Shown in pieces: positions 1 through 64,000 of a stretch of 64,000 nucleotides of DNA; position 1 is the first letter of the stretch; each line of letters starts with the position of its first letter. The notes beneath the pieces are model-generated. The model was not told the origin of the DNA and did not search any database. It was given only the letters and a program-made list of their open reading frames with translations. Both the position numbers and the translations under genes were made by a program. Origin of the DNA: Candidatus Latescibacterota bacterium (GTDB lineage Bacteria; Latescibacterota; UBA2968; UBA8231); the NCBI GenBank assembly GCA_965204725.1, contig OZ242005.1:4768001-4832000 (forward strand), written 5' to 3'.

Positions 1-1023
1 GGCGATTTTGCTTTCCGGGATTTTCTCAATGCCGATCAGGTGTTCTTTCAGGGCCGTAGCCGTTACTTCTTGGTTTTTCGGCTGCGCTTGGAACAAGACG
101 ATGGGACGGATGTAGGCGGCATCGTCCTTGGCGGTCTCGGCAAGCGAAGCACAAGCGGCGATGGCTCCGTTCACCGCGTTCTGCCAAGTGTCGTGCTCGG
201 CGAGCATGATGGGCAGTTTGATCATTTCTTCGCGCTTGAGTTCTTGGGCGGTGACGCTGTACAAAATGTTCGACTTGCGCTGCGGCGTCGCCGTGAACTC
301 GACGATGGCACAGGGGTTGACCCGCGTCTGCATTTCCCGCGTCAGGCCGGTGACGGCGTTGTGGGCTTCATCGACGATCATCAGGGGCCGATGCCGATGT
401 AGCAGGTTGGCGAAAGAGAATTTGACGTCGCCGTTGTCCATTTTCTCTAGGCCCGATGCGGCTTGCTGCACTGCGGAGAAGTGCGGTTCCAGCTCTTCGT
501 TGTGGGCATACACTTTGCGCCCTTCGGTGCTTTTCACCCGCAGCGTTTGGATGGTGCCGACCACAATGCAGCAGTGGTCGCGCAAGTCGTGCGGCCGGAT
601 GTGGGTGAAGTCGGCAATGTCGAATACGCGCACCCGGCCGGCGAATGCGTCGTCTAGCACTTGACGATACGCATGGCGGGTGTTTTTCAGGGCTTCGACT
701 GTCTGCCGACGGATGGTATTCGTCGGGACCAGCCACAGCACCAGTGGATGGTCCTTTTCGACCCAAGCATTGCGGGCGATAGAGACGGCGTGAGCGGCGA
801 GGATTGTTTTGCCGCCGCCAGTGGGCAGGCGCAGGCACACGTAGGGCACGTCCGGCAATTCTTCTAGCGGAGCGTAAGGTCCGGCATAGCCTTTAAGCCG
901 TGCGGCCTGCTCTGGCTCTTGGGTTATGGCTTCGTAGGCGTTCTTCGCACCGGCGACGCGGGCTTCCTCCAAGAAGCGGCGCAGGACAGCGAGGGTGTCG
1001 GCTTGATATTGTTTTAGCTGCAT
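1..1023 (-). CDS. res: Type III restriction enzyme Res subunit (SF2 helicase), runs off the window's left edge
   Basis: Not in the ORF track (no stop in window). Manual translation from ATG 1023: MQLKQYQADTL...RLPTGGGKT (Walker A)...MIVDEAH (motif II)...EFTATP (motif III). Starts 3 nt after the mod stop. Confidence 0.9.
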   Translation of the reverse strand, partial: MQLKQYQADTLAVLRRFLEEARVAGAKNAYEAITQEPEQAARLKGYAGPYAPLEELPDVPYVCLRLPTGGGKTILAAHAVSIARNAWVEKDHPLVLWLVPTNTIRRQTVEALKNTRHAYRQVLDDAFAGRVRVFDIADFTHIRPHDLRDHCCIVVGTIQTLRVKSTEGRKVYAHNEELEPHFSAVQQAASGLEKMDNGDVKFSFANLLHRHRPLMIVDEAHNAVTGLTREMQTRVNPCAIVEFTATPQRKSNILYSVTAQELKREEMIKLPIMLAEHDTWQNAVNGAIAACASLAETAKDDAAYIRPIVLFQAQPKNQEVTATALKEHLIGIEKIPESKIA

Positions 1024-1026
1024 GGA

Positions 1027-2565
1027 TCAGGTCCGCGCTTTCACATCATAAGGCGTCTGTTTGAAGACGATGCCCTCCCGGTCGAGCGTCGCTGGCGTCA
1101 AGCGCGACTGCTCGCCATAGACCGTGAGCGGTCCGTCAAAAACAGGAGCCTCTCGCGTAATTTCCGCCCGAATCGCAGCGAGGGTCGCCCGGGTCAAGAC
1201 ATTGCCGCCGCCCGGTCGCCTGTCACTCAGAATGCCGTTGTAGAGCAGGGCGTAGGCGCGGCCATCGTGCAGACCGAGAAGCGGCGAGCTCCCGTCGCCA
1301 TTCCACGGCCGGCCGGTCTCGCTGAACCAGATATGTGCGGCCAGCACGGGAAAGCGGATGTCGGAGCGAATATGTCCTTCCTCGTCGAACACTGGCGGGC
1401 CGAGGCGATAGAAGCGGAAGCCGCCGCCGCCTTGCCAGCCGACGCTTTTGGAGATGCCGCCTTGTTCGCCGTCAATCACTTTGTTCAGGCGCGGGACGCA
1501 GTGAGTAATGGCGTGCTCGCCCATTTCTATGCCGATGTAGCGACGGCCCATTTTGTGCGCGACCGCCGCGGTGGTGCCGGAGCCGAGGAAGGAGTCGAGG
1601 ACGAGGTCGCCGGGGTTGGTGGCGAGGTGGAGGATGCGTTGGATGAGGCGTTCGGGTTTGGGTGTGCCGAAAACCTCCGCCTCGTTAAAGACGCGGGCTT
1701 CCCGTTTGGCCTCCTGATTGTCGCCTACCTCTTTGCGATACCACAAGGTCTTGGAAACTGTGCCTTGTTTCACTTCGGAGAGAAACCGCTTTATGGAAGG
1801 CACGTTGTTGCCGTGTTTGCCAAACCATACTCGGTTATCCGCTACCAATTCTTGAAAGCGTTCCTTTGAAACGACCCAACAACGACCCGCAGGTGGGTTG
1901 ACGACCCGTCCCGATGGCGTGGTGATGGGATAGTCATAAACGGCGGAATATGTCTTGACATCTAAGCCGCTGATTTTCCACTCGCCTCTCGGGTCGTCGT
2001 CCAAGTTCTTATAGCGGGCGTTCATTTCGGCGGTTCGCGGCAACAGATTCGGTCGCCACCTCTCCTTGCTTTTTGCAAAGCAAACAATATGATCGTGGCT
2101 ATCCGAAAGCCATTTTGCATCGTTCTGCGGCGCGTATTTTTTTTCCCAGATGACATTAGCCACGAAATTCTTCCGCCCAAATACCTCGTCCATGATGACT
2201 TTGAGATAGTGCAATTCGTTATCGTCAATAGACGCCCAAATGGAGCCGTCCTCGGCCAACAGTTCGCGCAAAAGTCCAAGACGCGGCCACATCATCGCCA
2301 GCCATTGCGTATGTTCGAGATTGTCGTCGTAGTGCTCAAATGCCGAGCGCGTGTTATACGGCGGGTCGATGTAGATGCACTTCACTTGGCCGGCGTAGAA
2401 CGGCAGCAAGGCTTTGAGGGCTTCGAGGTTGTCGCCTTGGATGAGGGCGTTGGTGGCGTCTGGGTCGCCGGTGGAAAGGTCAGGGGCTTCTTCGAGGAGA
2501 CGATAGGGGACTTGGGTGGCGGCGTGGAGGTCGGTGGGACGGGTTAGCCAGTGTAGAGTCGGCAT
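1027..2565 (-). CDS. mod: Type III R-M modification methyltransferase (N6-adenine, Mod)
   Basis: IQGDNLEALK, YIDPPYNT catalytic motif, TPKPERLI, VLDSFLGSGTT SAM-binding motif; directly upstream of res. Confidence 0.92.
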   Translation of the reverse strand: MPTLHWLTRPTDLHAATQVPYRLLEEAPDLSTGDPDATNALIQGDNLEALKALLPFYAGQVKCIYIDPPYNTRSAFEHYDDNLEHTQWLAMMWPRLGLLRELLAEDGSIWASIDDNELHYLKVIMDEVFGRKNFVANVIWEKKYAPQNDAKWLSDSHDHIVCFAKSKERWRPNLLPRTAEMNARYKNLDDDPRGEWKISGLDVKTYSAVYDYPITTPSGRVVNPPAGRCWVVSKERFQELVADNRVWFGKHGNNVPSIKRFLSEVKQGTVSKTLWYRKEVGDNQEAKREARVFNEAEVFGTPKPERLIQRILHLATNPGDLVLDSFLGSGTTAAVAHKMGRRYIGIEMGEHAITHCVPRLNKVIDGEQGGISKSVGWQGGGGFRFYRLGPPVFDEEGHIRSDIRFPVLAAHIWFSETGRPWNGDGSSPLLGLHDGRAYALLYNGILSDRRPGGGNVLTRATLAAIRAEITREAPVFDGPLTVYGEQSRLTPATLDREGIVFKQTPYDVKART

Positions 2566-2651
2566 GGGTTAGTTTAGCCTCTATCCTGACATTCTTGTTT
2601 TATGGTAGGTCCTATCATGGAAAGATCGCATTCTCTCCATTCATGTAATTT

Positions 2652-3707
2652 TTAGCTATTGCCGTCAAGAAGTCTCGTAGCTGCCGTTCTTGCTCTTGCA
2701 ATCAATGCTTGGGTTTGTTCGGTGTTGTCTATAAAGATTTTTAACTCAGCAGACATCTGACGTTTGGTACGCTGGAATTCTTTTTCGATTTTAGGAGCAT
2801 CGTCCATATCTGATACGAGGTTCTCAAAAGCGTCGAGTGACCCTTGAATATCTTCTTCTGTATTGTCACACATCTGTATAAATTCAATCAGTTCATTCTT
2901 ATCCTCTTCTGCAATCTCGGACTCGCTGTTTAGTACTGCATTCAGGTTATTACCCATGCTTTCTAGGGCTTGTCGATATCGAATGTTGCCCTGCTGTAAC
3001 CATGAAGCGACCTCATCAATTTTAGGAGCCAATGAACGGATAATCGCCCGTTGCTTCTTAGGCCCTATATCTTTCGGACTTTTGAGCTGATCAGATACAC
3101 TTTCCATATCCAGTGCTAGGGTATTAAGACGTTCTCCTAATTCACCGACCATCTTCGTCATAGTCTCCATACTCTCTTCTAGCTCGACCCTATAGTCAAG
3201 AATACCACGTTCATCCTGATCGTCAGCTTCCGTTACTAGAGATTGTGTACCAGTGTCGGTTAAAGAAGAGCCTGTGGTGCCGAAATCGATAACGGGGCTC
3301 CCAAATTGTATTTCGCCAGTCCGCACCCCTTCTATGTATTTCTGAAATTCTTGTCTGGCATTGTTCATTTTTGTAAAGTGAGTACTGTAAGAAATAACAC
3401 GATACGATTGGAGATCGAACGGAACCTCCTTAATCTCTTGGGCGAGTAGTATGACTTTCTTCTTGAAAGCGTGTGCCAGTCCCAACTCGTAATAGACATT
3501 CGGATTCGCCGTCGATAGGTCCGCGATAATAAGATCGCTACCGCTTATCGACTGGACAATATCCTCCATGATATTTCGTTGGCTAAGAATATCATCGGCT
3601 CTCTTTACCTCATAGCCCGCCTTAGACAAAGGGTCGTGTATCAGATAATCATATATATTTTCAAATTCCTCCTCGAAGGGCATTAGAACAAAGGCTTTCG
3701 ATTTCAT
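2652..3707 (-). CDS. Nucleoside 2-deoxyribosyltransferase/TIR-like N-terminal domain plus long helical C-terminal region
   Basis: AFVLMPF...RADD...DLIIADLSTANPNVYYELGLAHA motif; C-terminal half is E/K/Q-rich and helical; visibly AT-richer than neighbours. Confidence 0.7.
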   Translation of the reverse strand: MKSKAFVLMPFEEEFENIYDYLIHDPLSKAGYEVKRADDILSQRNIMEDIVQSISGSDLIIADLSTANPNVYYELGLAHAFKKKVILLAQEIKEVPFDLQSYRVISYSTHFTKMNNARQEFQKYIEGVRTGEIQFGSPVIDFGTTGSSLTDTGTQSLVTEADDQDERGILDYRVELEESMETMTKMVGELGERLNTLALDMESVSDQLKSPKDIGPKKQRAIIRSLAPKIDEVASWLQQGNIRYRQALESMGNNLNAVLNSESEIAEEDKNELIEFIQMCDNTEEDIQGSLDAFENLVSDMDDAPKIEKEFQRTKRQMSAELKIFIDNTEQTQALIARARTAATRLLDGNS

Positions 3708-3976
3708 ACAAGAAATTCCTCCTTATATGCCATCTCCTTTTTCGTTTCCGATCTCTGCCATAGAATGGCCGGCACCAGATCCTTCAAAGGATGTTCAAAG
3801 ATCTCGGACGCGGTTCGATGGTTCGCCATGATCAATTCAGGAGCCGCATCCAGCATGATTTCTTCAAATTCGTCAAGACTGGCGGCCTCAATGTGCAAGC
3901 CCTCAATGTCGCTTTGAGCATAGAACACCTGCGCCTCGTCGTCCCACACAGCCTTTACCGTAAAAGTGCGCTTCAT
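3704..3976 (-). CDS. DUF1902 family (HicB-like fold) protein
   Basis: FTVKAVWDDEAQVFYAQSDIEGLHIEAASLDEF pattern; AAGGAG SD before ATG 3976; stop overlaps the next start (ATGA). Confidence 0.75.
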   Translation of the reverse strand: MKRTFTVKAVWDDEAQVFYAQSDIEGLHIEAASLDEFEEIMLDAAPELIMANHRTASEIFEHPLKDLVPAILWQRSETKKEMAYKEEFLV

Positions 3977-4027
3977 AATGTACTCCTTTCGCCGCACCAG
4001 ACTCGTAGTTCGTAGCGAAATCCTTCA

Positions 4028-4564
4028 TCAACTATTCGTGGCATGGTTTTCTCCTAAAGAGTATGTACGGAAACTCGCGATTCTCGACCTGAATCGGTGC
4101 TTCGCCGCCCACTCGACAAGAAACTCGTCGGCTTCTTCTATGGTCAGGTAGCCAGTCTTAATCAGCGTCAACACCAAGTCCTCCGTCTTACAGAGCACCA
4201 AGTCTTCGCGGCGGCGTTGGCCCTTAGCGGACGCCTTGCGGTCCTGAAGCCCAGCGATCCAATTCCGCGTAAGCGCAACAGCCAGAACAGCGCACTCACC
4301 AGCCCCAAGCCGCCCACCTGCCCGAAGTTCTGTAAACAGGACAACCTCCACTGGATCGCGGACGCTTTGTAACTCAAGTGTGCCCGAAGCCACAGCATCT
4401 TCAACCACCGCCCTTTGTTCCAAACGCCTTACTTCATCAAAAACTTGGTCGAGTAGCACGACCGCTGTGCCAAGTTGACCGAGTAACTCAGTCCGACCGA
4501 TCTTGACAAAATTCAGCAAGATCGAAGTGTCGAGGACAATCGGCGTTGGGCCTTGCTGCGGCAT
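4028..4564 (-). CDS. PIN-domain protein (DUF3368-like)
   Basis: IVLDTSILLN N-terminal PIN motif, VFDEV, LGAGECAVLAVA, LQDRKA. Confidence 0.8.
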   Translation of the reverse strand: MPQQGPTPIVLDTSILLNFVKIGRTELLGQLGTAVVLLDQVFDEVRRLEQRAVVEDAVASGTLELQSVRDPVEVVLFTELRAGGRLGAGECAVLAVALTRNWIAGLQDRKASAKGQRRREDLVLCKTEDLVLTLIKTGYLTIEEADEFLVEWAAKHRFRSRIASFRTYSLGENHATNS

Positions 4565-4574
4565 TCAAAGGGCC

Positions 4575-5798
4575 TCATTCCGCCAAATCGAGAATCGTCT
4601 CGTCGTCAATATCCAACAGCCGCCCTACTTCCAACAGCCGTCCCTGCGAAATCTCCTCGCGCCACCACGCTTCCAAAGCCAGCGACAGAATCTGCCAAGC
4701 CAATTCGTGGTCCCAAGATGCTTCGTCTGCGGAATCCTCTATATCCGAAGACGCCTTTACAGTGCGGAGGTATCGCTTGGCGTCTTTAGACTGGTCGAGC
4801 AGTGCTTGGGCTTGGGCTTGACTGACGAGATTCAAGCCGCGCAGCCGCCAAACCGCCGCCGCATAGCTCACCTCAAAGTGCCAAGCCAAAAGCACCACAT
4901 CGGCGTAGGTTACATGCTGTGAGCGCGCCGGGCTACGCAACTGACCTTGGATTCCTTCTTCAGTGACGGCATCCACCGCTGCTTCCTCGCGGCGCGTTCC
5001 CCGCCCCTTACCCAAGTTGTGCAGAAAATCTCGGAAGCCCTCTTCGGGCATGAGGAAGGCCGCGGCAAAGGCATTGGCCCGCTGTTCGGTTCGCGTCTTG
5101 GCATTATGAGCACTCGTAACAGTGGCCGCCTCATCGCGGTCCATAAGCGCGTGGCTGTGTTCGTGGGCAAACGAAAACCGCCGCCGCACCGGGGCTTGGG
5201 TGCGGTTGGCTAAAATCGCCATGCCGAAGTCGGGGCTACTCAGAAAAAGTCCCGAGATTTCATCGGGTAATGGCAAAGAGGCCGTCCAGATATTCTGGTG
5301 GGCCAAGGTCTCAGGCACTTTGACGGGGGCTTGGCCTAAGTTGAGACGCCGACGCTCTTGCTCGGCCACAAGCTGGCCTTGGGCAATCGCCTGCCCTACC
5401 GACCTCGGGGGCGGCAGTTCGTAACGCGGTAGAGAGACAGCAGACCTGCCGCCCGTTAGGCGTCGCAACGACGCCCCCTCTCGGAGCAAGCGCAGACAAC
5501 GCCGCGCTTGGTTTTGAACGACCTCCTTTTGCAGGCCCGGCTCGGCGCGAAAAAGCGCAACGACCGGGTCTTCCTGTTCGATCGGCCTATTCGGATCAAC
5601 AAACCATTCGACTGGCCGACCATACAGGTCCGCAAGATGAGTCAGCTCAAGCGTAGAGACCTGCCGCTGGCCGGATTCCATGAGGCTAATGGCGGACCGC
5701 TGGAGGCCGAGCGCGGCACCGGCGGCCTCTTGGGTGATCTGCTGGCTTTCGCGTACCCAGCGCAGCCGTTGCCCGATCTCTTCAGGAGTAATGAGCAT
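4575..5798 (-). CDS. XRE-family HTH fused to ImmA/IrrE (M78) metallopeptidase
   Basis: IGQRLRWVRESQQITQE...SLMESGQR HTH; RRRFSFAHEHSH (HEXXH); EQRANAFAAAFLMP. Confidence 0.88.
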   Translation of the reverse strand: MLITPEEIGQRLRWVRESQQITQEAAGAALGLQRSAISLMESGQRQVSTLELTHLADLYGRPVEWFVDPNRPIEQEDPVVALFRAEPGLQKEVVQNQARRCLRLLREGASLRRLTGGRSAVSLPRYELPPPRSVGQAIAQGQLVAEQERRRLNLGQAPVKVPETLAHQNIWTASLPLPDEISGLFLSSPDFGMAILANRTQAPVRRRFSFAHEHSHALMDRDEAATVTSAHNAKTRTEQRANAFAAAFLMPEEGFRDFLHNLGKGRGTRREEAAVDAVTEEGIQGQLRSPARSQHVTYADVVLLAWHFEVSYAAAVWRLRGLNLVSQAQAQALLDQSKDAKRYLRTVKASSDIEDSADEASWDHELAWQILSLALEAWWREEISQGRLLEVGRLLDIDDETILDLAE

Positions 5799-5855
5799 GG
5801 AGTACCTCCGAATTCTAATGACGACAGTAAAGTTTAGATTATCGAACGAACTGTG

Positions 5856-6083
5856 TCAAATATCGGCATATTTCCTCCGGGTTGCTTTAAGAATGCCACC
5901 GCGTTTGCGAATAGCGTCCAATTGATCTGGATACTTATTCCGCACGGATTGCTCGCCGGAACCTGCGCTGGTTTTCGACCTTGGCACGGCGTATATCTCC
6001 CGGTTGCGTTTTTTGCAGAACCTTCGGATAAACGCTTCCTGCTGCTTGTCTTCGCAGAGGACGGTGATCTTTGAACGAGTCAT
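5856..6083 (-). pseudogene. Truncated partner (DUF4276/TOPRIM-like) of the AAA_21 ATPase
   Basis: ATG 6083 overlaps the ATPase stop; MTRSKITVLCEDKQQEAFIRRF resembles a TOPRIM-like start, but the ORF ends after 75 aa. Confidence 0.5.
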
Positions 6084-7174
6084 GGCGCGAGCCCTTGGGC
6101 ATAGAGTTCGGAGACTTTTAACATCGTGTCGTTTTTGACTTCCAAGATGCGCGTATGGCTTTCTGGTTCGCGTCCTAACCAAATCGCCTTGTCTGCGAGA
6201 AAATCAATCGCTTCTGGATGGTGAGAAATCAACACGATCTGCGGCAGCGTATCGCCACAGCCATCCTCCAACTCGGCGAGCCAAGGTTGCAACTCCGGGA
6301 GCGTTATATAGTTGTCCGGCTCATCCAAAAACAGAGTGCGTTCAGCACTATCGGCAAAGAGCAACATATAAAGTACGATCAAAGTACGCTGACCATCTGA
6401 GAGTTGGTCGAACCGATAGACATGGCTGGCCTCTCCATCCCTCGCAGAAAACACGGCCTGTAGCTCCCTGTAATCACTGCCCTTTTGTACAAGCCTTAAA
6501 TCGACGAAGCCGGGCATAACACCGCGTAGATGCTCCATCGCCTCAAAGACCCGGCGCGGATTCTCCTGTAAGTGCCCCTGATACCACGACGCAAAATTTT
6601 CTCCGCTTTCGCTGAGCCTATCGGTATCGGACTCCGAACCGCTGCTCATGCGTTTTGTCTCCAAAAAGAGCGTTACAAAACGGCGGACTTGAGTGCGGAA
6701 TGCACACAACCGCGTATTGTCGCGGCGCGCAGCCACCGGCGCTAGCCCCGACAACATCCAATCAAAAGAATATCTCGGTCCTTCGCTGTGGTCATCGCGG
6801 TATAGCTGCACCTCGCCCTCTGCAAAAACAAAGAGCGGCTTACTACCGAACAAAAGCTCTTCGCGCTGCACCCGCACAAAGCGTCTTTCCGGCTCGTGCT
6901 CAACCATGAGCCGATACAGGCATGGTCCCCCAGAGATGTCGATTTCCAATTCAAAATGTTGCAGGGTATTTTCATTCCAATGCGTGAGGTCGGTGGCGGA
7001 AAACAGTTGGCCGATCCGGGCGTCGCCGCGAACAAAGTCGCGCAGTTTTTCTACGACCTCAAACACAGCCGACTTGCCGCAGCCGTTTGCCCCGAGTAGC
7101 AGCGTCAACTCTCCCAAACGCAAGTCGAAGTTGGTGAGGCATTTGTAGTTGTCAATGTAGAGGCGCTTTAGCAT
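6080..7174 (-). CDS. AAA_21/AbiEii-type ABC-family ATPase
   Basis: MLKRLYIDNYKCL, GANGCGKS Walker A, LSDGQR signature, LFLDEPDN Walker B, LISHHP H-loop. Confidence 0.88.
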   Translation of the reverse strand: MLKRLYIDNYKCLTNFDLRLGELTLLLGANGCGKSAVFEVVEKLRDFVRGDARIGQLFSATDLTHWNENTLQHFELEIDISGGPCLYRLMVEHEPERRFVRVQREELLFGSKPLFVFAEGEVQLYRDDHSEGPRYSFDWMLSGLAPVAARRDNTRLCAFRTQVRRFVTLFLETKRMSSGSESDTDRLSESGENFASWYQGHLQENPRRVFEAMEHLRGVMPGFVDLRLVQKGSDYRELQAVFSARDGEASHVYRFDQLSDGQRTLIVLYMLLFADSAERTLFLDEPDNYITLPELQPWLAELEDGCGDTLPQIVLISHHPEAIDFLADKAIWLGREPESHTRILEVKNDTMLKVSELYAQGLAP

Positions 7175-7253
7175 GGCAGATCAAACTCCCATAAAATCCG
7201 CTAGCACTGAACGCACGGTGCAAGACGGAAGATCGCGGCGGAACAAGCGAGAC

Positions 7254-8864
7254 TCAAGGCGCGGCCCGGACGATCTGGCCGGCGCGGCTGTCGGCTATTT
7301 CGCCATGCTCAACGGCGATCCGTCCGTTGACGATTACGCAGTCGATGCCTTGCGGATAGCGGTAGGGGTCGGCAAAGTCGGCGCGCTCGCCGATGGCTTG
7401 GGGGTCGAAAACCACGAGATCGGCCCAGTAGCCTTCGCGCAAGAGACCGCGCTCGCGCAAGCGGAAGCGGGCGGCGGGGTGGCCCGTGAGCTTGTGGATG
7501 GCCTCTTCCCAGCGCAGCGCGCCCTGCTCGCGGACGAAGCGGCGCAAAAAGTAGGGGAAGGCCCCATAAGAGCGGGGATGGTGCTTGCCCTCGGCCAACG
7601 TTCCTTCGGGAACCAGCGAGAAGCCATCGGAGATGACGCCGCCGACCGGGTGCCGGGCGATGTTGAGGAAGTCCTCCTCAGACACGTCCTCGGCCAGCAT
7701 CCACGGCCGCGCCCGCTCTTCGACGAGAAGGTCGCAGACCGCGTCGTGGGGTTTTTGGCCGCGCCGCCGACCAATCTCGGCAAAGCTCAGGCCGACTAGG
7801 TCGGCGTTGCGCTCGGCACTGCCCAGCCAAATTTTGTCCCAGTGCCCATCCCGCGCCAAGTTGCGCTTGCGGCTGCCGCCGCTCTCGGCCCCGTGCTGCA
7901 TGGTGTCCTGCTCAATCGCGGCGCGAGTTGCCGGGTCTTGGAGCCGGCTCAGCAGGGCCGCGTCGCCGCCGGCCAAGGCCCAAGGGGGCAACAGCGACTT
8001 GAGGGTGGTGCTGCCGATCGTATAGGGAATGGCGTCGCAGCTAATGTCGCCGCCGGCCCGGCGCTTCTGGTCAATCGCGGCGAGCAACTCGCGGGTCGCG
8101 CCGATCATTGGCGCACCGGGCTGCATGTGCGAGACGTGGGCTGCGACCGCGGCTTGCTCCCCAACGGCAAGGACCTCGCCGACCGCTTGGGCAATCGACT
8201 CGGTCTGGTTGCGGATGTGCGAGGTGTAGATGCCGCCGTACTCAGAGACGACCTTCCCCAATTCGACCAATTCTTCCAGCGTCGAATACGGCCCCGGCGC
8301 GTAGGCCAAGCCCGACGAAAGCCCCATCGCGCCGTCTTCCATGGCGCGGGCGACCAGCGCCTTCATCTGCTCCATTTCAGCCGCAGTCGGCGGCCGGTCG
8401 TCGTAGCCCATGGCCGCGACGCGCACGTTGCCGTGGCCGACCAAGGTCGCGGCATTCGTGCCCAATCCACTGGCTTCAAGCCGCTGGAAATAAGCCCCGA
8501 AATGAGTCCAGTCGCACTGCAAGCCCCGGGTCATGGCCGGGTCGAGTGGGCCGTAGTACGGCTCGTAGTCGCGGGTGGGCGCGGCCGAGACGCCGCAGTT
8601 GCCCATGACTTGGGTCGTAATGCCCTGCGTTAGGGAGCTGAGGGCGCGGCCGTCGAGCGCGATCGTCAGGTCCGAATGCGTGTGGATGTCGATAAAGCCG
8701 GGGCAGGCAATGCGGCCCTCGGCGTCGAGGATGTGCCGGGCCGGGGCCGCCGCAGGGTCGCCGATAGCCACGATGCGGCCTTGCTCAACGGCGATGTCGC
8801 CGCGGAACGCCGGCCAGCGGCTGCCATCGAGGAGCTCGGCGTTGCGGATTAGGAGATCGTACAT
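7254..8864 (-). CDS. N-acyl-D-amino-acid deacylase (D-aminoacylase family amidohydrolase)
   Basis: MYDLLIRNA start, PGFIDIHTHSD, MGNCGVS, SHIRN, HPRSYGAFP, WADLVVFDP; start moved to ATG 8864. Confidence 0.9.
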   Translation of the reverse strand: MYDLLIRNAELLDGSRWPAFRGDIAVEQGRIVAIGDPAAAPARHILDAEGRIACPGFIDIHTHSDLTIALDGRALSSLTQGITTQVMGNCGVSAAPTRDYEPYYGPLDPAMTRGLQCDWTHFGAYFQRLEASGLGTNAATLVGHGNVRVAAMGYDDRPPTAAEMEQMKALVARAMEDGAMGLSSGLAYAPGPYSTLEELVELGKVVSEYGGIYTSHIRNQTESIAQAVGEVLAVGEQAAVAAHVSHMQPGAPMIGATRELLAAIDQKRRAGGDISCDAIPYTIGSTTLKSLLPPWALAGGDAALLSRLQDPATRAAIEQDTMQHGAESGGSRKRNLARDGHWDKIWLGSAERNADLVGLSFAEIGRRRGQKPHDAVCDLLVEERARPWMLAEDVSEEDFLNIARHPVGGVISDGFSLVPEGTLAEGKHHPRSYGAFPYFLRRFVREQGALRWEEAIHKLTGHPAARFRLRERGLLREGYWADLVVFDPQAIGERADFADPYRYPQGIDCVIVNGRIAVEHGEIADSRAGQIVRAAP

Positions 8865-9067
8865 GGTCTTTTCCGGGAGGTTAATGGAGCGCGGCATAAC
8901 CGCATTGGGATTGGCTGAGGGTAGTATAGGCGGGTTGACGGCTTCGCTCAAGCTAGTTGACCCTTTGGACGCATGTTGATACGTTTGGGCGAACACCGCA
9001 AACCAACGCGGGGTTAAACGAGGCGGTTCGATCGCGCTCAATCCACCCTAAACCGATGCGAGGTCTT

Positions 9068-10849
9068 ATGAAACGCAGCATCTGCATATTGATCAGCGCG
9101 TGGCTGCTCAGCGGCTGCGGCGACAGCCCCTCCGACCAAGAGCCAGCGGAATCGGCCAGCCAGCCTACGGAAGCCGAGCAATCGGAGTTTAAGGAGGTCC
9201 CCCGGAACCGGACCTTGATTATGGATTGCGCCGACAACAGCACGTGCGCCGGGCAAATCCAAGACTACAATTCGTTCAACCCCTATCTGATAGAAACCAC
9301 TTCGCGCACGGGGTACAATTTCGTTTTTGAGCCGCTGTACTTTTACAATGCCTTCGACGGCAAGCAGGTTCCTTGGATCGCCACCAAGCACCGCTTTAAC
9401 GCCGACTATACAGAAGTGGAAATCAACATTCGCCCGGGGGTCAAGTGGAGCGACGGCATGCCGTGGACGGCGCACGATTTGGTCTTTACGATCAACATGC
9501 TCAAGGACAACGCGCCCCTTTTGTCCTATTCGACCGACATTAAGAATTGGGTTCAAGAGGCCGTGGCGGTCGATAGCCTGACGGCGCGCATTGCGCTGAC
9601 GGCGCCCAACCCGCGCTTTGTATTTTCGTATTTCACCCACAACTTCGGCAATGGGGTGCCGATTGTGCCCAAGCACGTGTGGGAAGGGCAGAAGCCAGAC
9701 ACCTTTGAAAACTTCGATCCGCAAAAAGGCTGGCCCGTGTATTCCGGGCCTTACAAGCTGGCGTTATCCACGCCGCAGCAGCGGATATGGGACTTGCGCC
9801 CCGAGTGGTGGGCCGCTGCCACCGGCTTCCAATCCCTGCCCAAAGTTGAGCGCGTCATCTACCTGCCTTATATGGAGGAATCCAAGCGCGTCCAGAATCT
9901 AATCGCCAACCACATAGATACCGCCCTAGATCTCCGACCGCCCAACATCCTGACCGTGCTCGACCGCAACCCCCGCGTGACGACGTGGAGCGGGCGGACG
10001 CCGCCGTACGGCTACATTGATTTCTGGCCCATTTCGCTGGGCTTTAACAACTTAGAGGAGCCCTTTTCAGACGTGAACGTACGCCGCGCGATCAACTACG
10101 CCATCGACCGCGAGCAGCTCGTGGAGATCGGCTGGCAGGGAGCGGGCACTTCGACGCTTTTGCCCTTTCCCGAGTATCCCGCGCTTAGGCCGTACTTCAG
10201 CGAGGTCAAAGATTTGCTGGATCAATACGAGATCGGGGTTTTTGACTTGGACAAGAGCGCGGCCCTGATGAAGAAAATGGGCTGGCAGCGGCCCGAAGGC
10301 GGCTATTGGACTAAAGATGGCGAGCCATTTAAGATGGTCATCAACATCTTCCCGATTTTCCAAGACATCACGCCGGTCCTAGTCGCGCAACTAGAGCGAG
10401 CGGGTTTTGACGCGGACTTCCGCAACACCCCGGATAGCTATACCCGCATGTCGCACGGCGTGGCCCGCTCCTTTATTAACGGGCACGGCGGCAGCGTGCG
10501 CGACCCATACTTTACGCTGCGGCTCTACCACAGCCGCTTCGTGCAGCCCACCGGCCAACCGGCCGAGTACTTCTGGCGCTGGAAGAACGAGGAATTCGAC
10601 CGGATCGTCGATCAAATGGCGGCCGTCGCGCCGCGCGATCCGCGGCTAGTACAATTGTACCGCGAAGCCATGGAAATCTGGCTCGCCGAACTGCCGTCGA
10701 TCCCGATCCTACAGTGGTATCACCGCATTCCGCACAACCAAACTTACTGGCGCAACTGGCCCTCGGAATACAGCCCGTACATCAACAGCGCCTATTGGCA
10801 CCGGGTGTGGCTGTTGGTGTTGCTCAATTTGCAGCCGGTGCAGGGATAG
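9068..10849 (+). CDS. ABC transporter substrate-binding lipoprotein, family 5 (peptide/oligosaccharide)
   Basis: Lipobox LLSGC after MKRSICILISAW; IRPGVKWSDGMPWTAHDLVFT; VRRAINYAIDRE; no permease genes adjacent. Confidence 0.88.
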   Translation: MKRSICILISAWLLSGCGDSPSDQEPAESASQPTEAEQSEFKEVPRNRTLIMDCADNSTCAGQIQDYNSFNPYLIETTSRTGYNFVFEPLYFYNAFDGKQVPWIATKHRFNADYTEVEINIRPGVKWSDGMPWTAHDLVFTINMLKDNAPLLSYSTDIKNWVQEAVAVDSLTARIALTAPNPRFVFSYFTHNFGNGVPIVPKHVWEGQKPDTFENFDPQKGWPVYSGPYKLALSTPQQRIWDLRPEWWAAATGFQSLPKVERVIYLPYMEESKRVQNLIANHIDTALDLRPPNILTVLDRNPRVTTWSGRTPPYGYIDFWPISLGFNNLEEPFSDVNVRRAINYAIDREQLVEIGWQGAGTSTLLPFPEYPALRPYFSEVKDLLDQYEIGVFDLDKSAALMKKMGWQRPEGGYWTKDGEPFKMVINIFPIFQDITPVLVAQLERAGFDADFRNTPDSYTRMSHGVARSFINGHGGSVRDPYFTLRLYHSRFVQPTGQPAEYFWRWKNEEFDRIVDQMAAVAPRDPRLVQLYREAMEIWLAELPSIPILQWYHRIPHNQTYWRNWPSEYSPYINSAYWHRVWLLVLLNLQPVQG

Positions 10850-10896
10850 CCGCGGCCGCAGCATAGTACCGGGGTCGCTCGTTGGTCATGGGCTTA

Positions 10897-10966
10897 CTAC
10901 ACGACACCAGTCTCTAAGGATCGAGGGCATCTTGCCCTCGTCGAGGGCGGGACGCCCTCGATCCCG
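10897..10966 (+). repeat. Family A palindromic mini-element (REP doublet with left TIR), copy 1
   Basis: TTA|CTACACGACACC...GGATCGAGGGCATCTTGCCCTCGTCGAGGGCGGGACGCCCTCGATCCCG; same core at ~14724, ~20193, ~37246 and ~38911. Confidence 0.85.
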
Positions 10967-10998
10967 CTTTGCTGAGAACGCACTTCGACGGAGTGGGA

Positions 10999-11874
10999 TT
11001 ACTCAACGAAAACGAGCATACCCCAATACGTCGAATAATGCACACACTCGGTGCTGATAAAACGACTGTCGCCATCGGGGAAGGGCGACCACGTACTGAG
11101 CACCCCAGAATCCTCCTCGTCCCCCTGATCGAACCGCATGAAGTTGGCTTTCCACTTATCCCCCACCTTCGGAGGAATGGAACGATCCCCTAACAGGTCT
11201 AGATCGTCGGCTTGGACGCGGTCCGACAAGCTGTCCTCCTCTGCATCCTCATATCCATCCGCGACTAATGCGTTCAAAGCAGCTTGGCTCATACCGCTCC
11301 ACGGAAAGAGAAATTCCACCGTCCACGACTCGTCCCGGTCCGTTCGATCCTCCAAATTGCCCGATACGACAACCGCACTTTCAGTGCCGGAATCCCAGTG
11401 AAGAAATTCGGGCCTGCGGTCATCGGTCCATGGTGGATCGAGATAAAGGACGTCCGTCTGGGTATTGAGCGCGTTGATGATCAGTTGGACGTAAGGGGTG
11501 CCGTCCATGTCCGGGTCGAGAAACAACTCGACGGTATTATCCAAATACAGCTTTTGGTAGTCCCGTTCCGTAAACGTCGCCAGAATGTTTTCGTCCTTGC
11601 ACTGGAACAGGACCAAGAGTCCGCGTTCATTCCAGAGGGCTTGGACGGTTGTGATCGAAGGAGACAGCGTCTCCCCGTTGGGGTAAGCCCGGTCCACCAT
11701 TTTGGCAAGCGGGGCTAAGCTCCAGCTTTTCTCGTCGGCGCGGCCGTCTATGGTCATGTCCTCGTCGGTGAAGTGGACCTGATACTCCACAGGAATCGCC
11801 GAGGCAGCAACCGCCATCGCCAAAAGGGCGACCGGCAGCAGCCGTGCTAGGATGCTAAAACGAATCGCATTCAT
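10999..11874 (-). CDS. Secreted carbohydrate-binding family 9-like (CBM9/DOMON-like) protein
   Basis: Signal peptide; IDGRADEKSW, ALWNERGLLVLFQCKD, DNTVELFLDP, WTVEFLFPW, WKANFMR. Confidence 0.75.
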   Translation of the reverse strand: MNAIRFSILARLLPVALLAMAVAASAIPVEYQVHFTDEDMTIDGRADEKSWSLAPLAKMVDRAYPNGETLSPSITTVQALWNERGLLVLFQCKDENILATFTERDYQKLYLDNTVELFLDPDMDGTPYVQLIINALNTQTDVLYLDPPWTDDRRPEFLHWDSGTESAVVVSGNLEDRTDRDESWTVEFLFPWSGMSQAALNALVADGYEDAEEDSLSDRVQADDLDLLGDRSIPPKVGDKWKANFMRFDQGDEEDSGVLSTWSPFPDGDSRFISTECVHYSTYWGMLVFVE

Positions 11875-11923
11875 GTCCTACCTCCTTGGGATTAAGGATT
11901 GGTTTGAGATTGTCAGAGCCAAT

Positions 11924-14410
11924 CTACTCGCTCTGCAAGCCTTTGGTGATCGGCTCGCGCATCAGGGCTACCGTGTGCAACAACACCCCCGCACCGGCCG
12001 GGGCTGCCGCGGCCAAACTGCCCAGCGCGAGGAACAGCCATCCATCGTCTGTCCGTTGTGCGAACTGGCTCAACCATTCTTCGACGCCGAGGTGCGCCAA
12101 GGGGCCGATCAGCAGACACCCGGCCAGCACCAGCCACAGCAGCCGCCGCGCCAACAGACCCGCCACATGCCGACTCTCGGCACCCAACGTCCGCATGAAG
12201 GCGATATTGCGCCGCTGATGGGACACCGTAATCGCCGTCAGGCCGTAGGCTCCCAGCGCAGCAATGAACACAGCCAAGAGGGCGGACCCGACAGCGAGCC
12301 ATAGCCAGATTCGGTCGTCTCGGTAGTACGCGGCCAAGTGGTCTTCGAGCCGCGACAGGTGCAGGATTTCGTCGGGGGCTATGGCTTGCCATGTGCGCTC
12401 GATGTGCTCAAGGGCCTCGTTGCCGGCCTTGGGGGCAAGGCGCACGAAGAACAAGTCATGGTCTCTTATATTGGAGTCGAGTAAGAGCACACCCGGTTCG
12501 ACCTCGCTTTTCAGCGAGTAGAAGTAATAGTCGCTCAGCACCCCTACGACGCGCCCCTCGCCATTGGGCATCTGACGGGCTAGGCGTCTCGTAAACTGCA
12601 CCACTTGGCCGATGGGTTGGTCCCAACCTGCTTGGGCGACAAAGGTCTCATTGACAAGAATGCCCGCTTGATCCGGCCCCAGATTGGCACCCTGTACGAG
12701 GTGGAGGCCGAGCGTCTCGACAAAACTCGAGTCCACTCGTAGGCACTGCGCCCTGATCTTGCGATCTTTACCGGGCAGTATCGTCTCTTCCATCCCTCGC
12801 GTTGGCGTTCTCTTCTCTTTCTGTAAAAAATGATCCTTACTCATGGCCACCGACTTGATTCCACTATGGGCGAGCAGCCCCTCTTTGAGCCGATGCCGGA
12901 ACATCTTGTCGATGCCCTCCCTCAACGCATCCGTGTCAAGCATCAGCACATCGTCCGGCACGAAGCCCAGATCAAATGCCTGTAGGTAGTGTAGTTGCCG
13001 AGCCATCACCAAACTCATGCCCGCCAGCCCAGCGCAGGCGGCAAACTGCATCACCACTAACGCACCGCCTAGTGCTGACCGACGACTGAGGAGGCTGGTG
13101 CGACCCACCGCCTCGCTCGGGTTGATCCGCGCCAAAATTAGGCCGGGATAGGCGGCGGCCAACAGACTGGTGAGTACCAACAGGACCAGCCCACCCACGA
13201 TGAAGGAGGGGGCAAGGTAGTCGAGACGCAGGTCTTGACCCAACATTGCATTGAACGCGGGCAGCAGCACCTCGCCGAGAGCCAAGCCGACAGCCAGCGA
13301 CACGCCACACACTACCACCGTCTCGATCCAGAATTGCACCGGCAGTTGCCGACGGGTGGCTCCCAAGGCGACGCGCACCCCCACTTCTAACCCGCGCGTA
13401 CTCGCCCGCGCCGTGGCGAGGTTGACGTAGTTGACCACGGCTACGGCCAGCAGAAGCACAGCAATGGCCAAGACGATATAGGTCGCCAGCGGGTCGCGCG
13501 GCGGGGCGATGCCATCGTATCCGTCCCATTGGATCACGTCGGTGCCCGTGTGCAGCGTCGATAGGGGTTGCAACACCATGCTAAAGTCTGGATTGAGGGG
13601 AGCCAGCTTTTTGCTGTAATCGGAGGAGTTTTCAATGTACAACTGCCGTATCAAGGCTTCGGTCTGCTTCAAATCGCCCTCGTTGGCGTCCTTCAGCAGG
13701 ACGAATAGAATGCAGTTCCGGTCCCAGAAGTCATCAATCCAGCGCCACAGACGCTCCGAATTGTGAAAGGGCAATAGGATATTCAACTGAATCGACGAGT
13801 TCGCCGGCGGCGGGGCGACCACGGCTTGGATGGTGTATTCCTTGCGCTCGTGTTGGGGCCACCCCACATCGATCCGTATTACCTGCCCCACCGCCGGCTC
13901 GTCGCCGAAGTAGCGGCGGGCGAAATCGCGGCTGACCACGACGCCGTCTTTTGCCTGTAGAGCCGTCCGCGGGTCGCCCGCGTCGAGGGGGAAAGAAAAC
14001 ACTTCAAAGAAATTCTCATCAACCAGCAGAAACGGCTCGTCGTTCCACCTATCGCCTATCCGCACGCGGATGCGCCGACCTTCCAACGACGACCTGTGCC
14101 CAGAAGCCAGCCGGACTGTTTCCTCGACCTGAGGCACGGCGTTCTGGATCGCCTCGGCCATGGCGACCGGGGCATAATCCCCGAACTTCACACGGTCATA
14201 GCCCGGGATTTTGAGGTCGAACACCACCCGGTATAGGTGCGCCCCGTTCTCGTGGAAGCTATCGTAGCTCCACTCGCGTGACACCAGCGCATGCGCCAAC
14301 ACGCAGAAGCCAAACGCCAGCGACAGACTGCACACCTCAATGAAGCCCAGCAGCTTGTGCCGGCGCAGGATGCGCACGGCGGTCCGTAAGTAATTACCAA
14401 GCATTCTCAT
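11924..14410 (-). CDS. MacB/FtsX-like ABC transporter permease (double FtsX)
   Basis: MLGNYLRTAVR, NYVNLATARASTRGLEVGVRVALGA, second FtsX domain IAFMRTLGA; 828 aa. Confidence 0.88.
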   Translation of the reverse strand: MRMLGNYLRTAVRILRRHKLLGFIEVCSLSLAFGFCVLAHALVSREWSYDSFHENGAHLYRVVFDLKIPGYDRVKFGDYAPVAMAEAIQNAVPQVEETVRLASGHRSSLEGRRIRVRIGDRWNDEPFLLVDENFFEVFSFPLDAGDPRTALQAKDGVVVSRDFARRYFGDEPAVGQVIRIDVGWPQHERKEYTIQAVVAPPPANSSIQLNILLPFHNSERLWRWIDDFWDRNCILFVLLKDANEGDLKQTEALIRQLYIENSSDYSKKLAPLNPDFSMVLQPLSTLHTGTDVIQWDGYDGIAPPRDPLATYIVLAIAVLLLAVAVVNYVNLATARASTRGLEVGVRVALGATRRQLPVQFWIETVVVCGVSLAVGLALGEVLLPAFNAMLGQDLRLDYLAPSFIVGGLVLLVLTSLLAAAYPGLILARINPSEAVGRTSLLSRRSALGGALVVMQFAACAGLAGMSLVMARQLHYLQAFDLGFVPDDVLMLDTDALREGIDKMFRHRLKEGLLAHSGIKSVAMSKDHFLQKEKRTPTRGMEETILPGKDRKIRAQCLRVDSSFVETLGLHLVQGANLGPDQAGILVNETFVAQAGWDQPIGQVVQFTRRLARQMPNGEGRVVGVLSDYYFYSLKSEVEPGVLLLDSNIRDHDLFFVRLAPKAGNEALEHIERTWQAIAPDEILHLSRLEDHLAAYYRDDRIWLWLAVGSALLAVFIAALGAYGLTAITVSHQRRNIAFMRTLGAESRHVAGLLARRLLWLVLAGCLLIGPLAHLGVEEWLSQFAQRTDDGWLFLALGSLAAAAPAGAGVLLHTVALMREPITKGLQSE

Positions 14411-14471
14411 GGCTCCGGCTCCTTCCGTGTATCCACTTTCCTTACTAGCGTCACGGCCTTATCTCCGATAT

Positions 14472-14487
14472 AGCAAGATGTATGCCA
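14472..14487 (-). promoter_or_regulatory. Sigma54 (-24/-12) promoter for the permease gene
   Basis: Minus strand TGGCATACATCTTGCT matches TGGCAC-N5-TTGCW with exact spacing, ~60 nt upstream of the ATG. Confidence 0.8.
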
Positions 14488-14553
14488 TACTCTATATATC
14501 ACTGAAAAACAACGAGATACATTGAATCGGGCCTCTTGGCTGTGCTGGGGCGA

Positions 14554-14592
14554 GTGTCCGCTGGTGATACAGAGGTGTCCGCTGGCGATACA
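14554..14592. promoter_or_regulatory. Tandem enhancer (UAS) sites for an NtrC-family activator
   Basis: GTGTCCGCTGGTGATACA (14554-14571) and GTGTCCGCTGGCGATACA (14575-14592), 21 bp apart, each TGT-N11-ACA, upstream of the sigma54 promoter. Confidence 0.7.
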
Positions 14593-14694
14593 CTTTTCTA
14601 CGGCGGTCAGCCCCTAGCCACAGGCAGGAAGATGCGTAACGTCTGTTATTGATTGGGGAGTAAGGACTAGTTATATCTCTAATCAGATAGCTTA

Positions 14695-14774
14695 CTACAC
14701 GACGCCAGCGACCCGCTTTCCTAAGGATCGAGGGCATCTTGCCCTCGTCGAGGGCGGGACGCCCTCGACCCCGG
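14695..14774 (+). repeat. Family A palindromic mini-element, copy 2
   Basis: TTA|CTACACGACGCC...AAGGATCGAGGGCATCTTGCCCTCGTCGAGGGCGGGACGCCCTCGACCCCGG. Confidence 0.85.
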
Positions 14775-14791
14775 ACGCAGTTTGGAGAATT

Positions 14792-14917
14792 ATGAGCAAA
14801 ACATGGCCGGTACAGGACGCGACGGCGCGGTTCAGCGCACTCCTTAAAACGAGCCTTGCCGAAGGGCCGCAAAGGTCCGCCGGCGGCACACTCGAAAGCG
14901 GCTCCCATGCCTGTTGA
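14792..14917 (+). pseudogene. Phd/YefM antitoxin N-terminal remnant
   Basis: GGAG SD then MSKTWPVQDATARFSALLKTSLAEGPQ, matching the Phd N-terminal pattern (WxVQDAKARFSELL...EGPQ); similarity is then lost and it stops at 41 aa. Confidence 0.65.
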
Positions 14918-16283
14918 AGCCGACCACATCCTCGTCGTTGACGACGATCCCGATGTCCTCGTCGCGGCCCGCTTGCTCCTCAAGCAGCAGGGCTACCAAG
15001 TCCGCACCGAGACCGATCCCCAAGCCATTCCGCCCATCCTCAAGCAGGACGCGCCCGCAGTCGTCCTCCTCGACATGAACTTCACCCAAGAGGCGACCAG
15101 CGGTCAGGAGGGGTTCTACTGGCTCCAGCAAATTAGCGAGCTGGCCCCAACCACCGTCGTCTTGCTAATCACCGCGTATGGCGATGTCGAGATGGCCGTG
15201 CGCGCCATCAAGGAAGGGGCGGTTGATTTCGTGCTCAAACCTTGGCAGAACGAAAAGTTGCTCGCCACCCTGTCCGCCGCCCTAGCACTACACCGCTCGC
15301 GCCGGGAAGCCCATCGCCTACACGCCCGCCAGCAACGGCTGGCCGCCGACCTCGACCAGCCCTTTGGCGACATCATTGGCCAAGCCCCGGTTCTAAAGGA
15401 GGTTTTCCAAGCCGTCGCCAAGGTGGCCGCGACCGACGCCAGCGTCCTCATCCTCGGCGAGAATGGCACGGGCAAGGAACTAGTGGCGCGCGCCATTCAC
15501 CGCCGCTCGCAACGCGCCGGCGAAGTCTTCATCGCCGTCGATATGGGCTCCCTGAGCGAAACCCTGTTTGAGAGCGAGCTCTTCGGCCACGTCAAAGGGG
15601 CCTTCACCGACGCCCGCAGCGACCGCGCCGGTCGCTTTGAAATCGCCTCCGGGGGCACCCTGTTCCTCGACGAGATCGGCAACCTGCCCCTGCCCTTGCA
15701 GGTCAAGCTGCTCGCGGCCCTGCAAAACCAGCAGGTCGTCCGCGTCGGCGCCAATCAGCCCGTGCAAGTAGATGTGCGCCTTATCTGCGCCACCAACCAG
15801 CCCATCCACGAAATGGCCGCGGTCGGCACCTTCCGCCAAGACCTCCTCTACCGCATCAACACCGTGGAAATCCCCCTGCCTCCCCTGCGCGAGCGCCCCG
15901 AGGACATCGCGCTGTTGGCCCGGCACTTCCTCGACCTGTACCGGACCAAGTACCGCAAGGCCCTGACTGACCTGACCGCCGAGGCGTTGGCCCACTTGCG
16001 CGCGTACGCTTGGCCGGGCAATGTGCGGGAATTGCAGCACGCGGTGGAACGCGCCGTCATTATGAGCGAGGGGAACCGCCTGACCGCGAGCGATTTTCCC
16101 CTGATGGCGGCTCCATCCCCTCGGGAAGAGGTCGCCTTTGACAGCTACAACCTCGAAGACGTCGAGCACGAGGTCATCGCCCGGGTGCTACGCAAGCACC
16201 AAGGCAACGTCAGCCAAACCGCCCGGGAACTCGGCCTCACCCGCACGGCCCTCTATCGCCGCATGGAGAAACATGGCCTTTAG
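14907..16283 (+). CDS. Sigma54-dependent response regulator (NtrC family: REC-AAA-Fis HTH)
   Basis: ILVVDDD, LLDMNF, GENGTGKE, ESELFGHVKGAFTDA, WPGNVREL, C-terminal Fis HTH. Confidence 0.93.
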   Translation: MPVEADHILVVDDDPDVLVAARLLLKQQGYQVRTETDPQAIPPILKQDAPAVVLLDMNFTQEATSGQEGFYWLQQISELAPTTVVLLITAYGDVEMAVRAIKEGAVDFVLKPWQNEKLLATLSAALALHRSRREAHRLHARQQRLAADLDQPFGDIIGQAPVLKEVFQAVAKVAATDASVLILGENGTGKELVARAIHRRSQRAGEVFIAVDMGSLSETLFESELFGHVKGAFTDARSDRAGRFEIASGGTLFLDEIGNLPLPLQVKLLAALQNQQVVRVGANQPVQVDVRLICATNQPIHEMAAVGTFRQDLLYRINTVEIPLPPLRERPEDIALLARHFLDLYRTKYRKALTDLTAEALAHLRAYAWPGNVRELQHAVERAVIMSEGNRLTASDFPLMAAPSPREEVAFDSYNLEDVEHEVIARVLRKHQGNVSQTARELGLTRTALYRRMEKHGL

Positions 16284-16295
16284 AAGCCATTGCTC

Positions 16296-16571
16296 TCAGC
16301 CCTGCTCGTGGGCTTCTTTATACGCTTTCAGAACCGCATTGATCCGCGTCTGATAGCCTGCGCCTTGGTGCCGGAACCATTCTAGTACATCCTTATCCAG
16401 ACGCAGGGTAATCTGCGCCTTGCCCGGTGCCGGCTTCAAGCCCTTTTGCACGAGGGCCTGAGCGAACATTTCTGGCGACAGCGGCGGAACATCGGAGTAA
16501 TCAATGGCCTCATCCTCCATCGCGTCCAGCCGCTTGAGTGTGCGCTTGATAGATTCTTTGTTCGCGTTCAT
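16296..16571 (-). CDS. brnA: BrnA antitoxin family protein
   Basis: IDYSDVPPL...KAQITLRLDKDVLEWFRHQGAGYQTRINAVL. Confidence 0.88.
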   Translation of the reverse strand: MNANKESIKRTLKRLDAMEDEAIDYSDVPPLSPEMFAQALVQKGLKPAPGKAQITLRLDKDVLEWFRHQGAGYQTRINAVLKAYKEAHEQG

Positions 16572-16803
16572 TAGCTTTCCTCATCGAGATAATTCTCGTA
16601 ATAGCACCTCGCTGGGTATGTGCGACGACAACGACACGTCCCCGTAGGGAACCGAGGGTGATGAAACGCCGCTCGCCATAGTCTTGGCGCTCGTCGGGGA
16701 TGGTCACCGTGATGTCGGCAAAGACAGCGGCGGCGACCTCAAAGTCGATCCCGTGTTTGGCAAAATTGGTTTGCCGCTTGAGCTCATCCCACTCGAATCG
16801 CAT
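16510..16803 (-). CDS. brnT: BrnT family toxin
   Basis: MRFEWDELKRQTNFAKHGIDF...DYGERRFITLG...RIISMRKANERE. Confidence 0.9.
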   Translation of the reverse strand: MRFEWDELKRQTNFAKHGIDFEVAAAVFADITVTIPDERQDYGERRFITLGSLRGRVVVVAHTQRGAITRIISMRKANEREQRIYQAHTQAAGRDGG

Positions 16804-16885
16804 AAATAAATGTAACTACAATTCATAGCTACGAAAAAGGGGACCAGCCGTTTTCCGGTCCATCTCGTTGCAGGGACATTTCATT

Positions 16886-18223
16886 ATGAGCTTTAAGCAT
16901 CGTCTAATGCAAGGGTATCGCGCCTTTCGCACGCGGGTCGTGGTGCGCGTCGCCCTCCTCGGCGTCACCTTGTGGCTGCTGTTCTACGCAATAGAAGAGG
17001 CGAACCATCCGGCCATCGTCGTCGTCGTCCTCGCCCTGCTCTATCAGACCTACGCCCTCGTTCACTACGTCGAGCGCACCAACCGCGACTTGGCGCGCTT
17101 TTTGGCCGCCATCCGCTACGCCGATTTCTCGCAGAACTTTGTCTCCGGCGGCCTCGGCACCTCTTTTGACGAACTCAAGACCGCGTTCAATGAGGTCCTC
17201 GACGCCTTTCGCCAAGCGCGAGCCGAAAAGGAGGAACAAGCGCACTACCTGCAAACGGTCGTGCAACACATTGGCATCGGCTTGATTGTGTTCGACAGCG
17301 ACGGCGAGGTGTCGCTGATCAACAACGCGGCCAAGCGTCTTTTGGGAGTGCCTCGCTTGGGCCACATCGCCGACCTCAACCGCGTCAATCCCATCCTAAC
17401 CACTACCCTGCAAAACCTCGGCCCCCAAGGCCGCGACTTGGTGGGCTTTGCCGAGATTCAGCTCGCCCTCCACGCATCGGTGTTCCGCCTGAGCCACCGC
17501 GAGCACACCCTAGTCGCCCTCCACGATATTGGCCCGGACCTCGACGAAAAGGAAATGGAGGCTTGGCAAAACCTAATCCGCGTACTCACCCACGAGATCA
17601 TGAATTCCATCACTCCGATCGCTTCGCTGGCCGCGACCGCGGACGGAATGCTAAAAGAGGACATCCTCGACGCCGAGGCCACCGAAGACATCCGCAACGC
17701 AGTGAGCACGATCCAACGCCGCAGCGAGGGCCTGCTGCACTTTGTCGAAGCCTACCGCGGCCTCACCCGCGTACCAGCGCCCTCCTTTGAGATTGTCTCA
17801 GTGGCCGACCTGTTCGCCCGAGTGGAGCAGCTAATGCGGCCCCAGTTCGTCAAGTCCGCTGTCGAATTGCGGATTCAAGTTGATCCGCCCAGCCTCGAAT
17901 TGACCGCCGACCCCGAGCAAGTCGAGCAGATCCTCATCAATCTGCTGAGCAATGCCCGCGAAGCCACCGCCCACCGCGCTAGGGCCGGTGTTGACCTGAC
18001 CGCTCATCTAGCGCACGACAAGGTCGTCGTCGAGGTCGCGGACAATGGGTCGGGGATCGTCGAAGAAGCCCTCGGCAAGGTTTTCATTCCCTTCTTCACG
18101 ACCAAGCGCGACGGCTCCGGCATCGGGCTGAGCCTGTGCCGCCAGATCATGCGGCTCCACCGCGGGTCCATCTCTGTCCGCTCGGAGCCGGGAGTGCGGA
18201 CGGTGTTTGCGTTGCGATTTTGA
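16886..18223 (+). CDS. Sensor histidine kinase (NtrY-like, PAS plus HATPase)
   Basis: Two N-terminal TM segments; LTHEIMNSITPI H-box, QILINLLSNA, DNGSGI, FFTTKRDGSGIGL. Confidence 0.9.
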   Translation: MSFKHRLMQGYRAFRTRVVVRVALLGVTLWLLFYAIEEANHPAIVVVVLALLYQTYALVHYVERTNRDLARFLAAIRYADFSQNFVSGGLGTSFDELKTAFNEVLDAFRQARAEKEEQAHYLQTVVQHIGIGLIVFDSDGEVSLINNAAKRLLGVPRLGHIADLNRVNPILTTTLQNLGPQGRDLVGFAEIQLALHASVFRLSHREHTLVALHDIGPDLDEKEMEAWQNLIRVLTHEIMNSITPIASLAATADGMLKEDILDAEATEDIRNAVSTIQRRSEGLLHFVEAYRGLTRVPAPSFEIVSVADLFARVEQLMRPQFVKSAVELRIQVDPPSLELTADPEQVEQILINLLSNAREATAHRARAGVDLTAHLAHDKVVVEVADNGSGIVEEALGKVFIPFFTTKRDGSGIGLSLCRQIMRLHRGSISVRSEPGVRTVFALRF

Positions 18224-18245
18224 GCGGATCAGCGAGGGGAGACCG

Positions 18246-19256
18246 CTAGAATGCAACGGCGAGTTGCACCGTGGTCGTGCTGACTTGCTGGTTTGCGTAA
18301 TCCTCGTCTCGCACCCATTCGAGGGCTGGCGAGAACCACGTTGCCAATTCCACCGAGAGCCCGGCGAGCAACCGCCGCGTGGGCAGTTTTAGCGCCCGTG
18401 CTTCTTCCGTGCCCTGATAGCCGACGACTACCGTTGCCTCCCTGCCCGCAAGGCGGACAGCGCAAGCCGCTTCAAGCAACCAACTCGACGGTTGAGCGCC
18501 GCGACCGGCATACTCCACTTCGTGGGCTACAAAGTGCCCCAGCGAAGCTAGGTATTCGCCAGTCAGCGCTGCGTTTGCGTAACGCAGCTCAGTGCGGGCT
18601 GTCCAGCCGGGCACGCTATGGCGGCCCCGCGTATCGGCAATTACCTCTTGGAGAGCACCTGAAACACCGATGTCGCTGATATAGGACAGGTTTAGACCGA
18701 ACTCGGCCTCACCGCGCTCCAGCAAATAGCCAATTGCAGCACCGTAACCACCATTTTGGTCCTCATCGCCGTAGAAGCCGAAGATAGACCCGTGCAATCC
18801 GCCAGACGACAACCCCAATTGCAAGGCAAGCTCATTTGTTTCGCCGAGTTGGAGCGTCAGCGGATCGGAGATCAACGCGGGAGGCCAATTCGCAAATGGG
18901 ACGTATTGCTGACCAGCGGAGAAAAACCACGAGCCTTCCGGCGGCCCAATGGTCAGGCTGGCACTGTCGAGCGCGACTTGCTCGGCTTCCTCCAGCCCAA
19001 TGTCCTCTTCCTCGTACAGCAGGGTGGCCCCGGCCCCAATCCAGTCGTTTAGTTCCGCCTCGACCACAAGCTCGGCTTGCCCCACGCCGACCCCCGCGGC
19101 GCGGTCTCCTTCGTCCAGGTGCCGATAGACCCCTTCGAGTTGGACCGTGCCGCCGATCTCCCACCCAACTTGCTCAGGCTGCACGGCCTCGGCCAGCCCC
19201 AGCCCGTGCCCGACCCATAAAACCGAGCCGACGAGGATGGAGCTTTTCCCCTTCAT
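18246..19256 (-). CDS. LbtU-family outer-membrane porin
   Basis: Signal peptide; ATLLYEEE, GQQYVPF, ISDPLTLQLGET, C-terminal TVQLAVAF beta-signal. Confidence 0.7.
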   Translation of the reverse strand: MKGKSSILVGSVLWVGHGLGLAEAVQPEQVGWEIGGTVQLEGVYRHLDEGDRAAGVGVGQAELVVEAELNDWIGAGATLLYEEEDIGLEEAEQVALDSASLTIGPPEGSWFFSAGQQYVPFANWPPALISDPLTLQLGETNELALQLGLSSGGLHGSIFGFYGDEDQNGGYGAAIGYLLERGEAEFGLNLSYISDIGVSGALQEVIADTRGRHSVPGWTARTELRYANAALTGEYLASLGHFVAHEVEYAGRGAQPSSWLLEAACAVRLAGREATVVVGYQGTEEARALKLPTRRLLAGLSVELATWFSPALEWVRDEDYANQQVSTTTVQLAVAF

Positions 19257-19267
19257 CGCTGGCTTGC

Positions 19268-20110
19268 TCAATCAAACAAAGCGAGCCAATCGTCCACGCT
19301 TTGGGCCACCGACTCGGGATAAGCTCGGCTGCGGGCGATAAAGCCGGGGACGCCGTCGCGGCCGCTGGGCTGAGCCGGGTCGCTGTAGCGCAGGTCGAGG
19401 CTCCAGCGGATGTGGTCGGAGTGGTTGGGGATGGAGCGGTGGATGGTTTTGTGCTGGATGAGCAGGACGCTGCCGACTTTGACCGGGCAGCTAACCTGCT
19501 CGCCGGGGGGCAGGTCCTGATTGGTGATGCCTTTGAAGTTGGCCCCCGGTCCCATGCCGTGCTCGTGGCCCATGAGTGGGACGCGGTGGCTGCCGGCAAT
19601 GACTTCCATACAGCCGTTGTCAAGAGTGGCATCGACCAAGGGGATCCAAAAATTGACCATGAAGGTCTCTTCGGCGTCAGGCTGCAAATAGCCCAAGTCT
19701 TGGTGCCAAGGCACCACCGTGGAGTCTTGGTTGGGCAATTTGGCGCGCAGGTTGAATTGCGGGTGGGCCATTATTTCGGGGCCGATCACCGATTCGACAA
19801 GGTCGAGCAGCGCCGGTTGGGTCAAAATGGCGAACATGCCCTCGGTTTTGAGCTTGCCGTTGACTTGGCGCAACAGCGGGGCGGGGTCGGCCAACTGGGC
19901 GTGGATGGGGATCAGGCGCTTGGCAAAGGGCAGGGCCGCGTGCAGGTCGGACAGTTCGCCGGCCGCGTGGGCCTGCTGGGCCGCGGCATCGACAAGCGCG
20001 TCGATTTCGGCGATGAGGCGGTCAAAGACCGCGGGGTCGAGGACATCCTCGACGAGGAGATAGCCTTCGGTGCGGTAGAAGTCGAGTTGATCGGAGGTGA
20101 GGCCGCTCAT
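19268..20110 (-). CDS. Phytanoyl-CoA dioxygenase (PhyH) family Fe/2OG enzyme
   Basis: LTSDQLDFYRTEGYL, VPWHQD, NGCMEVIAGSH, IHRSIPN...RWSLDLRY. Confidence 0.88.
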   Translation of the reverse strand: MSGLTSDQLDFYRTEGYLLVEDVLDPAVFDRLIAEIDALVDAAAQQAHAAGELSDLHAALPFAKRLIPIHAQLADPAPLLRQVNGKLKTEGMFAILTQPALLDLVESVIGPEIMAHPQFNLRAKLPNQDSTVVPWHQDLGYLQPDAEETFMVNFWIPLVDATLDNGCMEVIAGSHRVPLMGHEHGMGPGANFKGITNQDLPPGEQVSCPVKVGSVLLIQHKTIHRSIPNHSDHIRWSLDLRYSDPAQPSGRDGVPGFIARSRAYPESVAQSVDDWLALFD

Positions 20111-20158
20111 CGGAGTTGTCCTTTGGCTGGGGGTGGATTGAGGTTGGGTTAATGCTAA

Positions 20159-20269
20159 GTACACGACACCAGCTTTAGTTCCCGATGAATCCGGGATCGA
20201 GGGCGTCCCGCCCTCGACGAGGGCAAGATGCCCTCGATCCTTGGAAGGCTGGCGGCAGGTGTCGTGTAG
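20159..20269 (-). mobile_element. Family A mini-element, complete copy (111 bp MITE-like, REP doublet inside)
   Basis: TAA|GTACACGACACC...GGTGTCGTGTAG|TAA: 12 bp TIR with 1 mismatch and TAA direct repeats on both sides. Confidence 0.8.
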
Positions 20270-20320
20270 TAAGGGGTTAATGTACAGTTTTACCGAGGGG
20301 GTCAGCAAGCGCGGCCCGGC

Positions 20321-20348
20321 TTGACGGCATCGGCGTTCCTCGTATCTT
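20321..20348 (+). promoter_or_regulatory. Putative sigma70 promoter of the aspS leader
   Basis: TTGACG (20321) N16 TATCTT (20343); implies a start site just before ATG 20358. Confidence 0.55.
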
Positions 20349-20357
20349 TAGCCCACT

Positions 20358-20423
20358 ATGATGACCCGTCAGAACAACCGCACGCCCAATAATAATCCAC
20401 TCGCCCCATTGCGCGTGTTCTGA
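20358..20423 (+). CDS. Asn-rich leader peptide 1 (MMTRQNNRTPNNNPLAPLRVF)
   Basis: 21 codons with 5 Asn (AAC AAC, AAT AAT AAT) in a GC-rich context; followed by antiterminator and terminator. Confidence 0.75.
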   Translation: MMTRQNNRTPNNNPLAPLRVF

Positions 20424-20445
20424 CGACTAACCCCAACCAAATCTC

Positions 20446-20487
20446 AAACCCGTCGCGAACACGCATCGCGGCGGGTTTTCTGTTTTT
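20446..20487 (+). terminator. Attenuator terminator 1
   Basis: AAACCCGTCGCGA/TCGCGGCGGGTTT stem then TCTGTTTTT; overlaps a competing helix GCGTGTTC(20413-20)/GAACACGC(20457-64). Confidence 0.8.
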
Positions 20488-20500
20488 AGGAGCGATTGCA

Positions 20501-20587
20501 ATGACATTCCAGCACCCGGCACGCGCCCTTTCGCATAACAACAACGACAATAACCCCGCCATTCGGGCTCGATGGCGTTGGCCGTGA
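20501..20587 (+). CDS. Asn/Asp-rich leader peptide 2 (MTFQHPARALSHNNNDNNPAIRARWRWP)
   Basis: AGGAG SD at 20488-92; run AAC AAC AAC GAC AAT AAC at 20537-20554. Confidence 0.8.
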   Translation: MTFQHPARALSHNNNDNNPAIRARWRWP

Positions 20588-20607
20588 CCGGATTCCACCC
20601 TCACCCC

Positions 20608-20643
20608 AACCCGCCGTTGAGCCTCGTGCCGACGGCGGTTTTT
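20608..20643 (+). terminator. Attenuator terminator 2
   Basis: CCGCCGTTG/CGACGGCGG stem then TTTTT; competing helix GGCTCGATGGCG(20566-77)/CGCCGTTGAGCC(20612-23). Confidence 0.8.
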
Positions 20644-20668
20644 CATGTACAGCCAACGGGAGGCTATC

Positions 20669-22429
20669 ATGCACCGCTATCGCACACACACCTGTGGCGA
20701 ACTCCGCCAGCACCACGCCGGCCAGACCACTCGCCTGAGCGGCTGGATACACCGCCGAAGGGATCACGGGGGCATCCTGTTTCTAGATCTGCGCGACCAC
20801 TACGGCCTCACCCAACTCGTGCTCGCGCCGGGAAACGACGTTGCGGCCACCGCAGCCAAGGTCCCCCGCGAATCCGTAATCCGCGTCGAGGGTGACGTGC
20901 GAAAGCGGTCGCCTGAGACCATCAACCGGGCGATGGAGACTGGCGAGATTGAAATCGCTGTCCGCGAATTGGCAGTGCTCTCGCCGGCCGAGCCGCTCCC
21001 CTTTGCCGTGGCCGAAGATCCCGAAGTGGGGGAGAGCACCCGGTTGTCCTATCGCTTCTTGGACCTGCGCCGAGCCGGGCTGCACCGCCGCATTCAGCTT
21101 CGCTCGGAGGTGATCGCCAGCATCAGACGACGCATGACGGGCATGGGTTTTGCCGAATTTCAGACGCCCATTCTCACCAGCAGTTCGCCCGAGGGCGCAC
21201 GCGATTACCTCGTACCGAGCCGGCTCTATCCCGGCGAGTTCTACGCGCTACCGCAAGCCCCTCAGCAGTTCAAGCAGCTCCTGATGGTGTCCGGCTTCGA
21301 CCGCTATTTCCAGATCGCGCCCTGCTTCCGCGACGAAGACGCCCGTGCCGACCGCTCCCCCGGCGAGTTCTACCAACTCGACCTCGAGATGGCCTTTGTC
21401 GAGCAGGAGGATGTCTTCGCGGTGATCGAGGAACTCTTTTATGGTCTGTTTCGCGAGTTCACTGCTTGGGAAGTGACCGCACCGCCGTTCCCGCGTCTTT
21501 CCCACGCCGACGCCATGCTGCGGTTCGGTACGGACAAACCAGACCTGCGCTTAGGACTCGAAATTCAGGACCTCTCCGACATATTCACGGAATCCTCGTT
21601 CAGGTTGTTCAGGGACATCGTGGCAGCCGGAGGAGTCGTCCGCGCCCTGTGCGTTCCCGGTCTAGAGGCGCAGCCGCGCTCGTTTTTTGGCAGCCTCGAA
21701 GCGTTCGTCCAAGAAGCAGGCGGCAAGGGGCTGGCGTACCTCATCAACGGAGTGCAACCCACAGGCTCAATCGCCGCAGCTTTGGAGCAGAGTGTACGCA
21801 ACCGCATTATCGAGGCGTGTGCCGCCGCTCCGGGGTCCGCTATTTTCTTCCTCGCCGGGCCGCCCGCCGAGGCAGCGGCCTTGGCGGGACGGTTGCGCCT
21901 GCATCTGGCGGACCGGCTCGATTTGCGTCGGGAGGGTTGCTATGAATTCTGCTGGGTCGTCGATTTTCCCATGTACGAATGGGATGCGGACCGCGCTGGT
22001 GTAGCCTTTGCACACAACCCGTTCTCCATGCCGCAGGGCGGTATGGCGGCCTTGGCGGACCAGCCGCCGCTGGCGATCAAGGCGTATCAGTACGACATCG
22101 TATGCAACGGCCTCGAACTGTCGAGCGGCGCCATCCGCAATCACCGGCCGGACATCATGTACAAGGCGTTTGAGCTGGCCGGGCACTCGCGGCGGGAAGT
22201 GGATCGCAGATTCGGGGGCATGATCCGCGCCTTTCGCTACGGCGCTCCACCGCACGGCGGCATCGCGCCCGGCATTGACCGCATCGTCATGCTGATAGCG
22301 GACGAACCGAACATCCGGGAGGTTATCGCCTTCCCGATGAGCCAGAACGCACAGGATCCGCTCATGGGCGCGCCGAGCAAGGTGTCGCCGGAGCAGTTGC
22401 GGGAGTTGCACCTAGCAGTCTGGGAGTGA
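20669..22429 (+). CDS. aspS: Aspartate--tRNA ligase, probably non-discriminating (Asp/Asn)
   Basis: YRTHTCGELR, RRRDHGG, PEGARDYLVPSR, QIAPCFRDED, GAPPHGGIAPGIDR; GGGAGG SD. Confidence 0.97.
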   Translation: MHRYRTHTCGELRQHHAGQTTRLSGWIHRRRDHGGILFLDLRDHYGLTQLVLAPGNDVAATAAKVPRESVIRVEGDVRKRSPETINRAMETGEIEIAVRELAVLSPAEPLPFAVAEDPEVGESTRLSYRFLDLRRAGLHRRIQLRSEVIASIRRRMTGMGFAEFQTPILTSSSPEGARDYLVPSRLYPGEFYALPQAPQQFKQLLMVSGFDRYFQIAPCFRDEDARADRSPGEFYQLDLEMAFVEQEDVFAVIEELFYGLFREFTAWEVTAPPFPRLSHADAMLRFGTDKPDLRLGLEIQDLSDIFTESSFRLFRDIVAAGGVVRALCVPGLEAQPRSFFGSLEAFVQEAGGKGLAYLINGVQPTGSIAAALEQSVRNRIIEACAAAPGSAIFFLAGPPAEAAALAGRLRLHLADRLDLRREGCYEFCWVVDFPMYEWDADRAGVAFAHNPFSMPQGGMAALADQPPLAIKAYQYDIVCNGLELSSGAIRNHRPDIMYKAFELAGHSRREVDRRFGGMIRAFRYGAPPHGGIAPGIDRIVMLIADEPNIREVIAFPMSQNAQDPLMGAPSKVSPEQLRELHLAVWE

Positions 22430-22452
22430 AAGTTGCTGGCCGATTCCGGTCA

Positions 22453-22586
22453 GAAGCGGTCTGCAAACTCTGGTGGTCGTCCCTTGGGTCTAAACGATCC
22501 CGGCTGGATTCCCGCCCCGTGTCGGGGCACGGGGTGACGTTCTTTTTACGGGAATGACGCCCCAAGGTGAGGTTTCAGACCGCTTC
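22453..22586 (+). mobile_element. Family B mini-element (MITE-like), copy 1
   Basis: TCA|GAAGCGGTCTG...CAGACCGCTTC|TCA: TIR plus 3 bp duplication; internal palindrome GGATTCCCGCCCCGTGTCGGGGCACGGGG...CGGGAATGAC. Confidence 0.82.
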
Positions 22587-22720
22587 TCAGGGAGCCCCGA
22601 GTCTTATCTTGCTGACCAATTCCGTTTGGGCGTTATTGGAAAAGTATAGCTCATCGCCTTGGCCGAAAATAAAATAAACAACCCGACCATGTCCCAATAC
22701 AGAGAGGCTGGAAGCACGCT

Positions 22721-24754
22721 ATGAAAGACGAGTTTTTCGAGCAGGACGAGGGACGGCAATCAGCGTTCATGCCTGACCACAGCTACTTTTCCAACCTGAT
22801 CTGGCATATCGCCGACCTGCTGCGCGGCCCTTACCGGCCGCCCCAGTACGAGCGCGTCATGCTGCCTATGACTGTGCTGCGGCGGTTCGACTGCGTACTC
22901 GCTCGGACCAAGCCCGATGTTCTGGCCGCGTACGATCTCTGGGGCGACAGGCTCCACGGCGATGCACTCGACATCAGACTGAACAGAGCCGCCGGCCAGC
23001 GCTTCCACAACCACTCGCCCCTCGACTTCGAGAAGCTCAAGGGCGATCCAGACAACATCGCCCCGCACCTCGTTAGCTACATCCACGGCTTTTCGGCCAA
23101 CGTGCGCCGCATCTTCGAGTACTTTGAATTTGAGGCGGAAATCGAGAAGATGCGCGAGGCCAATCTCCTGTACCTCGTCGTCTCAAAATTCTGCGACGTG
23201 GACCTACACCCCGCTAGCGTTCCGAACGAGCAGATGGGACACATCTTTGAGAACCTCATCCGCCGCTTCAACGAACTAGCCAACGAGACCGCCGGCGACC
23301 ACTTCACGCCGCGCGAGGTCATCCGGCTGATGGTGAGCATCCTCTTCATTCACGACGACGAACTGCTCGCCACGCCCGGAACCGTGCGTAAGCTCCTCGA
23401 CCCGGCTTGCGGCACCGGCGGCATGTTGGCCGAGGCGCAAAACTACTTGCGAGACCACCACAGTGCCGCCCGGCTCTACGTCTATGGGCAGGACTACAAC
23501 AATCGCGCCTTTGCTACCGCAGCCTCCGACATGCTGATGAAGCAGGTTGACCACAACGGCATCGGCGACAACGTCCGCTTTGGCGACAGCTTCACAGAAG
23601 ACCAATTTGAGGACGAGACCTTCGACTACTTTCTCACCAATCCGCCCTTCGGCGTGGACTGGAAGAAGCAGAAGCGGGCGATCCAAGATGAGCACGACAA
23701 GCTCGGCTTTGAGGGTCGCTTTGGTGCTGGGCTATCGCGCGTGAACGACGGCTCGCTGCTTTTCCTGCAACACATAATCCACAAGTTCGAGCCGGTGCGC
23801 CCGGACGAGCGTAAGCATGGCTCGCGCTTGGCTATCGTATTCAGCGGCTCGCCGCTCTTTACCGGCGGTGCTGGCTCCGGCGAGAGCAACATTCGCAAGT
23901 GGATCATTGAGAACGACTGGCTCGAAGCGATCATCGCCTTGCCGGAGCAGATGTTCTACAACACTGGCATCGGCACCTATGTCTGGATCGTCACCAATCG
24001 CAAAGAGGAGCAGCGGCGGGGGAAAATTCAGCTTCTCGACGCCCGCGACTTGTGGACCGCGGGCGGGAGCGCAGACAACAAACGCAGCCTTGGCGACAAG
24101 CGCCGCCACATCGCCGCAGAGCAGAGCGCGGAGATCGTTGCGCTATATGGCCGCTTTGAGGACGGTGACCGCTCCAAGATTTTCGACAACGACGACTTTG
24201 GTTACACGCGCGTGACCGTGGAGCGCCCCCTGCGCTTGCGTTACCAGATGACCATAGAAGACAAGGCCCGTTTTCTCGATGCCTGCCCGTACCTGCTCGA
24301 CGACGTGCAGGCCATTGACAAGGAGTTGGGACGCGAGCCATCGTCCGACTGGAATGCGACGTGGGAGCGCATCGCGGCTCTCCTGCATGAGCACCAATCG
24401 CGCTGGAAGAAGGTGGAACAGAAGCTCTTCCGAGATGTGTTCACAGAGAAGGATGCGGAGGCCGAGCCGGTCAGGAAGGATGGCCGAGAGAACAGCTACG
24501 AGCCCGACCCTGAACTGCGCGGCTTCGAGAATGTGCCGCTCAAGGACGACGTTGACGCCTATTTCGAGCGCGAGGTGCGCCCTCACGTCCCCGAGGCTTG
24601 GATGGACCGCGACAAGGACAAAATCGGTTACGAGATCAACTTCAACCGCCACTTCTACGAGTACACGCCGCCGCGCCCGTTGGAAGAGATTGACGGGGAT
24701 TTGAAGAAGGCGGAGGAGAAGATCGTGCGGCTACTGCGGGAGGTGGTGGGGTGA
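22721..24754 (+). CDS. hsdM: Type I R-M methyltransferase subunit
   Basis: IWHIADLLRG, AGDHFTPREVI, DPACGTGGML, TNPPFG, GYEINFNRHFY. Confidence 0.95.
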   Translation: MKDEFFEQDEGRQSAFMPDHSYFSNLIWHIADLLRGPYRPPQYERVMLPMTVLRRFDCVLARTKPDVLAAYDLWGDRLHGDALDIRLNRAAGQRFHNHSPLDFEKLKGDPDNIAPHLVSYIHGFSANVRRIFEYFEFEAEIEKMREANLLYLVVSKFCDVDLHPASVPNEQMGHIFENLIRRFNELANETAGDHFTPREVIRLMVSILFIHDDELLATPGTVRKLLDPACGTGGMLAEAQNYLRDHHSAARLYVYGQDYNNRAFATAASDMLMKQVDHNGIGDNVRFGDSFTEDQFEDETFDYFLTNPPFGVDWKKQKRAIQDEHDKLGFEGRFGAGLSRVNDGSLLFLQHIIHKFEPVRPDERKHGSRLAIVFSGSPLFTGGAGSGESNIRKWIIENDWLEAIIALPEQMFYNTGIGTYVWIVTNRKEEQRRGKIQLLDARDLWTAGGSADNKRSLGDKRRHIAAEQSAEIVALYGRFEDGDRSKIFDNDDFGYTRVTVERPLRLRYQMTIEDKARFLDACPYLLDDVQAIDKELGREPSSDWNATWERIAALLHEHQSRWKKVEQKLFRDVFTEKDAEAEPVRKDGRENSYEPDPELRGFENVPLKDDVDAYFEREVRPHVPEAWMDRDKDKIGYEINFNRHFYEYTPPRPLEEIDGDLKKAEEKIVRLLREVVG

Positions 24755-26058
24755 GCCACCTTGCTTGGGTCAACTCACTGCCTGAGTCTTGGGAGGTGAA
24801 GCCGCTTCGGGCGACGACTGATTATGTGGTAAGTAACGTCGATAAATTGTCGGTTGACCACGAAATACCGGTTCGATTGTGCAATTACACGGACGTTTAC
24901 AACAACGATTTCATTTCTATGAGCCTCGACTTCATGCAGGCAACAGCGACCGAAGACGAGATCGAGAAATTCGGCTTACAAGTCGGAGATGTTGTCATCA
25001 CGAAGGATTCAGAGTCATGGGATGACATAGGTGTCCCCGCACTTGTCCGGGAGACAGCCGACGACCTCGTGTGCGGTTATCACCTCGCGCTTCTTCGTCC
25101 CCGTCGCCACCAGTTGGCAGGTGCATTCCTGCTCCGGTGCCTCCAAGCAAAGCCGATATGTGTCCAACTGGAACTTGCTGCGAATGGAGTGACTCGCTTT
25201 GGGCTAGCGAAGTCTGAGATAGGGGGTGTCACGTTGCCGGTGCCGCCGCTTTCAATCCAGTACGCCATCGCCGACTACCTTGACCGCGAGACGGCGCGGC
25301 TGGATGCACTGGTGGCAGAAAAGGAGCAACTGCTGGAACTGTTGGCCGAGAAACGCCGTGCGCTCATCACCCGCGCCGTCACCCGCGGCCTCGACCCAAA
25401 CGTCCCGCTCCGCGACTCCGGTGTTTCATGGCTCGGCGAGATTCCGACGCATTGGAAGGTGATCCTATTGCGCTTTGCCTGCTGCTCAATTGAGACGGGT
25501 GGAACACCGTCTATCGATTACGTGGATGATACGAGCGAAACCAGTGTGGACTGGTTTACTCCTGGCGATTTTGGAAGCGATCTAGTTCTCCGCGAGTCGT
25601 CACGCAGACTCGCTCAAGAGGCGGTGTCATCGGGGAAGGCTAAGCTATTCCCGGCTGGTTCTGTGTTTGTTGTAAGTATAGGAGCGACACTCGGGAAGGT
25701 GGGAATCATCGAAGCACCAGCCTCTGCCAATCAACAGATCAACGTCATGATTCCGCGAGGTACTGTTGAGCCACATTTCCTTGCTCATGTTCTTTGGATA
25801 CTTGGGGACGTAATGGGTGCAATGGCTAACAGTGCAACATTACCGATTCTGAATCAGCAAAGAATGGGAGAAATACGTGTTCCGGTTCCTCCAGTTTCCG
25901 AGCAGCGAGAGATCGTGTCTGCTATCGCAAGCGAGACAAAAAGGATCGAGTGCGTTTGGATAGCTGCCGAACACACGATTGCACTTCTCAAGGAACGCCG
26001 CTCTGCCCTCATCGCGGCTGCCGTGACCGGGCAGATTAACGTAGGGAGCGCGACATGA
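24751..26058 (+). CDS. hsdS: Type I R-M specificity subunit
   Basis: LPESWEVKPL, two TRDs each followed by PVPP..Q..I helices, RDSGVSWLGEIP, ALIAAAVTGQI. Confidence 0.93.
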   Translation: MSHLAWVNSLPESWEVKPLRATTDYVVSNVDKLSVDHEIPVRLCNYTDVYNNDFISMSLDFMQATATEDEIEKFGLQVGDVVITKDSESWDDIGVPALVRETADDLVCGYHLALLRPRRHQLAGAFLLRCLQAKPICVQLELAANGVTRFGLAKSEIGGVTLPVPPLSIQYAIADYLDRETARLDALVAEKEQLLELLAEKRRALITRAVTRGLDPNVPLRDSGVSWLGEIPTHWKVILLRFACCSIETGGTPSIDYVDDTSETSVDWFTPGDFGSDLVLRESSRRLAQEAVSSGKAKLFPAGSVFVVSIGATLGKVGIIEAPASANQQINVMIPRGTVEPHFLAHVLWILGDVMGAMANSATLPILNQQRMGEIRVPVPPVSEQREIVSAIASETKRIECVWIAAEHTIALLKERRSALIAAAVTGQINVGSAT

Positions 26059-27305
26059 TCGTCACAGGTCTCAAGCTAACCAACCTCCGCGCCATCAAGG
26101 CAGCCGAGTTCCGCTTCCCGGAGATGCCGGGCTTCAATCTCATTGTCGGCGTCAACGGAGTCGGCAAAACGAGCGTACTGGATGCGCTGAGCGTTTGCCT
26201 TTCGGGAGTAGTGAAATCGGCGAATAAGCTCCGAGGCCAAGTCAAGAGGTTCTCGGACGACGACATCCGTATCGGGGCCGACTCCCTTACGGTCGAGCTT
26301 ACGGTCAAGTGGGACATCCAAATGGACCAAGAGTATAGCTACCTCGTCCACAAGCCACGCGAGGCGAGTGCTCCGCAAAAGAAGAAGGCGGGACTGCCGC
26401 GAGAGCAGGTTCACGAGACGCCGGAGAGAAGGCAGTTCATTGGTGATGCGCCGCCCACTGTATCCGGCGACGAGCGCGACGGAAGGCCGCTTGCACTATT
26501 CTTTTCGACCAATCGCGCAGTGCCGTCCGAGCGAGCTCCGCGAAAGGGTGTCGCTGCCGGAGGTATAGAAGCGGCGTTCGCGGATGCTTTCTTGGATCGC
26601 GAGCTTCGGCTCGGCGAGATCGGTGACTGGCTGAAGGTCCAAAAATCCTTATGCAACGAACCTGTACTGGCCGCCTGCGAAGATGCCGTGAAGAGCTTCC
26701 TTCCGGGCTACGCGAATCTGCGGCTAGGAGATAAGGGTCGCCCGCAACTTTGGATTGATCGGGATTCTACGACAATTCCTGTCCGGCAACTCTCGGATGG
26801 CGAACGCGGGATACTGGCCCTCGTATTGGACCTGACCCGGCGGCTTGCACAGGCCAACCCCAATCTCACCGACCCGGTCTCCCAAGCCGGAGCGGTCATC
26901 CTGATCGACGAAATCGACTTGCATCTGCACCCGAAGTGGCAGCGGCAAATCGTTCACAAGCTGACTGAAACCTTTCCGGGCTGCCAGTTCATCGCTACAA
27001 CCCACTCGCCGCAGGTAATCGGCGAAATATCCCACGCATGCATCCAGATCATCTCAGACGGCAAGGTCTGTTTGCCGACCCACTCCCTTGGCGTCGATTC
27101 AAGCCGAGTCTTGGAAGAGATTATGGACGCGGAGCCGCGAACAAAGAAGGTGAAAAAACTGCTGTCGAATGTATCGCAAGTGATCGGAAAAGAGCAGTTC
27201 GACCAAGCCCGAGGCTTAGTAGAGGAACTCGCTGATTACCTCGGAGATAATGACCCCGAAGTAACGAGGCTGCTGACACTTCTTGAGTTCATGGAGGGGG
27301 AATGA
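26055..27305 (+). CDS. AAA/ABC ATPase, PtuA-like (Septu/retron effector type)
   Basis: GVNGVGKT, QLSDGER, DLTRRLAQANP, ILIDEIDLHLHPKWQR, QFIATTHSPQVI. Confidence 0.85.
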   Translation: MIVTGLKLTNLRAIKAAEFRFPEMPGFNLIVGVNGVGKTSVLDALSVCLSGVVKSANKLRGQVKRFSDDDIRIGADSLTVELTVKWDIQMDQEYSYLVHKPREASAPQKKKAGLPREQVHETPERRQFIGDAPPTVSGDERDGRPLALFFSTNRAVPSERAPRKGVAAGGIEAAFADAFLDRELRLGEIGDWLKVQKSLCNEPVLAACEDAVKSFLPGYANLRLGDKGRPQLWIDRDSTTIPVRQLSDGERGILALVLDLTRRLAQANPNLTDPVSQAGAVILIDEIDLHLHPKWQRQIVHKLTETFPGCQFIATTHSPQVIGEISHACIQIISDGKVCLPTHSLGVDSSRVLEEIMDAEPRTKKVKKLLSNVSQVIGKEQFDQARGLVEELADYLGDNDPEVTRLLTLLEFMEGE

Positions 27306-27967
27306 GGACGATCACCAAGGGGCGAGAACCTGCGAATCTTACGCAGCATCGCTTGACGCCGCCAAGCGACGGCTACAAACCCAGCTACGACAACTACCCG
27401 TATAAGGAAGCACTCCGGGAAGTTCTAGTGAGAGAACAGCGTGGACTCTGCTGTTACTGCATGAAAAAGATTAGCAGCGACCGAGAAGAAATGAAGATTG
27501 AACATTGGCGATCCCAGAGTCTGTATCCGACCGAGCAGCTCAGTTATCGCAATATCCTCGCCGCGTGTCTGGGCGGGGAAGGACAGCCGCCACACCACCA
27601 ACACTGCGACACGCGCAAGGGAGACAAGGATCTCAAATGGAATCCGGCTGAGCCGGCACATAGTATCGAAACGCGGCTTCGATATGAGGCAGATGGCAGT
27701 ATCCGGTCCGATGACCCCACGTTTGACACCCAGCTCTGCCAAGTGCTGAACCTCAATCTCGCGGAACTAAAGAACAGGCGAAAAGATGTCCTCGACATAG
27801 TTCTTGGATGGTGGAGTCGCGAGAAGGCAAAAATCAAAGGTCCCGTACCGCGATCAAGATTTGAACAGAAACGCGACCAGTGGGCAGGCGGAGCGGGTGC
27901 GCTCAAACCGTACTGCCAAGTCGTCATCTGGTGGCTGGATCAGCGCTTGAAGAGGATGCCCGCATGA
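27302..27967 (+). CDS. HNH endonuclease, PtuB-like
   Basis: [38 protein letters not shown]; translationally coupled to the ATPase. Confidence 0.85.
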
Positions 27968-30900
27968 GCGACTCCCGCCATTCCGAAGCCGCCTTCGAGG
28001 CCGTAATCGAAGCGCACCTGCTCCAAAACGGCTACATCCCCATTGCCCGCGAAGGCTTCGACCGCGACCATGCGATCTTTCCCGCCACCGTCCTCGCTTT
28101 CATCCGCGAGACCCAGCCCGTAGAATGGGCCAAACTAGAAGCACTCCACGGCGACCAGACCGGCGAGCAGATTCTCACGGACCTGTGCAAGTGGATGGAC
28201 GCCAACGGCTCGCTCGCGACCCTGCGCCACGGCTTCAAGTGCTACGGACGGACGCTCCACGCGGCATTCTTCAAGGCGGCCCATGAACTGAACCCGGAAC
28301 TCGAAGCCCGCTACGCAGCCAACCGGATCGGCCTCACCCGCCAACTCCGCTTTTCCCCTCAATCGGAGAAATCGCTCGACATAACGCTGAGCCTGAACGG
28401 CATCCCCATCGCCACGGTCGAGCTCAAAAACCCGCTCACCGGGCAGACGGTAGAGGATGCGATTGGCCAGTACCGGCGCGACCGCGACCCCCGCGAGCCG
28501 ATCTTCGAGTTCAAACGCCGCACACTCGTTCACTTTGCCGTTGATACAGAATGCGTGTGTATGACCACGCGCCTAGCCGGCGACGCCACTCACTTCCTGC
28601 CCTTCGACAAGGGATGCAACGGCGGCGCTGGGAATCCACACGATGGCCGCGCCTATCGGACAGCGTACCTCTGGGAAGAAGTGCTCGCCCGGGATAGCCT
28701 GCTCGATGTGCTCGCCCGGTTCGTCCACTTGCAGACCGAAGAGAAGCGCGACGACTACGGCCGCAAGGTAAAGGCTGAGGCGATGATCTTCCCGCGCTAC
28801 CACCAGCTCGATGCCGTCCGGCTACTCGTGCAGAAGGCGCGCTGCGAGGGCGTCGGCAACAACTACCTCATTGAGCACTCGGCTGGCAGCGGCAAGAGCA
28901 ATACGATCGGCTGGCTCGCGCACCGCCTCGCTTCCCTGCACGACGAGGCAAACGAGCGCGTCTTCGACAGCGTGATCGTGGTGACCGATCGCGTCGTGTT
29001 AGACCAGCAACTGCAAGACACGATCTACCAGTTCGAGCACAAGCTCGGGGTCGTCCAGAAAATTGACGAGCGTTCCCGCCAGCTTGCCGAGGCCCTAGAA
29101 AACGCCGTCCCAATTATCATCACCACGCTACAGAAGTTCCCCTTTGTGTCGCGGCAATTGCTCAAGATGGCGGAGGAGCAGGGCGTTGAGGGGACGGGGG
29201 TACTGCCTACCCGACGCTGCGCCGTTATCATCGACGAAGCACACAGCTCACAGGGCGGGGAGGCATCAACGGATCTCAAGGAGGTCCTAGGGGGCGAAAA
29301 TCTGCTGGAAGAGGCTCGGAAACGAGCTGAGGAGGAAGGCCGTGCGGACCAAGAGGAACTATTCCGCAGCATGGCCAAGCGCGGCCAGCAAGCGAACCTG
29401 AGTTTCTTCGCCTTCACGGCCACGCCCAAACACAAGACCCTTGCCGTGTTCGGCCAAGACGGCGAGCCGGTCCATCGCTACGCGATGCGTCAGGCAATCG
29501 AGGAAGGCTTCATCCTCGATGTGCTCAAGCACTACACCACGTACGCGACCTACTTCAAATTGCTCAAGGCTTGCGAAGACGATCCAAACGTCGAGCGGAA
29601 GAAAGCAGCCCTAGCGTTAGCGCGTTTTCTACGCCTGCACCCCCACAACATCGCGCAGAAGACGGAGGTGATGGTCGAGCACTTCCACGCCGTCACGCGC
29701 CACAAGATCGGCGGTCGCGCCAAAGCAATGGTCGTCACCGGCTCCCGACTGGAAGCGGTGCGATACAAGCAGAGCTTTGATCGCTACATCCAAAAGAAAC
29801 AGTACGCAATCAAAACACTGGTAGCCTTCTCGGGCGAAGTTCGAGACGACCAACTCCCGAGCGAATCATACACCGAAGAGAAGATGAACCTAGGCATCCG
29901 GGAGAAGGAGCTTCCAGAAAAGTTCGCAACACAGGAATACCAAGTGCTGCTCGTCGCGGAGAAATACCAGACCGGATTTGATCAGCCGCTCCTGCACACG
30001 ATGTACGTGGACAAGCGGCTGGCAGGCATCCAAGCGGTCCAGACGCTCTCCCGCCTGAACCGAACCCACCCGCTAAAGGAGGACACGTTTGTTCTCGACT
30101 TTGTAAACGACCGCGAAGAAATCTGCGCGGCGTTCAAGGTCTATTACGAAGGGGCGGAAATGGGAACGGAGGTCGATCCCGCCCGCATGTACGCAGTCAA
30201 GGAAGAACTCGACAAGGCTGGGATATATCTCGACGAAGAGGTTGAGCGGTTCTGTGCAGTGTATTTCAAGCCCAAGCAGCGTCAGAGCCCCCAAGATCAC
30301 CAAGCAATGAACGCCGCGCTCGATCCTGCGGTGACGCGCTTTACCGTCCGGCGGAAAGACGACGAGGCCGAGGCCGATCTCTGGCGCGGAAAGGTCCAAG
30401 CGTTTTGCAACCTCTACGGCTTTCTGAGCCAAGTCATCCCGTATCAGGACTCGGACCTCGAACGCCTGTACGTGTTCCTGCGCCATCTGACGGCAAAGCT
30501 GCCACGGCGTCGGAGTGGCCTCGCCTACCAGTTTGACGACGAGGTGCGGCTCGAGTACTACCGCCTACAAAAAATCAGCGAAGGCTCGATTGCCCTCGCC
30601 GGCGGTGACGCGCACGCCCTAGATGGGCCGACCGAAGTTGGCAGCGGGGCCGTGCATGAGGAACCGATGCCGCTTTCGCAGCTCATTGACGTTGTCAACG
30701 GACGCTTTGGGACCGACTTCAATCAGGCCGACCAGCTCTTCTTCGACCAGATCGTCGAGGCGGCCGTAAGCGACGATGGACTGCGCCAAGCAGCCGCCGT
30801 GAACCCAGAGGACAAATTCGAGTTGGTGTTCAGAAATCTTCTCGAACGGCTCTTCGTCGAGCGCATGGACCAGAACGAGGCGATCTTCGTCCGCTACATG

Positions 30901-31533
30901 AACGACCAATCGTTCCAACAGGTGGTGGGCGAGTGGCTGGCGTCTCAGGCGTACCAGCGGCTCCAAGACACCACCCGCCTGCCGCCTGCTTTGCGCATCG
31001 TCGCCGCCCAGCCCGACGAGCGTTACGTCACCTGCGTCCCGCTCGTGCCACTTGCGATCGCGGCTGGCGAGTTCGGCGATCCTCAAAACGTGGCAGCCGA
31101 GGAGCACTGGGAGTGGGTCGAGGTGGATTCTACACACCGCTTGCGACCGGGGATGTTCGTCGCGCAAATCGTGGGCCACTCAATGGAACCCACGGTCCCC
31201 CACCGAGCCTATGGTTTGTTCCGCGCCCCCGTGGAAGGTACGCGCCAAGGTAAGACGGTGCTGGTTCAACTCCACGACGCTACCGACCCCGAAACCGGGG
31301 CACGGTACACCCTCAAGCGCTATGAAAGCGAGAAGGTCCAAGACGGGGACTCTTGGCGGCACACAACGATCACGCTGAAGCCGACCAATCCCGAGTTCGA
31401 TCCCATCGTGCTCGCGGATGCCGACGAGGGTGAAGTGGCAGTCGTGGCGGAACTGGTGGAAGTGCTCGCTGCAATGCCTGCTGATGGACGCTCAGAAGCT
31501 CCCTACTCAGCGTCCGACAATCCGCCGTCTTGA
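27964..31533 (+). CDS. hsdR: Type I restriction endonuclease subunit R with C-terminal S24 (LexA-like) domain
   Basis: [14 protein letters not shown] nuclease motif, [31 protein letters not shown]; tail AIAAG...GHSMEP...YTLKRY. Confidence 0.93.
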
Positions 31534-32183
31534 AATATGAGTTTTATGTCGTCGTATGAGAGAATCGTCTTCGCGCCGAGGTTCACTCGCGTCAGCGGGT
31601 TGCCCTTTAGTTGCACGACCTCGGCGATAGACATGCCCTGCATGAGCGCTATCGTCTTTGCCGCTAACTCTTCCTTGGTCGCGGCAAAGGTAAAGGCAAA
31701 CATCTCCTTGACTGTCGCCGCGTTGTACGCATCGGGGTGCTTGCCGAATTTGAAGCGAACCTTTGTTTTGGAGCCGCCAGCTTCCTTGAGGTGAATCTCC
31801 ACCTCGTCTTTTTCCACCTTGGACTTTTCGATCGTTACCTTGGTCCCTCGCCTGTAGTGGCGGACGGATGCCTCTTCCATATTGGCGGCTTCCAACCGCG
31901 CTTCTTCGGCAAAGTCTTCCGCATCAGAAGCCTGTATGTCCCGCACGCCGCCTACCGTCCCTCGATAAGAAACCTCTGGCCCCGGGAATACATTGGTAGC
32001 GTCCGTACCGCCGATCAGGCGCTTGATGCTGACCACGCCGATCTTGAGATAAAAATCTTTGCCCTTTACGGACTTGCAGAATGCTACGATGGCGGGCCGG
32101 TCGGTTTGGGCTTCGGCGACCACCGGGACGATGGTCCCAACAACGAGCCAAGCAATCAACAGCATGGGCTTTAATGCTTTCAC
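31503..32183 (-). CDS. Secreted hypothetical protein
   Basis: Signal peptide [25 protein letters not shown]; AGGAG SD; C-terminal [14 protein letters not shown] resembles a SmpA/BamE-like motif. Confidence 0.65.
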
Positions 32184-32250
32184 GTTCTATCTCCTTATGA
32201 GTGATGAGTGTGCCGCTTTCTCGCGGCGGTTCGTACGACAAGGGGCTTGA

Positions 32251-33162
32251 TCAATGCGCGTACCCGTCGGGATTGTCCCGACGCCAATTGGGCTGGTAGC
32301 CTTCCTCAGCGTCAAAACCATAGGATGGCCCGATCTGGTTTTCGGTTTGCCAAGGCCAACCTTGGCCGCCGATAACGCGGAACTGGTCGCCCTTGCCGCA
32401 GAGCCAATAAAATATATGGGCGTAGTAGCGCGCCGTGCCGTGCCCGCCGTAATACGCGCTCTGAAAGTCGAAGTCCTCCTCGACGATCCAGTTGCGCGCT
32501 GGCGGCGTGGTGCGCCAGTAATTGTACTTGAGCATCCGGCGGAGGCCCTGAGCGGTCGATAGGCCGCGGCGGTGGAGGATGCTCTGGTGATGAATCCCAA
32601 TGGTGCCGGCCGGGCCGTCGCAAAACACGCCCCCTTCTTCTCGGTCGCGGCGAGCAGGTTGAATATGCGAGCCGGGCACCAGCTCGGTCGGCCCCAACTC
32701 TAGGGGCGTGTCTTGGGGAAAGTAGAAGACCTCCAAAAAGCGAAGCTCAGGGCCGAAGACGTGGTCGGCATCTTGGTGCCAGCCTTGGGCTTCCGCCGGG
32801 CAATCAACCCGGTGGTGGCTGGCTAGGACCGGCAGGCCGACGTTGGGGCCTAAGAGCGAGCGCATGGCCCCGGCTAACTCGGGGTTGAGCAGGACGTGTT
32901 CGACGAACCAGTCCTCCAAGAAAATGGAACTCGGCTCGTGGGTAAAACGGATGCGAGCGAGGTCGGCCTCGGTCAGGCCGGTGGGGATGTAGCTCGGATT
33001 GGCCGGAATATCGCCGTCGAGCCAAGCGCAGGTGCGCTGGTTGATCGCGGCGGGCACGACGCCCTTGAGCAAGAGATGGCCCTCGCGGCAGAATGCAAGG
33101 ACTTGCGAATCGGTGAGCGTCGGCTCGCAGTCAAAGGTGCGTTGGCATGGGTCGTAGTGCAT
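32251..33162 (-). CDS. PhyH-family Fe/2OG dioxygenase
   Basis: LTDSQVLAFCREGHL, GWHQD, GPTELVPGSH, ILHRR. Confidence 0.85.
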   Translation of the reverse strand: MHYDPCQRTFDCEPTLTDSQVLAFCREGHLLLKGVVPAAINQRTCAWLDGDIPANPSYIPTGLTEADLARIRFTHEPSSIFLEDWFVEHVLLNPELAGAMRSLLGPNVGLPVLASHHRVDCPAEAQGWHQDADHVFGPELRFLEVFYFPQDTPLELGPTELVPGSHIQPARRDREEGGVFCDGPAGTIGIHHQSILHRRGLSTAQGLRRMLKYNYWRTTPPARNWIVEEDFDFQSAYYGGHGTARYYAHIFYWLCGKGDQFRVIGGQGWPWQTENQIGPSYGFDAEEGYQPNWRRDNPDGYAH

Positions 33163-33294
33163 GGTCCCCTCCGGCGATAAGCGGTCTGTTGACACGTATG
33201 CGCTAGTGCCTAAAAACTAGCCAAATTCCGTCCGTCCTGTCCATCCCTTCCACTAGGTCGTACGCGCCATAAATGGTTATACTCTTGCTCCTAA

Positions 33295-33433
33295 GAAGCG
33301 ACTAGGGTCTAAACGACCCCGGCTGGATTCCCGCCCCGTGTCGGGGCACGGGGTGACGTTCTTGCGCGGGAATGACGGAACCCGTCTTTACGGATTGTTC
33401 AACACGACCCAAGATGGGTTTTCAGACCGCTCC
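33295..33433 (+). mobile_element. Family B mini-element, copy 2
   Basis: TAA|GAAGCG...TTTTCAGACCGCTCC|TAA; about 70 bp core nearly identical to copy 1; left TIR shortened. Confidence 0.8.
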
Positions 33434-33468
33434 TAAGTACGCGTCGGCAAAATCAAACGGAGCACATC

Positions 33469-35658
33469 GTGGCGGAAGCAGAGAGAAAAATAGTCAGCGG
33501 CGGGTTGCACATCGCCCAGCGGCTCTACGCCCTCGTCGCCGAACAAATTGCGCCCGGGACGGGCGTGGCAGTCGAGCACTTTTGGGCGGCACTGGGGCAG
33601 ATTGTACAGGACTTGGGGCCGAAGAATCAACAGCTACTTCAACGCCGGGACGACTTGCAGGCCCAGATCGATGCCTATCACCAAAAGCGGCGCGGCGAGC
33701 CGTTGGACCCCAAGGGCTACCGGGCCTTCCTCGAAGCGATTGGATACTTGCTGCCGACGGGCGGCGCGCATCGAATCCGCACGGAAAACATCGACCCAGA
33801 GATCGCCTCCCTAGCCGGCCCCCAGCTAGTGGTCCCGGTTGACAATGCGCGCTACGCGCTCAACGCGGCGAATGCGCGCTGGGGCAGCTTGTACGCCGCC
33901 CTGTACGGCACGGATGTAATTGAGGGCCGCGTACCGACGGGCGAGTACCAAGCCGAGCGCGGTGCCCAAGTCATCGCACGGAGCGAGGCGTTTCTCGACG
34001 CGGTCGTCGGCCTCCAACAGGGTGCGTACCGGGAGGTCGTCGAGTTTTTCTTGCGCGAGGCGGGCGGCCGGCAAACCTTGGGCGTCCGCCTCGCAAGCGG
34101 CGCAGAGGTCGGCCTCAAAGACGCCGGGCAGTTCGTCGGCTATGAATGCGAAGGAGATCGGCTGAGCAGTGTCTTGCTCCGCCACAATGGGTTGCACATC
34201 GAGATCCAAATCAACCGCACCCACCCCATTGGGCGCACCCACCGCGCGGGCGTCAAAGACGTGCTCTTAGAAGCGGCCCTTACCACGATCCAAGATTGCG
34301 AGGATTCCGTGGCCACGGTCGATGCCGAGGACAAGGTTCTCGTCTATGGCAACTGGAACGGCCTGATGCAGGGTACGCTAGAGGCAACCTTTGTCAAGGA
34401 CGGGCAAACCCTAACGCGCCGCCTGCGTCCCGACCGCACCTTTATCGCCCCCAACGACCACCCCTTGACGCTGCCCGGGCGCAGCTTGTTGCTGGTGCGC
34501 CCCGTCGGCCTCCACATATACACCGATGCGGCTACCACAGCCGACGGCGCGGAAATTCCCGAGGGCTTTCTCGACGCCATGGTCCTTAGCTTAGCGGCGA
34601 TCCACGACCTCAAGGGCCGGGGCCGCTACCGCAACAGCAAGACCGGCAGCGTCTATATGGTGAAGCCCAAGCTACACGGGCCGGACGAGGTGACCGCGAC
34701 CGTCGAGCTGTTCGCCCGAGTGGAGGAGGCCCTAGGGCTGAGTAAAAACACCCTGAAAATCGGCATTATGGACGAGGAACGCCGCACCACGGTCAATCTC
34801 AGCGAGTGCATCCGCTGCGCGGCCGAGCGCGTCGCCTTCATCAACACCGGCTTTCTCGACCGGACGGGGGACGAAATCCACACCAGCATGGAGCTGGGGC
34901 CTATGTTGCCCAAGGCGGAAATCAGAGAGCAGCGTTGGCTCCAAGCCTATGAGGACTGGAATGTGGACGTCGGCATCGCAACTGGCTTGGTGGGAAGGGC
35001 GCAGATCGGCAAGGGGATGTGGACGATGCCCGAGCGGATGCGCGCGATGGTAGAAACCAAGATAGGCCATCCCCAAGCTGGGGCGACGACCGCTTGGGTG
35101 CCGTCGCCCACAGCGGCGACCCTCCACGCGCTGCACTACCACCAAGTCGATGTTTTCGAGACCCTCGGCCATCTAGCTGGGCGAGCGCCGGCTTCGCTCG
35201 ACGCGATTCTCAGCCCGCCGGTGCTCAATCGCCCGCTCAGCCCCGCAGAAATTCAGCAGGAGCTAGACAACAACGCCCAAGGGATTTTGGGCTACGTAGT
35301 GCGCTGGGTAGGCCAAGGCATTGGCTGCTCCAAGGTGCCGGACATCAACCACATCGGCCTAATGGAAGACCGCGCCACCTTGCGGATTTCCAGCCAGCAC
35401 CTAGCCAACTGGCTACACCACAAAATCGCCAGCGCGGAGCAGGTGCGGGCGACCTTTGCGCGCATGGCCGCCGTGGTCGATTCGCAAAACAGCGGCGACC
35501 CGGGGTATTGCCCCATGGCCCCCGACCTCGACGCCAGCGTCGAATTCCAAGCGGCACTGGACCTAGTGTTCAACGGCTGCACCGCACCGAATGGCTATAC
35601 GGAAGGCGTGTTGCACAAGCGACGCCGAGCGGTGAAGGCCGCCCGACGAATCGCCTAG
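33469..35658 (+). CDS. glcB: Malate synthase G
   Basis: [80 protein letters not shown]. Confidence 0.97.
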
Positions 35659-35686
35659 AACCATCCAAACCCAAGGAGATCTCATA

Positions 35687-36442
35687 ATGGAATCCCAGAC
35701 AAAAGTCGCCCTCGTCACGGGTGCTGGCAGCGGCATCGGCCGCCATAGTGCCCTAGCGTTGGCCGAGGCCGGCTATGCGGTGGCCCTAGCCGGCCGGCGT
35801 CGAGACGCCTTAGAGGAGACCGCGGCCATGGCGGGAACGGATGCCCGTATATTGCCGGTGCCCACGGACGTCGGCGATCCCCAAGCCGTCACCGCGCTGT
35901 TTGCCCAAGTCGCCGAGCACTTTGGCCGGCTCGATGTGTTGTTCAACAACGCCGGGGCCGGCGCACCGGCCGTGCTGTTGGAAGACCTCGAATACGAACA
36001 GTGGCAGCAGGTCGTCGCCGTCAACCTGACCGGCCCCTTCCTCTGCACCCAAGCGGCCTTCCGAATGATGAAAGACCAAACGCCGCGCGGTGGGCGGATC
36101 ATCAACAACGGCTCGGTCTCGGCCTCGGCCCCACGCCCCAACTCCGCCCCCTATACCGCCACCAAACACGCCATTACTGGACTGACCAAATCAACCTCGC
36201 TCGACGGGCGCAAATACGACATTGCCTGCGGTCAGATCGACATTGGCAACACGGCGACCAACATGACGCAGCGGATGAACGACGGCGTACCGCAGGCCGA
36301 TGGCTCCAAGCTGGTCGAGCCGCGCTTTGACGTGGAGCACGTGGCCCGCGCCGTAGTGCAGATGGCCGAGCTGCCGCTGGACACCAACGTACTGTTTATG
36401 ACCATCATGGCGACGAAAATGCCGTTTGTCGGGCGAGGTTAG
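35687..36442 (+). CDS. SDR family oxidoreductase
   Basis: [17 protein letters not shown]. Confidence 0.92.
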
Positions 36443-36450
36443 AAACCACC

Positions 36451-37185
36451 ATGACCACTGCCGACGCCAAAGCCCATCTCGACGAATACGGGTACGCCGT
36501 GCTCAAAGGGGCGTTGACTGCGGATCAGGCCAACGCCTTGCGAGCCCGCTCGGCTGAGCTGATCGCCGCGGAGCGAGCCGCCGGAGGCGAGCATCTCTAT
36601 CTCGACGACCACGCCCAGCGAGTGTGGAACCTAGTCAACAAGGGGCGGATTTACGAAGAAATGATCCAGCTACCGCAAGTACTCGCGCTCCAAGAGTACC
36701 TGCTAGGCGACAACTGCATCTTGAGCAGCTTCACCGTCAATCTCATCGGCCCGGGCGCGCCGGCCGGCCGCCTGCACCTCGACTTTCCGCTGGGCAGCTT
36801 TCCCCAGCCGCCGCCCTCCATCGCCCTCTGCGCCAATACCATCTACGTACTCGACGACTTCGCGCCTGAAAACGGTGCCACCCAGATCGTGCCGGGTAGC
36901 TACAAGCGCGGGTGTCCGCCCGACCCGGAAAAAGAATACGACGACATCATCCAGCTAGACGCCCAAAAGGGCGATATCGTCGTCTTTCACGGCGCGACTT
37001 GGCACGGCAGCGGTGCCAATCACACCGAGCAAGAGCGGATGATTCTGTTGGGATTTTTCTGCCGCTCGTTTATGAAGCCGCAGCAAGACCAGTTCAAACT
37101 GGCGCGCCCCGAAGTCGTCTCCCGGGCGACGCCAACCCTCAAGCGATTGCTGGGCTTTGAAGCGCAGTCGGGGATGCGGACGTAG
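36451..37185 (+). CDS. PhyH-family Fe/2OG dioxygenase
   Basis: LDEYGYAVL, LHLD, NGATQIVPGS, WHGSGAN...R. Confidence 0.87.
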   Translation: MTTADAKAHLDEYGYAVLKGALTADQANALRARSAELIAAERAAGGEHLYLDDHAQRVWNLVNKGRIYEEMIQLPQVLALQEYLLGDNCILSSFTVNLIGPGAPAGRLHLDFPLGSFPQPPPSIALCANTIYVLDDFAPENGATQIVPGSYKRGCPPDPEKEYDDIIQLDAQKGDIVVFHGATWHGSGANHTEQERMILLGFFCRSFMKPQQDQFKLARPEVVSRATPTLKRLLGFEAQSGMRT

Positions 37186-37193
37186 TGCCCTAA

Positions 37194-37280
37194 GTACCCG
37201 ACACTTGCTTTAAGTACGCATTTTCTGGTGTTGCCGATGAATCTGGGATCGAGGGCAAGATGCCCTCGATCCTTGGAAGG
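37194..37280 (-). repeat. Family A mini-element, single-hairpin variant
   Basis: TAA|GTACCCGACAC...CCGATGAATCTGGGATCGAGGGCAAGATGCCCTCGATCCTTGGAAGG; colinear with the 20159 copy but lacks one hairpin. Confidence 0.78.
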
Positions 37281-37340
37281 GTATGAATTGGTGTTCGCAG
37301 CTTTTGGGCCGCGACGCTGACACTTCATCAAGGGAAAACC

Positions 37341-37736
37341 ATGTCTATTGACCAGCTAAACCACTACCAGCGCAAGCTCGCCTATGAAATGGATTCGTGG
37401 GATTTGTACGTGGCGTTGGGCGAGAACGAACCCATCATCGTCGTCGATGGCCGTTCCGCCGAGGCTTATGCCCAAGAGCACATTCCGGGCGCACTCAACC
37501 TGCCTCACCGGGCGATCTGCTTCAACTCCACTGCGTCGCTCGACAAATCGCAGCTCTATGTCTGCTACTGCGATGGCATCGGCTGCAACGCCTCGACAAA
37601 GACGGCGCTGAAACTGTTGACGCTGGGCTTTCAGGTGCGCGAACTAATCGGCGGGCTCGACTGGTGGAAGCGCGACGGCTACGCTACCGCTGGCGACGCG
37701 GCGCAGCCCGGAACCGAGGTCCAATGCGGATGCTGA
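37341..37736 (+). CDS. Rhodanese-like domain protein
   Basis: VVDGRSAEAYAQEHIPGALNLP, CYCDGIGCNAST, LIGGLDWW. Confidence 0.9.
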   Translation: MSIDQLNHYQRKLAYEMDSWDLYVALGENEPIIVVDGRSAEAYAQEHIPGALNLPHRAICFNSTASLDKSQLYVCYCDGIGCNASTKTALKLLTLGFQVRELIGGLDWWKRDGYATAGDAAQPGTEVQCGC

Positions 37737-37768
37737 ACTGGGCCTGACGGCAGGCGCTAGCTGCATGG

Positions 37769-37807
37769 CAAAAGAAAACCCCAAGTCAGCGTAACCGACT
37801 TGGGGTT
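37769..37807 (-). terminator. Rho-independent terminator after tRNA-Glu
   Basis: AACCCCAAGTC/GACTTGGGGTT stem; T-run on the minus strand. Confidence 0.8.
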
Positions 37808-37813
37808 GATGAT

Positions 37814-37889
37814 TGGTAGCCCGTACGGGATTCGAACCCGTGTTACCGGCGTGAGAGGCCGGCGTCCTAGGCCTCTAGACGAACGGGCC
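37814..37889 (-). tRNA. tRNA-Glu (anticodon CTC)
   Basis: GGCCCGTTCGTCTAGAGGCCTAGGACGCCGGCCTCTCACGCCGGTAACACGGGTTCGAATCCCGTACGGGCTACCA; 76 nt cloverleaf with encoded CCA. Confidence 0.97.
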
Positions 37890-37923
37890 AAAGTTCGTTT
37901 CGTTCTTGACCTGACAGGTTCAA

Positions 37924-37999
37924 AAAATAGAATTCCCAAATTGTATTGTCAAGGTGCTGCGGCCGGCCGTTTGACAGCCGCGGACCGGCGTGGTACTGT
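37924..37999. promoter_or_regulatory. Back-to-back sigma70 promoters (tRNA-Glu and the downstream PhyH gene)
   Basis: Minus: TTGACA(37952-47) N17 TATTTT. Plus: TTGACA(37971-76) N17 TACTGT. Confidence 0.6.
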
Positions 38000-38049
38000 T
38001 GCCCTGCACGAGGAGCAGGCCCGATGATCGTCGCAACAAGGAGCAACCC

Positions 38050-38874
38050 GTGAACGAAATCGAAACCTTTGAATTCGACCGCCAAGGCTACATCGTCATT
38101 GAGAGCCTGCTGAACGAGACCCAAGTCGCCGCGCTGGCCGAGGCCGTTGATGAGCTGGAAGAACACGCGCTCGCGCACGTCACCCAGCCGCCGCGCAAGC
38201 AAAGTGGCTGGGGGGCTGATTACCACGCCAATCCCGAGCGCGGCTATCACGCCAACGGCGAGCGGGCCGAGGGCAAGACCCTCATCATTGAAGATTACTG
38301 GAACGCCAACCCGGCCTTTGACGTTTTGCTCGACCACCAGCCGACGATGAACTACATCCGCGGCATCGTCAAACAGCGGCCGACGATCAACAACTCCGAA
38401 ATCCGCATCCGCTACCGCGGCAACGCCACCGGCTGCCACGGCGGCACCGTCTCGGCCAGCCAAAAGTACCGCTATAGCTACACCGAGCACGGCATTGACT
38501 GCATGATGGTGCGAATGGTCTATTTCATTCACGATTGCACCAACGAGCAGGGGGCTTTTTGCGTGGTGCCGGGAACGCACAAGACCAATCTGCCCTCGCC
38601 CCACAGCAACGACCCAGACGAAGACCCAGACATGATCGGCCTAGCGGTCAAGGCCGGGGACGCGATTCTCTTCACCGAGAATTTGCGCCACGGCGGGTTC
38701 ACCAACCGCTCTGAGCAGACGCGCAAGACCCTGCACGTGGGCTACGGGCCGCATTGGATGATGTCGCAAAACATCGCCACCATGGACGAAAAGCAACACC
38801 TCACCCCAGCGACATTCGCCCGCCTCACAGAAGCGCAGCGGGATTTGTTCCGCGCCTATCCACCCCAGCACTAA
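38050..38874 (+). CDS. PhyH-family Fe/2OG enzyme with HxG motif
   Basis: FEFDRQGYIVI, GCHGG, GAFCVVPGTHK, ENLRHGG...RKTL; AAGGAG SD before GTG 38050. Confidence 0.82.
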   Translation: MNEIETFEFDRQGYIVIESLLNETQVAALAEAVDELEEHALAHVTQPPRKQSGWGADYHANPERGYHANGERAEGKTLIIEDYWNANPAFDVLLDHQPTMNYIRGIVKQRPTINNSEIRIRYRGNATGCHGGTVSASQKYRYSYTEHGIDCMMVRMVYFIHDCTNEQGAFCVVPGTHKTNLPSPHSNDPDEDPDMIGLAVKAGDAILFTENLRHGGFTNRSEQTRKTLHVGYGPHWMMSQNIATMDEKQHLTPATFARLTEAQRDLFRAYPPQH

Positions 38875-38898
38875 GTCGGAAATTCTTCGTAGTAGCGG

Positions 38899-38982
38899 CC
38901 AACCTTCCAAGGATCGAGGGCATCTTGCCCTCGTCGAGGGCGGGACGCCCTCGATCCCGGAGGCAACGTAAGTGTCGCGTAT
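38899..38982 (+). repeat. Family A mini-element copy flanked by a 24 bp direct repeat
   Basis: Full REP doublet and right end GTGTCGCGTAT|TTA; GTCGGAAATTCTTCGTAGTAGCGG at both 38875-38898 and 38987-39010. Confidence 0.82.
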
Positions 38983-41538
38983 TTAGGTCGGAAATTCTTC
39001 GTAGTAGCGGTCAAAGGCCGCGGGCGTGCCGCAGACGTAGAGCGCGTCCTCGGGCTCGAGAACCAGCGAAGCCGGAATCTCCATAATCACATCGCCAGCC
39101 CGCTCGACAGCCACCACCGAGCAGCCCGTGCGCTCGCGGATCCGCGCGGCGAGCGGGTGACGCCCGGCGAGCGGACCCGGCTTGAGCTTGACCATCTTGA
39201 TCCGAGGCTTGTGCGAAACCGTCTCGCCGAGGACGTGGTGAACGAGCAACTGGCCGGCGACTTGGCTGACCGAGAGCGCGAAATCAGCGCCGGCGCGCTG
39301 CACCCGGTCTGAGTTTTCAACGTGGGACACGCAGGCCAACAGGGGAATTTCTGGGACGTGATCGCGGACCACGGCCGCGGCGAACAGGGCGGCCCCGTCG
39401 CTGTCGAGGGCGAGGATGACGACCCGGGCCTCCGCAATGGCGGCGCGGTCTAAGACGCGCACATCGAGCACATCGCCGACCACATCGACTCCAGCGCTTG
39501 CAACCGCATCGACGACCCGCACATCCTCGCCGGCCGCACGGAGGATCTCGACCAGCTTCTGCCCGACATCCCCAAAGCCAATCACCGCAATCGGCCCTTG
39601 CTGGGTAATTGGCCGGGCCATGTCGTTTAACCTGTGAAGGCTCGCGGGCGTACCGACAGCCACCAAAATGGCTCCGGGCTGGAGCTTTTCCGCTGCAGCC
39701 GGCGGCGACCCGAGCGCGTCGTCCGCCCACTGCCCGACGATGTGGGCCCCAGTCCGGGTGTAGAGCTCGGCCTCGGCCAAGGTGCGGTTGGCGAGCGGGC
39801 TTTGGTCGTGAACGCGCAGCTCGGCGACTTCGAGGAACGAGTCGAGCGACTCTACGCCCGCTACGCGCGGCCCGATCTTCGCACTGGCGCGGACGGCAAT
39901 CGCCGCGGCGAGGACGTGATTGGGGGTAAAGGCCACGGTTGCGCCCGCCAGCAACATGGGGCCGCGGCGCTGGGGGTGCTCGATCATCGCCACGATGGGA
40001 CCGGCAAAGCCGGCCTCGCGGGCACTGATCGTAAACAGGGCGTTGTCGTCGTCCGAACCGTTGGCTACCAGCACCTTGGCCTTGGTCAACGGCTGCAAGT
40101 CCAGCGTATCCAGCGCGAGATGGGCATGTACGACCTGTACATCAGCACTGGTCTGAAGCTGCCGCGCGGTCGCCTCGTCCTCTTCGATCACCACCAGCGG
40201 CAGGTGCCGGCTGGAAAGCTCTTCGATTAGGGTCTCGACCTCTGGCCCGTACTTGTAGATGACCACGGCGTCTTCCACTGTGGGCAAGGCGCCTTCGGCT
40301 GGATTTTCGTCAAAGAGCGGGGTATGGAACTTGTCGATTTGAAATACCCCGAGGTGGGTGTCGCCCCCATGCGCCACCCGGCCTTCTAGGAGGACGGCGC
40401 AGCCCTTGAGCGCCAGCGGCGTGAAGAGATTTAACAGGAATGCGGTGAAGATCAAAATGCTAAAGGTCTCCTGACCGATGACCCCTTGTGCCAAGGCCAG
40501 CGCGGCCAAGATAAACGCCATCTCGGCGCGGCCGCACATGCCCACGCCCACCGTCAGCGCCTCGCGCCAAGGTATGCCGAGGCGCAACGCCATGCCACCG
40601 GCACTAAGCACTTGCCCGGCGATGACCGTCACGGCCAGCAACGCGATAAACGCCACGCTCGACGCGCTAATGTCAAACGAAATGGAAAAGCCCAGCGAGA
40701 TGAAGAAGATCGGCCCGAGGAACGAATAGGCAATGCCGTACGCGCGGTCATTGACCACCTTGACTAAGTTGGGGTGGGCGACGCGCTCTTCAAAGAACAG
40801 ACCCGCCAAGTAGGCACCCAAAATCATGTGCAGCCCAATGGCCTCGGCAAAAAGACCGGCGGCAATGGCAGCCAGCAGCACAAAAGTGAACCCCTTGCCG
40901 CCTTCGGCGCGGAAGGGCAGCGTGAGGCGGGGATAGACAAAGGTGCCCAATATCAGCGCGACCGCGAAGAAACCCACCACTTTGCCCAAGTTGACGGCCA
41001 AGTCCAACGGAGCAAAGGCCCCACCGGAAAGCGCGCCGATCACGAGGCTAAAAAAGATCAAGGTCAAAAGGTCGTTGATGATGCAACTGGCGATGATGAT
41101 TCGCGCAATGCGCGTATCAGTCAACCCCAAGTCCTTGAGGCTTTTTAGGGTAATTACAACGGCGGTCGCGGTGCCGATGATCAGCCCCACGAAGACCGAG
41201 GCGACCAGCTCCAGCCCGAAGAGTTGGGCGACGGCAAAACTGACGGCAAAGGGCACGGCCGCCCCGGCTATCGCCACCCCCAGCGAGCGCTTGAGCGCGG
41301 CGAAAAACTCGTTGGGCTGGGTCTCCACCCCGGCGTGGAACATCAGAAAGAAGATGCCGATCTCGGCCAACAACTGGATGGCCTCGTCCGGCTCGATCCA
41401 GCCGAACACGGCCGGCCCGACCAAGACCCCGACGATCAATTCGCCCATCACGGTCGGCAGGCCCAGCGGCCGCAAGGTCACGGCGACCAGCCAAATCCCG
41501 GCGAGCAAGATGAGTAAGTCGAGTGCTACATCGTGCAT
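38983..41538 (-). CDS. CPA2 cation:proton antiporter with two TrkA-N/TrkA-C (RCK) modules
   Basis: PTVMGELIVGVLVGP, many TM segments, GMCGRAEMAF; C-terminal VIGFGDVG and TGCSVVAVER. Confidence 0.88.
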   Translation of the reverse strand: MHDVALDLLILLAGIWLVAVTLRPLGLPTVMGELIVGVLVGPAVFGWIEPDEAIQLLAEIGIFFLMFHAGVETQPNEFFAALKRSLGVAIAGAAVPFAVSFAVAQLFGLELVASVFVGLIIGTATAVVITLKSLKDLGLTDTRIARIIIASCIINDLLTLIFFSLVIGALSGGAFAPLDLAVNLGKVVGFFAVALILGTFVYPRLTLPFRAEGGKGFTFVLLAAIAAGLFAEAIGLHMILGAYLAGLFFEERVAHPNLVKVVNDRAYGIAYSFLGPIFFISLGFSISFDISASSVAFIALLAVTVIAGQVLSAGGMALRLGIPWREALTVGVGMCGRAEMAFILAALALAQGVIGQETFSILIFTAFLLNLFTPLALKGCAVLLEGRVAHGGDTHLGVFQIDKFHTPLFDENPAEGALPTVEDAVVIYKYGPEVETLIEELSSRHLPLVVIEEDEATARQLQTSADVQVVHAHLALDTLDLQPLTKAKVLVANGSDDDNALFTISAREAGFAGPIVAMIEHPQRRGPMLLAGATVAFTPNHVLAAAIAVRASAKIGPRVAGVESLDSFLEVAELRVHDQSPLANRTLAEAELYTRTGAHIVGQWADDALGSPPAAAEKLQPGAILVAVGTPASLHRLNDMARPITQQGPIAVIGFGDVGQKLVEILRAAGEDVRVVDAVASAGVDVVGDVLDVRVLDRAAIAEARVVILALDSDGAALFAAAVVRDHVPEIPLLACVSHVENSDRVQRAGADFALSVSQVAGQLLVHHVLGETVSHKPRIKMVKLKPGPLAGRHPLAARIRERTGCSVVAVERAGDVIMEIPASLVLEPEDALYVCGTPAAFDRYYEEFPT

Positions 41539-41661
41539 GAGCGAAGCCTCTGCGCGTTGACGGCCTTTATGCGATTGATAATAAAGGCATTATAAAAAAA
41601 GAAGGCGGCGGCGGGCAACCTCGGGGTGGTAATGGTGCGGGTTCGTGCGTTAATTGAAAAC

Positions 41662-43470
41662 GTGAATCAAAACGCCCCCAGCATCCACCCCCGCCAAGTG
41701 CGCCAAGTCCTTATGTGGTTCGCCGGCGTCCTGTGGCGCGGTGCGCCTCTGTCGGCCCTCTTAATCGCCAGCGCCAAGTGCTTAGCGGCCCTATTGCCGG
41801 CCGGGCGCATCCTGCTGATCAAGGAGCTCGTCGATGCCGTCCACGCCGCCTTCGGCCAAGGACCGGCTCAGTTCGAGGCGGTGGTCCCCCTGCTGGCCGG
41901 CTTGACGGGCTTGCGGATGTTGGAGGCCGGACTGACGGCGGTGCAGGGCCACGCGGCCGCCGTCATGCGGGAGCAGACTAGCTGGAAGCTGCAAGAGCGG
42001 GTCCTCAACCAAGCGGCCAGCGTGGGGTTGGACGCATTTGAACGCCGCGAGTTTTTCGACCGCATGCAGCGGGCGCGGCAGGCCGCGTACTTCCGCGCCT
42101 ACGGCATCTTCCGCGACGCCATGGCTGCGCTCGAAGGGTTTGTCGTCCTGTGCTCCCTAGTCGCGCTGTTTGCAACCGGGCACTGGTCCATCCCGGTGGT
42201 GCTCTTCTTGGGCACGGCCCCAGTGTTCTACACCCAAATCCGGCGGGGCCGCGAAATGTACGCGCTCTTTCACCGCCAGACGCCCGAGCAGCGCCGCGCC
42301 GAGTACTTGGTCGAGCTGATGACCGACCGCGACGCGGCCAAAGAAATCCGGCTCTACGGACTGGGCTATCTCCTCGCCCGCCTTTGGGAGGAGGTCGCGC
42401 AAACGCTCCGGCAGCAGCGCCTGCGGCTGGCTCTACGCCAGCAGCGCTATATGTTCGGCGGGCGGCTGAGCGGTATTAGCTCGGCGCTTTTGTCGCTGGT
42501 CATCTTGCTCTATCAAGCTACCTATGGCGTCCTGACCTTGGGGGGCTTTTTCGCCCTCGCCGAGGCCATCACGCGCTTCCAAAGCACACTCTTCCAACTG
42601 CTGCGCCAGATAGGCGATGTTTTTGAGCAAACGCTTTACATCCGCGACTTGCGCGACTTCGTGGAGGCACCCACTAAGCAGGAAGGCCGAGTAGCCCTGC
42701 CGGCCGCGCCGCTGGAAATCGCGATTGAAGACGCGGGGTTTGCCTATGGCGACGGGCCGCCCGTGCTCAGGGGGATCAATCTGCGGATTAGGCCGGGGGA
42801 GAAGCTCGCGTTGGTCGGGGAAAACGGGGCCGGCAAGACGACCCTCATCAAGCTGCTCTTAGGGCTGTACCAGCCGAGCACCGGGCGCGTCCTCTACAAC
42901 GGAGTCGATGGCCGCAACATCGACCCCCAGGTCTTGCGGCAGCGCTGCGCGGCGGTCTTCCAAGACTTCGTGCAATACCAGCGCACCGCGTACGAAAACA
43001 TCGGCTATGGCCGGGCCGAAGCGCTCGCCCAGCGGGGCCAAGTGGAGCGGGCCGCAAGCGCGGGGGGCAGTGCGCCGCTGATCGAGTCCTTGGCCGAGCG
43101 CTACGACACCATGCTGGGCCGCTACTTCGAGGGTGGGCAAGACCTATCGCGCGGGGAGTGGCAAAAGCTGGCCCTGTCGCGTGCGTACTTTCGCGACGCC
43201 CAAGTCCTCGTGTTTGACGAGCCAACAGCGGCCCTCGACCCGTGCGCCGAGTTGGAGGTCTTTCGCCAATTTTTGGCCCTGAGCGAGGGCAAGGCCGCTG
43301 TCTTCGTCTCGCACCGCATGGCCTCGGCGCGGGTGGCCGACCGAATCTTGGTCTTGCGCCAAGGCCGGGTGCTGGAGGAGGGGACGCACGCCGAACTGAT
43401 GCAGCGTCGCGGGGAGTACGCCCGCATGTTTTCCCTGCAAGCGCAGTGGTATCAGCCGGAGGTCCCGTGA
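41662..43470 (+). CDS. ABC exporter, fused permease/ATPase
   Basis: AAKEIRLYGL, GENGAGKT, AVFQDF, LSRGEWQK, VFDEPTAALDP; start uncertain (41626-41713). Confidence 0.88.
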   Translation: MNQNAPSIHPRQVRQVLMWFAGVLWRGAPLSALLIASAKCLAALLPAGRILLIKELVDAVHAAFGQGPAQFEAVVPLLAGLTGLRMLEAGLTAVQGHAAAVMREQTSWKLQERVLNQAASVGLDAFERREFFDRMQRARQAAYFRAYGIFRDAMAALEGFVVLCSLVALFATGHWSIPVVLFLGTAPVFYTQIRRGREMYALFHRQTPEQRRAEYLVELMTDRDAAKEIRLYGLGYLLARLWEEVAQTLRQQRLRLALRQQRYMFGGRLSGISSALLSLVILLYQATYGVLTLGGFFALAEAITRFQSTLFQLLRQIGDVFEQTLYIRDLRDFVEAPTKQEGRVALPAAPLEIAIEDAGFAYGDGPPVLRGINLRIRPGEKLALVGENGAGKTTLIKLLLGLYQPSTGRVLYNGVDGRNIDPQVLRQRCAAVFQDFVQYQRTAYENIGYGRAEALAQRGQVERAASAGGSAPLIESLAERYDTMLGRYFEGGQDLSRGEWQKLALSRAYFRDAQVLVFDEPTAALDPCAELEVFRQFLALSEGKAAVFVSHRMASARVADRILVLRQGRVLEEGTHAELMQRRGEYARMFSLQAQWYQPEVP

Positions 43471-45242
43471 AGCCCGCAAGCGCGACGCGCCTCTTGCCCA
43501 AGCTCCTCAAGGAGGTGCTGCGCGTCCATCCGTGGGGCATGGGGGGGCTGGCCGCCCTCGTGCTGGTCGGCTCGTTGCTGCCGGCCGTGGAGTTGTGGCT
43601 AACGGGGCGGATCGTCGATCAGCTCGCCTCCGCTCTGGGCGGCGGCCGAGCGGCTTTTTTGCAGGTCTTGCCTTGGGTCGGCGGCTTTTTCGCCACGCTT
43701 TTCACGTATATGCTGCTCGATATGGTGCGGGCGGTCTTGCAGACAGATGTCCAAGACAGAATCAGCGTGCGCTTACAGCGGCAAGTCGTCGATAAGGTGC
43801 AGAAGGTTGAGTTGGTCCACTTTGAGCACCCTGCGTTCTACGACGCGCTCAAGCGAGCTAACGAGGACCTGAGCGGCCGGCTCCTCAGCCTGCTCAACGT
43901 GGTGCTAGACACGGCCGGTGCGCTGGGGGGAATGGTCGCGGTCGTAGGTGTGCTGCTGACCGGGCACTGGGCTTTGGGGCCGCTGGCGTTGATCTGCTCG
44001 GCCCCGGGGGTGTGGGTGATGATGCGGCTGAACAAAAAGACCCACTACATCTATCGCGAGCGCACACCGCAATACCGCGAGACCTCCTATCTCCGCGAAT
44101 TGCTCACCGGGCGCGAACAAGCCATGGAGGTGCGGCTCTTCACGCTGCGCGACCACTTGCTCAACACGTGGCGCGAGAAGGCCGTTGCACTGGCGACCGA
44201 GCGCCGCGGGCTAGAGGCCAAACGGGATTGGCTCGGCGGGCTAACCGCCAGCATCGAGGGCTGGGGATACGTGGGCTGTCTGACGATTCTCGTCTGGTTG
44301 GTCGCCGGTGCCCAGCTAACCATCGGCCAGTACGGCATGTTGGCGCGGGCCGTGCAGCAGTTTACTTGGCAGCTCGCGGGGATCATGCGCTCCTTGAACA
44401 CCCTGCACGAGGAGTCGCTGTATCTAGGGGACCTCTACGAATTCCTCGACCGGACGGCTCCCGAAGCGTCCTCGGGCGCGGCGGACGAAGGCCAAGCCCT
44501 CAGCAACCTGCCGCTGCGCTTTGAGCAGGTATCCTTCCGCTATCCAGACAGCGACCTCGTGCTCGCGGGCATTGATCTAGAAATCCGGCCGGGCGAGCGC
44601 ATCGCGCTCGTGGGGGAAAACGGGGCTGGCAAGACGACGTTGGTCAAGCTGATGATGGGGCTGTATCAGCCGACGAGCGGCCGGGTTTTGCTCGGGGACG
44701 AGCCGCTTTTGGCCTATCCCCAAGAGCGAGTCCGGCAGCTTTTTGCCGCGGTCTTCCAAGACTTTGTGCGCTTCCAATTTCCCGTGCGCGCAAATATCGC
44801 CTTTGGGGCGCTGGGGCAAGCGGCCTCGGTCGAGCGGGCGGCCGAGCTGGCTGGAGCCGCGCCGTTTATCGCCGAGTTGCCCGGCCAGTACGAGGCCCTG
44901 CTGGGCAAAGAGCTGGGGGGTGCCGACTTATCTACGGGCGAATGGCAGAAGCTGGCTACGGCCCGGGCGCTGGTGCGAGCGGCCGAGTTTGTGGTGCTGG
45001 ACGAGCCGACGGCCGCGCTCGATCCCAAAGCCGAGGCCGAGGTCTATCGGCGCTTTGGGGAGATGACTAAGGACAAGGCTTCGGTGATGATCTCGCACCG
45101 GCTGGGAGCAGCCCGCACGGCCGACCGCATCCTCGTGCTCAAAGGCGGGCAAATCGTCGAGCAAGGGACGCACGAGGCATTGATGCGGCAAGGCGGCGAG
45201 TATAGCCGATTGTTCAGCCTACAAGCTCAATGGTATGAGTAA
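43467..45242 (+). CDS. ABC exporter, fused permease/ATPase (probable heterodimer partner)
   Basis: GTG overlaps the previous stop; GENGAGKT, LSTGEWQK, VLDEPTAALDP, ISHR. Confidence 0.88.
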   Translation: MKPASATRLLPKLLKEVLRVHPWGMGGLAALVLVGSLLPAVELWLTGRIVDQLASALGGGRAAFLQVLPWVGGFFATLFTYMLLDMVRAVLQTDVQDRISVRLQRQVVDKVQKVELVHFEHPAFYDALKRANEDLSGRLLSLLNVVLDTAGALGGMVAVVGVLLTGHWALGPLALICSAPGVWVMMRLNKKTHYIYRERTPQYRETSYLRELLTGREQAMEVRLFTLRDHLLNTWREKAVALATERRGLEAKRDWLGGLTASIEGWGYVGCLTILVWLVAGAQLTIGQYGMLARAVQQFTWQLAGIMRSLNTLHEESLYLGDLYEFLDRTAPEASSGAADEGQALSNLPLRFEQVSFRYPDSDLVLAGIDLEIRPGERIALVGENGAGKTTLVKLMMGLYQPTSGRVLLGDEPLLAYPQERVRQLFAAVFQDFVRFQFPVRANIAFGALGQAASVERAAELAGAAPFIAELPGQYEALLGKELGGADLSTGEWQKLATARALVRAAEFVVLDEPTAALDPKAEAEVYRRFGEMTKDKASVMISHRLGAARTADRILVLKGGQIVEQGTHEALMRQGGEYSRLFSLQAQWYE

Positions 45243-45245
45243 GGA

Positions 45246-45515
45246 CTAGCGCCGGCGGCCTCTGCGGGGCTTGCCGCGCGGGCGCGAGAAGGGGCGGGCA
45301 GTCATTTCCTCGACGACCATGTCAAAGCCCTTGAGGTTTTGCCCGTTGAGCATGTCAATGGCCTCGCGGGCCGCGGCCTTGCTGGGCATGTCGATTTGGC
45401 CCCAGCGGCGGCGCGGGTCAATGGTGACAGCGGCGACCGCACCGAACAACTCAAACAGCGTGCGGAGGTCGTCCGCGGTGGTGTCAGCAGACAGATTATC
45501 GACGCGAATCTTCAT
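45246..45515 (-). CDS. RRM-domain RNA-binding protein
   Basis: MKIRVDNLS...LRTLFELFGAV...AIDMLNG; basic tail. Confidence 0.82.
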   Translation of the reverse strand: MKIRVDNLSADTTADDLRTLFELFGAVAAVTIDPRRRWGQIDMPSKAAAREAIDMLNGQNLKGFDMVVEEMTARPFSRPRGKPRRGRRR

Positions 45516-45524
45516 CTAAACTCC

Positions 45525-45565
45525 AAAATAAAAAGGGGGTGATGCGGTGTACATCACCCCCTTTT
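45525..45565 (-). terminator. Rho-independent terminator after the cold-shock gene
   Basis: AAAAGGGGGTGATG/CATCACCCCCTTTT perfect stem. Confidence 0.85.
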
Positions 45566-45588
45566 GCACTGTGATAAAGCGCAAGGGT

Positions 45589-45798
45589 CTAAAGTGCTAC
45601 GACGCTCTCAGCGGCCGGGCCTTTCTTGCCCTGAACGACCTCAAACTCCACCTGCTGCCCGTCGGACAAGGTGCGAAACCCCTCGGCCCGGATCGCGCTG
45701 TGATGGACGAAAACATCTTCGCCGTTTTCGCGCTCGATAAATCCGAAGCCCTTCGCGTCGTTGAACCACTTTACGGTTCCCTTCTCGCGGTCTGCCAT
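45589..45798 (-). CDS. Cold-shock protein (CspA family)
   Basis: [29 protein letters not shown]. Confidence 0.96.
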
Positions 45799-45850
45799 GG
45801 GTAAAATCCTTTGCAATGTGCGGTTAGTGCAGAGCGTGCGAATAACTTTG

Positions 45851-45917
45851 AGTAGGAATCTACTGCTTCAGGCTTTTCGGTAGGAAAACTACATCAGGCC
45901 CGGGGGTAGGAATCTAC
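45851..45917. repeat. Three mini-hairpin repeats in the cold-shock gene's 5' region
   Basis: GTAGGAATCTAC (45852), GTAGGAAAACTAC (45880), GTAGGAATCTAC (45906); TCAGGC in both spacers. Confidence 0.7.
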
Positions 45918-46175
45918 GCGGATCCGAACGACTGCCAACGTGCGATGAACGCCCCTACAACTATTGCAGAGACACGTAATGGGCTAAATATAGTCAATCT
46001 TAGCCGCAACACAAGCAACTAATTCGCCTGCCGCCGGGCCGTCCAACCCACCCCTTCTCCCTCGTTTCTTGGTTTGGAATTGGTGCTGCGGCCTCTATAT
46101 TAGAAATTCACAAAATGGATAGACGGCCCCAATCCCGTTTATCCCAGCCATCCATGTCGGACCAATGGAGAGACC

Positions 46176-46871
46176 ATGAGCGCGACCGGACCGGGGTTTG
46201 CCGCCGAACATTTGAGCCTCCTTGCGCGGGTCCAGCGCGTGTTTTACGCACCGCGCACGGCTTTTGCCGCAGTGCGCGGCCAAGAGAGCGCCCACGACTG
46301 GTTGCTGCCGGCCCTCTTGGTTTGCGCGGTGGGGGTTGGTGCCCATCACCTAGCCTTCACCGTGGGGGCCCCGGCCATCCAACAGCAGCTAGAGCACCTA
46401 GACGAGGCCGAGCGGCAGCGCGTAGAGGCGTTCCAAGCGCAAGGCTGGATGGTGATTCCGGTGGGGCTTTTCTCGTCCTTAGTCGTGGTCGGGGGCGTAC
46501 TTTTGGTGCTGGCGCGCTCGGCTTTCCAAGCCGAGGTTAGCTACCGGCAAATGCTAATAGTCAAGGCGTATGCAGCCCTCGTGGTCGCTGTCGAGTGGGC
46601 GGTGCAGGCGGTGCTGGTGCTGGCGACGGGCGACATCGGGGCGCATCTGGGGTTGGGCCTTTTCCTGTCTGAGGAGGCTTCAGCCACGTTTGGCGGCCGG
46701 GTGCTCATGGCCCTCAACCCCTTTGATCTGTGGCAGATTGGGATCATGGGCGTCGGGTTGAGCGCGCTGGCCGACGCGCCCGTGCGGAAGGCGACCCTCT
46801 TGCTCGGGCTTTTGTGGCTGTTCTGGCTAGTCGGCGGAACCGTCATCGAGACCGTCGGGCGGACCGCTTGA
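46176..46871 (+). CDS. Yip1-family membrane protein
   Basis: RVFYAPRTAFAAV...WLLP; LNPFDLWQI; several TM segments. Confidence 0.75.
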   Translation: MSATGPGFAAEHLSLLARVQRVFYAPRTAFAAVRGQESAHDWLLPALLVCAVGVGAHHLAFTVGAPAIQQQLEHLDEAERQRVEAFQAQGWMVIPVGLFSSLVVVGGVLLVLARSAFQAEVSYRQMLIVKAYAALVVAVEWAVQAVLVLATGDIGAHLGLGLFLSEEASATFGGRVLMALNPFDLWQIGIMGVGLSALADAPVRKATLLLGLLWLFWLVGGTVIETVGRTA

Positions 46872-47904
46872 CGTCAGGGGTCAGTCTTTCTACCCCCCCC
46901 ACTTCCACTCCCTGCACCTCAAACACTTCTGCGAGAAAATTCTCGCCTAGGCGCACGTTGCCCGTAGCGTCTGGGTGGAGATTGTCGGGCAGGTATTCGG
47001 CGAGGCTTTCGTCAAAGAGCTTGAGACCGTCTATGTAATAGATGGTGTCGTCGCCGCGCCGCTTAAACGCTTCGACCGCCTCCGCCACCTCGACGCGCAT
47101 CTGCTCCAAGGTCAGGCCGACCTCATTGGGCGCGGCCTCGCGGTCGTGCCCCCAAATCGGCGAGCAGACCGCAAACGGGGTGTGGGGATGGCCGTCGCGG
47201 ATGGTGGCAAGGGTGCCGAGGACGGCCGGGCGGAAGGTGCGCGGCCCGAGGCTGGCCGCACCGTAGATATTGATGCCGATCTTGACCGAGATAAAGTCTG
47301 CGGGCAGGTCGCGGATGAGCCGAGCGATGAACGGGTCGGCGTGGCACTGGCCGCCGTAGCCCAGCGAAGTGAGGTTGAAGTCCCGAGCGCGAGCGACCAC
47401 CCCGGGCCAAGTGGTGGCGGGCGATCCGGCGGTGCTGCAATGGGTGATGGAACTGCCGTAAGTAACCCACTTCAGCCGCGTGTCCTCGCTTTTTTCGCAA
47501 CGCGCTCCCGCGGGCAATTCAAGGTGGCGCAGGGCGACGGGCATGGCCGGCGACAGCCAGATCTCCAAGGGTTTCTCGCCCGCAGGCAAGCCCGCAAAGC
47601 GGACCTCGGTCGCACCAGCCACATACCGAGCCGTGGCCGCGATCGATCCGTTGATGCACAGGTCAAAGCAGCTGTCCTCGGCCAGCGGCTCGCAGCCGAC
47701 GACCAATTCCTCGGCGTCCGAGACCAAGCGCACTCGCACACCCGAAGGCATCGCGGCCCGCTCGGCTAGGCCGGTCTCCCCGGGCGAATACAAGTCCAAA
47801 TCCCCATGGGGAATGCGCCACGGCTTGACCCAGCCCGGCCCCTCTTCGAGCGAGAGGGCACCACTCCACGTTAGGCGGGGGTCTGTGGCAGGAATGATGG
47901 GCAT
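46843..47904 (-). CDS. SGNH/GDSL hydrolase
   Basis: WVTYGSSITH, LGYGGQC, KIGIN, PDNLHP. Confidence 0.88.
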   Translation of the reverse strand: MPIIPATDPRLTWSGALSLEEGPGWVKPWRIPHGDLDLYSPGETGLAERAAMPSGVRVRLVSDAEELVVGCEPLAEDSCFDLCINGSIAATARYVAGATEVRFAGLPAGEKPLEIWLSPAMPVALRHLELPAGARCEKSEDTRLKWVTYGSSITHCSTAGSPATTWPGVVARARDFNLTSLGYGGQCHADPFIARLIRDLPADFISVKIGINIYGAASLGPRTFRPAVLGTLATIRDGHPHTPFAVCSPIWGHDREAAPNEVGLTLEQMRVEVAEAVEAFKRRGDDTIYYIDGLKLFDESLAEYLPDNLHPDATGNVRLGENFLAEVFEVQGVEVGGVERLTPDVKRSARRSR

Positions 47905-47959
47905 GAAAATCCTTTCTGTGTGGAAGGGAAAAGGCTCACCCGGTGCGCGGGCGGCCTCA

Positions 47960-48757
47960 TCAATAATATGTCTCCGCGTTGTGTACTGGCTCGTAGCCGA
48001 CTTCGCGCCGGGGCGTTTCAATGTCAAAAATGTTGTAGGTGTTGTCCGAGATCGCAAAATAATGCGCACCGCTGGGCAGATCACCGGCGCAATGCCGCTC
48101 AAAGCAGGCGTGGACCAAGCGGGCGGCGTCCTCTTGGTGGCACCAGACGGCAAAGTAGCCCCGTTCCGGTGCGCGGGCGTCGTTTTGTGCATTGATGCCG
48201 CCCCAGCGCATGGCAACCGCGCTGTGGCCTTGGTCGGCGACCTTTTGCACCCACTCCTCCACGTGGGCTTTTTCGCGTCCGTAGTCGTTGATCGGGTGCG
48301 CGGGCACGGCCGCGGGAATCCGCTCGGGCCAAGCGGTTATCTGGTCGAACTGCCGCTCGGCCAACGTCCAATAGAAGCCCGGCTGGTGAAAGTCGTATAG
48401 CCCATCAACCGCGTGAACCGAGCTGGACCCGACGATCATCGGCGGCTCGTCTTGGGCCAACACCGCGGCAAAAACCAAGTCGGTCATCCGGTTCATGGCC
48501 GCCAAGCCGCCGCCCCGGGCCAGATAGACGACCAAGTCGCATCCGGGGATCAGGGCGCGGAAGTCGTCCGGCGATTCTGTAATATCGAGGTCGATAAAAT
48601 CCCCGCCGGCATCCGGCTCAGTCGCCTTGTCTAGCGCCCCAGGCAAATCCACGGAAACCATGCGGTAGCGCGGGTCGAGCCGCGGCATATAGGTCCGCAG
48701 GCCCGAGCCAATCGCGCCGCGCCCGCCGATGAGCAAAACCTTGTATTCTGACGCCAT
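47960..48757 (-). CDS. NAD-dependent epimerase/dehydratase (uronate dehydrogenase-like)
   Basis: LLIGGRGAIG, SSSVHA, YGREK, GYEPVHNA. Confidence 0.8.
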   Translation of the reverse strand: MASEYKVLLIGGRGAIGSGLRTYMPRLDPRYRMVSVDLPGALDKATEPDAGGDFIDLDITESPDDFRALIPGCDLVVYLARGGGLAAMNRMTDLVFAAVLAQDEPPMIVGSSSVHAVDGLYDFHQPGFYWTLAERQFDQITAWPERIPAAVPAHPINDYGREKAHVEEWVQKVADQGHSAVAMRWGGINAQNDARAPERGYFAVWCHQEDAARLVHACFERHCAGDLPSGAHYFAISDNTYNIFDIETPRREVGYEPVHNAETYY

Positions 48758-48872
48758 GCAACGCCTCCTTTGTGCAGGCAAACCTAAGCGACGAGCCGCC
48801 GCTTGACCAGCCTTTGCCGCGCGTCCCGGAAGAAGGCAACCACCCGCCGCTGGGTTTGGATTTCTCGCTTCG

Positions 48873-50792
48873 TCACATGTTCGTCAACCAGCGCCCTTTT
48901 TCCGCAGTCAGCGCATAGACTGCACCCCATATCCCTGAGACGGAAACCTCGCCCAAAATCAACCCCAGAAAAAACGGCTTGGCGTTCTGGAACAGACGCA
49001 CGCCGCCAAAGCGGACGATGACCAACTTCAAAAACCAAGCGACCAGCGCCGAAAACCAGATCTGACTCGTCAACCAGCCCACGGCAATGGCAAAGCCGAC
49101 CGGGTGCAAAGGCCACCAAAACCACCGATGCTGCGCCCACATTAGAAACCCCTCTACGGCCGCGCCGATTCCCTTGAAAAGCCAGCCGCGCATGTTGGCC
49201 TCGGGCATGTTGAGGATGGTCGGGCCGATGTAGGGCCAGCCGTGGGCACCGGCCCAATCGATCAGGGATAGATTGATCGCTCCATAGGTGTAGGCCAGTT
49301 CCAAGGTCATGTAAGCCGCGCCCACCAAGCTGCACACCAGCGCCAGCATCAGGCCCCAAAACAGCCGCGTCTTGGGGCCGGGGATCTGTTCGGCGAGTTT
49401 GAGACCATTGGCGCAGGCGACCATCGGCGAAGTCCGCGATTCCCCTTGCCAAACAAAGGTGAAGTTGAGGGCGACCAAGCCCTTGGCCCCGAGGACTGAG
49501 GTGCCCAACCCCGAAATGATGAAGTACGCCGGGACAATGGGGCTGCGGGCGGTAGCCACGCCGCCGGTGGCCACCACGCGCGCGACCAAGATGAAGAACA
49601 GCAGGCTGACGACGAGCAAGATCGGGAGCACCGCAATGGGCACCCCCGAACGCCAGAGCCAAACGGCGACGAAGAGCAGGCTGGCCAAAAAGCCGCAGAC
49701 GGCCGTGCGATAGCCGAGCAACTCCTCGCTGTCGTCAACGCCGCCGTGCGGGTTCCAGAGCTTGCGCCCGACCTCTTTGAGATGGGGCCGGGCGGTCCAC
49801 AGCCCAAAGAGCACCAACACAATGACCGCGCCGGTGGCTTGATGAGTCAGATCGGCCGGTTGCGAGTACTCGTACGCGCTCAGGCGCTCGGTGCTGGCGA
49901 TGCCGAGGGTTTTGAAGACCCCTTCCTCCACCTTGGAGAACACATAGAAGAACCAGATGCTGAACGCGATCTCGAGATTGACCAAGTAGAAGAAGCCGAC
50001 CCAAGCCAAGTTGAGCGCGATCGGCAGGTGCAAGGTCTGATTGAAAAGGGAAAAACGGCCTCTAGGGTGGTATTCGGGTACGAATGGGAAGTAGTGGTTG
50101 AGGGCGTTGAGGCTGAGCAGGATGAAGGGCACGGCAAACCCCAGCCACATCCGCTGATTCTTAAAAAAAGGAGCCAAGCACATATTGGCGTCCTTCTCAA
50201 TCATGTTCTGCGGCAGTTGGACCATGGGGTAGGTCAGCCGCTCGTGCGTTGACCACTGGCGGTGGAGGATGGTGCTCAGGCAAATCAGCATGAAGCTCAT
50301 GGCCACGATCAAGGCCAGCCAGTAGGCCATCGGCTCCATCCAGACGCCCCACGGGATGGACGCACCTTGCGGCAGGCCCTCGTAGTAATACTTGATGGCC
50401 TCGAAATCCTGCGGTGCGATCCACGAGGGAATAAAATCGTAGAACAGCTCGGCGTAGTTGTTTTCTGGGGTCGCGTAGTAGAAGGGATAGACGATGGTGC
50501 CAATGAGGAAGAACATCAGGCCCCAAGTCGGCACCGTGACCGCCATGATCAACATGCAGTAAATCAGGACGAGATCGGCTTTGGACAGGGCAAAATGGCG
50601 GTGGATCAGGGCCACGAACCCATTGACGGCAAAGGTCAGAAAAAAAAAGAGAAACAGGGCACCCGGCGAAGAGGGGTTAAAGCCGACCCAGTAGTAATTG
50701 AACACAACCCCATAAGGGGCGAGCAGACCCACCGCTAGGGAGAGGGCGACGCCGACTAGCAATCCCCGGATGCTGAAAGGCGAGTGGGGCAT
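48873..50792 (-). CDS. Polytopic membrane protein, DUF6785/DUF6784-like putative transporter
   Basis: YYATPENN, RQWSTHERLTYPMVQLP, WWPLHPVG, AKPFFLGLILGE; many TM segments. Confidence 0.7.
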   Translation of the reverse strand: MPHSPFSIRGLLVGVALSLAVGLLAPYGVVFNYYWVGFNPSSPGALFLFFFLTFAVNGFVALIHRHFALSKADLVLIYCMLIMAVTVPTWGLMFFLIGTIVYPFYYATPENNYAELFYDFIPSWIAPQDFEAIKYYYEGLPQGASIPWGVWMEPMAYWLALIVAMSFMLICLSTILHRQWSTHERLTYPMVQLPQNMIEKDANMCLAPFFKNQRMWLGFAVPFILLSLNALNHYFPFVPEYHPRGRFSLFNQTLHLPIALNLAWVGFFYLVNLEIAFSIWFFYVFSKVEEGVFKTLGIASTERLSAYEYSQPADLTHQATGAVIVLVLFGLWTARPHLKEVGRKLWNPHGGVDDSEELLGYRTAVCGFLASLLFVAVWLWRSGVPIAVLPILLVVSLLFFILVARVVATGGVATARSPIVPAYFIISGLGTSVLGAKGLVALNFTFVWQGESRTSPMVACANGLKLAEQIPGPKTRLFWGLMLALVCSLVGAAYMTLELAYTYGAINLSLIDWAGAHGWPYIGPTILNMPEANMRGWLFKGIGAAVEGFLMWAQHRWFWWPLHPVGFAIAVGWLTSQIWFSALVAWFLKLVIVRFGGVRLFQNAKPFFLGLILGEVSVSGIWGAVYALTAEKGRWLTNM

Positions 50793-50795
50793 TCC

Positions 50796-51581
50796 CTACT
50801 CGGCGGCCGAGGCGGCCAAAAGCCCCCCATCCACCGGCAGGGACGCCCCGGTGATGCAGCCAGCGGCCGGCGAGCAGAGAAAGGCCACGGCCCGGCCAAT
50901 GTCTTCGGGGGTTCCCGGACGACGTAGGGGAACGATGTCGTGGAGCCGTTCATGGAGAACGCCCCGTGCCGGAGGCGGTTCGTTAAAGACGTGATCAGTG
51001 TCCATGTATCCGGGCATGATGGCATTGCAGCGGATGCCGTGTTCGCCCAAGTCAACGGCCATGCTTTCGGTCAGGCGCAAGACGCCGGCTTTGGCGGCTC
51101 CGTATGCCGTGTCGTTCTTCCACGCCCGCCGCCCGTGTACCGAGGAGGTGCTGACGATGGCCCCCCCTTCGCCCTGCGCCACCATGGCGCGCGCCGCCTG
51201 CTGCGAGCACAGGAAAAATCCCTTGAGGCCCACGTCGAGGTTTTGATCCCAGTTCTCCTCGCTGAGTTCGAGGAAGGGCTCGCCCGTGCCGCCGTAGGGG
51301 TTGTTGACCAAGATGTCAATGCGGCCAAACCGCTCTAAAAAAGCCGCGAACATCGCCTCGACTTGGTCTCGAGCGGAAATATCGCCCGCGAAGAATTCGG
51401 CCTCGCGGCCCATAGCGCGGATTAGGCTCAGGGTTTTGTCAACGTCTTCGTCGTCGTGTAGGTCGTTGATCCCCACGTCGCAGCCAGCTTCGGCTAAAGC
51501 GAGAGCAATGCCGCGACCAATGCGGCGCTTACCGCCGGTGACGAGGGCCTTTTTTTCGCGTAGCAAGTAGGGGTCGGACAT
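50796..51581 (-). CDS. SDR family oxidoreductase
   Basis: TGGKRRIG, ILVNN, YGAAK, ITGASLPVDGG. Confidence 0.9.
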   Translation of the reverse strand: MSDPYLLREKKALVTGGKRRIGRGIALALAEAGCDVGINDLHDDEDVDKTLSLIRAMGREAEFFAGDISARDQVEAMFAAFLERFGRIDILVNNPYGGTGEPFLELSEENWDQNLDVGLKGFFLCSQQAARAMVAQGEGGAIVSTSSVHGRRAWKNDTAYGAAKAGVLRLTESMAVDLGEHGIRCNAIMPGYMDTDHVFNEPPPARGVLHERLHDIVPLRRPGTPEDIGRAVAFLCSPAAGCITGASLPVDGGLLAASAAE

Positions 51582-51595
51582 GGTGCGCTCCTTGT

Positions 51596-52330
51596 CTAAA
51601 CAATTTCGGGGTGGTTGTGCATCGAGGGGGTGGCCATGATGCGCTTTTGTCGCTCGGTTAGCTCGCCGTACTCTTCGAGGTTGTAAAACTCCTTGGCCCA
51701 CGTCGAGTAGCCGGGGCTGTACTTATAAAGCAACGTGCGGCGTTGGTGCTCGGCACGCCACGGCATGGTGCCGTGGATGAGGGCTTCGGTAAAAAACAAG
51801 GCATCCCCGGCTTTGGCCGTGGGTTGGACGACGTAGTGAGCACTGCGCTCGAAGTGCCTGACATCTTGGGGCAGGTTGCCGGGGTAATTGGTCTTGTGGC
51901 TACCCGGTACGCAGGCAAAGCCGCCATCGCCCTCATTGGCATCGGCGAGAAAAAAGGTCACCACGCTCAGGCCGTTGCGCATCTGGCCGTCGCGGTAGCT
52001 AAACCAGTGGTCGGTGTCTTGGCTAGGGCCGCCGTGGAGACCGCCGCGCGCGTCGCCGCGGTTCATGATGATGGCGTAGTCGTGGTCAATTCGGACCTTG
52101 GCGCCGATGAGTTCGATTAAGTAGGGCAGGATTTTGGGGTGGTCGATCAGGTTTTTGGTGGCTTCGCCCCAGCTACTGACCTTGTTTAGGTCGTTGCGGG
52201 GGTGGTTGTCCCAGCCGGCGAGGTGCTGGTCAACCAGCGCATTGAGGTCGTCTAGTTCCCGTGGGCTGAGGACGTTTTTGACGACCAGATAGCCCTCCAA
52301 GTCAAAGACGAATTTTTCTTCTTCGTTCAT
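51596..52330 (-). CDS. PhyH-family Fe/2OG enzyme with HxG motif
   Basis: FVFDLEGYLVV, GLHGGP, GGFACVPGSHK, EALIHGT...RRTLLYKY. Confidence 0.85.
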   Translation of the reverse strand: MNEEEKFVFDLEGYLVVKNVLSPRELDDLNALVDQHLAGWDNHPRNDLNKVSSWGEATKNLIDHPKILPYLIELIGAKVRIDHDYAIIMNRGDARGGLHGGPSQDTDHWFSYRDGQMRNGLSVVTFFLADANEGDGGFACVPGSHKTNYPGNLPQDVRHFERSAHYVVQPTAKAGDALFFTEALIHGTMPWRAEHQRRTLLYKYSPGYSTWAKEFYNLEEYGELTERQKRIMATPSMHNHPEIV

Positions 52331-52343
52331 GGCGTATTCCTTT

Positions 52344-53891
52344 CTATTGCGCGTAGATGTCCTGCATCTGATAGGCGTCGAGCGCGACGAGTTCGGCGCT
52401 CTGGCCCTGTGCCCGCAACGAGACCCCCACGCTGTCGGCGCGGTCGGGATAGACCCGGGCGGCCACGCATTGTTGGCCGTTGGCAAAGACTTCAACGACG
52501 CTTTTATCGACGAAGACCCGCAGCTTGAGCGTCTCGCCCGGGGCGAGGATGACCGGAGCGGTCTCCGGGGCGCGGGAGAGCACGTCGGGCGCGACCGAAG
52601 AATACGAGGTGTCGAGCGAGATTAAGCTCTGGTGGTGGTCGCGGCCAAAGACGCGGTTGCTAAAGCCCCGGTTTTTGAAGAAGGCAATGCGCGTGTGCTC
52701 CTGTTTGCCGGGAGCGCGGAGGACGTTGAGTTCGACCATGGGCGCGTCTTGGGGGTCGATTTCGGCGACGATTTCGAGGGCGTTGCCGCGGACCGCATCG
52801 AGGACGAGCTCTTCGTTGGCCGGGAGAGTGGTTTGGCCGACGCGCTGGTGATCGCGCCGGAGCGACTCCAAGTCGCCAGCCGGCTCCATCGCGAGCGCGT
52901 CGCCGACCACGGTCAGCCGGCGGGGCAGGGTCATAATCTGGTTCCAGCCCTCGGTCGGTTTGCCGGGGTTCATGTTGAAGAGGGTCAAGACGCCGCCTCG
53001 GCCATCGGGGGTCGCCGAAGGGGCGTGGACGCCACAGGGCGCGGCCGCGCCAAAGTTGAATTTGGCTCCGTAGGTCACGACAAACTTGTCGCGCTCAGTG
53101 TCGTAGTCGCCGAGCAGGTACTGGCCGCCGCTTCGATGGCTGAAGAAGAGGAGGATGTGGCGGTCGCCAATCGGCCAGAAATAGGGACAGGCTCCGTCGT
53201 CGCCGACGAGCGTGTACCCGTCGTCCTCGACGAAGGGGTGGAGATACTCCCAGTGCTCCAGATCGTTGGACTTGAAGAGGAAGTTGGCGCGCACGGGCTG
53301 GCCGGCCGGGCCTTCGGGCTTGGTGCCCGCCGACAGCGAGTAGTACGCGTCGCCCTGCTTCCAGATACAAGGGTCGAATACTCGGTAGGGCTGGCCGGGC
53401 TGGATGGGAATTACGGCCTTGTTGGCGACCTTTTTCCAGTTGAGCAACAGCGGGTCCGAAGACGTGGCGACCATGTTGCCGACCTCCGTGCCGTGGTACA
53501 TGGCAAGGACGCGGTCTTCCTCGACCAGCGTGGCTCCCGAAAAACAGCAGCGTTCTGGGTTCGGATAGATGCAGTAGGGCAGGTCGCGCCAGTGGACGAG
53601 GTCGTCGCTTATGGCGTGGCCCCAGTGCTGGCGGGTGTCCTCTGGCGGGTAGGCTTGGTAGAAGAGATGGTAGCGGCCCTGCCAGAAGCACAGTCCGTTG
53701 GGATCGTTGAGATTGGCTTCGGGATTGATGTAGTGGTAAATGGGGCGGTGCGGATCGCCGGCATACGAGCGGCGTGCGGCCAGCAGACGCTGCATCAGCG
53801 GGTTGGCGGCGAGGGCTTCCTCTTGTTCGGCCAGCGTGTCGGGGAAGGTGTAGTAAGGGACCTTTGAGGTGTAGTCGGGCGCGGCAGTCAT
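52344..53891 (-). CDS. Glycoside hydrolase family 32 protein
   Basis: NLNDPNG, QHWGHA, CFSG, VFDP, DGACP (canonical EC appears as AC), FVDKSVVEVF. Confidence 0.88.
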   Translation of the reverse strand: MTAAPDYTSKVPYYTFPDTLAEQEEALAANPLMQRLLAARRSYAGDPHRPIYHYINPEANLNDPNGLCFWQGRYHLFYQAYPPEDTRQHWGHAISDDLVHWRDLPYCIYPNPERCCFSGATLVEEDRVLAMYHGTEVGNMVATSSDPLLLNWKKVANKAVIPIQPGQPYRVFDPCIWKQGDAYYSLSAGTKPEGPAGQPVRANFLFKSNDLEHWEYLHPFVEDDGYTLVGDDGACPYFWPIGDRHILLFFSHRSGGQYLLGDYDTERDKFVVTYGAKFNFGAAAPCGVHAPSATPDGRGGVLTLFNMNPGKPTEGWNQIMTLPRRLTVVGDALAMEPAGDLESLRRDHQRVGQTTLPANEELVLDAVRGNALEIVAEIDPQDAPMVELNVLRAPGKQEHTRIAFFKNRGFSNRVFGRDHHQSLISLDTSYSSVAPDVLSRAPETAPVILAPGETLKLRVFVDKSVVEVFANGQQCVAARVYPDRADSVGVSLRAQGQSAELVALDAYQMQDIYAQ

Positions 53892-54094
53892 GGAATCCTC
53901 CGGCTTGGTAAGGGATCGTTAGGGCGGCGAGAAAGTATAGGGCTTGCGCGAGCGTCAATCCAGTCTGGGGGCAGAAGCAGCCGAGAGCGGCGCGGTTTGA
54001 CAGCCGTCGCGTGAATGCGCTCTATTCCCTGCAACGCCATCGCATTGTTCGGGATCGGCGGCTAAACGCGCCATTGCAAAAGGAGCAGTCTTTT

Positions 54095-54757
54095 ATGGTC
54101 AAACCCGAAGTACTAGCAGCCTTTAAGGAATTCGACTCGCCGACGATTTTTAACGCCATCGTCTTAAAATGCGGCCTGCCCAACGAAGAGTACACCGACC
54201 ACCGGATCCGCTGTCTGCTGCCGGAATTGGGGCCGATCATCGGCTATGCGGTGACCGTGGAAGTAACGACCAACGACCCGGACTCCGCAGCCGTGCCTTG
54301 GGAAGGGTACTACGAAGCAATCGACGCGATGGAGGGGCCAGCGGTCGCGGTCGTCAAAGACGTAGATTCGCGGCCCGGGCGCGGGGCCAGCTTTGGCGAC
54401 GGCATGGCGCGGTTGCACCAGCGGCTCGGCGCGGTGGGGGCCATTGTCGATGGCACGGTGCGCGACTTGGAGGGGATCCGCCGGGTCGGGCTGCCGATCT
54501 TCGCGTGGGGGATGGTGCCCGGGCACGGCGTCTTTAACGCGACGCGGGTCAACGCGCCGGTTTCCGTCGGGTCGGTGCGGATTCGGCCGGGGGACCTGAT
54601 CTTTGGCGACGGCGACGGCTGCGTACGCATTCCGCTGGAGCACGCCGCGGACGTGTTGGAATTGGCCGCCGAAGTTCGGGCCAAAGAAGCGAAGGTTTTT
54701 GCCTTGTACGATTCAGACGACTTTTCGCTCGCCAAGTGGCGAGAATCGCGCCAGTAG
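54095..54757 (+). CDS. RraA/HMG-aldolase family protein
   Basis: IIGYAVTV, ASFGDGM, DGTVRDL, IRPGDLIFGDGDG. Confidence 0.88.
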   Translation: MVKPEVLAAFKEFDSPTIFNAIVLKCGLPNEEYTDHRIRCLLPELGPIIGYAVTVEVTTNDPDSAAVPWEGYYEAIDAMEGPAVAVVKDVDSRPGRGASFGDGMARLHQRLGAVGAIVDGTVRDLEGIRRVGLPIFAWGMVPGHGVFNATRVNAPVSVGSVRIRPGDLIFGDGDGCVRIPLEHAADVLELAAEVRAKEAKVFALYDSDDFSLAKWRESRQ

Positions 54758-54781
54758 CACCGCCGCCCACAGGAGGACCGC

Positions 54782-55657
54782 ATGGAGACCACCACGGTAA
54801 AAATTGATCCCAAAGAAGAAATCGGCTTTATGACGGTGGACGAGGCCGATTTTGCCGCTTTCTCCCTGAGTCAGCAGATCCGCCATCTCGAAGTGGAGGG
54901 CTACGTGCTCCTGCCGGAGGTGCTCGGCCCCGAGCACCTTGCCGAGCTGAAGGACGAGCTAAAGGACCTGCCGATGACTCACAAGGACTACAGCAAGGCC
55001 CAAACCGTCCACCACGAACCCCAGTGCGCGAGCCGAGCGGTGGCCGAGCTGATCGGCCATCCGCCGATCGCAGAGTTCCTCAGCGCACTCATGGGGCCGG
55101 ACATCGTGTTCACGCACGGGCTTTTTACCCGCACCCTCTCCGGCTCGCCGGGCATTTCAATGCACACCGACGGCCAGCCTTATGGCTCATCGATCTTTGG
55201 CTACGAAGGCTCTTCGCCGCGCCTTTTGCGGGTGCTCTACTACCTCGACGACCTACCGCCCGAGCGCGCGCCCTTCCGGCTCATTCCGCGCTCTCATCTC
55301 TCGTTTCACGCCCAAGCCAACCCGTATGTGCGCTACATCTCGCATCCACAGGAGATTACCCTCTGTCCCAAGGCCGGTTCGGTCGTCATGATACCCGCAC
55401 TGCTCTTCCACGGCACTCATCCCAACCGGGACTTGGCCGCTCGGGAACTGATTCAGTTCGGCTACCGGCCGGCTTGGGCGGGGCCGGTTCAGCCAATGGA
55501 CGAGTGGGATTCAGAATGGGTGAAAAACGCGCCGGCCGCGGCCCAACCGTTCCTCCAAAGCCGCAACACGACCGGCAAGGAATGGAAACAGGCCCACAAA
55601 CCCCAAGGCATGCAGCGCGACGCCCCGGGTATCAATCCAGACCGCTGGGCGGACTGA
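54782..55657 (+). CDS. PhyH-family Fe/2OG dioxygenase
   Basis: LEVEGYVLL, SMHTD, FRLIPRSH, LFHGTHPN...REL. Confidence 0.85.
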   Translation: METTTVKIDPKEEIGFMTVDEADFAAFSLSQQIRHLEVEGYVLLPEVLGPEHLAELKDELKDLPMTHKDYSKAQTVHHEPQCASRAVAELIGHPPIAEFLSALMGPDIVFTHGLFTRTLSGSPGISMHTDGQPYGSSIFGYEGSSPRLLRVLYYLDDLPPERAPFRLIPRSHLSFHAQANPYVRYISHPQEITLCPKAGSVVMIPALLFHGTHPNRDLAARELIQFGYRPAWAGPVQPMDEWDSEWVKNAPAAAQPFLQSRNTTGKEWKQAHKPQGMQRDAPGINPDRWAD

Positions 55658-55733
55658 GGGATGGCTAGAACTTGCCCGGCCAGCACCAAGTTGCGACCGT
55701 AAGGCTGGCCTTCTTTTAGCGGAGGACTACGAC

Positions 55734-56747
55734 ATGGAAATGAAAAAAAACCAGCGCAAAATAAACTGGTATCGGTGTCCCTTGCCGCGCGAGGCACTCC
55801 ACGCGCTCAACCAGCGCAGCGACTTCTGGGGGCTCCTACAAACGCTGGGGCACTTGGGGCTGCTGGCGGCGACTAGCGCGGGGGCTTGGTACGCGGCCGA
55901 GCACTTGGCGTGGCCGTGGCTGCTGCTGATCCTCTTTTTTCACGGGACGTTCTACGCCTTTTTGCTCAACGGCTTCCACGAATTGTGTCACTCCACAGTC
56001 TTCAAGAGCAAGTTCCTCAACTACTTCTTCCTGCGCGTGTTCAGCTTTCTCGGCGCGTACAACCACATCCATTTCTGGACCAGTCACACCGAGCACCACA
56101 AGTACACGCTGCACCCGCCCGACGATCTCGAAGTGGTTCTGCCGGCCCAACTGCGATTTGTCGATTTTCTCAAGAGCGCGGTTGTAAATCCGTGGGGCTT
56201 GTACGCCCGCTACAAGACGACTGTGCGGCGGGCATTCGGGAGATTAGAGGGCGAATGGGAGCTGGTGCTCTTTCCCGAGTCGGCACCGGACAAGCGGCGA
56301 CAGCTCATTCGCTGGGATCGCTTCTTGTTAGTGGGGCACATCCTAATCGTGGGGGTATCCTTGTACTTCGGCCTGTGGCTGGTGCCGGTGCTCATTACGC
56401 TCGCGCCTTTTTACGGGGGCTGGTTGCTGTTTTTGTGCAACAACACCCAGCACATCGGCTTGCAGGATGACGTGCCGGATTTTCGGCTCTGCACCCGCAC
56501 GGTCCTCTTGAATCCGTTTTTCCGCTTTCTCTACTGGCACATGAACTACCACATCGAACACCACATGTACGCCGCGGTGCCGTGCTACCGGCTCGGCAAG
56601 CTACACGCGGCCATCAAAGGCGATCTGCCGCATTGTCCGCACGGGCTGTACGAGGCTTGGACGGAGATCGCGGCCATCCTCAAGCGGCAAAAGGCCGAGC
56701 CGGGCTACGAATACGTGCCAGAATTGCCCACGCCCGTCGCGGCTTGA
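55734..56747 (+). CDS. Fatty acid desaturase family protein
   Basis: His boxes HELCH, HTEHH, HIEHH. Confidence 0.88.
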   Translation: MEMKKNQRKINWYRCPLPREALHALNQRSDFWGLLQTLGHLGLLAATSAGAWYAAEHLAWPWLLLILFFHGTFYAFLLNGFHELCHSTVFKSKFLNYFFLRVFSFLGAYNHIHFWTSHTEHHKYTLHPPDDLEVVLPAQLRFVDFLKSAVVNPWGLYARYKTTVRRAFGRLEGEWELVLFPESAPDKRRQLIRWDRFLLVGHILIVGVSLYFGLWLVPVLITLAPFYGGWLLFLCNNTQHIGLQDDVPDFRLCTRTVLLNPFFRFLYWHMNYHIEHHMYAAVPCYRLGKLHAAIKGDLPHCPHGLYEAWTEIAAILKRQKAEPGYEYVPELPTPVAA

Positions 56748-56825
56748 GGCGGCGGCCTTTCAACGCCAGCGCGAAAGCCTGCCAAGTGTCAATGTTAGAT
56801 AAATTACGTAACTCTTTGAAAAACA

Positions 56826-58286
56826 ATGATTTACCCCCCCCCCCCCCGAAAATTCGGTCCTGAGTTTCGGCGTCGCCTGCCCCAGCTTCTGCTTGTGTTG
56901 GCCCTCATGCTGGCGGCCTTCGCCTACGGCGGCCTCGGCGTCCACTACCAGCTATTCCCCTTCCCGGTCATCGCCGATGGCATAAAGACCTTGCGGACTC
57001 TACACGAGGTACATACCAGAAAGGACCACAACAGCTTCATGCACTTCACCGATGTGCCGCCGGACAGCGTGGCCTCCAACCGCTTCGAGTTCGTGGCCGG
57101 CGATGCCCTCAGCGGCCCAGTGCTGTGGCAGGGCGGACGCTACCAGTTCCTCGACTATTGCCCCGACTGGGGATGCCTCGCAGTAGAGTTCACCGCCACC
57201 GGCCAAGTCGCCCATGCCTACCCGTTCCGCAACGATGAACTCGAACAGGCGGCAGCCGCTGCCCAATCCGATGAATTCCCCTACGAACTATCCCCCGCCG
57301 CCTCTTTCGTCGAGGTGTATGTGGCAGCCATGTCGCGCTACGCGAATGGCGACCTGCTGGTGATTTTTTACCAAGACGGGGCTTTCCCCCATGGTGCGGG
57401 CGTTGCTCGGATCGACCGCGATGGGCATCCGGTCTGGTTCCGGCGCGACTACAGCCACCACTGGCCACATATCGAAGAAAACGGCGTCGCGCTGGTGCCC
57501 GGCACGTTGGTTGGCAGCGAGAGTATATCCCTTAAGAGAGGGCGAGGTACTATCACGCGCAAGTGCCGCACGGGTCGGCCGTTGCTCGACGAGATTCGCA
57601 TGATCGACGGGAATGGCCAGATCCTAAAGCGCATCAGCCTGCTTGACGCTTTGCGCAATTCTCCATTCATGCACCTCCTGCCCACATTCGGGAACAAGGC
57701 TTTTTGTAACCTTCACCTCAACTTCGTTCACCGGCTTCGGGATGACGCCGGCGGGACATGGGGCCTCGCGCCGGGAGACTTCGTGGCGTCCCTACGCAAC
57801 CTGAACGCATTCGCTATTCTCGATGGCGAATCCGGCCGCGTCAAACGGCTGGTTCGGGGAACCTTCCTCAGTCAACACAGCGTCCATCACCTAACGGGAT
57901 CGACCTTCCTGATGTTCGACAATTACGGCGGCGATGGGGTTCACGGCCCCTCGCGGCTGCTCATGATCGACATCGCCGATGGCCGGGAGACGACCCTCTT
58001 TCCCAACGACCAGACGCCCGAACCCCTGCGAAACCTGTTCTCCAGCTACAAAGGCGCAATCGACATCTCACCCGATCGCAGTCGGGCGATGATCTTATTC
58101 ACCGTAGAGGGCGTGGCTGTCGAGGTACGCCTCGCCGATGGCGCGGTGCTGAACGCCTTCCACTCCCTACATAATGTATCGAACTTGGAGCAGTTCCCCG
58201 AGCAGTTCCCCGAAGAGTACCCCGAAGAACGGCAGCAAAGGGCCGCCGTATTCGAGATAAATGGACTTTACTACATCCGCAATTGA
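56826..58286 (+). CDS. Arylsulfotransferase (ASST)-like membrane-anchored protein
   Basis: N-terminal TM; SHHW, HLNFVH, SLRNLNAFAILD, SQHSVH, MFDNYG. Confidence 0.72.
   Translation: MIYPPPPRKFGPEFRRRLPQLLLVLALMLAAFAYGGLGVHYQLFPFPVIADGIKTLRTLHEVHTRKDHNSFMHFTDVPPDSVASNRFEFVAGDALSGPVLWQGGRYQFLDYCPDWGCLAVEFTATGQVAHAYPFRNDELEQAAAAAQSDEFPYELSPAASFVEVYVAAMSRYANGDLLVIFYQDGAFPHGAGVARIDRDGHPVWFRRDYSHHWPHIEENGVALVPGTLVGSESISLKRGRGTITRKCRTGRPLLDEIRMIDGNGQILKRISLLDALRNSPFMHLLPTFGNKAFCNLHLNFVHRLRDDAGGTWGLAPGDFVASLRNLNAFAILDGESGRVKRLVRGTFLSQHSVHHLTGSTFLMFDNYGGDGVHGPSRLLMIDIADGRETTLFPNDQTPEPLRNLFSSYKGAIDISPDRSRAMILFTVEGVAVEVRLADGAVLNAFHSLHNVSNLEQFPEQFPEEYPEERQQRAAVFEINGLYYIRN
56834..56847 (+). repeat. Poly-C tract (C14) at codons 3-8 of the ASST-like gene
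   Basis: ATGATTTA-C14-GAAAATTC. Confidence 0.9.
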
Positions 58287-58341
58287 GAAGAAGCGAGTCG
58301 TGGAAGGCGCGGCGTACCGAGAAAAAGAATCCGGTTGCAGA

Positions 58342-59523
58342 CTAAAAGACTTCGCCTTCGTATAGTCGGCGCAAAAACTCCTCCAGCGGCCACACGTCTA
58401 GGCCGTCGTAGTGATAGGCCCGTCCGCCGGTATAGACGCCGATCATGCGCTCCACCTCAATGCCTGCGGCCTTGTGCAAGGAGCGCATGGGACGCTCCCA
58501 ACTCCGGTTCCACTTTTCCGCTAACTTGACTTCCAAACAGACGACCCGCGGCGGCGCGGAAGCCGTGCGCTTGCGCGTTTCGATGACAAAGTCGATTTCC
58601 GCGCCAGCGGGGGTGCGGTAAAAGGCAATGGGGCGGTGTTTGTGGCACACGTGGTTATAGACGCGCAATTCGTGATAGACCAAGGTCTCTAAGGCCGTAC
58701 CCAGCCACAAGCGATCGGCCGGATCATAGGCGAGGCCGGCCGCGGCCCGGGCCACTCCGGCGTCGAACCAGTAGAACTTGGGACGCGCCTTTTCGCGCAC
58801 TTTGAGTTGAGGGCGGTAGGCGGGTAGGAAGTGGCCGAGCAAGGTATCTTGGAGAATGGAGAAATACCCATCGACGCTACTGCGCGGAATGGCGGCATCG
58901 CGGGCGACGTTTTGGCCGTTTACTACTTGGCCGTTGAGTAGCCCCGCGACTTCGAGAAAGCGGAGAAAGGGAGGCAATCGGCGCACCAAGCCCTCCTCGC
59001 TGATCTCTTCCTTGATATACGTGTGGACATACGCGTACAGCAGGTCGGCAGCGTACCGTGGATCCGCTTGCACGAGGGGCAAAAGGCCCCATTGCAGGGA
59101 AAACGCAGCGTTGAAGCTAGCCCCCAACTCCCGCTGGGAAAATGGGGCCATAAAGCGGGTCAGGGCGCGCCCACCGAGCAGGTTGACGCCGCCGCGCCGT
59201 AACGTGCGCGCCGATGAGCCGCAGAGGGCAAAACGCCAGCTTCGCGTTTCTAGTAGGCGATGCACCTCGTCTAAGAGGGCGGGTACTTTCTGGATTTCGT
59301 CGAGCACGATCCACGAATCCGCCGCCCGGTCGCCGACGAGTGCTTCTAGGTCATGGGGGTTATGAGATAGCTGCAAATAGAGGGCCGCGTTGAGCAGGTC
59401 AAAGAAGGCGGCATTGGGCAAGGCTTGGCGCAGCCAAGTGCTTTTGCCCACCCCACGCGGACCGAAAAGAAAAAAGGTGCGCTCGGGCAATTCGAGTAGG
59501 CGCTGTATTGAGGAATTCTGCAC
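58342..59523 (-). CDS. AAA_14 ATPase with DUF4143 and C-terminal PD-(D/E)XK-like domain
   Basis: GPRGVGKST, VLDEIQK, LCGSSAR, PKFYWFDAGV, EIDFV...LEVK. Confidence 0.88.
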   Translation of the reverse strand: MQNSSIQRLLELPERTFFLFGPRGVGKSTWLRQALPNAAFFDLLNAALYLQLSHNPHDLEALVGDRAADSWIVLDEIQKVPALLDEVHRLLETRSWRFALCGSSARTLRRGGVNLLGGRALTRFMAPFSQRELGASFNAAFSLQWGLLPLVQADPRYAADLLYAYVHTYIKEEISEEGLVRRLPPFLRFLEVAGLLNGQVVNGQNVARDAAIPRSSVDGYFSILQDTLLGHFLPAYRPQLKVREKARPKFYWFDAGVARAAAGLAYDPADRLWLGTALETLVYHELRVYNHVCHKHRPIAFYRTPAGAEIDFVIETRKRTASAPPRVVCLEVKLAEKWNRSWERPMRSLHKAAGIEVERMIGVYTGGRAYHYDGLDVWPLEEFLRRLYEGEVF

Positions 59524-59602
59524 AATGCAAATTTACGGAACAACCGTAAAAAAACAATGCAAACGTACAGGACAACGGTAAGAAAACAATGCAAACGTAC
59601 GG
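59522..59602. repeat. 32 bp tandem repeat (about 2.5 units) upstream of the DUF4143 ATPase
   Basis: ACAATGCAAATTTACGGAACAACCGTAAAAAA / ACAATGCAAACGTACAGGACAACGGTAAGAAA / ACAATGCAAACGTACGG. Confidence 0.85.
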
Positions 59603-59603
59603 C

Positions 59604-60164
59604 CTATTCAGCCCAGAGTCTCTCGAAAACCAATCGCCCATCAGCGGCTTCTTTCAGTGCGAATACGTCTGGATTCGATAAAGACTCCCATCCATCGTAG
59701 CCGAAATCAGGGTCCAGCGCGCTCAGGACCAGACTCAGGAGGTTCCCGTGGGTCACTGCGATTGGGAGCCGGTGCCCACCGTCAAGCAGCTCGGTTATCG
59801 CGGCCCAGCCGCGGTCTAACACTGCGCGGGCCGATTCGCCTCCCGGCATCCGCAACTCCAAGTCTCCGAATGAGTCGCGGATCACCTCGCGCCAGTTGTC
59901 AACCGGACGCCCCGAAAGCGTCCGCTCAACTAGGCGGTGATCCAAGTGAACGGGCAATCCCACTGTGGCAGCAAACGGCTCGACGCTTTGCTGTGCTCGC
60001 GTGTAGGTGCTGGAGACGATCCGGTCGATCGGGTAGCAAGACAAGAAACGGGCAAGTCTTTCCGCCTGATGTAAGCCAATCTCTGTTAGTGCGGCATCCG
60101 AGTCTTGTCCTGATGCCTGACAATGCCTAATCAGCATCAACTTGCTCGTTGCGTTAGCTCGCAA
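59604..60164 (-). CDS. Histidine phosphatase family protein
   Basis: LIRHC (RHG variant), LTEIG, SSTYTRAQQS, PGGES, VTHG. Confidence 0.85.
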   Translation of the reverse strand: MRANATSKLMLIRHCQASGQDSDAALTEIGLHQAERLARFLSCYPIDRIVSSTYTRAQQSVEPFAATVGLPVHLDHRLVERTLSGRPVDNWREVIRDSFGDLELRMPGGESARAVLDRGWAAITELLDGGHRLPIAVTHGNLLSLVLSALDPDFGYDGWESLSNPDVFALKEAADGRLVFERLWAE

Positions 60165-60990
60165 GCTGTGTCCACGCCGTTACATGGGGCAGTAAGGCCA
60201 CCGGGCGTTTGGCCGTCACCACTTCTTGCCGAACTCGCTCGGCTAGGGTATCTACATCGACTTCCGCGGCCGTGGCAATCCCGTACTCTTCTATGAGCGG
60301 GAGCAGGCTGCGAAGGCTGTTGGCAACGAATTGGTATCCCGCCCAACCCTCCGGCCCGCCGACCGGCGCCTCAAAGTGCATGTACGGCTCGGGCAGCCCC
60401 GCCTCGACAAATGCGCGGTACAGGTCGAACCCCATGGCACTGTGCGCTCCAGAACGCTCAAACACTTGGATCGCCCAATCAATCAGCTTGTTTGCCAGCG
60501 GCGTCTCTGAACGATACATCTGCCGGTAGATGGTGAAATCAGCTTCCTGAAAGGCCACGATCCCCCCCGGGCGCAGGCGCGTCGCTAGCTGTTTTAGGGC
60601 GTCGGCGGGATCGGCCATGTACATGAGGACCAGACGGCCGATCAGGGCGTCAAAGTCGTTGCCCAAGTCCAAGGTCCGGGCGTCCCCAGCGACGAATTCG
60701 ACGTTGGTACATCCCGCGCCCTGCGCCCGTGCCTGCGCCGTCTCGAGAATCGCCGGATTTACATCCACGCCCACGACGCTTCCCTCTGGACCGACCAACT
60801 CGGCGGCTGTCAGGGCCACATCCCCGGCGCCGCTGCCAACATCGAGCACCTTCATCCCGCTGCTAAGGCCCGCCTCCTTAAAAAAACGCCGCGTCACCGC
60901 GTCGTATAGTTGCGACTGCTGAATCAGACGCTCCTCTTCCCCCTCGGTGCGCCCCATCGTATATCTCGCATCGTTTCTCGACTCGTTCAT
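60154..60990 (-). CDS. Class I SAM-dependent methyltransferase
   Basis: EEERLIQQ, VLDVGSGAGDV, FDALIGRLVL, LRPGG; start could be 61041. Confidence 0.9.
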   Translation of the reverse strand: MNESRNDARYTMGRTEGEEERLIQQSQLYDAVTRRFFKEAGLSSGMKVLDVGSGAGDVALTAAELVGPEGSVVGVDVNPAILETAQARAQGAGCTNVEFVAGDARTLDLGNDFDALIGRLVLMYMADPADALKQLATRLRPGGIVAFQEADFTIYRQMYRSETPLANKLIDWAIQVFERSGAHSAMGFDLYRAFVEAGLPEPYMHFEAPVGGPEGWAGYQFVANSLRSLLPLIEEYGIATAAEVDVDTLAERVRQEVVTAKRPVALLPHVTAWTQLAS

Positions 60991-61147
60991 GGAACTCAAT
61001 CCTCCTTTTCGCTCGTTGTTTTGGTTCGACAATTCGTCCACAGAGCATCTAGTGCGCTGAGAGCAATTCGGTATTCAAGGTACTTTCAAGCAGAAAGTCA
61101 AACGCCACCCGCCCACTGGCCTCGCCATCCGACTTGTCCTTGGGTCC

Positions 61148-62716
61148 TCACATGCCCCAAAGGTCGATCTCCACTCCGCTGACTGACGCCCGCCGGTCGC
61201 GAAACACCTTGTCCTCCCAACGCCGCGCCGCCCGCCGGTCGAAGATCACCAGATGACCCGCCTCAGCCGCACATTGGTCCATGTATCCAGCGGTCTGCTC
61301 CAAGCCCTCGGCAATGGTCTGCTCTAGGCTTTTGTGCAGCACCTTGCACTCAACCACGACCTTGCGCGTTTGCTCGCCCTGCGGCCAGAGGATGAGCAGG
61401 TCGGTGCGCCGCCGCCCCAACCCGTACTCCCGCTCAATGCGACCACCGCTGTTGACGATGCGCTGCAAAAACGCCTGCAACAGCAACTGCGGGCCGGCCT
61501 CTTGGTATTGGAAGCGCGTCACCCAGTGCTCCGAATGCTCGCGGAAGAAGGTCTGGAACGCGGCCATGAGTTTGTCCACGTTTAGGTTGCCGTCCGGCTC
61601 GACGTACCAAGCGGTTTCCTGCGCCAGTTCCTCTTGGGCTACCCACGTCAGTTCGCGGGGGATGACCTCGGCGTAGATGGGGTTGGCGATGCGCAACGGG
61701 CGGTCTTGGGCGACGAGGCCGAGATCGCGCACGTACTCCAAATCGCGGTCCATGAAGCGGCGTTTGTCGCCGCCACTCAACAGCGGCTCGACCACGCGGC
61801 GGACGCGGTCTTCTTGGAGTTTGTCGGTCAACTGGTCGAGGTGGGTCTCGCGGCGCTGGATGAGTTGCTCGCGGGCTTGGCCAATGGCCGTGGCGGTGAT
61901 GGGTTCTCGCCGGTCAGCGGCTCCATCTCGGAAGCAGGTTTGGTCGGCTAAGGCGTTGACCAGCCACGGCTGCCCTTGGGTCTGCGTCCAGATCAGGGCC
62001 AATGCTTCCGCGGTGAACGCCTGCCCGGTTGCTGCGGTGTGCTGGGCGAGCAGGGCCTGCACTTGGTCGGGCGAGAAGTCGCCCAAGCGCAGGGAGCGCG
62101 CCTTGATGTTGAACGCGCTCCCGCCGGCGATGACGGCGTTGGCCGCCTTGGAATGGATGCGGTAGTCGCGCACGTCGCGCACTCCGCACAGGAGCACACT
62201 CTGCGGAAAGCCCTCGGGTCGGCGGTCGTAGCCGGCCCGTAGCTGCCGCAGCACCGCCAGCAGCGTGTCGCCGACGAGCGCGTCGATTTCGTCGATGAGC
62301 AAGACCAGCGGCTTGGAATCGGCCGCAGCCCAGCGGGCCAATGCCTCGCCCAAGGCCCCCGGACCATACTCGGCGAGAATGCCGGACCAGACCTTGGGCA
62401 GGAACTCGTCGCCCATGGCACGCGCTCGGGACGCAAACTCGCCGAGTATGACCTGCATGGCCGGCTCCACTGCTTCGCGCATGGCTTGGCCCCCCTCGAC
62501 ATTGACGTACACGCAACGGCAGGCTCCCTCGGCGTTGAGCAGGTCGCACAGGGCGAGTAGGGTCGAGGTCTTGCCCGTCTGCCGCGGGGCGTGCAGGACG
62601 AAGTACTTCTCGTCGCGGATGAGGGCGAGCACCTCGTTCAGGTCCAAGCGTTCCAGCGGCGGGATGGCGTAGTGGCGGGTGGGCTTGATGGGGCCGGCGG
62701 TGTTGAAGAAGCGCAT
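61148..62716 (-). CDS. AAA-like ATPase with C-terminal PD-(D/E)XK nuclease-like domain
   Basis: MRFFNTAGP, HAPRQTGKT, LLIDEID, TQGQPWLVN, REYGLGRRRTDL...VVECK. Confidence 0.87.
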   Translation of the reverse strand: MRFFNTAGPIKPTRHYAIPPLERLDLNEVLALIRDEKYFVLHAPRQTGKTSTLLALCDLLNAEGACRCVYVNVEGGQAMREAVEPAMQVILGEFASRARAMGDEFLPKVWSGILAEYGPGALGEALARWAAADSKPLVLLIDEIDALVGDTLLAVLRQLRAGYDRRPEGFPQSVLLCGVRDVRDYRIHSKAANAVIAGGSAFNIKARSLRLGDFSPDQVQALLAQHTAATGQAFTAEALALIWTQTQGQPWLVNALADQTCFRDGAADRREPITATAIGQAREQLIQRRETHLDQLTDKLQEDRVRRVVEPLLSGGDKRRFMDRDLEYVRDLGLVAQDRPLRIANPIYAEVIPRELTWVAQEELAQETAWYVEPDGNLNVDKLMAAFQTFFREHSEHWVTRFQYQEAGPQLLLQAFLQRIVNSGGRIEREYGLGRRRTDLLILWPQGEQTRKVVVECKVLHKSLEQTIAEGLEQTAGYMDQCAAEAGHLVIFDRRAARRWEDKVFRDRRASVSGVEIDLWGM

Positions 62717-62778
62717 TTCTCCTCGTTCTTCTGCGCGAGTGATTGGTGGCCGAGAGGATAGCCCGGCTCGAAAATCTA

Positions 62779-62816
62779 CAAAAACAGCCCAGACCACTCA
62801 AAGCGGGCTGGGCTGT
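62779..62816 (-). terminator. Putative terminator downstream of the collagen-like gene
   Basis: ACAGCCCAG/CTGGGCTGT stem followed by TTTTT on the minus strand. Confidence 0.65.
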
Positions 62817-62880
62817 CGGCGGGAGGGGCCACTGCTTTGCGGGTCACTTGCTGCATCGACCCGGTCGGCTCTGGGGACAG

Positions 62881-63297
62881 CTACTGGATGAACTTCACCT
62901 GATAGTTTTCACCAACCCAATTTTTGCTAGGATCATATATATAGGAGATAGTATCCACTGGTGCCTGGAACAGTAAATTCTTCATTAGCTCCGCCCCAGA
63001 TTACCGAGGAAAAATCAACCCAGTAGTAAACCCCATTGTTATTTTCAATTCCAAAAAAGAGGACGGTTGGTTCACTCCAAGAAGAACTGAGAGGAATCGA
63101 AGCATGAGAGGGATTCCCTTCCGTGTAATTCCTATTCAAAATCGTCCCTTCAATGACCTGCACTTCCAGAGCGGTCCCTTGTGGCCCTTGCGGTCCCTGT
63201 GGCCCTATGGGGCCCTGGGGCCCTTGGGTCCCTCGGGTCCCTCACAAGCGGCCAAGCTCACCAGCAAACTCAGAAAGATGAGTGCCTGTCTTTTCAT
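62881..63297 (-). pseudogene. Frameshifted collagen-like lipoprotein
   Basis: MKRQALIFLSLLVSLAAC lipobox, EGPEGPKGP/[shift]QGPIGPQGPQGPQG, globular part, then [shift]YDPSKNWVGENYQVKFIQ*. Confidence 0.72.
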
Positions 63298-63721
63298 CAG
63301 CGTTTTACTCCTCGTCGGAAGGTTGGATGGGTCACGGTTGCCGAGCACGACGTAACAAGCGGCACAAACAAGACGCCTCAAAACTATACTGTCAAGGGAA
63401 ATCCAGTGTCACCCCCGCTAGCCAACTATGGCCCCCGAGGAATACATCGCCTTGGTCGATGAATTGGGCGGCACCACGGGCGAGAGCCGCACCATGCTGC
63501 ACGATACCTAGGCCAGCGAGTTGATGGGACACAATGTCTTTCGCCGCGCTTGGTAAAACGCTCACTCCCTCATCAACGCCGGCCACGTTGCTCGATCTGC
63601 ACCCGCCCCAGCGACGATGGCCCCGTCCCTTTGTCCCCGCACGAAACTAGCCCCACAGCCAGCGACACCAACAACGCACAGTTAAACATGCCTTGCCTCT
63701 ATAGGGGCTAGAGCGGTCCTT

Positions 63722-64000
63722 TCAGCCTTCCAATACCGTCCCCTCGTCCTCCAACCGCGCCATCAGCTGAGCGAATTCAGGTGTGCCGTCGTCGTCCCAG
63801 TACTCGGTCTCAACCGGCGCGGCATAGCTGTGGGGTATCCCGCCCCGGGTCCAGTCGGGCCGGATTAGGAAATGGCGCGTCGTTAAGGGATCGTATCTAT
63901 GGTACATCCGCGTCCCATTGGCGAATTGCGATTTGACGATCCACGGCTCGATGGGCGGCAATTCCCGGTTCTCTAGCCGCTCCAACTCGTCGCGGTCCAG
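63722..64000 (-). CDS. C-terminal part of a protein starting beyond the window (function unknown)
   Basis: Open frame from the window edge to stop at 63722; codon usage like neighbours; no motif recognised. Confidence 0.5.
   Translation of the reverse strand: MDRDELERLENRELPPIEPWIVKSQFANGTRMYHRYDPLTTRHFLIRPDWTRGGIPHSYAAPVETEYWDDDGTPEFAQLMARLEDEGTVLEG

Follow-up and report, generated by a model that had tools for sequence, protein, structure and literature searches.

Organization of the aspS2 locus

The window, that is, the whole 64-kb stretch of DNA that was analyzed, comes from a sponge-associated Candidatus Latescibacterota bacterium known from MAG records and contains a gene for an aspartyl-tRNA synthetase (aspS2, product hereafter AspRS2). 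Between a promoter-like site and aspS2 lie two units, each consisting of a short ORF with a run of Asn codons, an antiterminator, and a hairpin followed by a U-tract (Table 1). All the features that a first-pass annotation of the sequence had listed are present where it placed them. Its interpretation is supported with respect to the units and their conservation and is corrected below with respect to asnS, the gene copy, the His marker of the synthetase, and the tandem arrangement, which proved optional.

Table 1 Features of the aspS2 locus (positions in the window)
Feature	Position	Strand	Remarks
Promoter-like site, TTGACG-16 nt-TATCTT	20321..20348	+	9/12 match to consensus; promoters of this phylum are unstudied
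Leader ORF1, MMTRQNNRTPNNNPLAPLRVF	20358..20423	+	21 codons; no SD; TGA stop at 20421-20423
Unit 1, region 1	20367..20385	+	CGUCAGAAC, pairs with GUUCUGACG of region 2; holds the first two Asn codons
Unit 1, region 2 (antiterminator 5′ arm)	20413..20425	+	overlaps the last codons and stop of ORF1
Terminator 1	20446..20487	+	13-bp stem 20446-20458/20466-20478, then TTTTCTGTTTTT; U-tract 20476-20487
SD of ORF2, AGGAG	20488..20492	+	8 nt before the ORF2 ATG
Leader ORF2, MTFQHPARALSHNNNDNNPAIRARWRWP	20501..20587	+	28 codons; stop at 20585-20587
Unit 2, region 2 (antiterminator 5′ arm)	20565..20581	+	pairs with 20606-20624
Unit 2, region 3 and terminator 2	20606..20643	+	region 3, 20606-20624; stems 20611-20622/20628-20638; TTTTT 20639-20643
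SD of aspS2, GGGAGG	20658..20663	+	GGAGGCTA before the ATG conserved in relatives
aspS2	20669..22429	+	bacterial-type aspartyl-tRNA synthetase, 586 aa; accessory second copy
Hairpin with T-rich tail	22513..22546	+	10 bp, GC-rich; 84 nt after the aspS2 stop

The promoter-like site is the sole match between 19800 and 21200, a stretch in which shuffled sequences give a mean of 0.3. Its -10 hexamer ends 9 nt before the ATG of ORF1, so that ORF1 would be leaderless or nearly so and its translation would depend on a leaderless start. TTGAC is present in 11 of the 13 rows of an alignment of two-unit loci, the remaining two (L010 and L011) carrying other sequence there, and the promoter stretch is absent from L013 in the single-unit alignment. 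Runs of the form AAYAAYAAY occur three times on the two strands of the window (shuffle mean, 1.13 per window), and two of the three lie inside ORF1 and ORF2. The leader folds better than 100 of 100 shuffled sequences (z = -3.6).

Alternative folds of the two units

The Asn codons of ORF1 are AAC AAC at 20373-20378 and AAT AAT AAT at 20388-20396, and the TGA of this ORF falls within the 5′ arm of the unit 1 antiterminator. Pairing of regions 1 and 2 amounts to -19.1 kcal/mol, with 94.7% of cells paired, and RNAalifold recovers this helix unaided. Region 2 can also pair with region 3 (20451-20464, within terminator 1) in an antiterminator of 8 + 5 bp (-17.8 kcal/mol; 98.4% of cells paired). Terminator 1 itself has an energy of -21.5 kcal/mol; 94.3% of its cells are paired, and 9 of its 13 pairs are invariant.

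In unit 2, the run AAC AAC AAC GAC AAT AAC occupies 20537-20554. The 2:3 fold of this unit (12 + 5 bp) has an energy of -31.5 kcal/mol, against -13.7 kcal/mol for a short 1:2 fold and -18.7 kcal/mol for 3:4; in both units, the energies of the competing folds are comparable. The alternative partners of region 2 are 20557-20562, which gives the short hairpin, and 20516-20528 at long range, and RNAalifold pairs region 2 with the 5′ part of ORF2. The antiterminator has 99.2% of cells paired. Terminator 2 has 100%, with changes confined to G-C, G-U, and A-U exchanges; a bulge in its stem caused a simple scanner to miss it. Both antiterminators thus fold as the first-pass annotation had described, and both are longer than it stated. 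At single-unit loci, the AGGAG position serves aspS itself.

Folding with a masked ribosome, as the annotation had suggested, agreed with its model in part: masking the stop codon gave the terminator in both units, and masking the Asn run gave the antiterminator in unit 2 but not in unit 1, the minimum-energy fold of which still had terminator 1. In the presence of region 4, the unit 1 antiterminator is not the minimum-energy structure, and antitermination in this unit requires a kinetic argument, in which 2:3 would form before region 4 has been made. The two units had been described as unrelated in sequence, and this was confirmed: their best local alignment score was attained by 29 of 500 shuffles, and homology between them was rejected. 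In both of these unrelated units, the ORF stop codon is placed inside the 5′ arm of the antiterminator.

Asn codons of the leader ORFs

Asn codons make up 5 of the 21 codons of ORF1 and 5 of the 28 codons of ORF2, against 2.95% in the genome (binomial P of 3e-4 and 1.3e-3, respectively, both post hoc). Relatives have three to six Asn codons per ORF1, and four to six Asn together with one or two Asp codons per ORF2. The summed Asn:Asp counts were 88:16 for ORF1 and 57:21 for ORF2, compared with a genome-wide ratio of 0.49:1. The runs survive AAT/AAC exchanges, and 18-nt insertions at two loci (L048 and L049) add further Asn codons. No residue other than Asn is both enriched in the two peptides and retained at every locus. 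Codons for Asp, His, Arg, and Thr also occur in the leader ORFs.

Conservation of the leader in relatives

In Candidatus Latescibacterota MAGs that carry the orthologous gene, unit 1 precedes it at all 19 readable loci and unit 2 at 14 of 20. The tandem arrangement emphasized in the first-pass annotation therefore holds for the present locus but is optional in the group, six of the 20 loci having unit 1 alone. Of 31 genomes of the genus searched with BLAST, 20 contain leader DNA, each at a single place apart from G014, which has two contig-end pieces. The leader is directly upstream of aspS2 in the loci fetched, and elsewhere its coordinates abut aspS2 (G047 and G049 were not checked for this gene); it travels with aspS2 across five different upstream flanks.

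At 18 of 19 loci, ORF1 starts with ATG, runs for 20-30 codons, and stops at a common TGA, and ORF2 (28-30 codons) keeps its frame to the same stop in all 13 complete loci, with a conserved SD and ATG. All length changes in the two ORFs are multiples of three, whereas spacer 1, which is untranslated and 25-34 nt long, varies in steps that are not. Mean pairwise identity was 0.96 for unit 1 region 2, 0.96 for unit 2 regions 1-2, and 0.93-0.94 for the terminators; for comparison, it was 0.78 at fourfold sites of aspS2, 0.75 in spacer 1, and 0.74-0.79 in the N-terminal parts of the ORFs. The C-termini of the peptides are conserved as PLxPLRVF and NNPAIRARWRWP, and the codons for these residues fall exactly on regions 1 and 2 of the RNA switches.

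The Asn runs and stems that the annotation had expected to be conserved in relatives are so, but the covariation was not significant. Over the five helices, only one compensatory pair was found, in antiterminator 1 (equalled by 85 of 500 shuffles), and none in the others, because the stems hardly vary; every other pair is invariant or has changed on one side only, among G-C, G-U, and A-U. The compensatory change is U-A to C-G in L013; L006 has the same region 2 change uncompensated, giving a C-A mismatch. The leader-bearing loci come from close relatives, with AspRS2 sequences 81-91% identical, so that part of the conservation derives from shared ancestry.

Asparagine route in the genome

The genome contains asnS (465.8 bits) and glnS (697.1 bits). 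The first-pass annotation had expected asnS to be absent, and this proved wrong; asnA and asnB are what is missing. No match to asnA was found, and the best model match for asnB scored 61 bits against a cut-off of 267, in a genome that is 94% complete by marker count and therefore does not prove absence. The anticipated GatCAB was found, the call resting on gatA (621.5 bits) and gatB (558.5 bits). In addition, tRNA-Asn has U1-A72, and tRNA-Asp has G1-C72. Since AsnRS, GlnRS, GatA, GatB, and the U1-A72 pair are present and AsnA and AsnB are not recognized, asparagine must be made on tRNA, and, judged by gene content, formation of Asp-tRNA(Asn) for conversion by GatCAB is the only recognizable asparagine route in this genome. 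Bacteria with AsnRS, GlnRS, and GatCAB and without AsnA and AsnB are described as using tRNA-dependent Asn synthesis in the available text of PMC4206432 and PMC2330236. No similar Asn-rich leader precedes asnS, gatB, or the core aspS.

AspRS2 as the probable regulated enzyme

The gene under the leader is an aspS, as annotated, but it is an accessory second copy and not the housekeeping one. The existence of a second aspS, which the annotation had raised, is thereby borne out. AspRS2 shares 44% identity with the product of the core gene (AspRS1). Of 25 genomes of the genus, 17 carry aspS2, and G022 retains a pseudogene remnant of it. AspRS2 matches bacterial AspRS structures over residues 2-584 (E 1e-155 to 1e-131), and whole-protein similarity to the solved structures did not sort it as discriminating or non-discriminating. 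Its closest relatives outside the group are alphaproteobacterial AspRSs (55-61% identical), and none of five alphaproteobacterial genomes with an AspRS2-like enzyme had asnS above the cut-off. As its nearest outside relatives come from alphaproteobacteria without AsnRS, and its own leader is rich in Asn codons, AspRS2 is probably non-discriminating.

His31 of Pseudomonas aeruginosa AspRS was reportedly put forward by Bernard and colleagues in 2006 as a marker of non-discriminating enzymes. This His is present in AspRS2 (HRRRDHGG), as the annotation had pointed out, and in the PDB chains of the P. aeruginosa and mycobacterial Asp/Asn ligases, and the position is Leu in the Thermus thermophilus tRNA(Asp) ligase chain. 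However, AspRS1 has the His too, and the marker therefore does not separate the two copies. The second marker is Gly83, the glycine of the RPEG loop. It had been called not obvious in AspRS2 and is indeed lacking there (RSPETIN), while AspRS1 has RPEGMVN. The loop of AspRS2 resembles those of its alphaproteobacterial relatives, which also lack the Gly (e.g. RTAETIN), and because all five of their genomes are without asnS, the Gly marker apparently does not hold universally. Neither aspS2 nor asnB occurs in G004, G009, and G022, which are complete or near-complete genomes, suggesting that the core enzyme may already supply Asp-tRNA(Asn).

Proposed mechanism and alternatives

Taken as a whole, the locus probably consists of two ribosome-dependent leader-peptide attenuators in series, which induce AspRS2 when Asn-tRNA is scarce. 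Transcription would start a few bases before the AUG of ORF1. A ribosome that completes ORF1 to its UGA would cover region 2, allowing the 3:4 hairpin to form and stopping the polymerase at 20476-20487; a ribosome stalled at the Asn codons of ORF1 would leave 2:3 to pair, and the polymerase would read on. The same choice would be repeated at ORF2 and terminator 2, and AspRS2 would be encoded only by transcripts that pass both terminators and would feed Asp-tRNA(Asn) to GatCAB. The two stages might sharpen the response, as the annotation had proposed. Both units would read how much Asn-tRNA(Asn) is available and, less strongly, how much Asp-tRNA(Asp). Without translation, unit 1 should terminate, since its free-RNA fold is 1:2 plus 3:4, and unit 2 on its own should read through, since the antiterminator is its most stable fold.

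The attenuators might be real but flipped by a trans-acting factor (a protein, an uncharged tRNA, or a small molecule), with the ORFs and their Asn codons incidental. The near-invariant stems support RNA elements only and are silent on the switch, no SD precedes ORF1, and the C-terminal half of each peptide is encoded within conserved RNA structure and could be conserved without any role of translation. We nevertheless consider this unlikely because the ORF frames are kept through multiple-of-three changes to which the adjacent spacer is not constrained, the Asn runs persist despite codon exchanges and insertions, the SD and ATG of ORF2 are conserved, and stop codons lie within the antiterminator 5′ arms of two unrelated units; moreover, no Rfam family, T-box and known leaders included, matches the leader.

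We likewise see little chance that the attenuators report general translation capacity (any starvation, ribosome shortage, or lost coupling) and not Asn-tRNA specifically. Asn alone is enriched in both peptides at all loci, well above its genomic frequency, the remaining N-terminal positions vary freely, and the product of the regulated gene sits on the Asn-tRNA pathway. These observations weigh more with us than the facts that any stall in the ORFs before region 2 would favor the antiterminators, that the leaders also contain codons for four other amino acids, and that an untranslated unit 2 would read through by default.

The close relationship of the loci raises the question of whether the cassette is a non-functional relic, recently acquired with aspS2 and conserved through short divergence and hitch-hiking. 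The accessory distribution of aspS2, its remnant in G022, its occurrence in at least five different flanking contexts, the high identity of all leader-bearing loci, and the failure to find the leader at 69% or 65% identity all fit such a history. A relic is hard to reconcile, however, with preserved ORF frames and with structural segments at identities of 0.93-0.96 next to fourfold sites, a spacer, and ORF N-terminal parts that have diverged much further, and we regard this explanation as very improbable. That the ORFs encode small peptides with their own function, the hairpins merely ending those small genes, is scarcely credible in spite of the conserved C-termini, given that exactly these codons form RNA regions 1 and 2, that the N-terminal parts drift at a neutral rate, that the two unrelated peptides have just the Asn run in common, and that the ORFs always lie on the same strand as aspS2 and directly upstream of it.

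Distribution and relation to known systems

A cmscan search of 19800-21200 with Rfam 15 (E up to 10) detected neither a T-box nor a curated leader (His, Leu, Thr, Trp, and others); the matches were CrfA (E 0.6, terminator hairpin only) and Xoo5 (E 9.9). No similar leader was found upstream of 76 aspS2-like genome loci from outside Latescibacterota. Two ORFs there carried the N-run pattern, neither of them alike, and this pattern is not fully sensitive because it missed the true leader of L049, which was found by alignment. Of 80 metagenome loci, 75 had 150 nt or more of upstream sequence; none of these showed a similar leader, and five had a short ORF with at least three Asn, as judged from peptides only; on the same basis, the metagenome loci at 69% and 65% identity had no leader. 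Short NNN-containing ORFs listed across the genome (17 matches) were scattered without a pattern, and these searches gave no sign of a wider regulon; ORF2 escaped the list, its open frame reaching upstream past the 60-codon limit.

A literature search, with subscription journals and supplementary files outside its scope, found no Asn leader peptide or aspS attenuator in print. A motif in the Shewanella aspS 5′-UTR is named "tRNA synthetase leader" with no detail in the available text of PMC2659441, and neither aspS nor asparagine comes up in the available text of Naville and Gautheret 2010 (PMC2965389). Leader-peptide attenuation of aminoacyl-tRNA synthetase genes is described for Escherichia coli pheST, with trpS2 of Streptomyces avermitilis and leuS of S. 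avermitilis and S. coelicolor as candidates, in the accessible part of PMC1262725. The present locus resembles these classical attenuators in its short ORF rich in the sensed codon (the cognate codon in those cases), its antiterminator opposed to an intrinsic terminator, and its synthetase target, and it resembles the trpS2 case in that the regulated synthetase is a second copy. It differs from them in having two units in series, a first ORF without an SD, a Latescibacterota host, and a leader that matches no Rfam leader family, and in that the codon sensed would be Asn although the enzyme is an AspRS. Asn codons before an AspRS gene mean that the leader matches the pathway end product, Asn-tRNA-Asn, and not the amino acid that is activated.

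An Asn-specific T-box on the tRNA-dependent amidation genes of Clostridium acetobutylicum (Saad et al. 2012, J Biol Chem 287:20382) is cited in PMC4206432. As far as that citing text describes it, the supply of Asn-tRNA controls an extra AspRS through terminator attenuation there too, despite the presence of AsnRS. Unlike the T-box, which is an RNA binding uncharged tRNA, the sensor here would be the ribosome translating Asn codons, and unlike the C. acetobutylicum system, only aspS2 would be controlled, gatB and asnS having no such leader.

Gene content links the host to T. thermophilus, Deinococcus radiodurans, and Bdellovibrio bacteriovorus, which, according to the available parts of PMC4206432 and PMC2330236, also have AsnRS, GlnRS, and GatCAB, lack AsnA and AsnB, possess U1-A72 in tRNA-Asn, and depend on tRNA-dependent synthesis as the only Asn route. 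In the same sources, T. thermophilus and D. radiodurans have a second AspRS and B. bacteriovorus has a single non-discriminating one. Unlike the extra AspRS of Thermus and Deinococcus, AspRS2 is of bacterial type, related to alphaproteobacterial enzymes and not archaeal-type, and accessory in the genus. Leader-peptide control of these systems is not mentioned in the available text of either source. According to the accessible part of the review PMC2330236, it is an open question how tRNA-dependent formation of amide aminoacyl-tRNAs, the indirect route, is integrated into metabolism and regulated. The locus offers a testable answer for one lineage, in which the amount of the enzyme that begins tRNA-borne Asn synthesis would depend on how much Asn-tRNA is available.

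The two ORFs of the tandem attenuators in the Salmonella mgtCBR leader sense different signals, unlike those of the present leader, which both carry the same Asn signal and each have their own canonical intrinsic terminator. The likeness to mgtCBR lies in the presence of two short ORFs, each of which is proposed, in the available text of PMC3641672, to control the choice between stem-loops and whether transcription proceeds into the coding region.

Our confidence is about evenly divided on a broader proposal: that this is the first asparagine leader-peptide attenuator and the first ribosome-stalling end-product feedback on the tRNA-dependent Asn pathway; that a horizontally acquired, non-discriminating AspRS of alphaproteobacterial-like type serves as the inducible committed step of Asn synthesis in sponge-associated Latescibacterota; and that the leader is modular, with a default-off leaderless unit and an optional default-on SD-driven unit, the one-unit and two-unit alleles tuning basal level and steepness. 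Classical attenuation would then cover a further amino acid and reach a candidate phylum that is represented here by MAG records only, and the natural one-unit and two-unit alleles would provide a means to test what a tandem attenuator adds. If the proposal is true, leader codon content, with Asn well above Asp, would be a sequence-only predictor of an AspRS acting on tRNA-Asn; more generally, leader codon bias could reveal which substrate an ambiguous synthetase uses in the cell. The present symbionts lack AsnA and AsnB but are probably not asparagine auxotrophs, and the metabolic reading of them would be revised.

Transcription signals around the gene

The RNA data consist of one run with three small contigs, whose uncovered part is uninformative. 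One metatranscriptome contig (267 nt, depth 3.6, ~93% alike) spans 20456-20711 and crosses terminator 2 into aspS2, a weak hint of read-through, as the library may contain DNA and the contigs show no transcript ends. A loose terminator scan of the window gave 22, 23, and 32 candidates against 20.1, 19.6, and 22.0 in the corresponding shuffles, counts too similar to show that intrinsic terminators are common in the window. A few long-stem examples occur in it, e.g. at 45565-45531 and 37807-37777. The hairpin downstream of aspS2 is likely the end of the transcription unit; it belongs to a repeated element, a copy of which also lies upstream of asnS.

Anatomy of the aspS2 leader

The first-pass annotation had described two tandem Asn-sensing attenuators between a putative promoter and aspS2, the gene for the window's accessory second aspartyl-tRNA synthetase (AspRS2). 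The leader spans 20321–20668, between a divergent gene and aspS2, and every claimed element, namely, a promoter-like site, two ORFs, AGGAG, and two hairpins with U-tracts, is present in the sequence (see the table). The promoter-like site was the sole match in 19800–21200 (0.3 in shuffles), and the AAYAAYAAY pattern occurs only three times in the entire 64-kb window, twice as the Asn runs of ORF1 and ORF2. Terminator 2 was overlooked by a simple terminator scanner because of its bulge. All 100 shuffled versions folded less well than the leader itself (z = −3.6), and no Rfam family was found in the leader at E up to 10, save for a match to a bare terminator hairpin. The claim that the two units are mutually unrelated was borne out, their best local alignment score being equalled by 29 of 500 shuffles.

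Features in and around the aspS2 leader (window positions)
Feature	Position	Strand	Remarks
Divergent gene	19268–20308	−	
Nested inverted repeats	20200–20275		ATCGAGGGC...GCCCTCGA
Promoter-like site	20321–20348	+	TTGACG-16-TATCTT
ORF1	20358–20423	+	without SD
Unit 1 region 1	20367–20385	+	includes first two Asn codons
Unit 1 region 2	20413–20425	+	overlaps UGA and final codons of ORF1
Terminator 1 hairpin	20446–20478	+	13-bp stem, then TTTTCTGTTTTT
Unit 1 region 3	20451–20464	+	
Unit 1 region 4	20466–20478	+	
SD AGGAG	20488–20492	+	
ORF2	20501–20587	+	
Candidate anti-antiterminator, unit 2	20557–20562 with 20572–20577		
Unit 2 antiterminator	20565–20581 with 20606–20624		12+5 bp
Terminator 2 hairpin	20611–20638	+	TTTTT next; stem bulged
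aspS2	ATG at 20669	+	conserved start; 586 codons; GGGAGG precedes ATG
GC-rich hairpin element	22480–22546		GGATTCCCGCCCCGTGTCGGGGCACGGGGTGACG
Large ORFs	22721–26058		677 and 435 aa

Alternative folds of the two units

Unit 1 shows the classical four-region layout, with energies of −19.1 (1:2), −17.8 (2:3, antiterminator), and −21.5 kcal/mol (3:4, terminator), and its free RNA folded into 1:2 plus the terminator. Masking the ribosome footprint at the stop gave the terminator, in line with the first-pass reading; against that reading, the terminator stayed in the minimum-energy fold when the Asn codons were masked, so that antitermination in unit 1 would rely on the kinetic order of folding, on which the trp attenuator likewise depends. 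In unit 2, both maskings behaved as the reading predicts: the antiterminator (−31.5 kcal/mol; terminator, −18.7) formed in the free RNA or with the ribosome masked at the Asn run, and the terminator formed with the ribosome masked at the stop. A further hairpin could act as an anti-antiterminator in unit 2; RNAalifold on the unit 2 alignment instead gave a long-range pairing of region 2 with the 5' part of ORF2. From these models we infer that the untranslated defaults would differ, unit 1 being off and unit 2 on in the window sequence.

Distribution and selection among relatives

The genome (5.43 Mb, two contigs) carries two bacterial-type aspS genes; the second aspS for which the first pass had proposed a search lies at C1:1815514, its product being 44% identical to AspRS2. 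An aspS match was found in 41/41 relatives searched (E ≤ 0.001), the core copy (AspRS1) being 43 to 47% identical to AspRS2 among the matches listed. Of 25 genomes examined in the genus, 17 encode an AspRS2 orthologue (86–100% identical); the nearest loci are from Candidatus Latescibacterota MAGs. Public runs containing the stretch are labelled as sponge or marine metagenomes, and contigs from three are near-identical. One complete genome of the genus (G022:C1:4024545–4025208) retains only aspS2 fragments: one is 83% identical over residues 384 to 585 and is interrupted by two TGA codons, and another covers 43 residues. Leader BLAST found no leader DNA in this genome; the fragments indicate that the accessory gene was lost recently.

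Among 20 AspRS2 loci inspected (L001–L017, L047–L049), unit 1 is present in all 19 with readable upstream sequence (L016 ends at a contig edge) and unit 2 in 14. The six others (L002, L003, L006, L013, L017, and L049) have unit 1 alone, and there the SD after terminator 1 directly serves aspS. By leader BLAST, 20 of 31 genomes of the genus carry the leader (14 both units, 6 unit 1 only), at a single place per genome except for two contig-end pieces in G014, and it adjoins aspS2 in every genome where aspS2 was located. The cassette is found in five upstream and five downstream contexts; the leader therefore moves together with aspS2. In L010 (G005), unit 1 retains an NNN-containing ORF and regions 2 to 4, the promoter and first half of ORF1 being exchanged for unrelated sequence; the new ATG-started ORF passes the NNN run and stops at a TAG that precedes region 2 by 2 nt. 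L013 (G007) carries a deletion of the promoter stretch upstream of ORF1. Both natural variants are potentially informative for leader function.

The conserved ORF1 ATG opens a frame that closes at the same TGA in 18/19 loci, with lengths of 20, 21, 22, 23, 24, 28, or 30 codons, and ORF2 has 28 to 30 codons in all 13 complete loci. The untranslated spacer from ORF1 to terminator 1 measures 25, 26, 28, 31, 32, 33, or 34 nt, its length changes thus being unconstrained to multiples of three. Asn codons number 3 to 6 in ORF1 and 4 to 6 in ORF2 (Asn share of long open frames genome-wide, 2.95%), and Asp codons 0 to 1 and 1 to 2, respectively (genome-wide, Asp is twice Asn). AAT, the rarer codon, makes up 60% of ORF1 Asn codons versus 31% genome-wide; AAT and AAC interchange among loci, and 18-nt insertions in L048 and L049 bring extra Asn codons. 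Mean pairwise identity is 0.96 in region 2 of unit 1 and regions 1 to 2 of unit 2 and 0.93 to 0.94 in both terminators, compared with 0.78 at fourfold sites of aspS2, 0.75 in spacer 1, and 0.74 to 0.79 in the N-terminal parts of the ORFs; these differences point to purifying selection on the structured parts while the remainder drifts. Asn runs and stems are thus conserved upstream of aspS2, in the comparison that the first pass had proposed, but the stem covariation it had proposed to test for is not significant: 94 to 100% of helix cells are paired among relatives, nearly all pairs are invariant, and the sole compensatory change (U-A to C-G, antiterminator 1 of L013) was equalled by 85 of 500 shuffles. 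L006 has the same region 2 change uncompensated.

Asparagine physiology and AspRS specificity

Of the gene content that the first pass had proposed to check, the two GatCAB genes searched for, gatA (621.5 bits) and gatB (558.5 bits), are present; asnS, whose absence was to be checked, is present too (465.8 bits, above cut-off), as is glnS (697.1 bits). The asnA model had no match in the genome and the best asnB match was 61 bits (cut-off 267.1); both genes are likely missing, short of proof given a genome completeness of 94% from marker counts. The single tRNA-Asn has U1-A72 and tRNA-Asp G1-C72; a U1-A72 tRNA-Asn is a feature of the GatCAB-using genomes surveyed in PMC4206432. According to PMC4206432 and PMC2330236, non-discriminating AspRS plus GatCAB is the sole asparagine route of Thermus, Deinococcus, and Bdellovibrio, whose gene set the window genome matches, gatC aside.

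Across the genus, gatB and asnS occur in 25/25 genomes (two asnS matches are truncated and below cut-off), and asnB exceeds its cut-off only in G014 (weak, 288 bits) and in three genomes without aspS2, namely, G015, G016, and G017. Both asnB and aspS2 are missing from G004, G009, and G022, which are complete or nearly so. This pattern is suggestive only, because the genomes are kin. The asnS of G015, G017, and G024, all without aspS2, scores 515 to 548 bits versus about 470 in other members, which suggests a different AsnRS lineage within the genus.

The RRDHGG His and RPEG positions are said to have been given as AspRS specificity markers by Bernard et al. in 2006. The His cited in the first pass as a non-discriminating marker is in AspRS2 and equally in AspRS1; among PDB chains, the Asp/Asn ligases of Pseudomonas aeruginosa and mycobacteria have His at this position, and the tRNA(Asp) ligase of Thermus thermophilus has Leu. 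The second marker, the Gly described as not obvious, falls where AspRS1 has RPEG, as in those Asp/Asn ligases, and AspRS2 has RSPETIN. This loop type is common to the relatives of AspRS2 beyond the genus, in Sphingomonadales, Rhodospirillaceae, and a few other groups (55–61% identical). In 0/5 alphaproteobacterial genomes with an AspRS2-like enzyme was asnS above cut-off, the model matching only aspS; their AspRS must therefore serve tRNA-Asn. A purely Asp-specific enzyme would be expected to have an Asp-rich attenuator, so the Asn-rich leader also argues for a non-discriminating AspRS2, a reading that we favor on balance. AspRS1 may also be non-discriminating, in which case AspRS2 would be an inducible booster and not the sole entry to the pathway.

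Proposed mechanism and comparison with known systems

Given the observed leader anatomy, conservation, maintained frames, and genome gene content, ribosome-stalling attenuation is a likely mechanism. The core of the first-pass interpretation, Asn-codon leader attenuators, stands; its context changes with asnS and two aspS copies present. Transcription would start near the promoter-like site, ORF1 would be translated leaderless, a ribosome would stall at the Asn codons, folding kinetics would decide between 2:3 and 3:4, and termination would occur at the U-tracts. Gating by the two units would be multiplicative, and AspRS2 would be non-discriminating. A 267-nt metatranscriptome contig covering 20456–20711, across terminator 2 into aspS, is the sole RNA-level hint, a weak one because of its depth of 3.6, possible DNA in the library, and the blindness of contigs to transcript ends.

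Synthetase leader-peptide attenuators are known or predicted for Escherichia coli pheST and Streptomyces trpS2 and leuS (PMC1262725), and tandem attenuators are described for Salmonella mgtCBR (PMC3641672). The closest functional analogue is the Asn T-box of Clostridium acetobutylicum, as cited in PMC4206432. Consistent with the first-pass statement on tandem Asn attenuators, no Asn leader peptide was found described in the literature searched, whose coverage excluded subscription journals and supplementary files. New in the aspS2 leader are the sensed amino acid, Asn; the mismatch between Asn codons in the leader and Asp for the enzyme; two unrelated units in series with the same signal; natural polymorphism of one unit versus two; and the phylum.

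Neighboring repeats and genes

The nested inverted repeats just upstream of the promoter-like site have a mean word depth of ~9,000 to 25,000 in two metagenome runs, versus ~15 to 40 for the flanking leader, which marks them as a highly repetitive element either of those communities or of the window's genome. The GC-rich hairpin element, which follows the aspS2 stop at a distance of 84 nt, recurs ~100 nt upstream of asnS (G000:C1, 1694740); it resembles a dispersed repeat of the REP type and may double as a terminator. The large ORFs directly downstream of aspS2 look, by eye from their translations, like type I restriction-modification methylase and specificity subunits; the downstream flanks differ among relatives, in five groups. 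ARAGORN also called a tRNA-SeC(tca) in the genome and a 101-nt tRNA-Glu(ttc) at G000:C1:3649118–3649218, far longer than the other tRNAs, which may be intron-containing or a false call.
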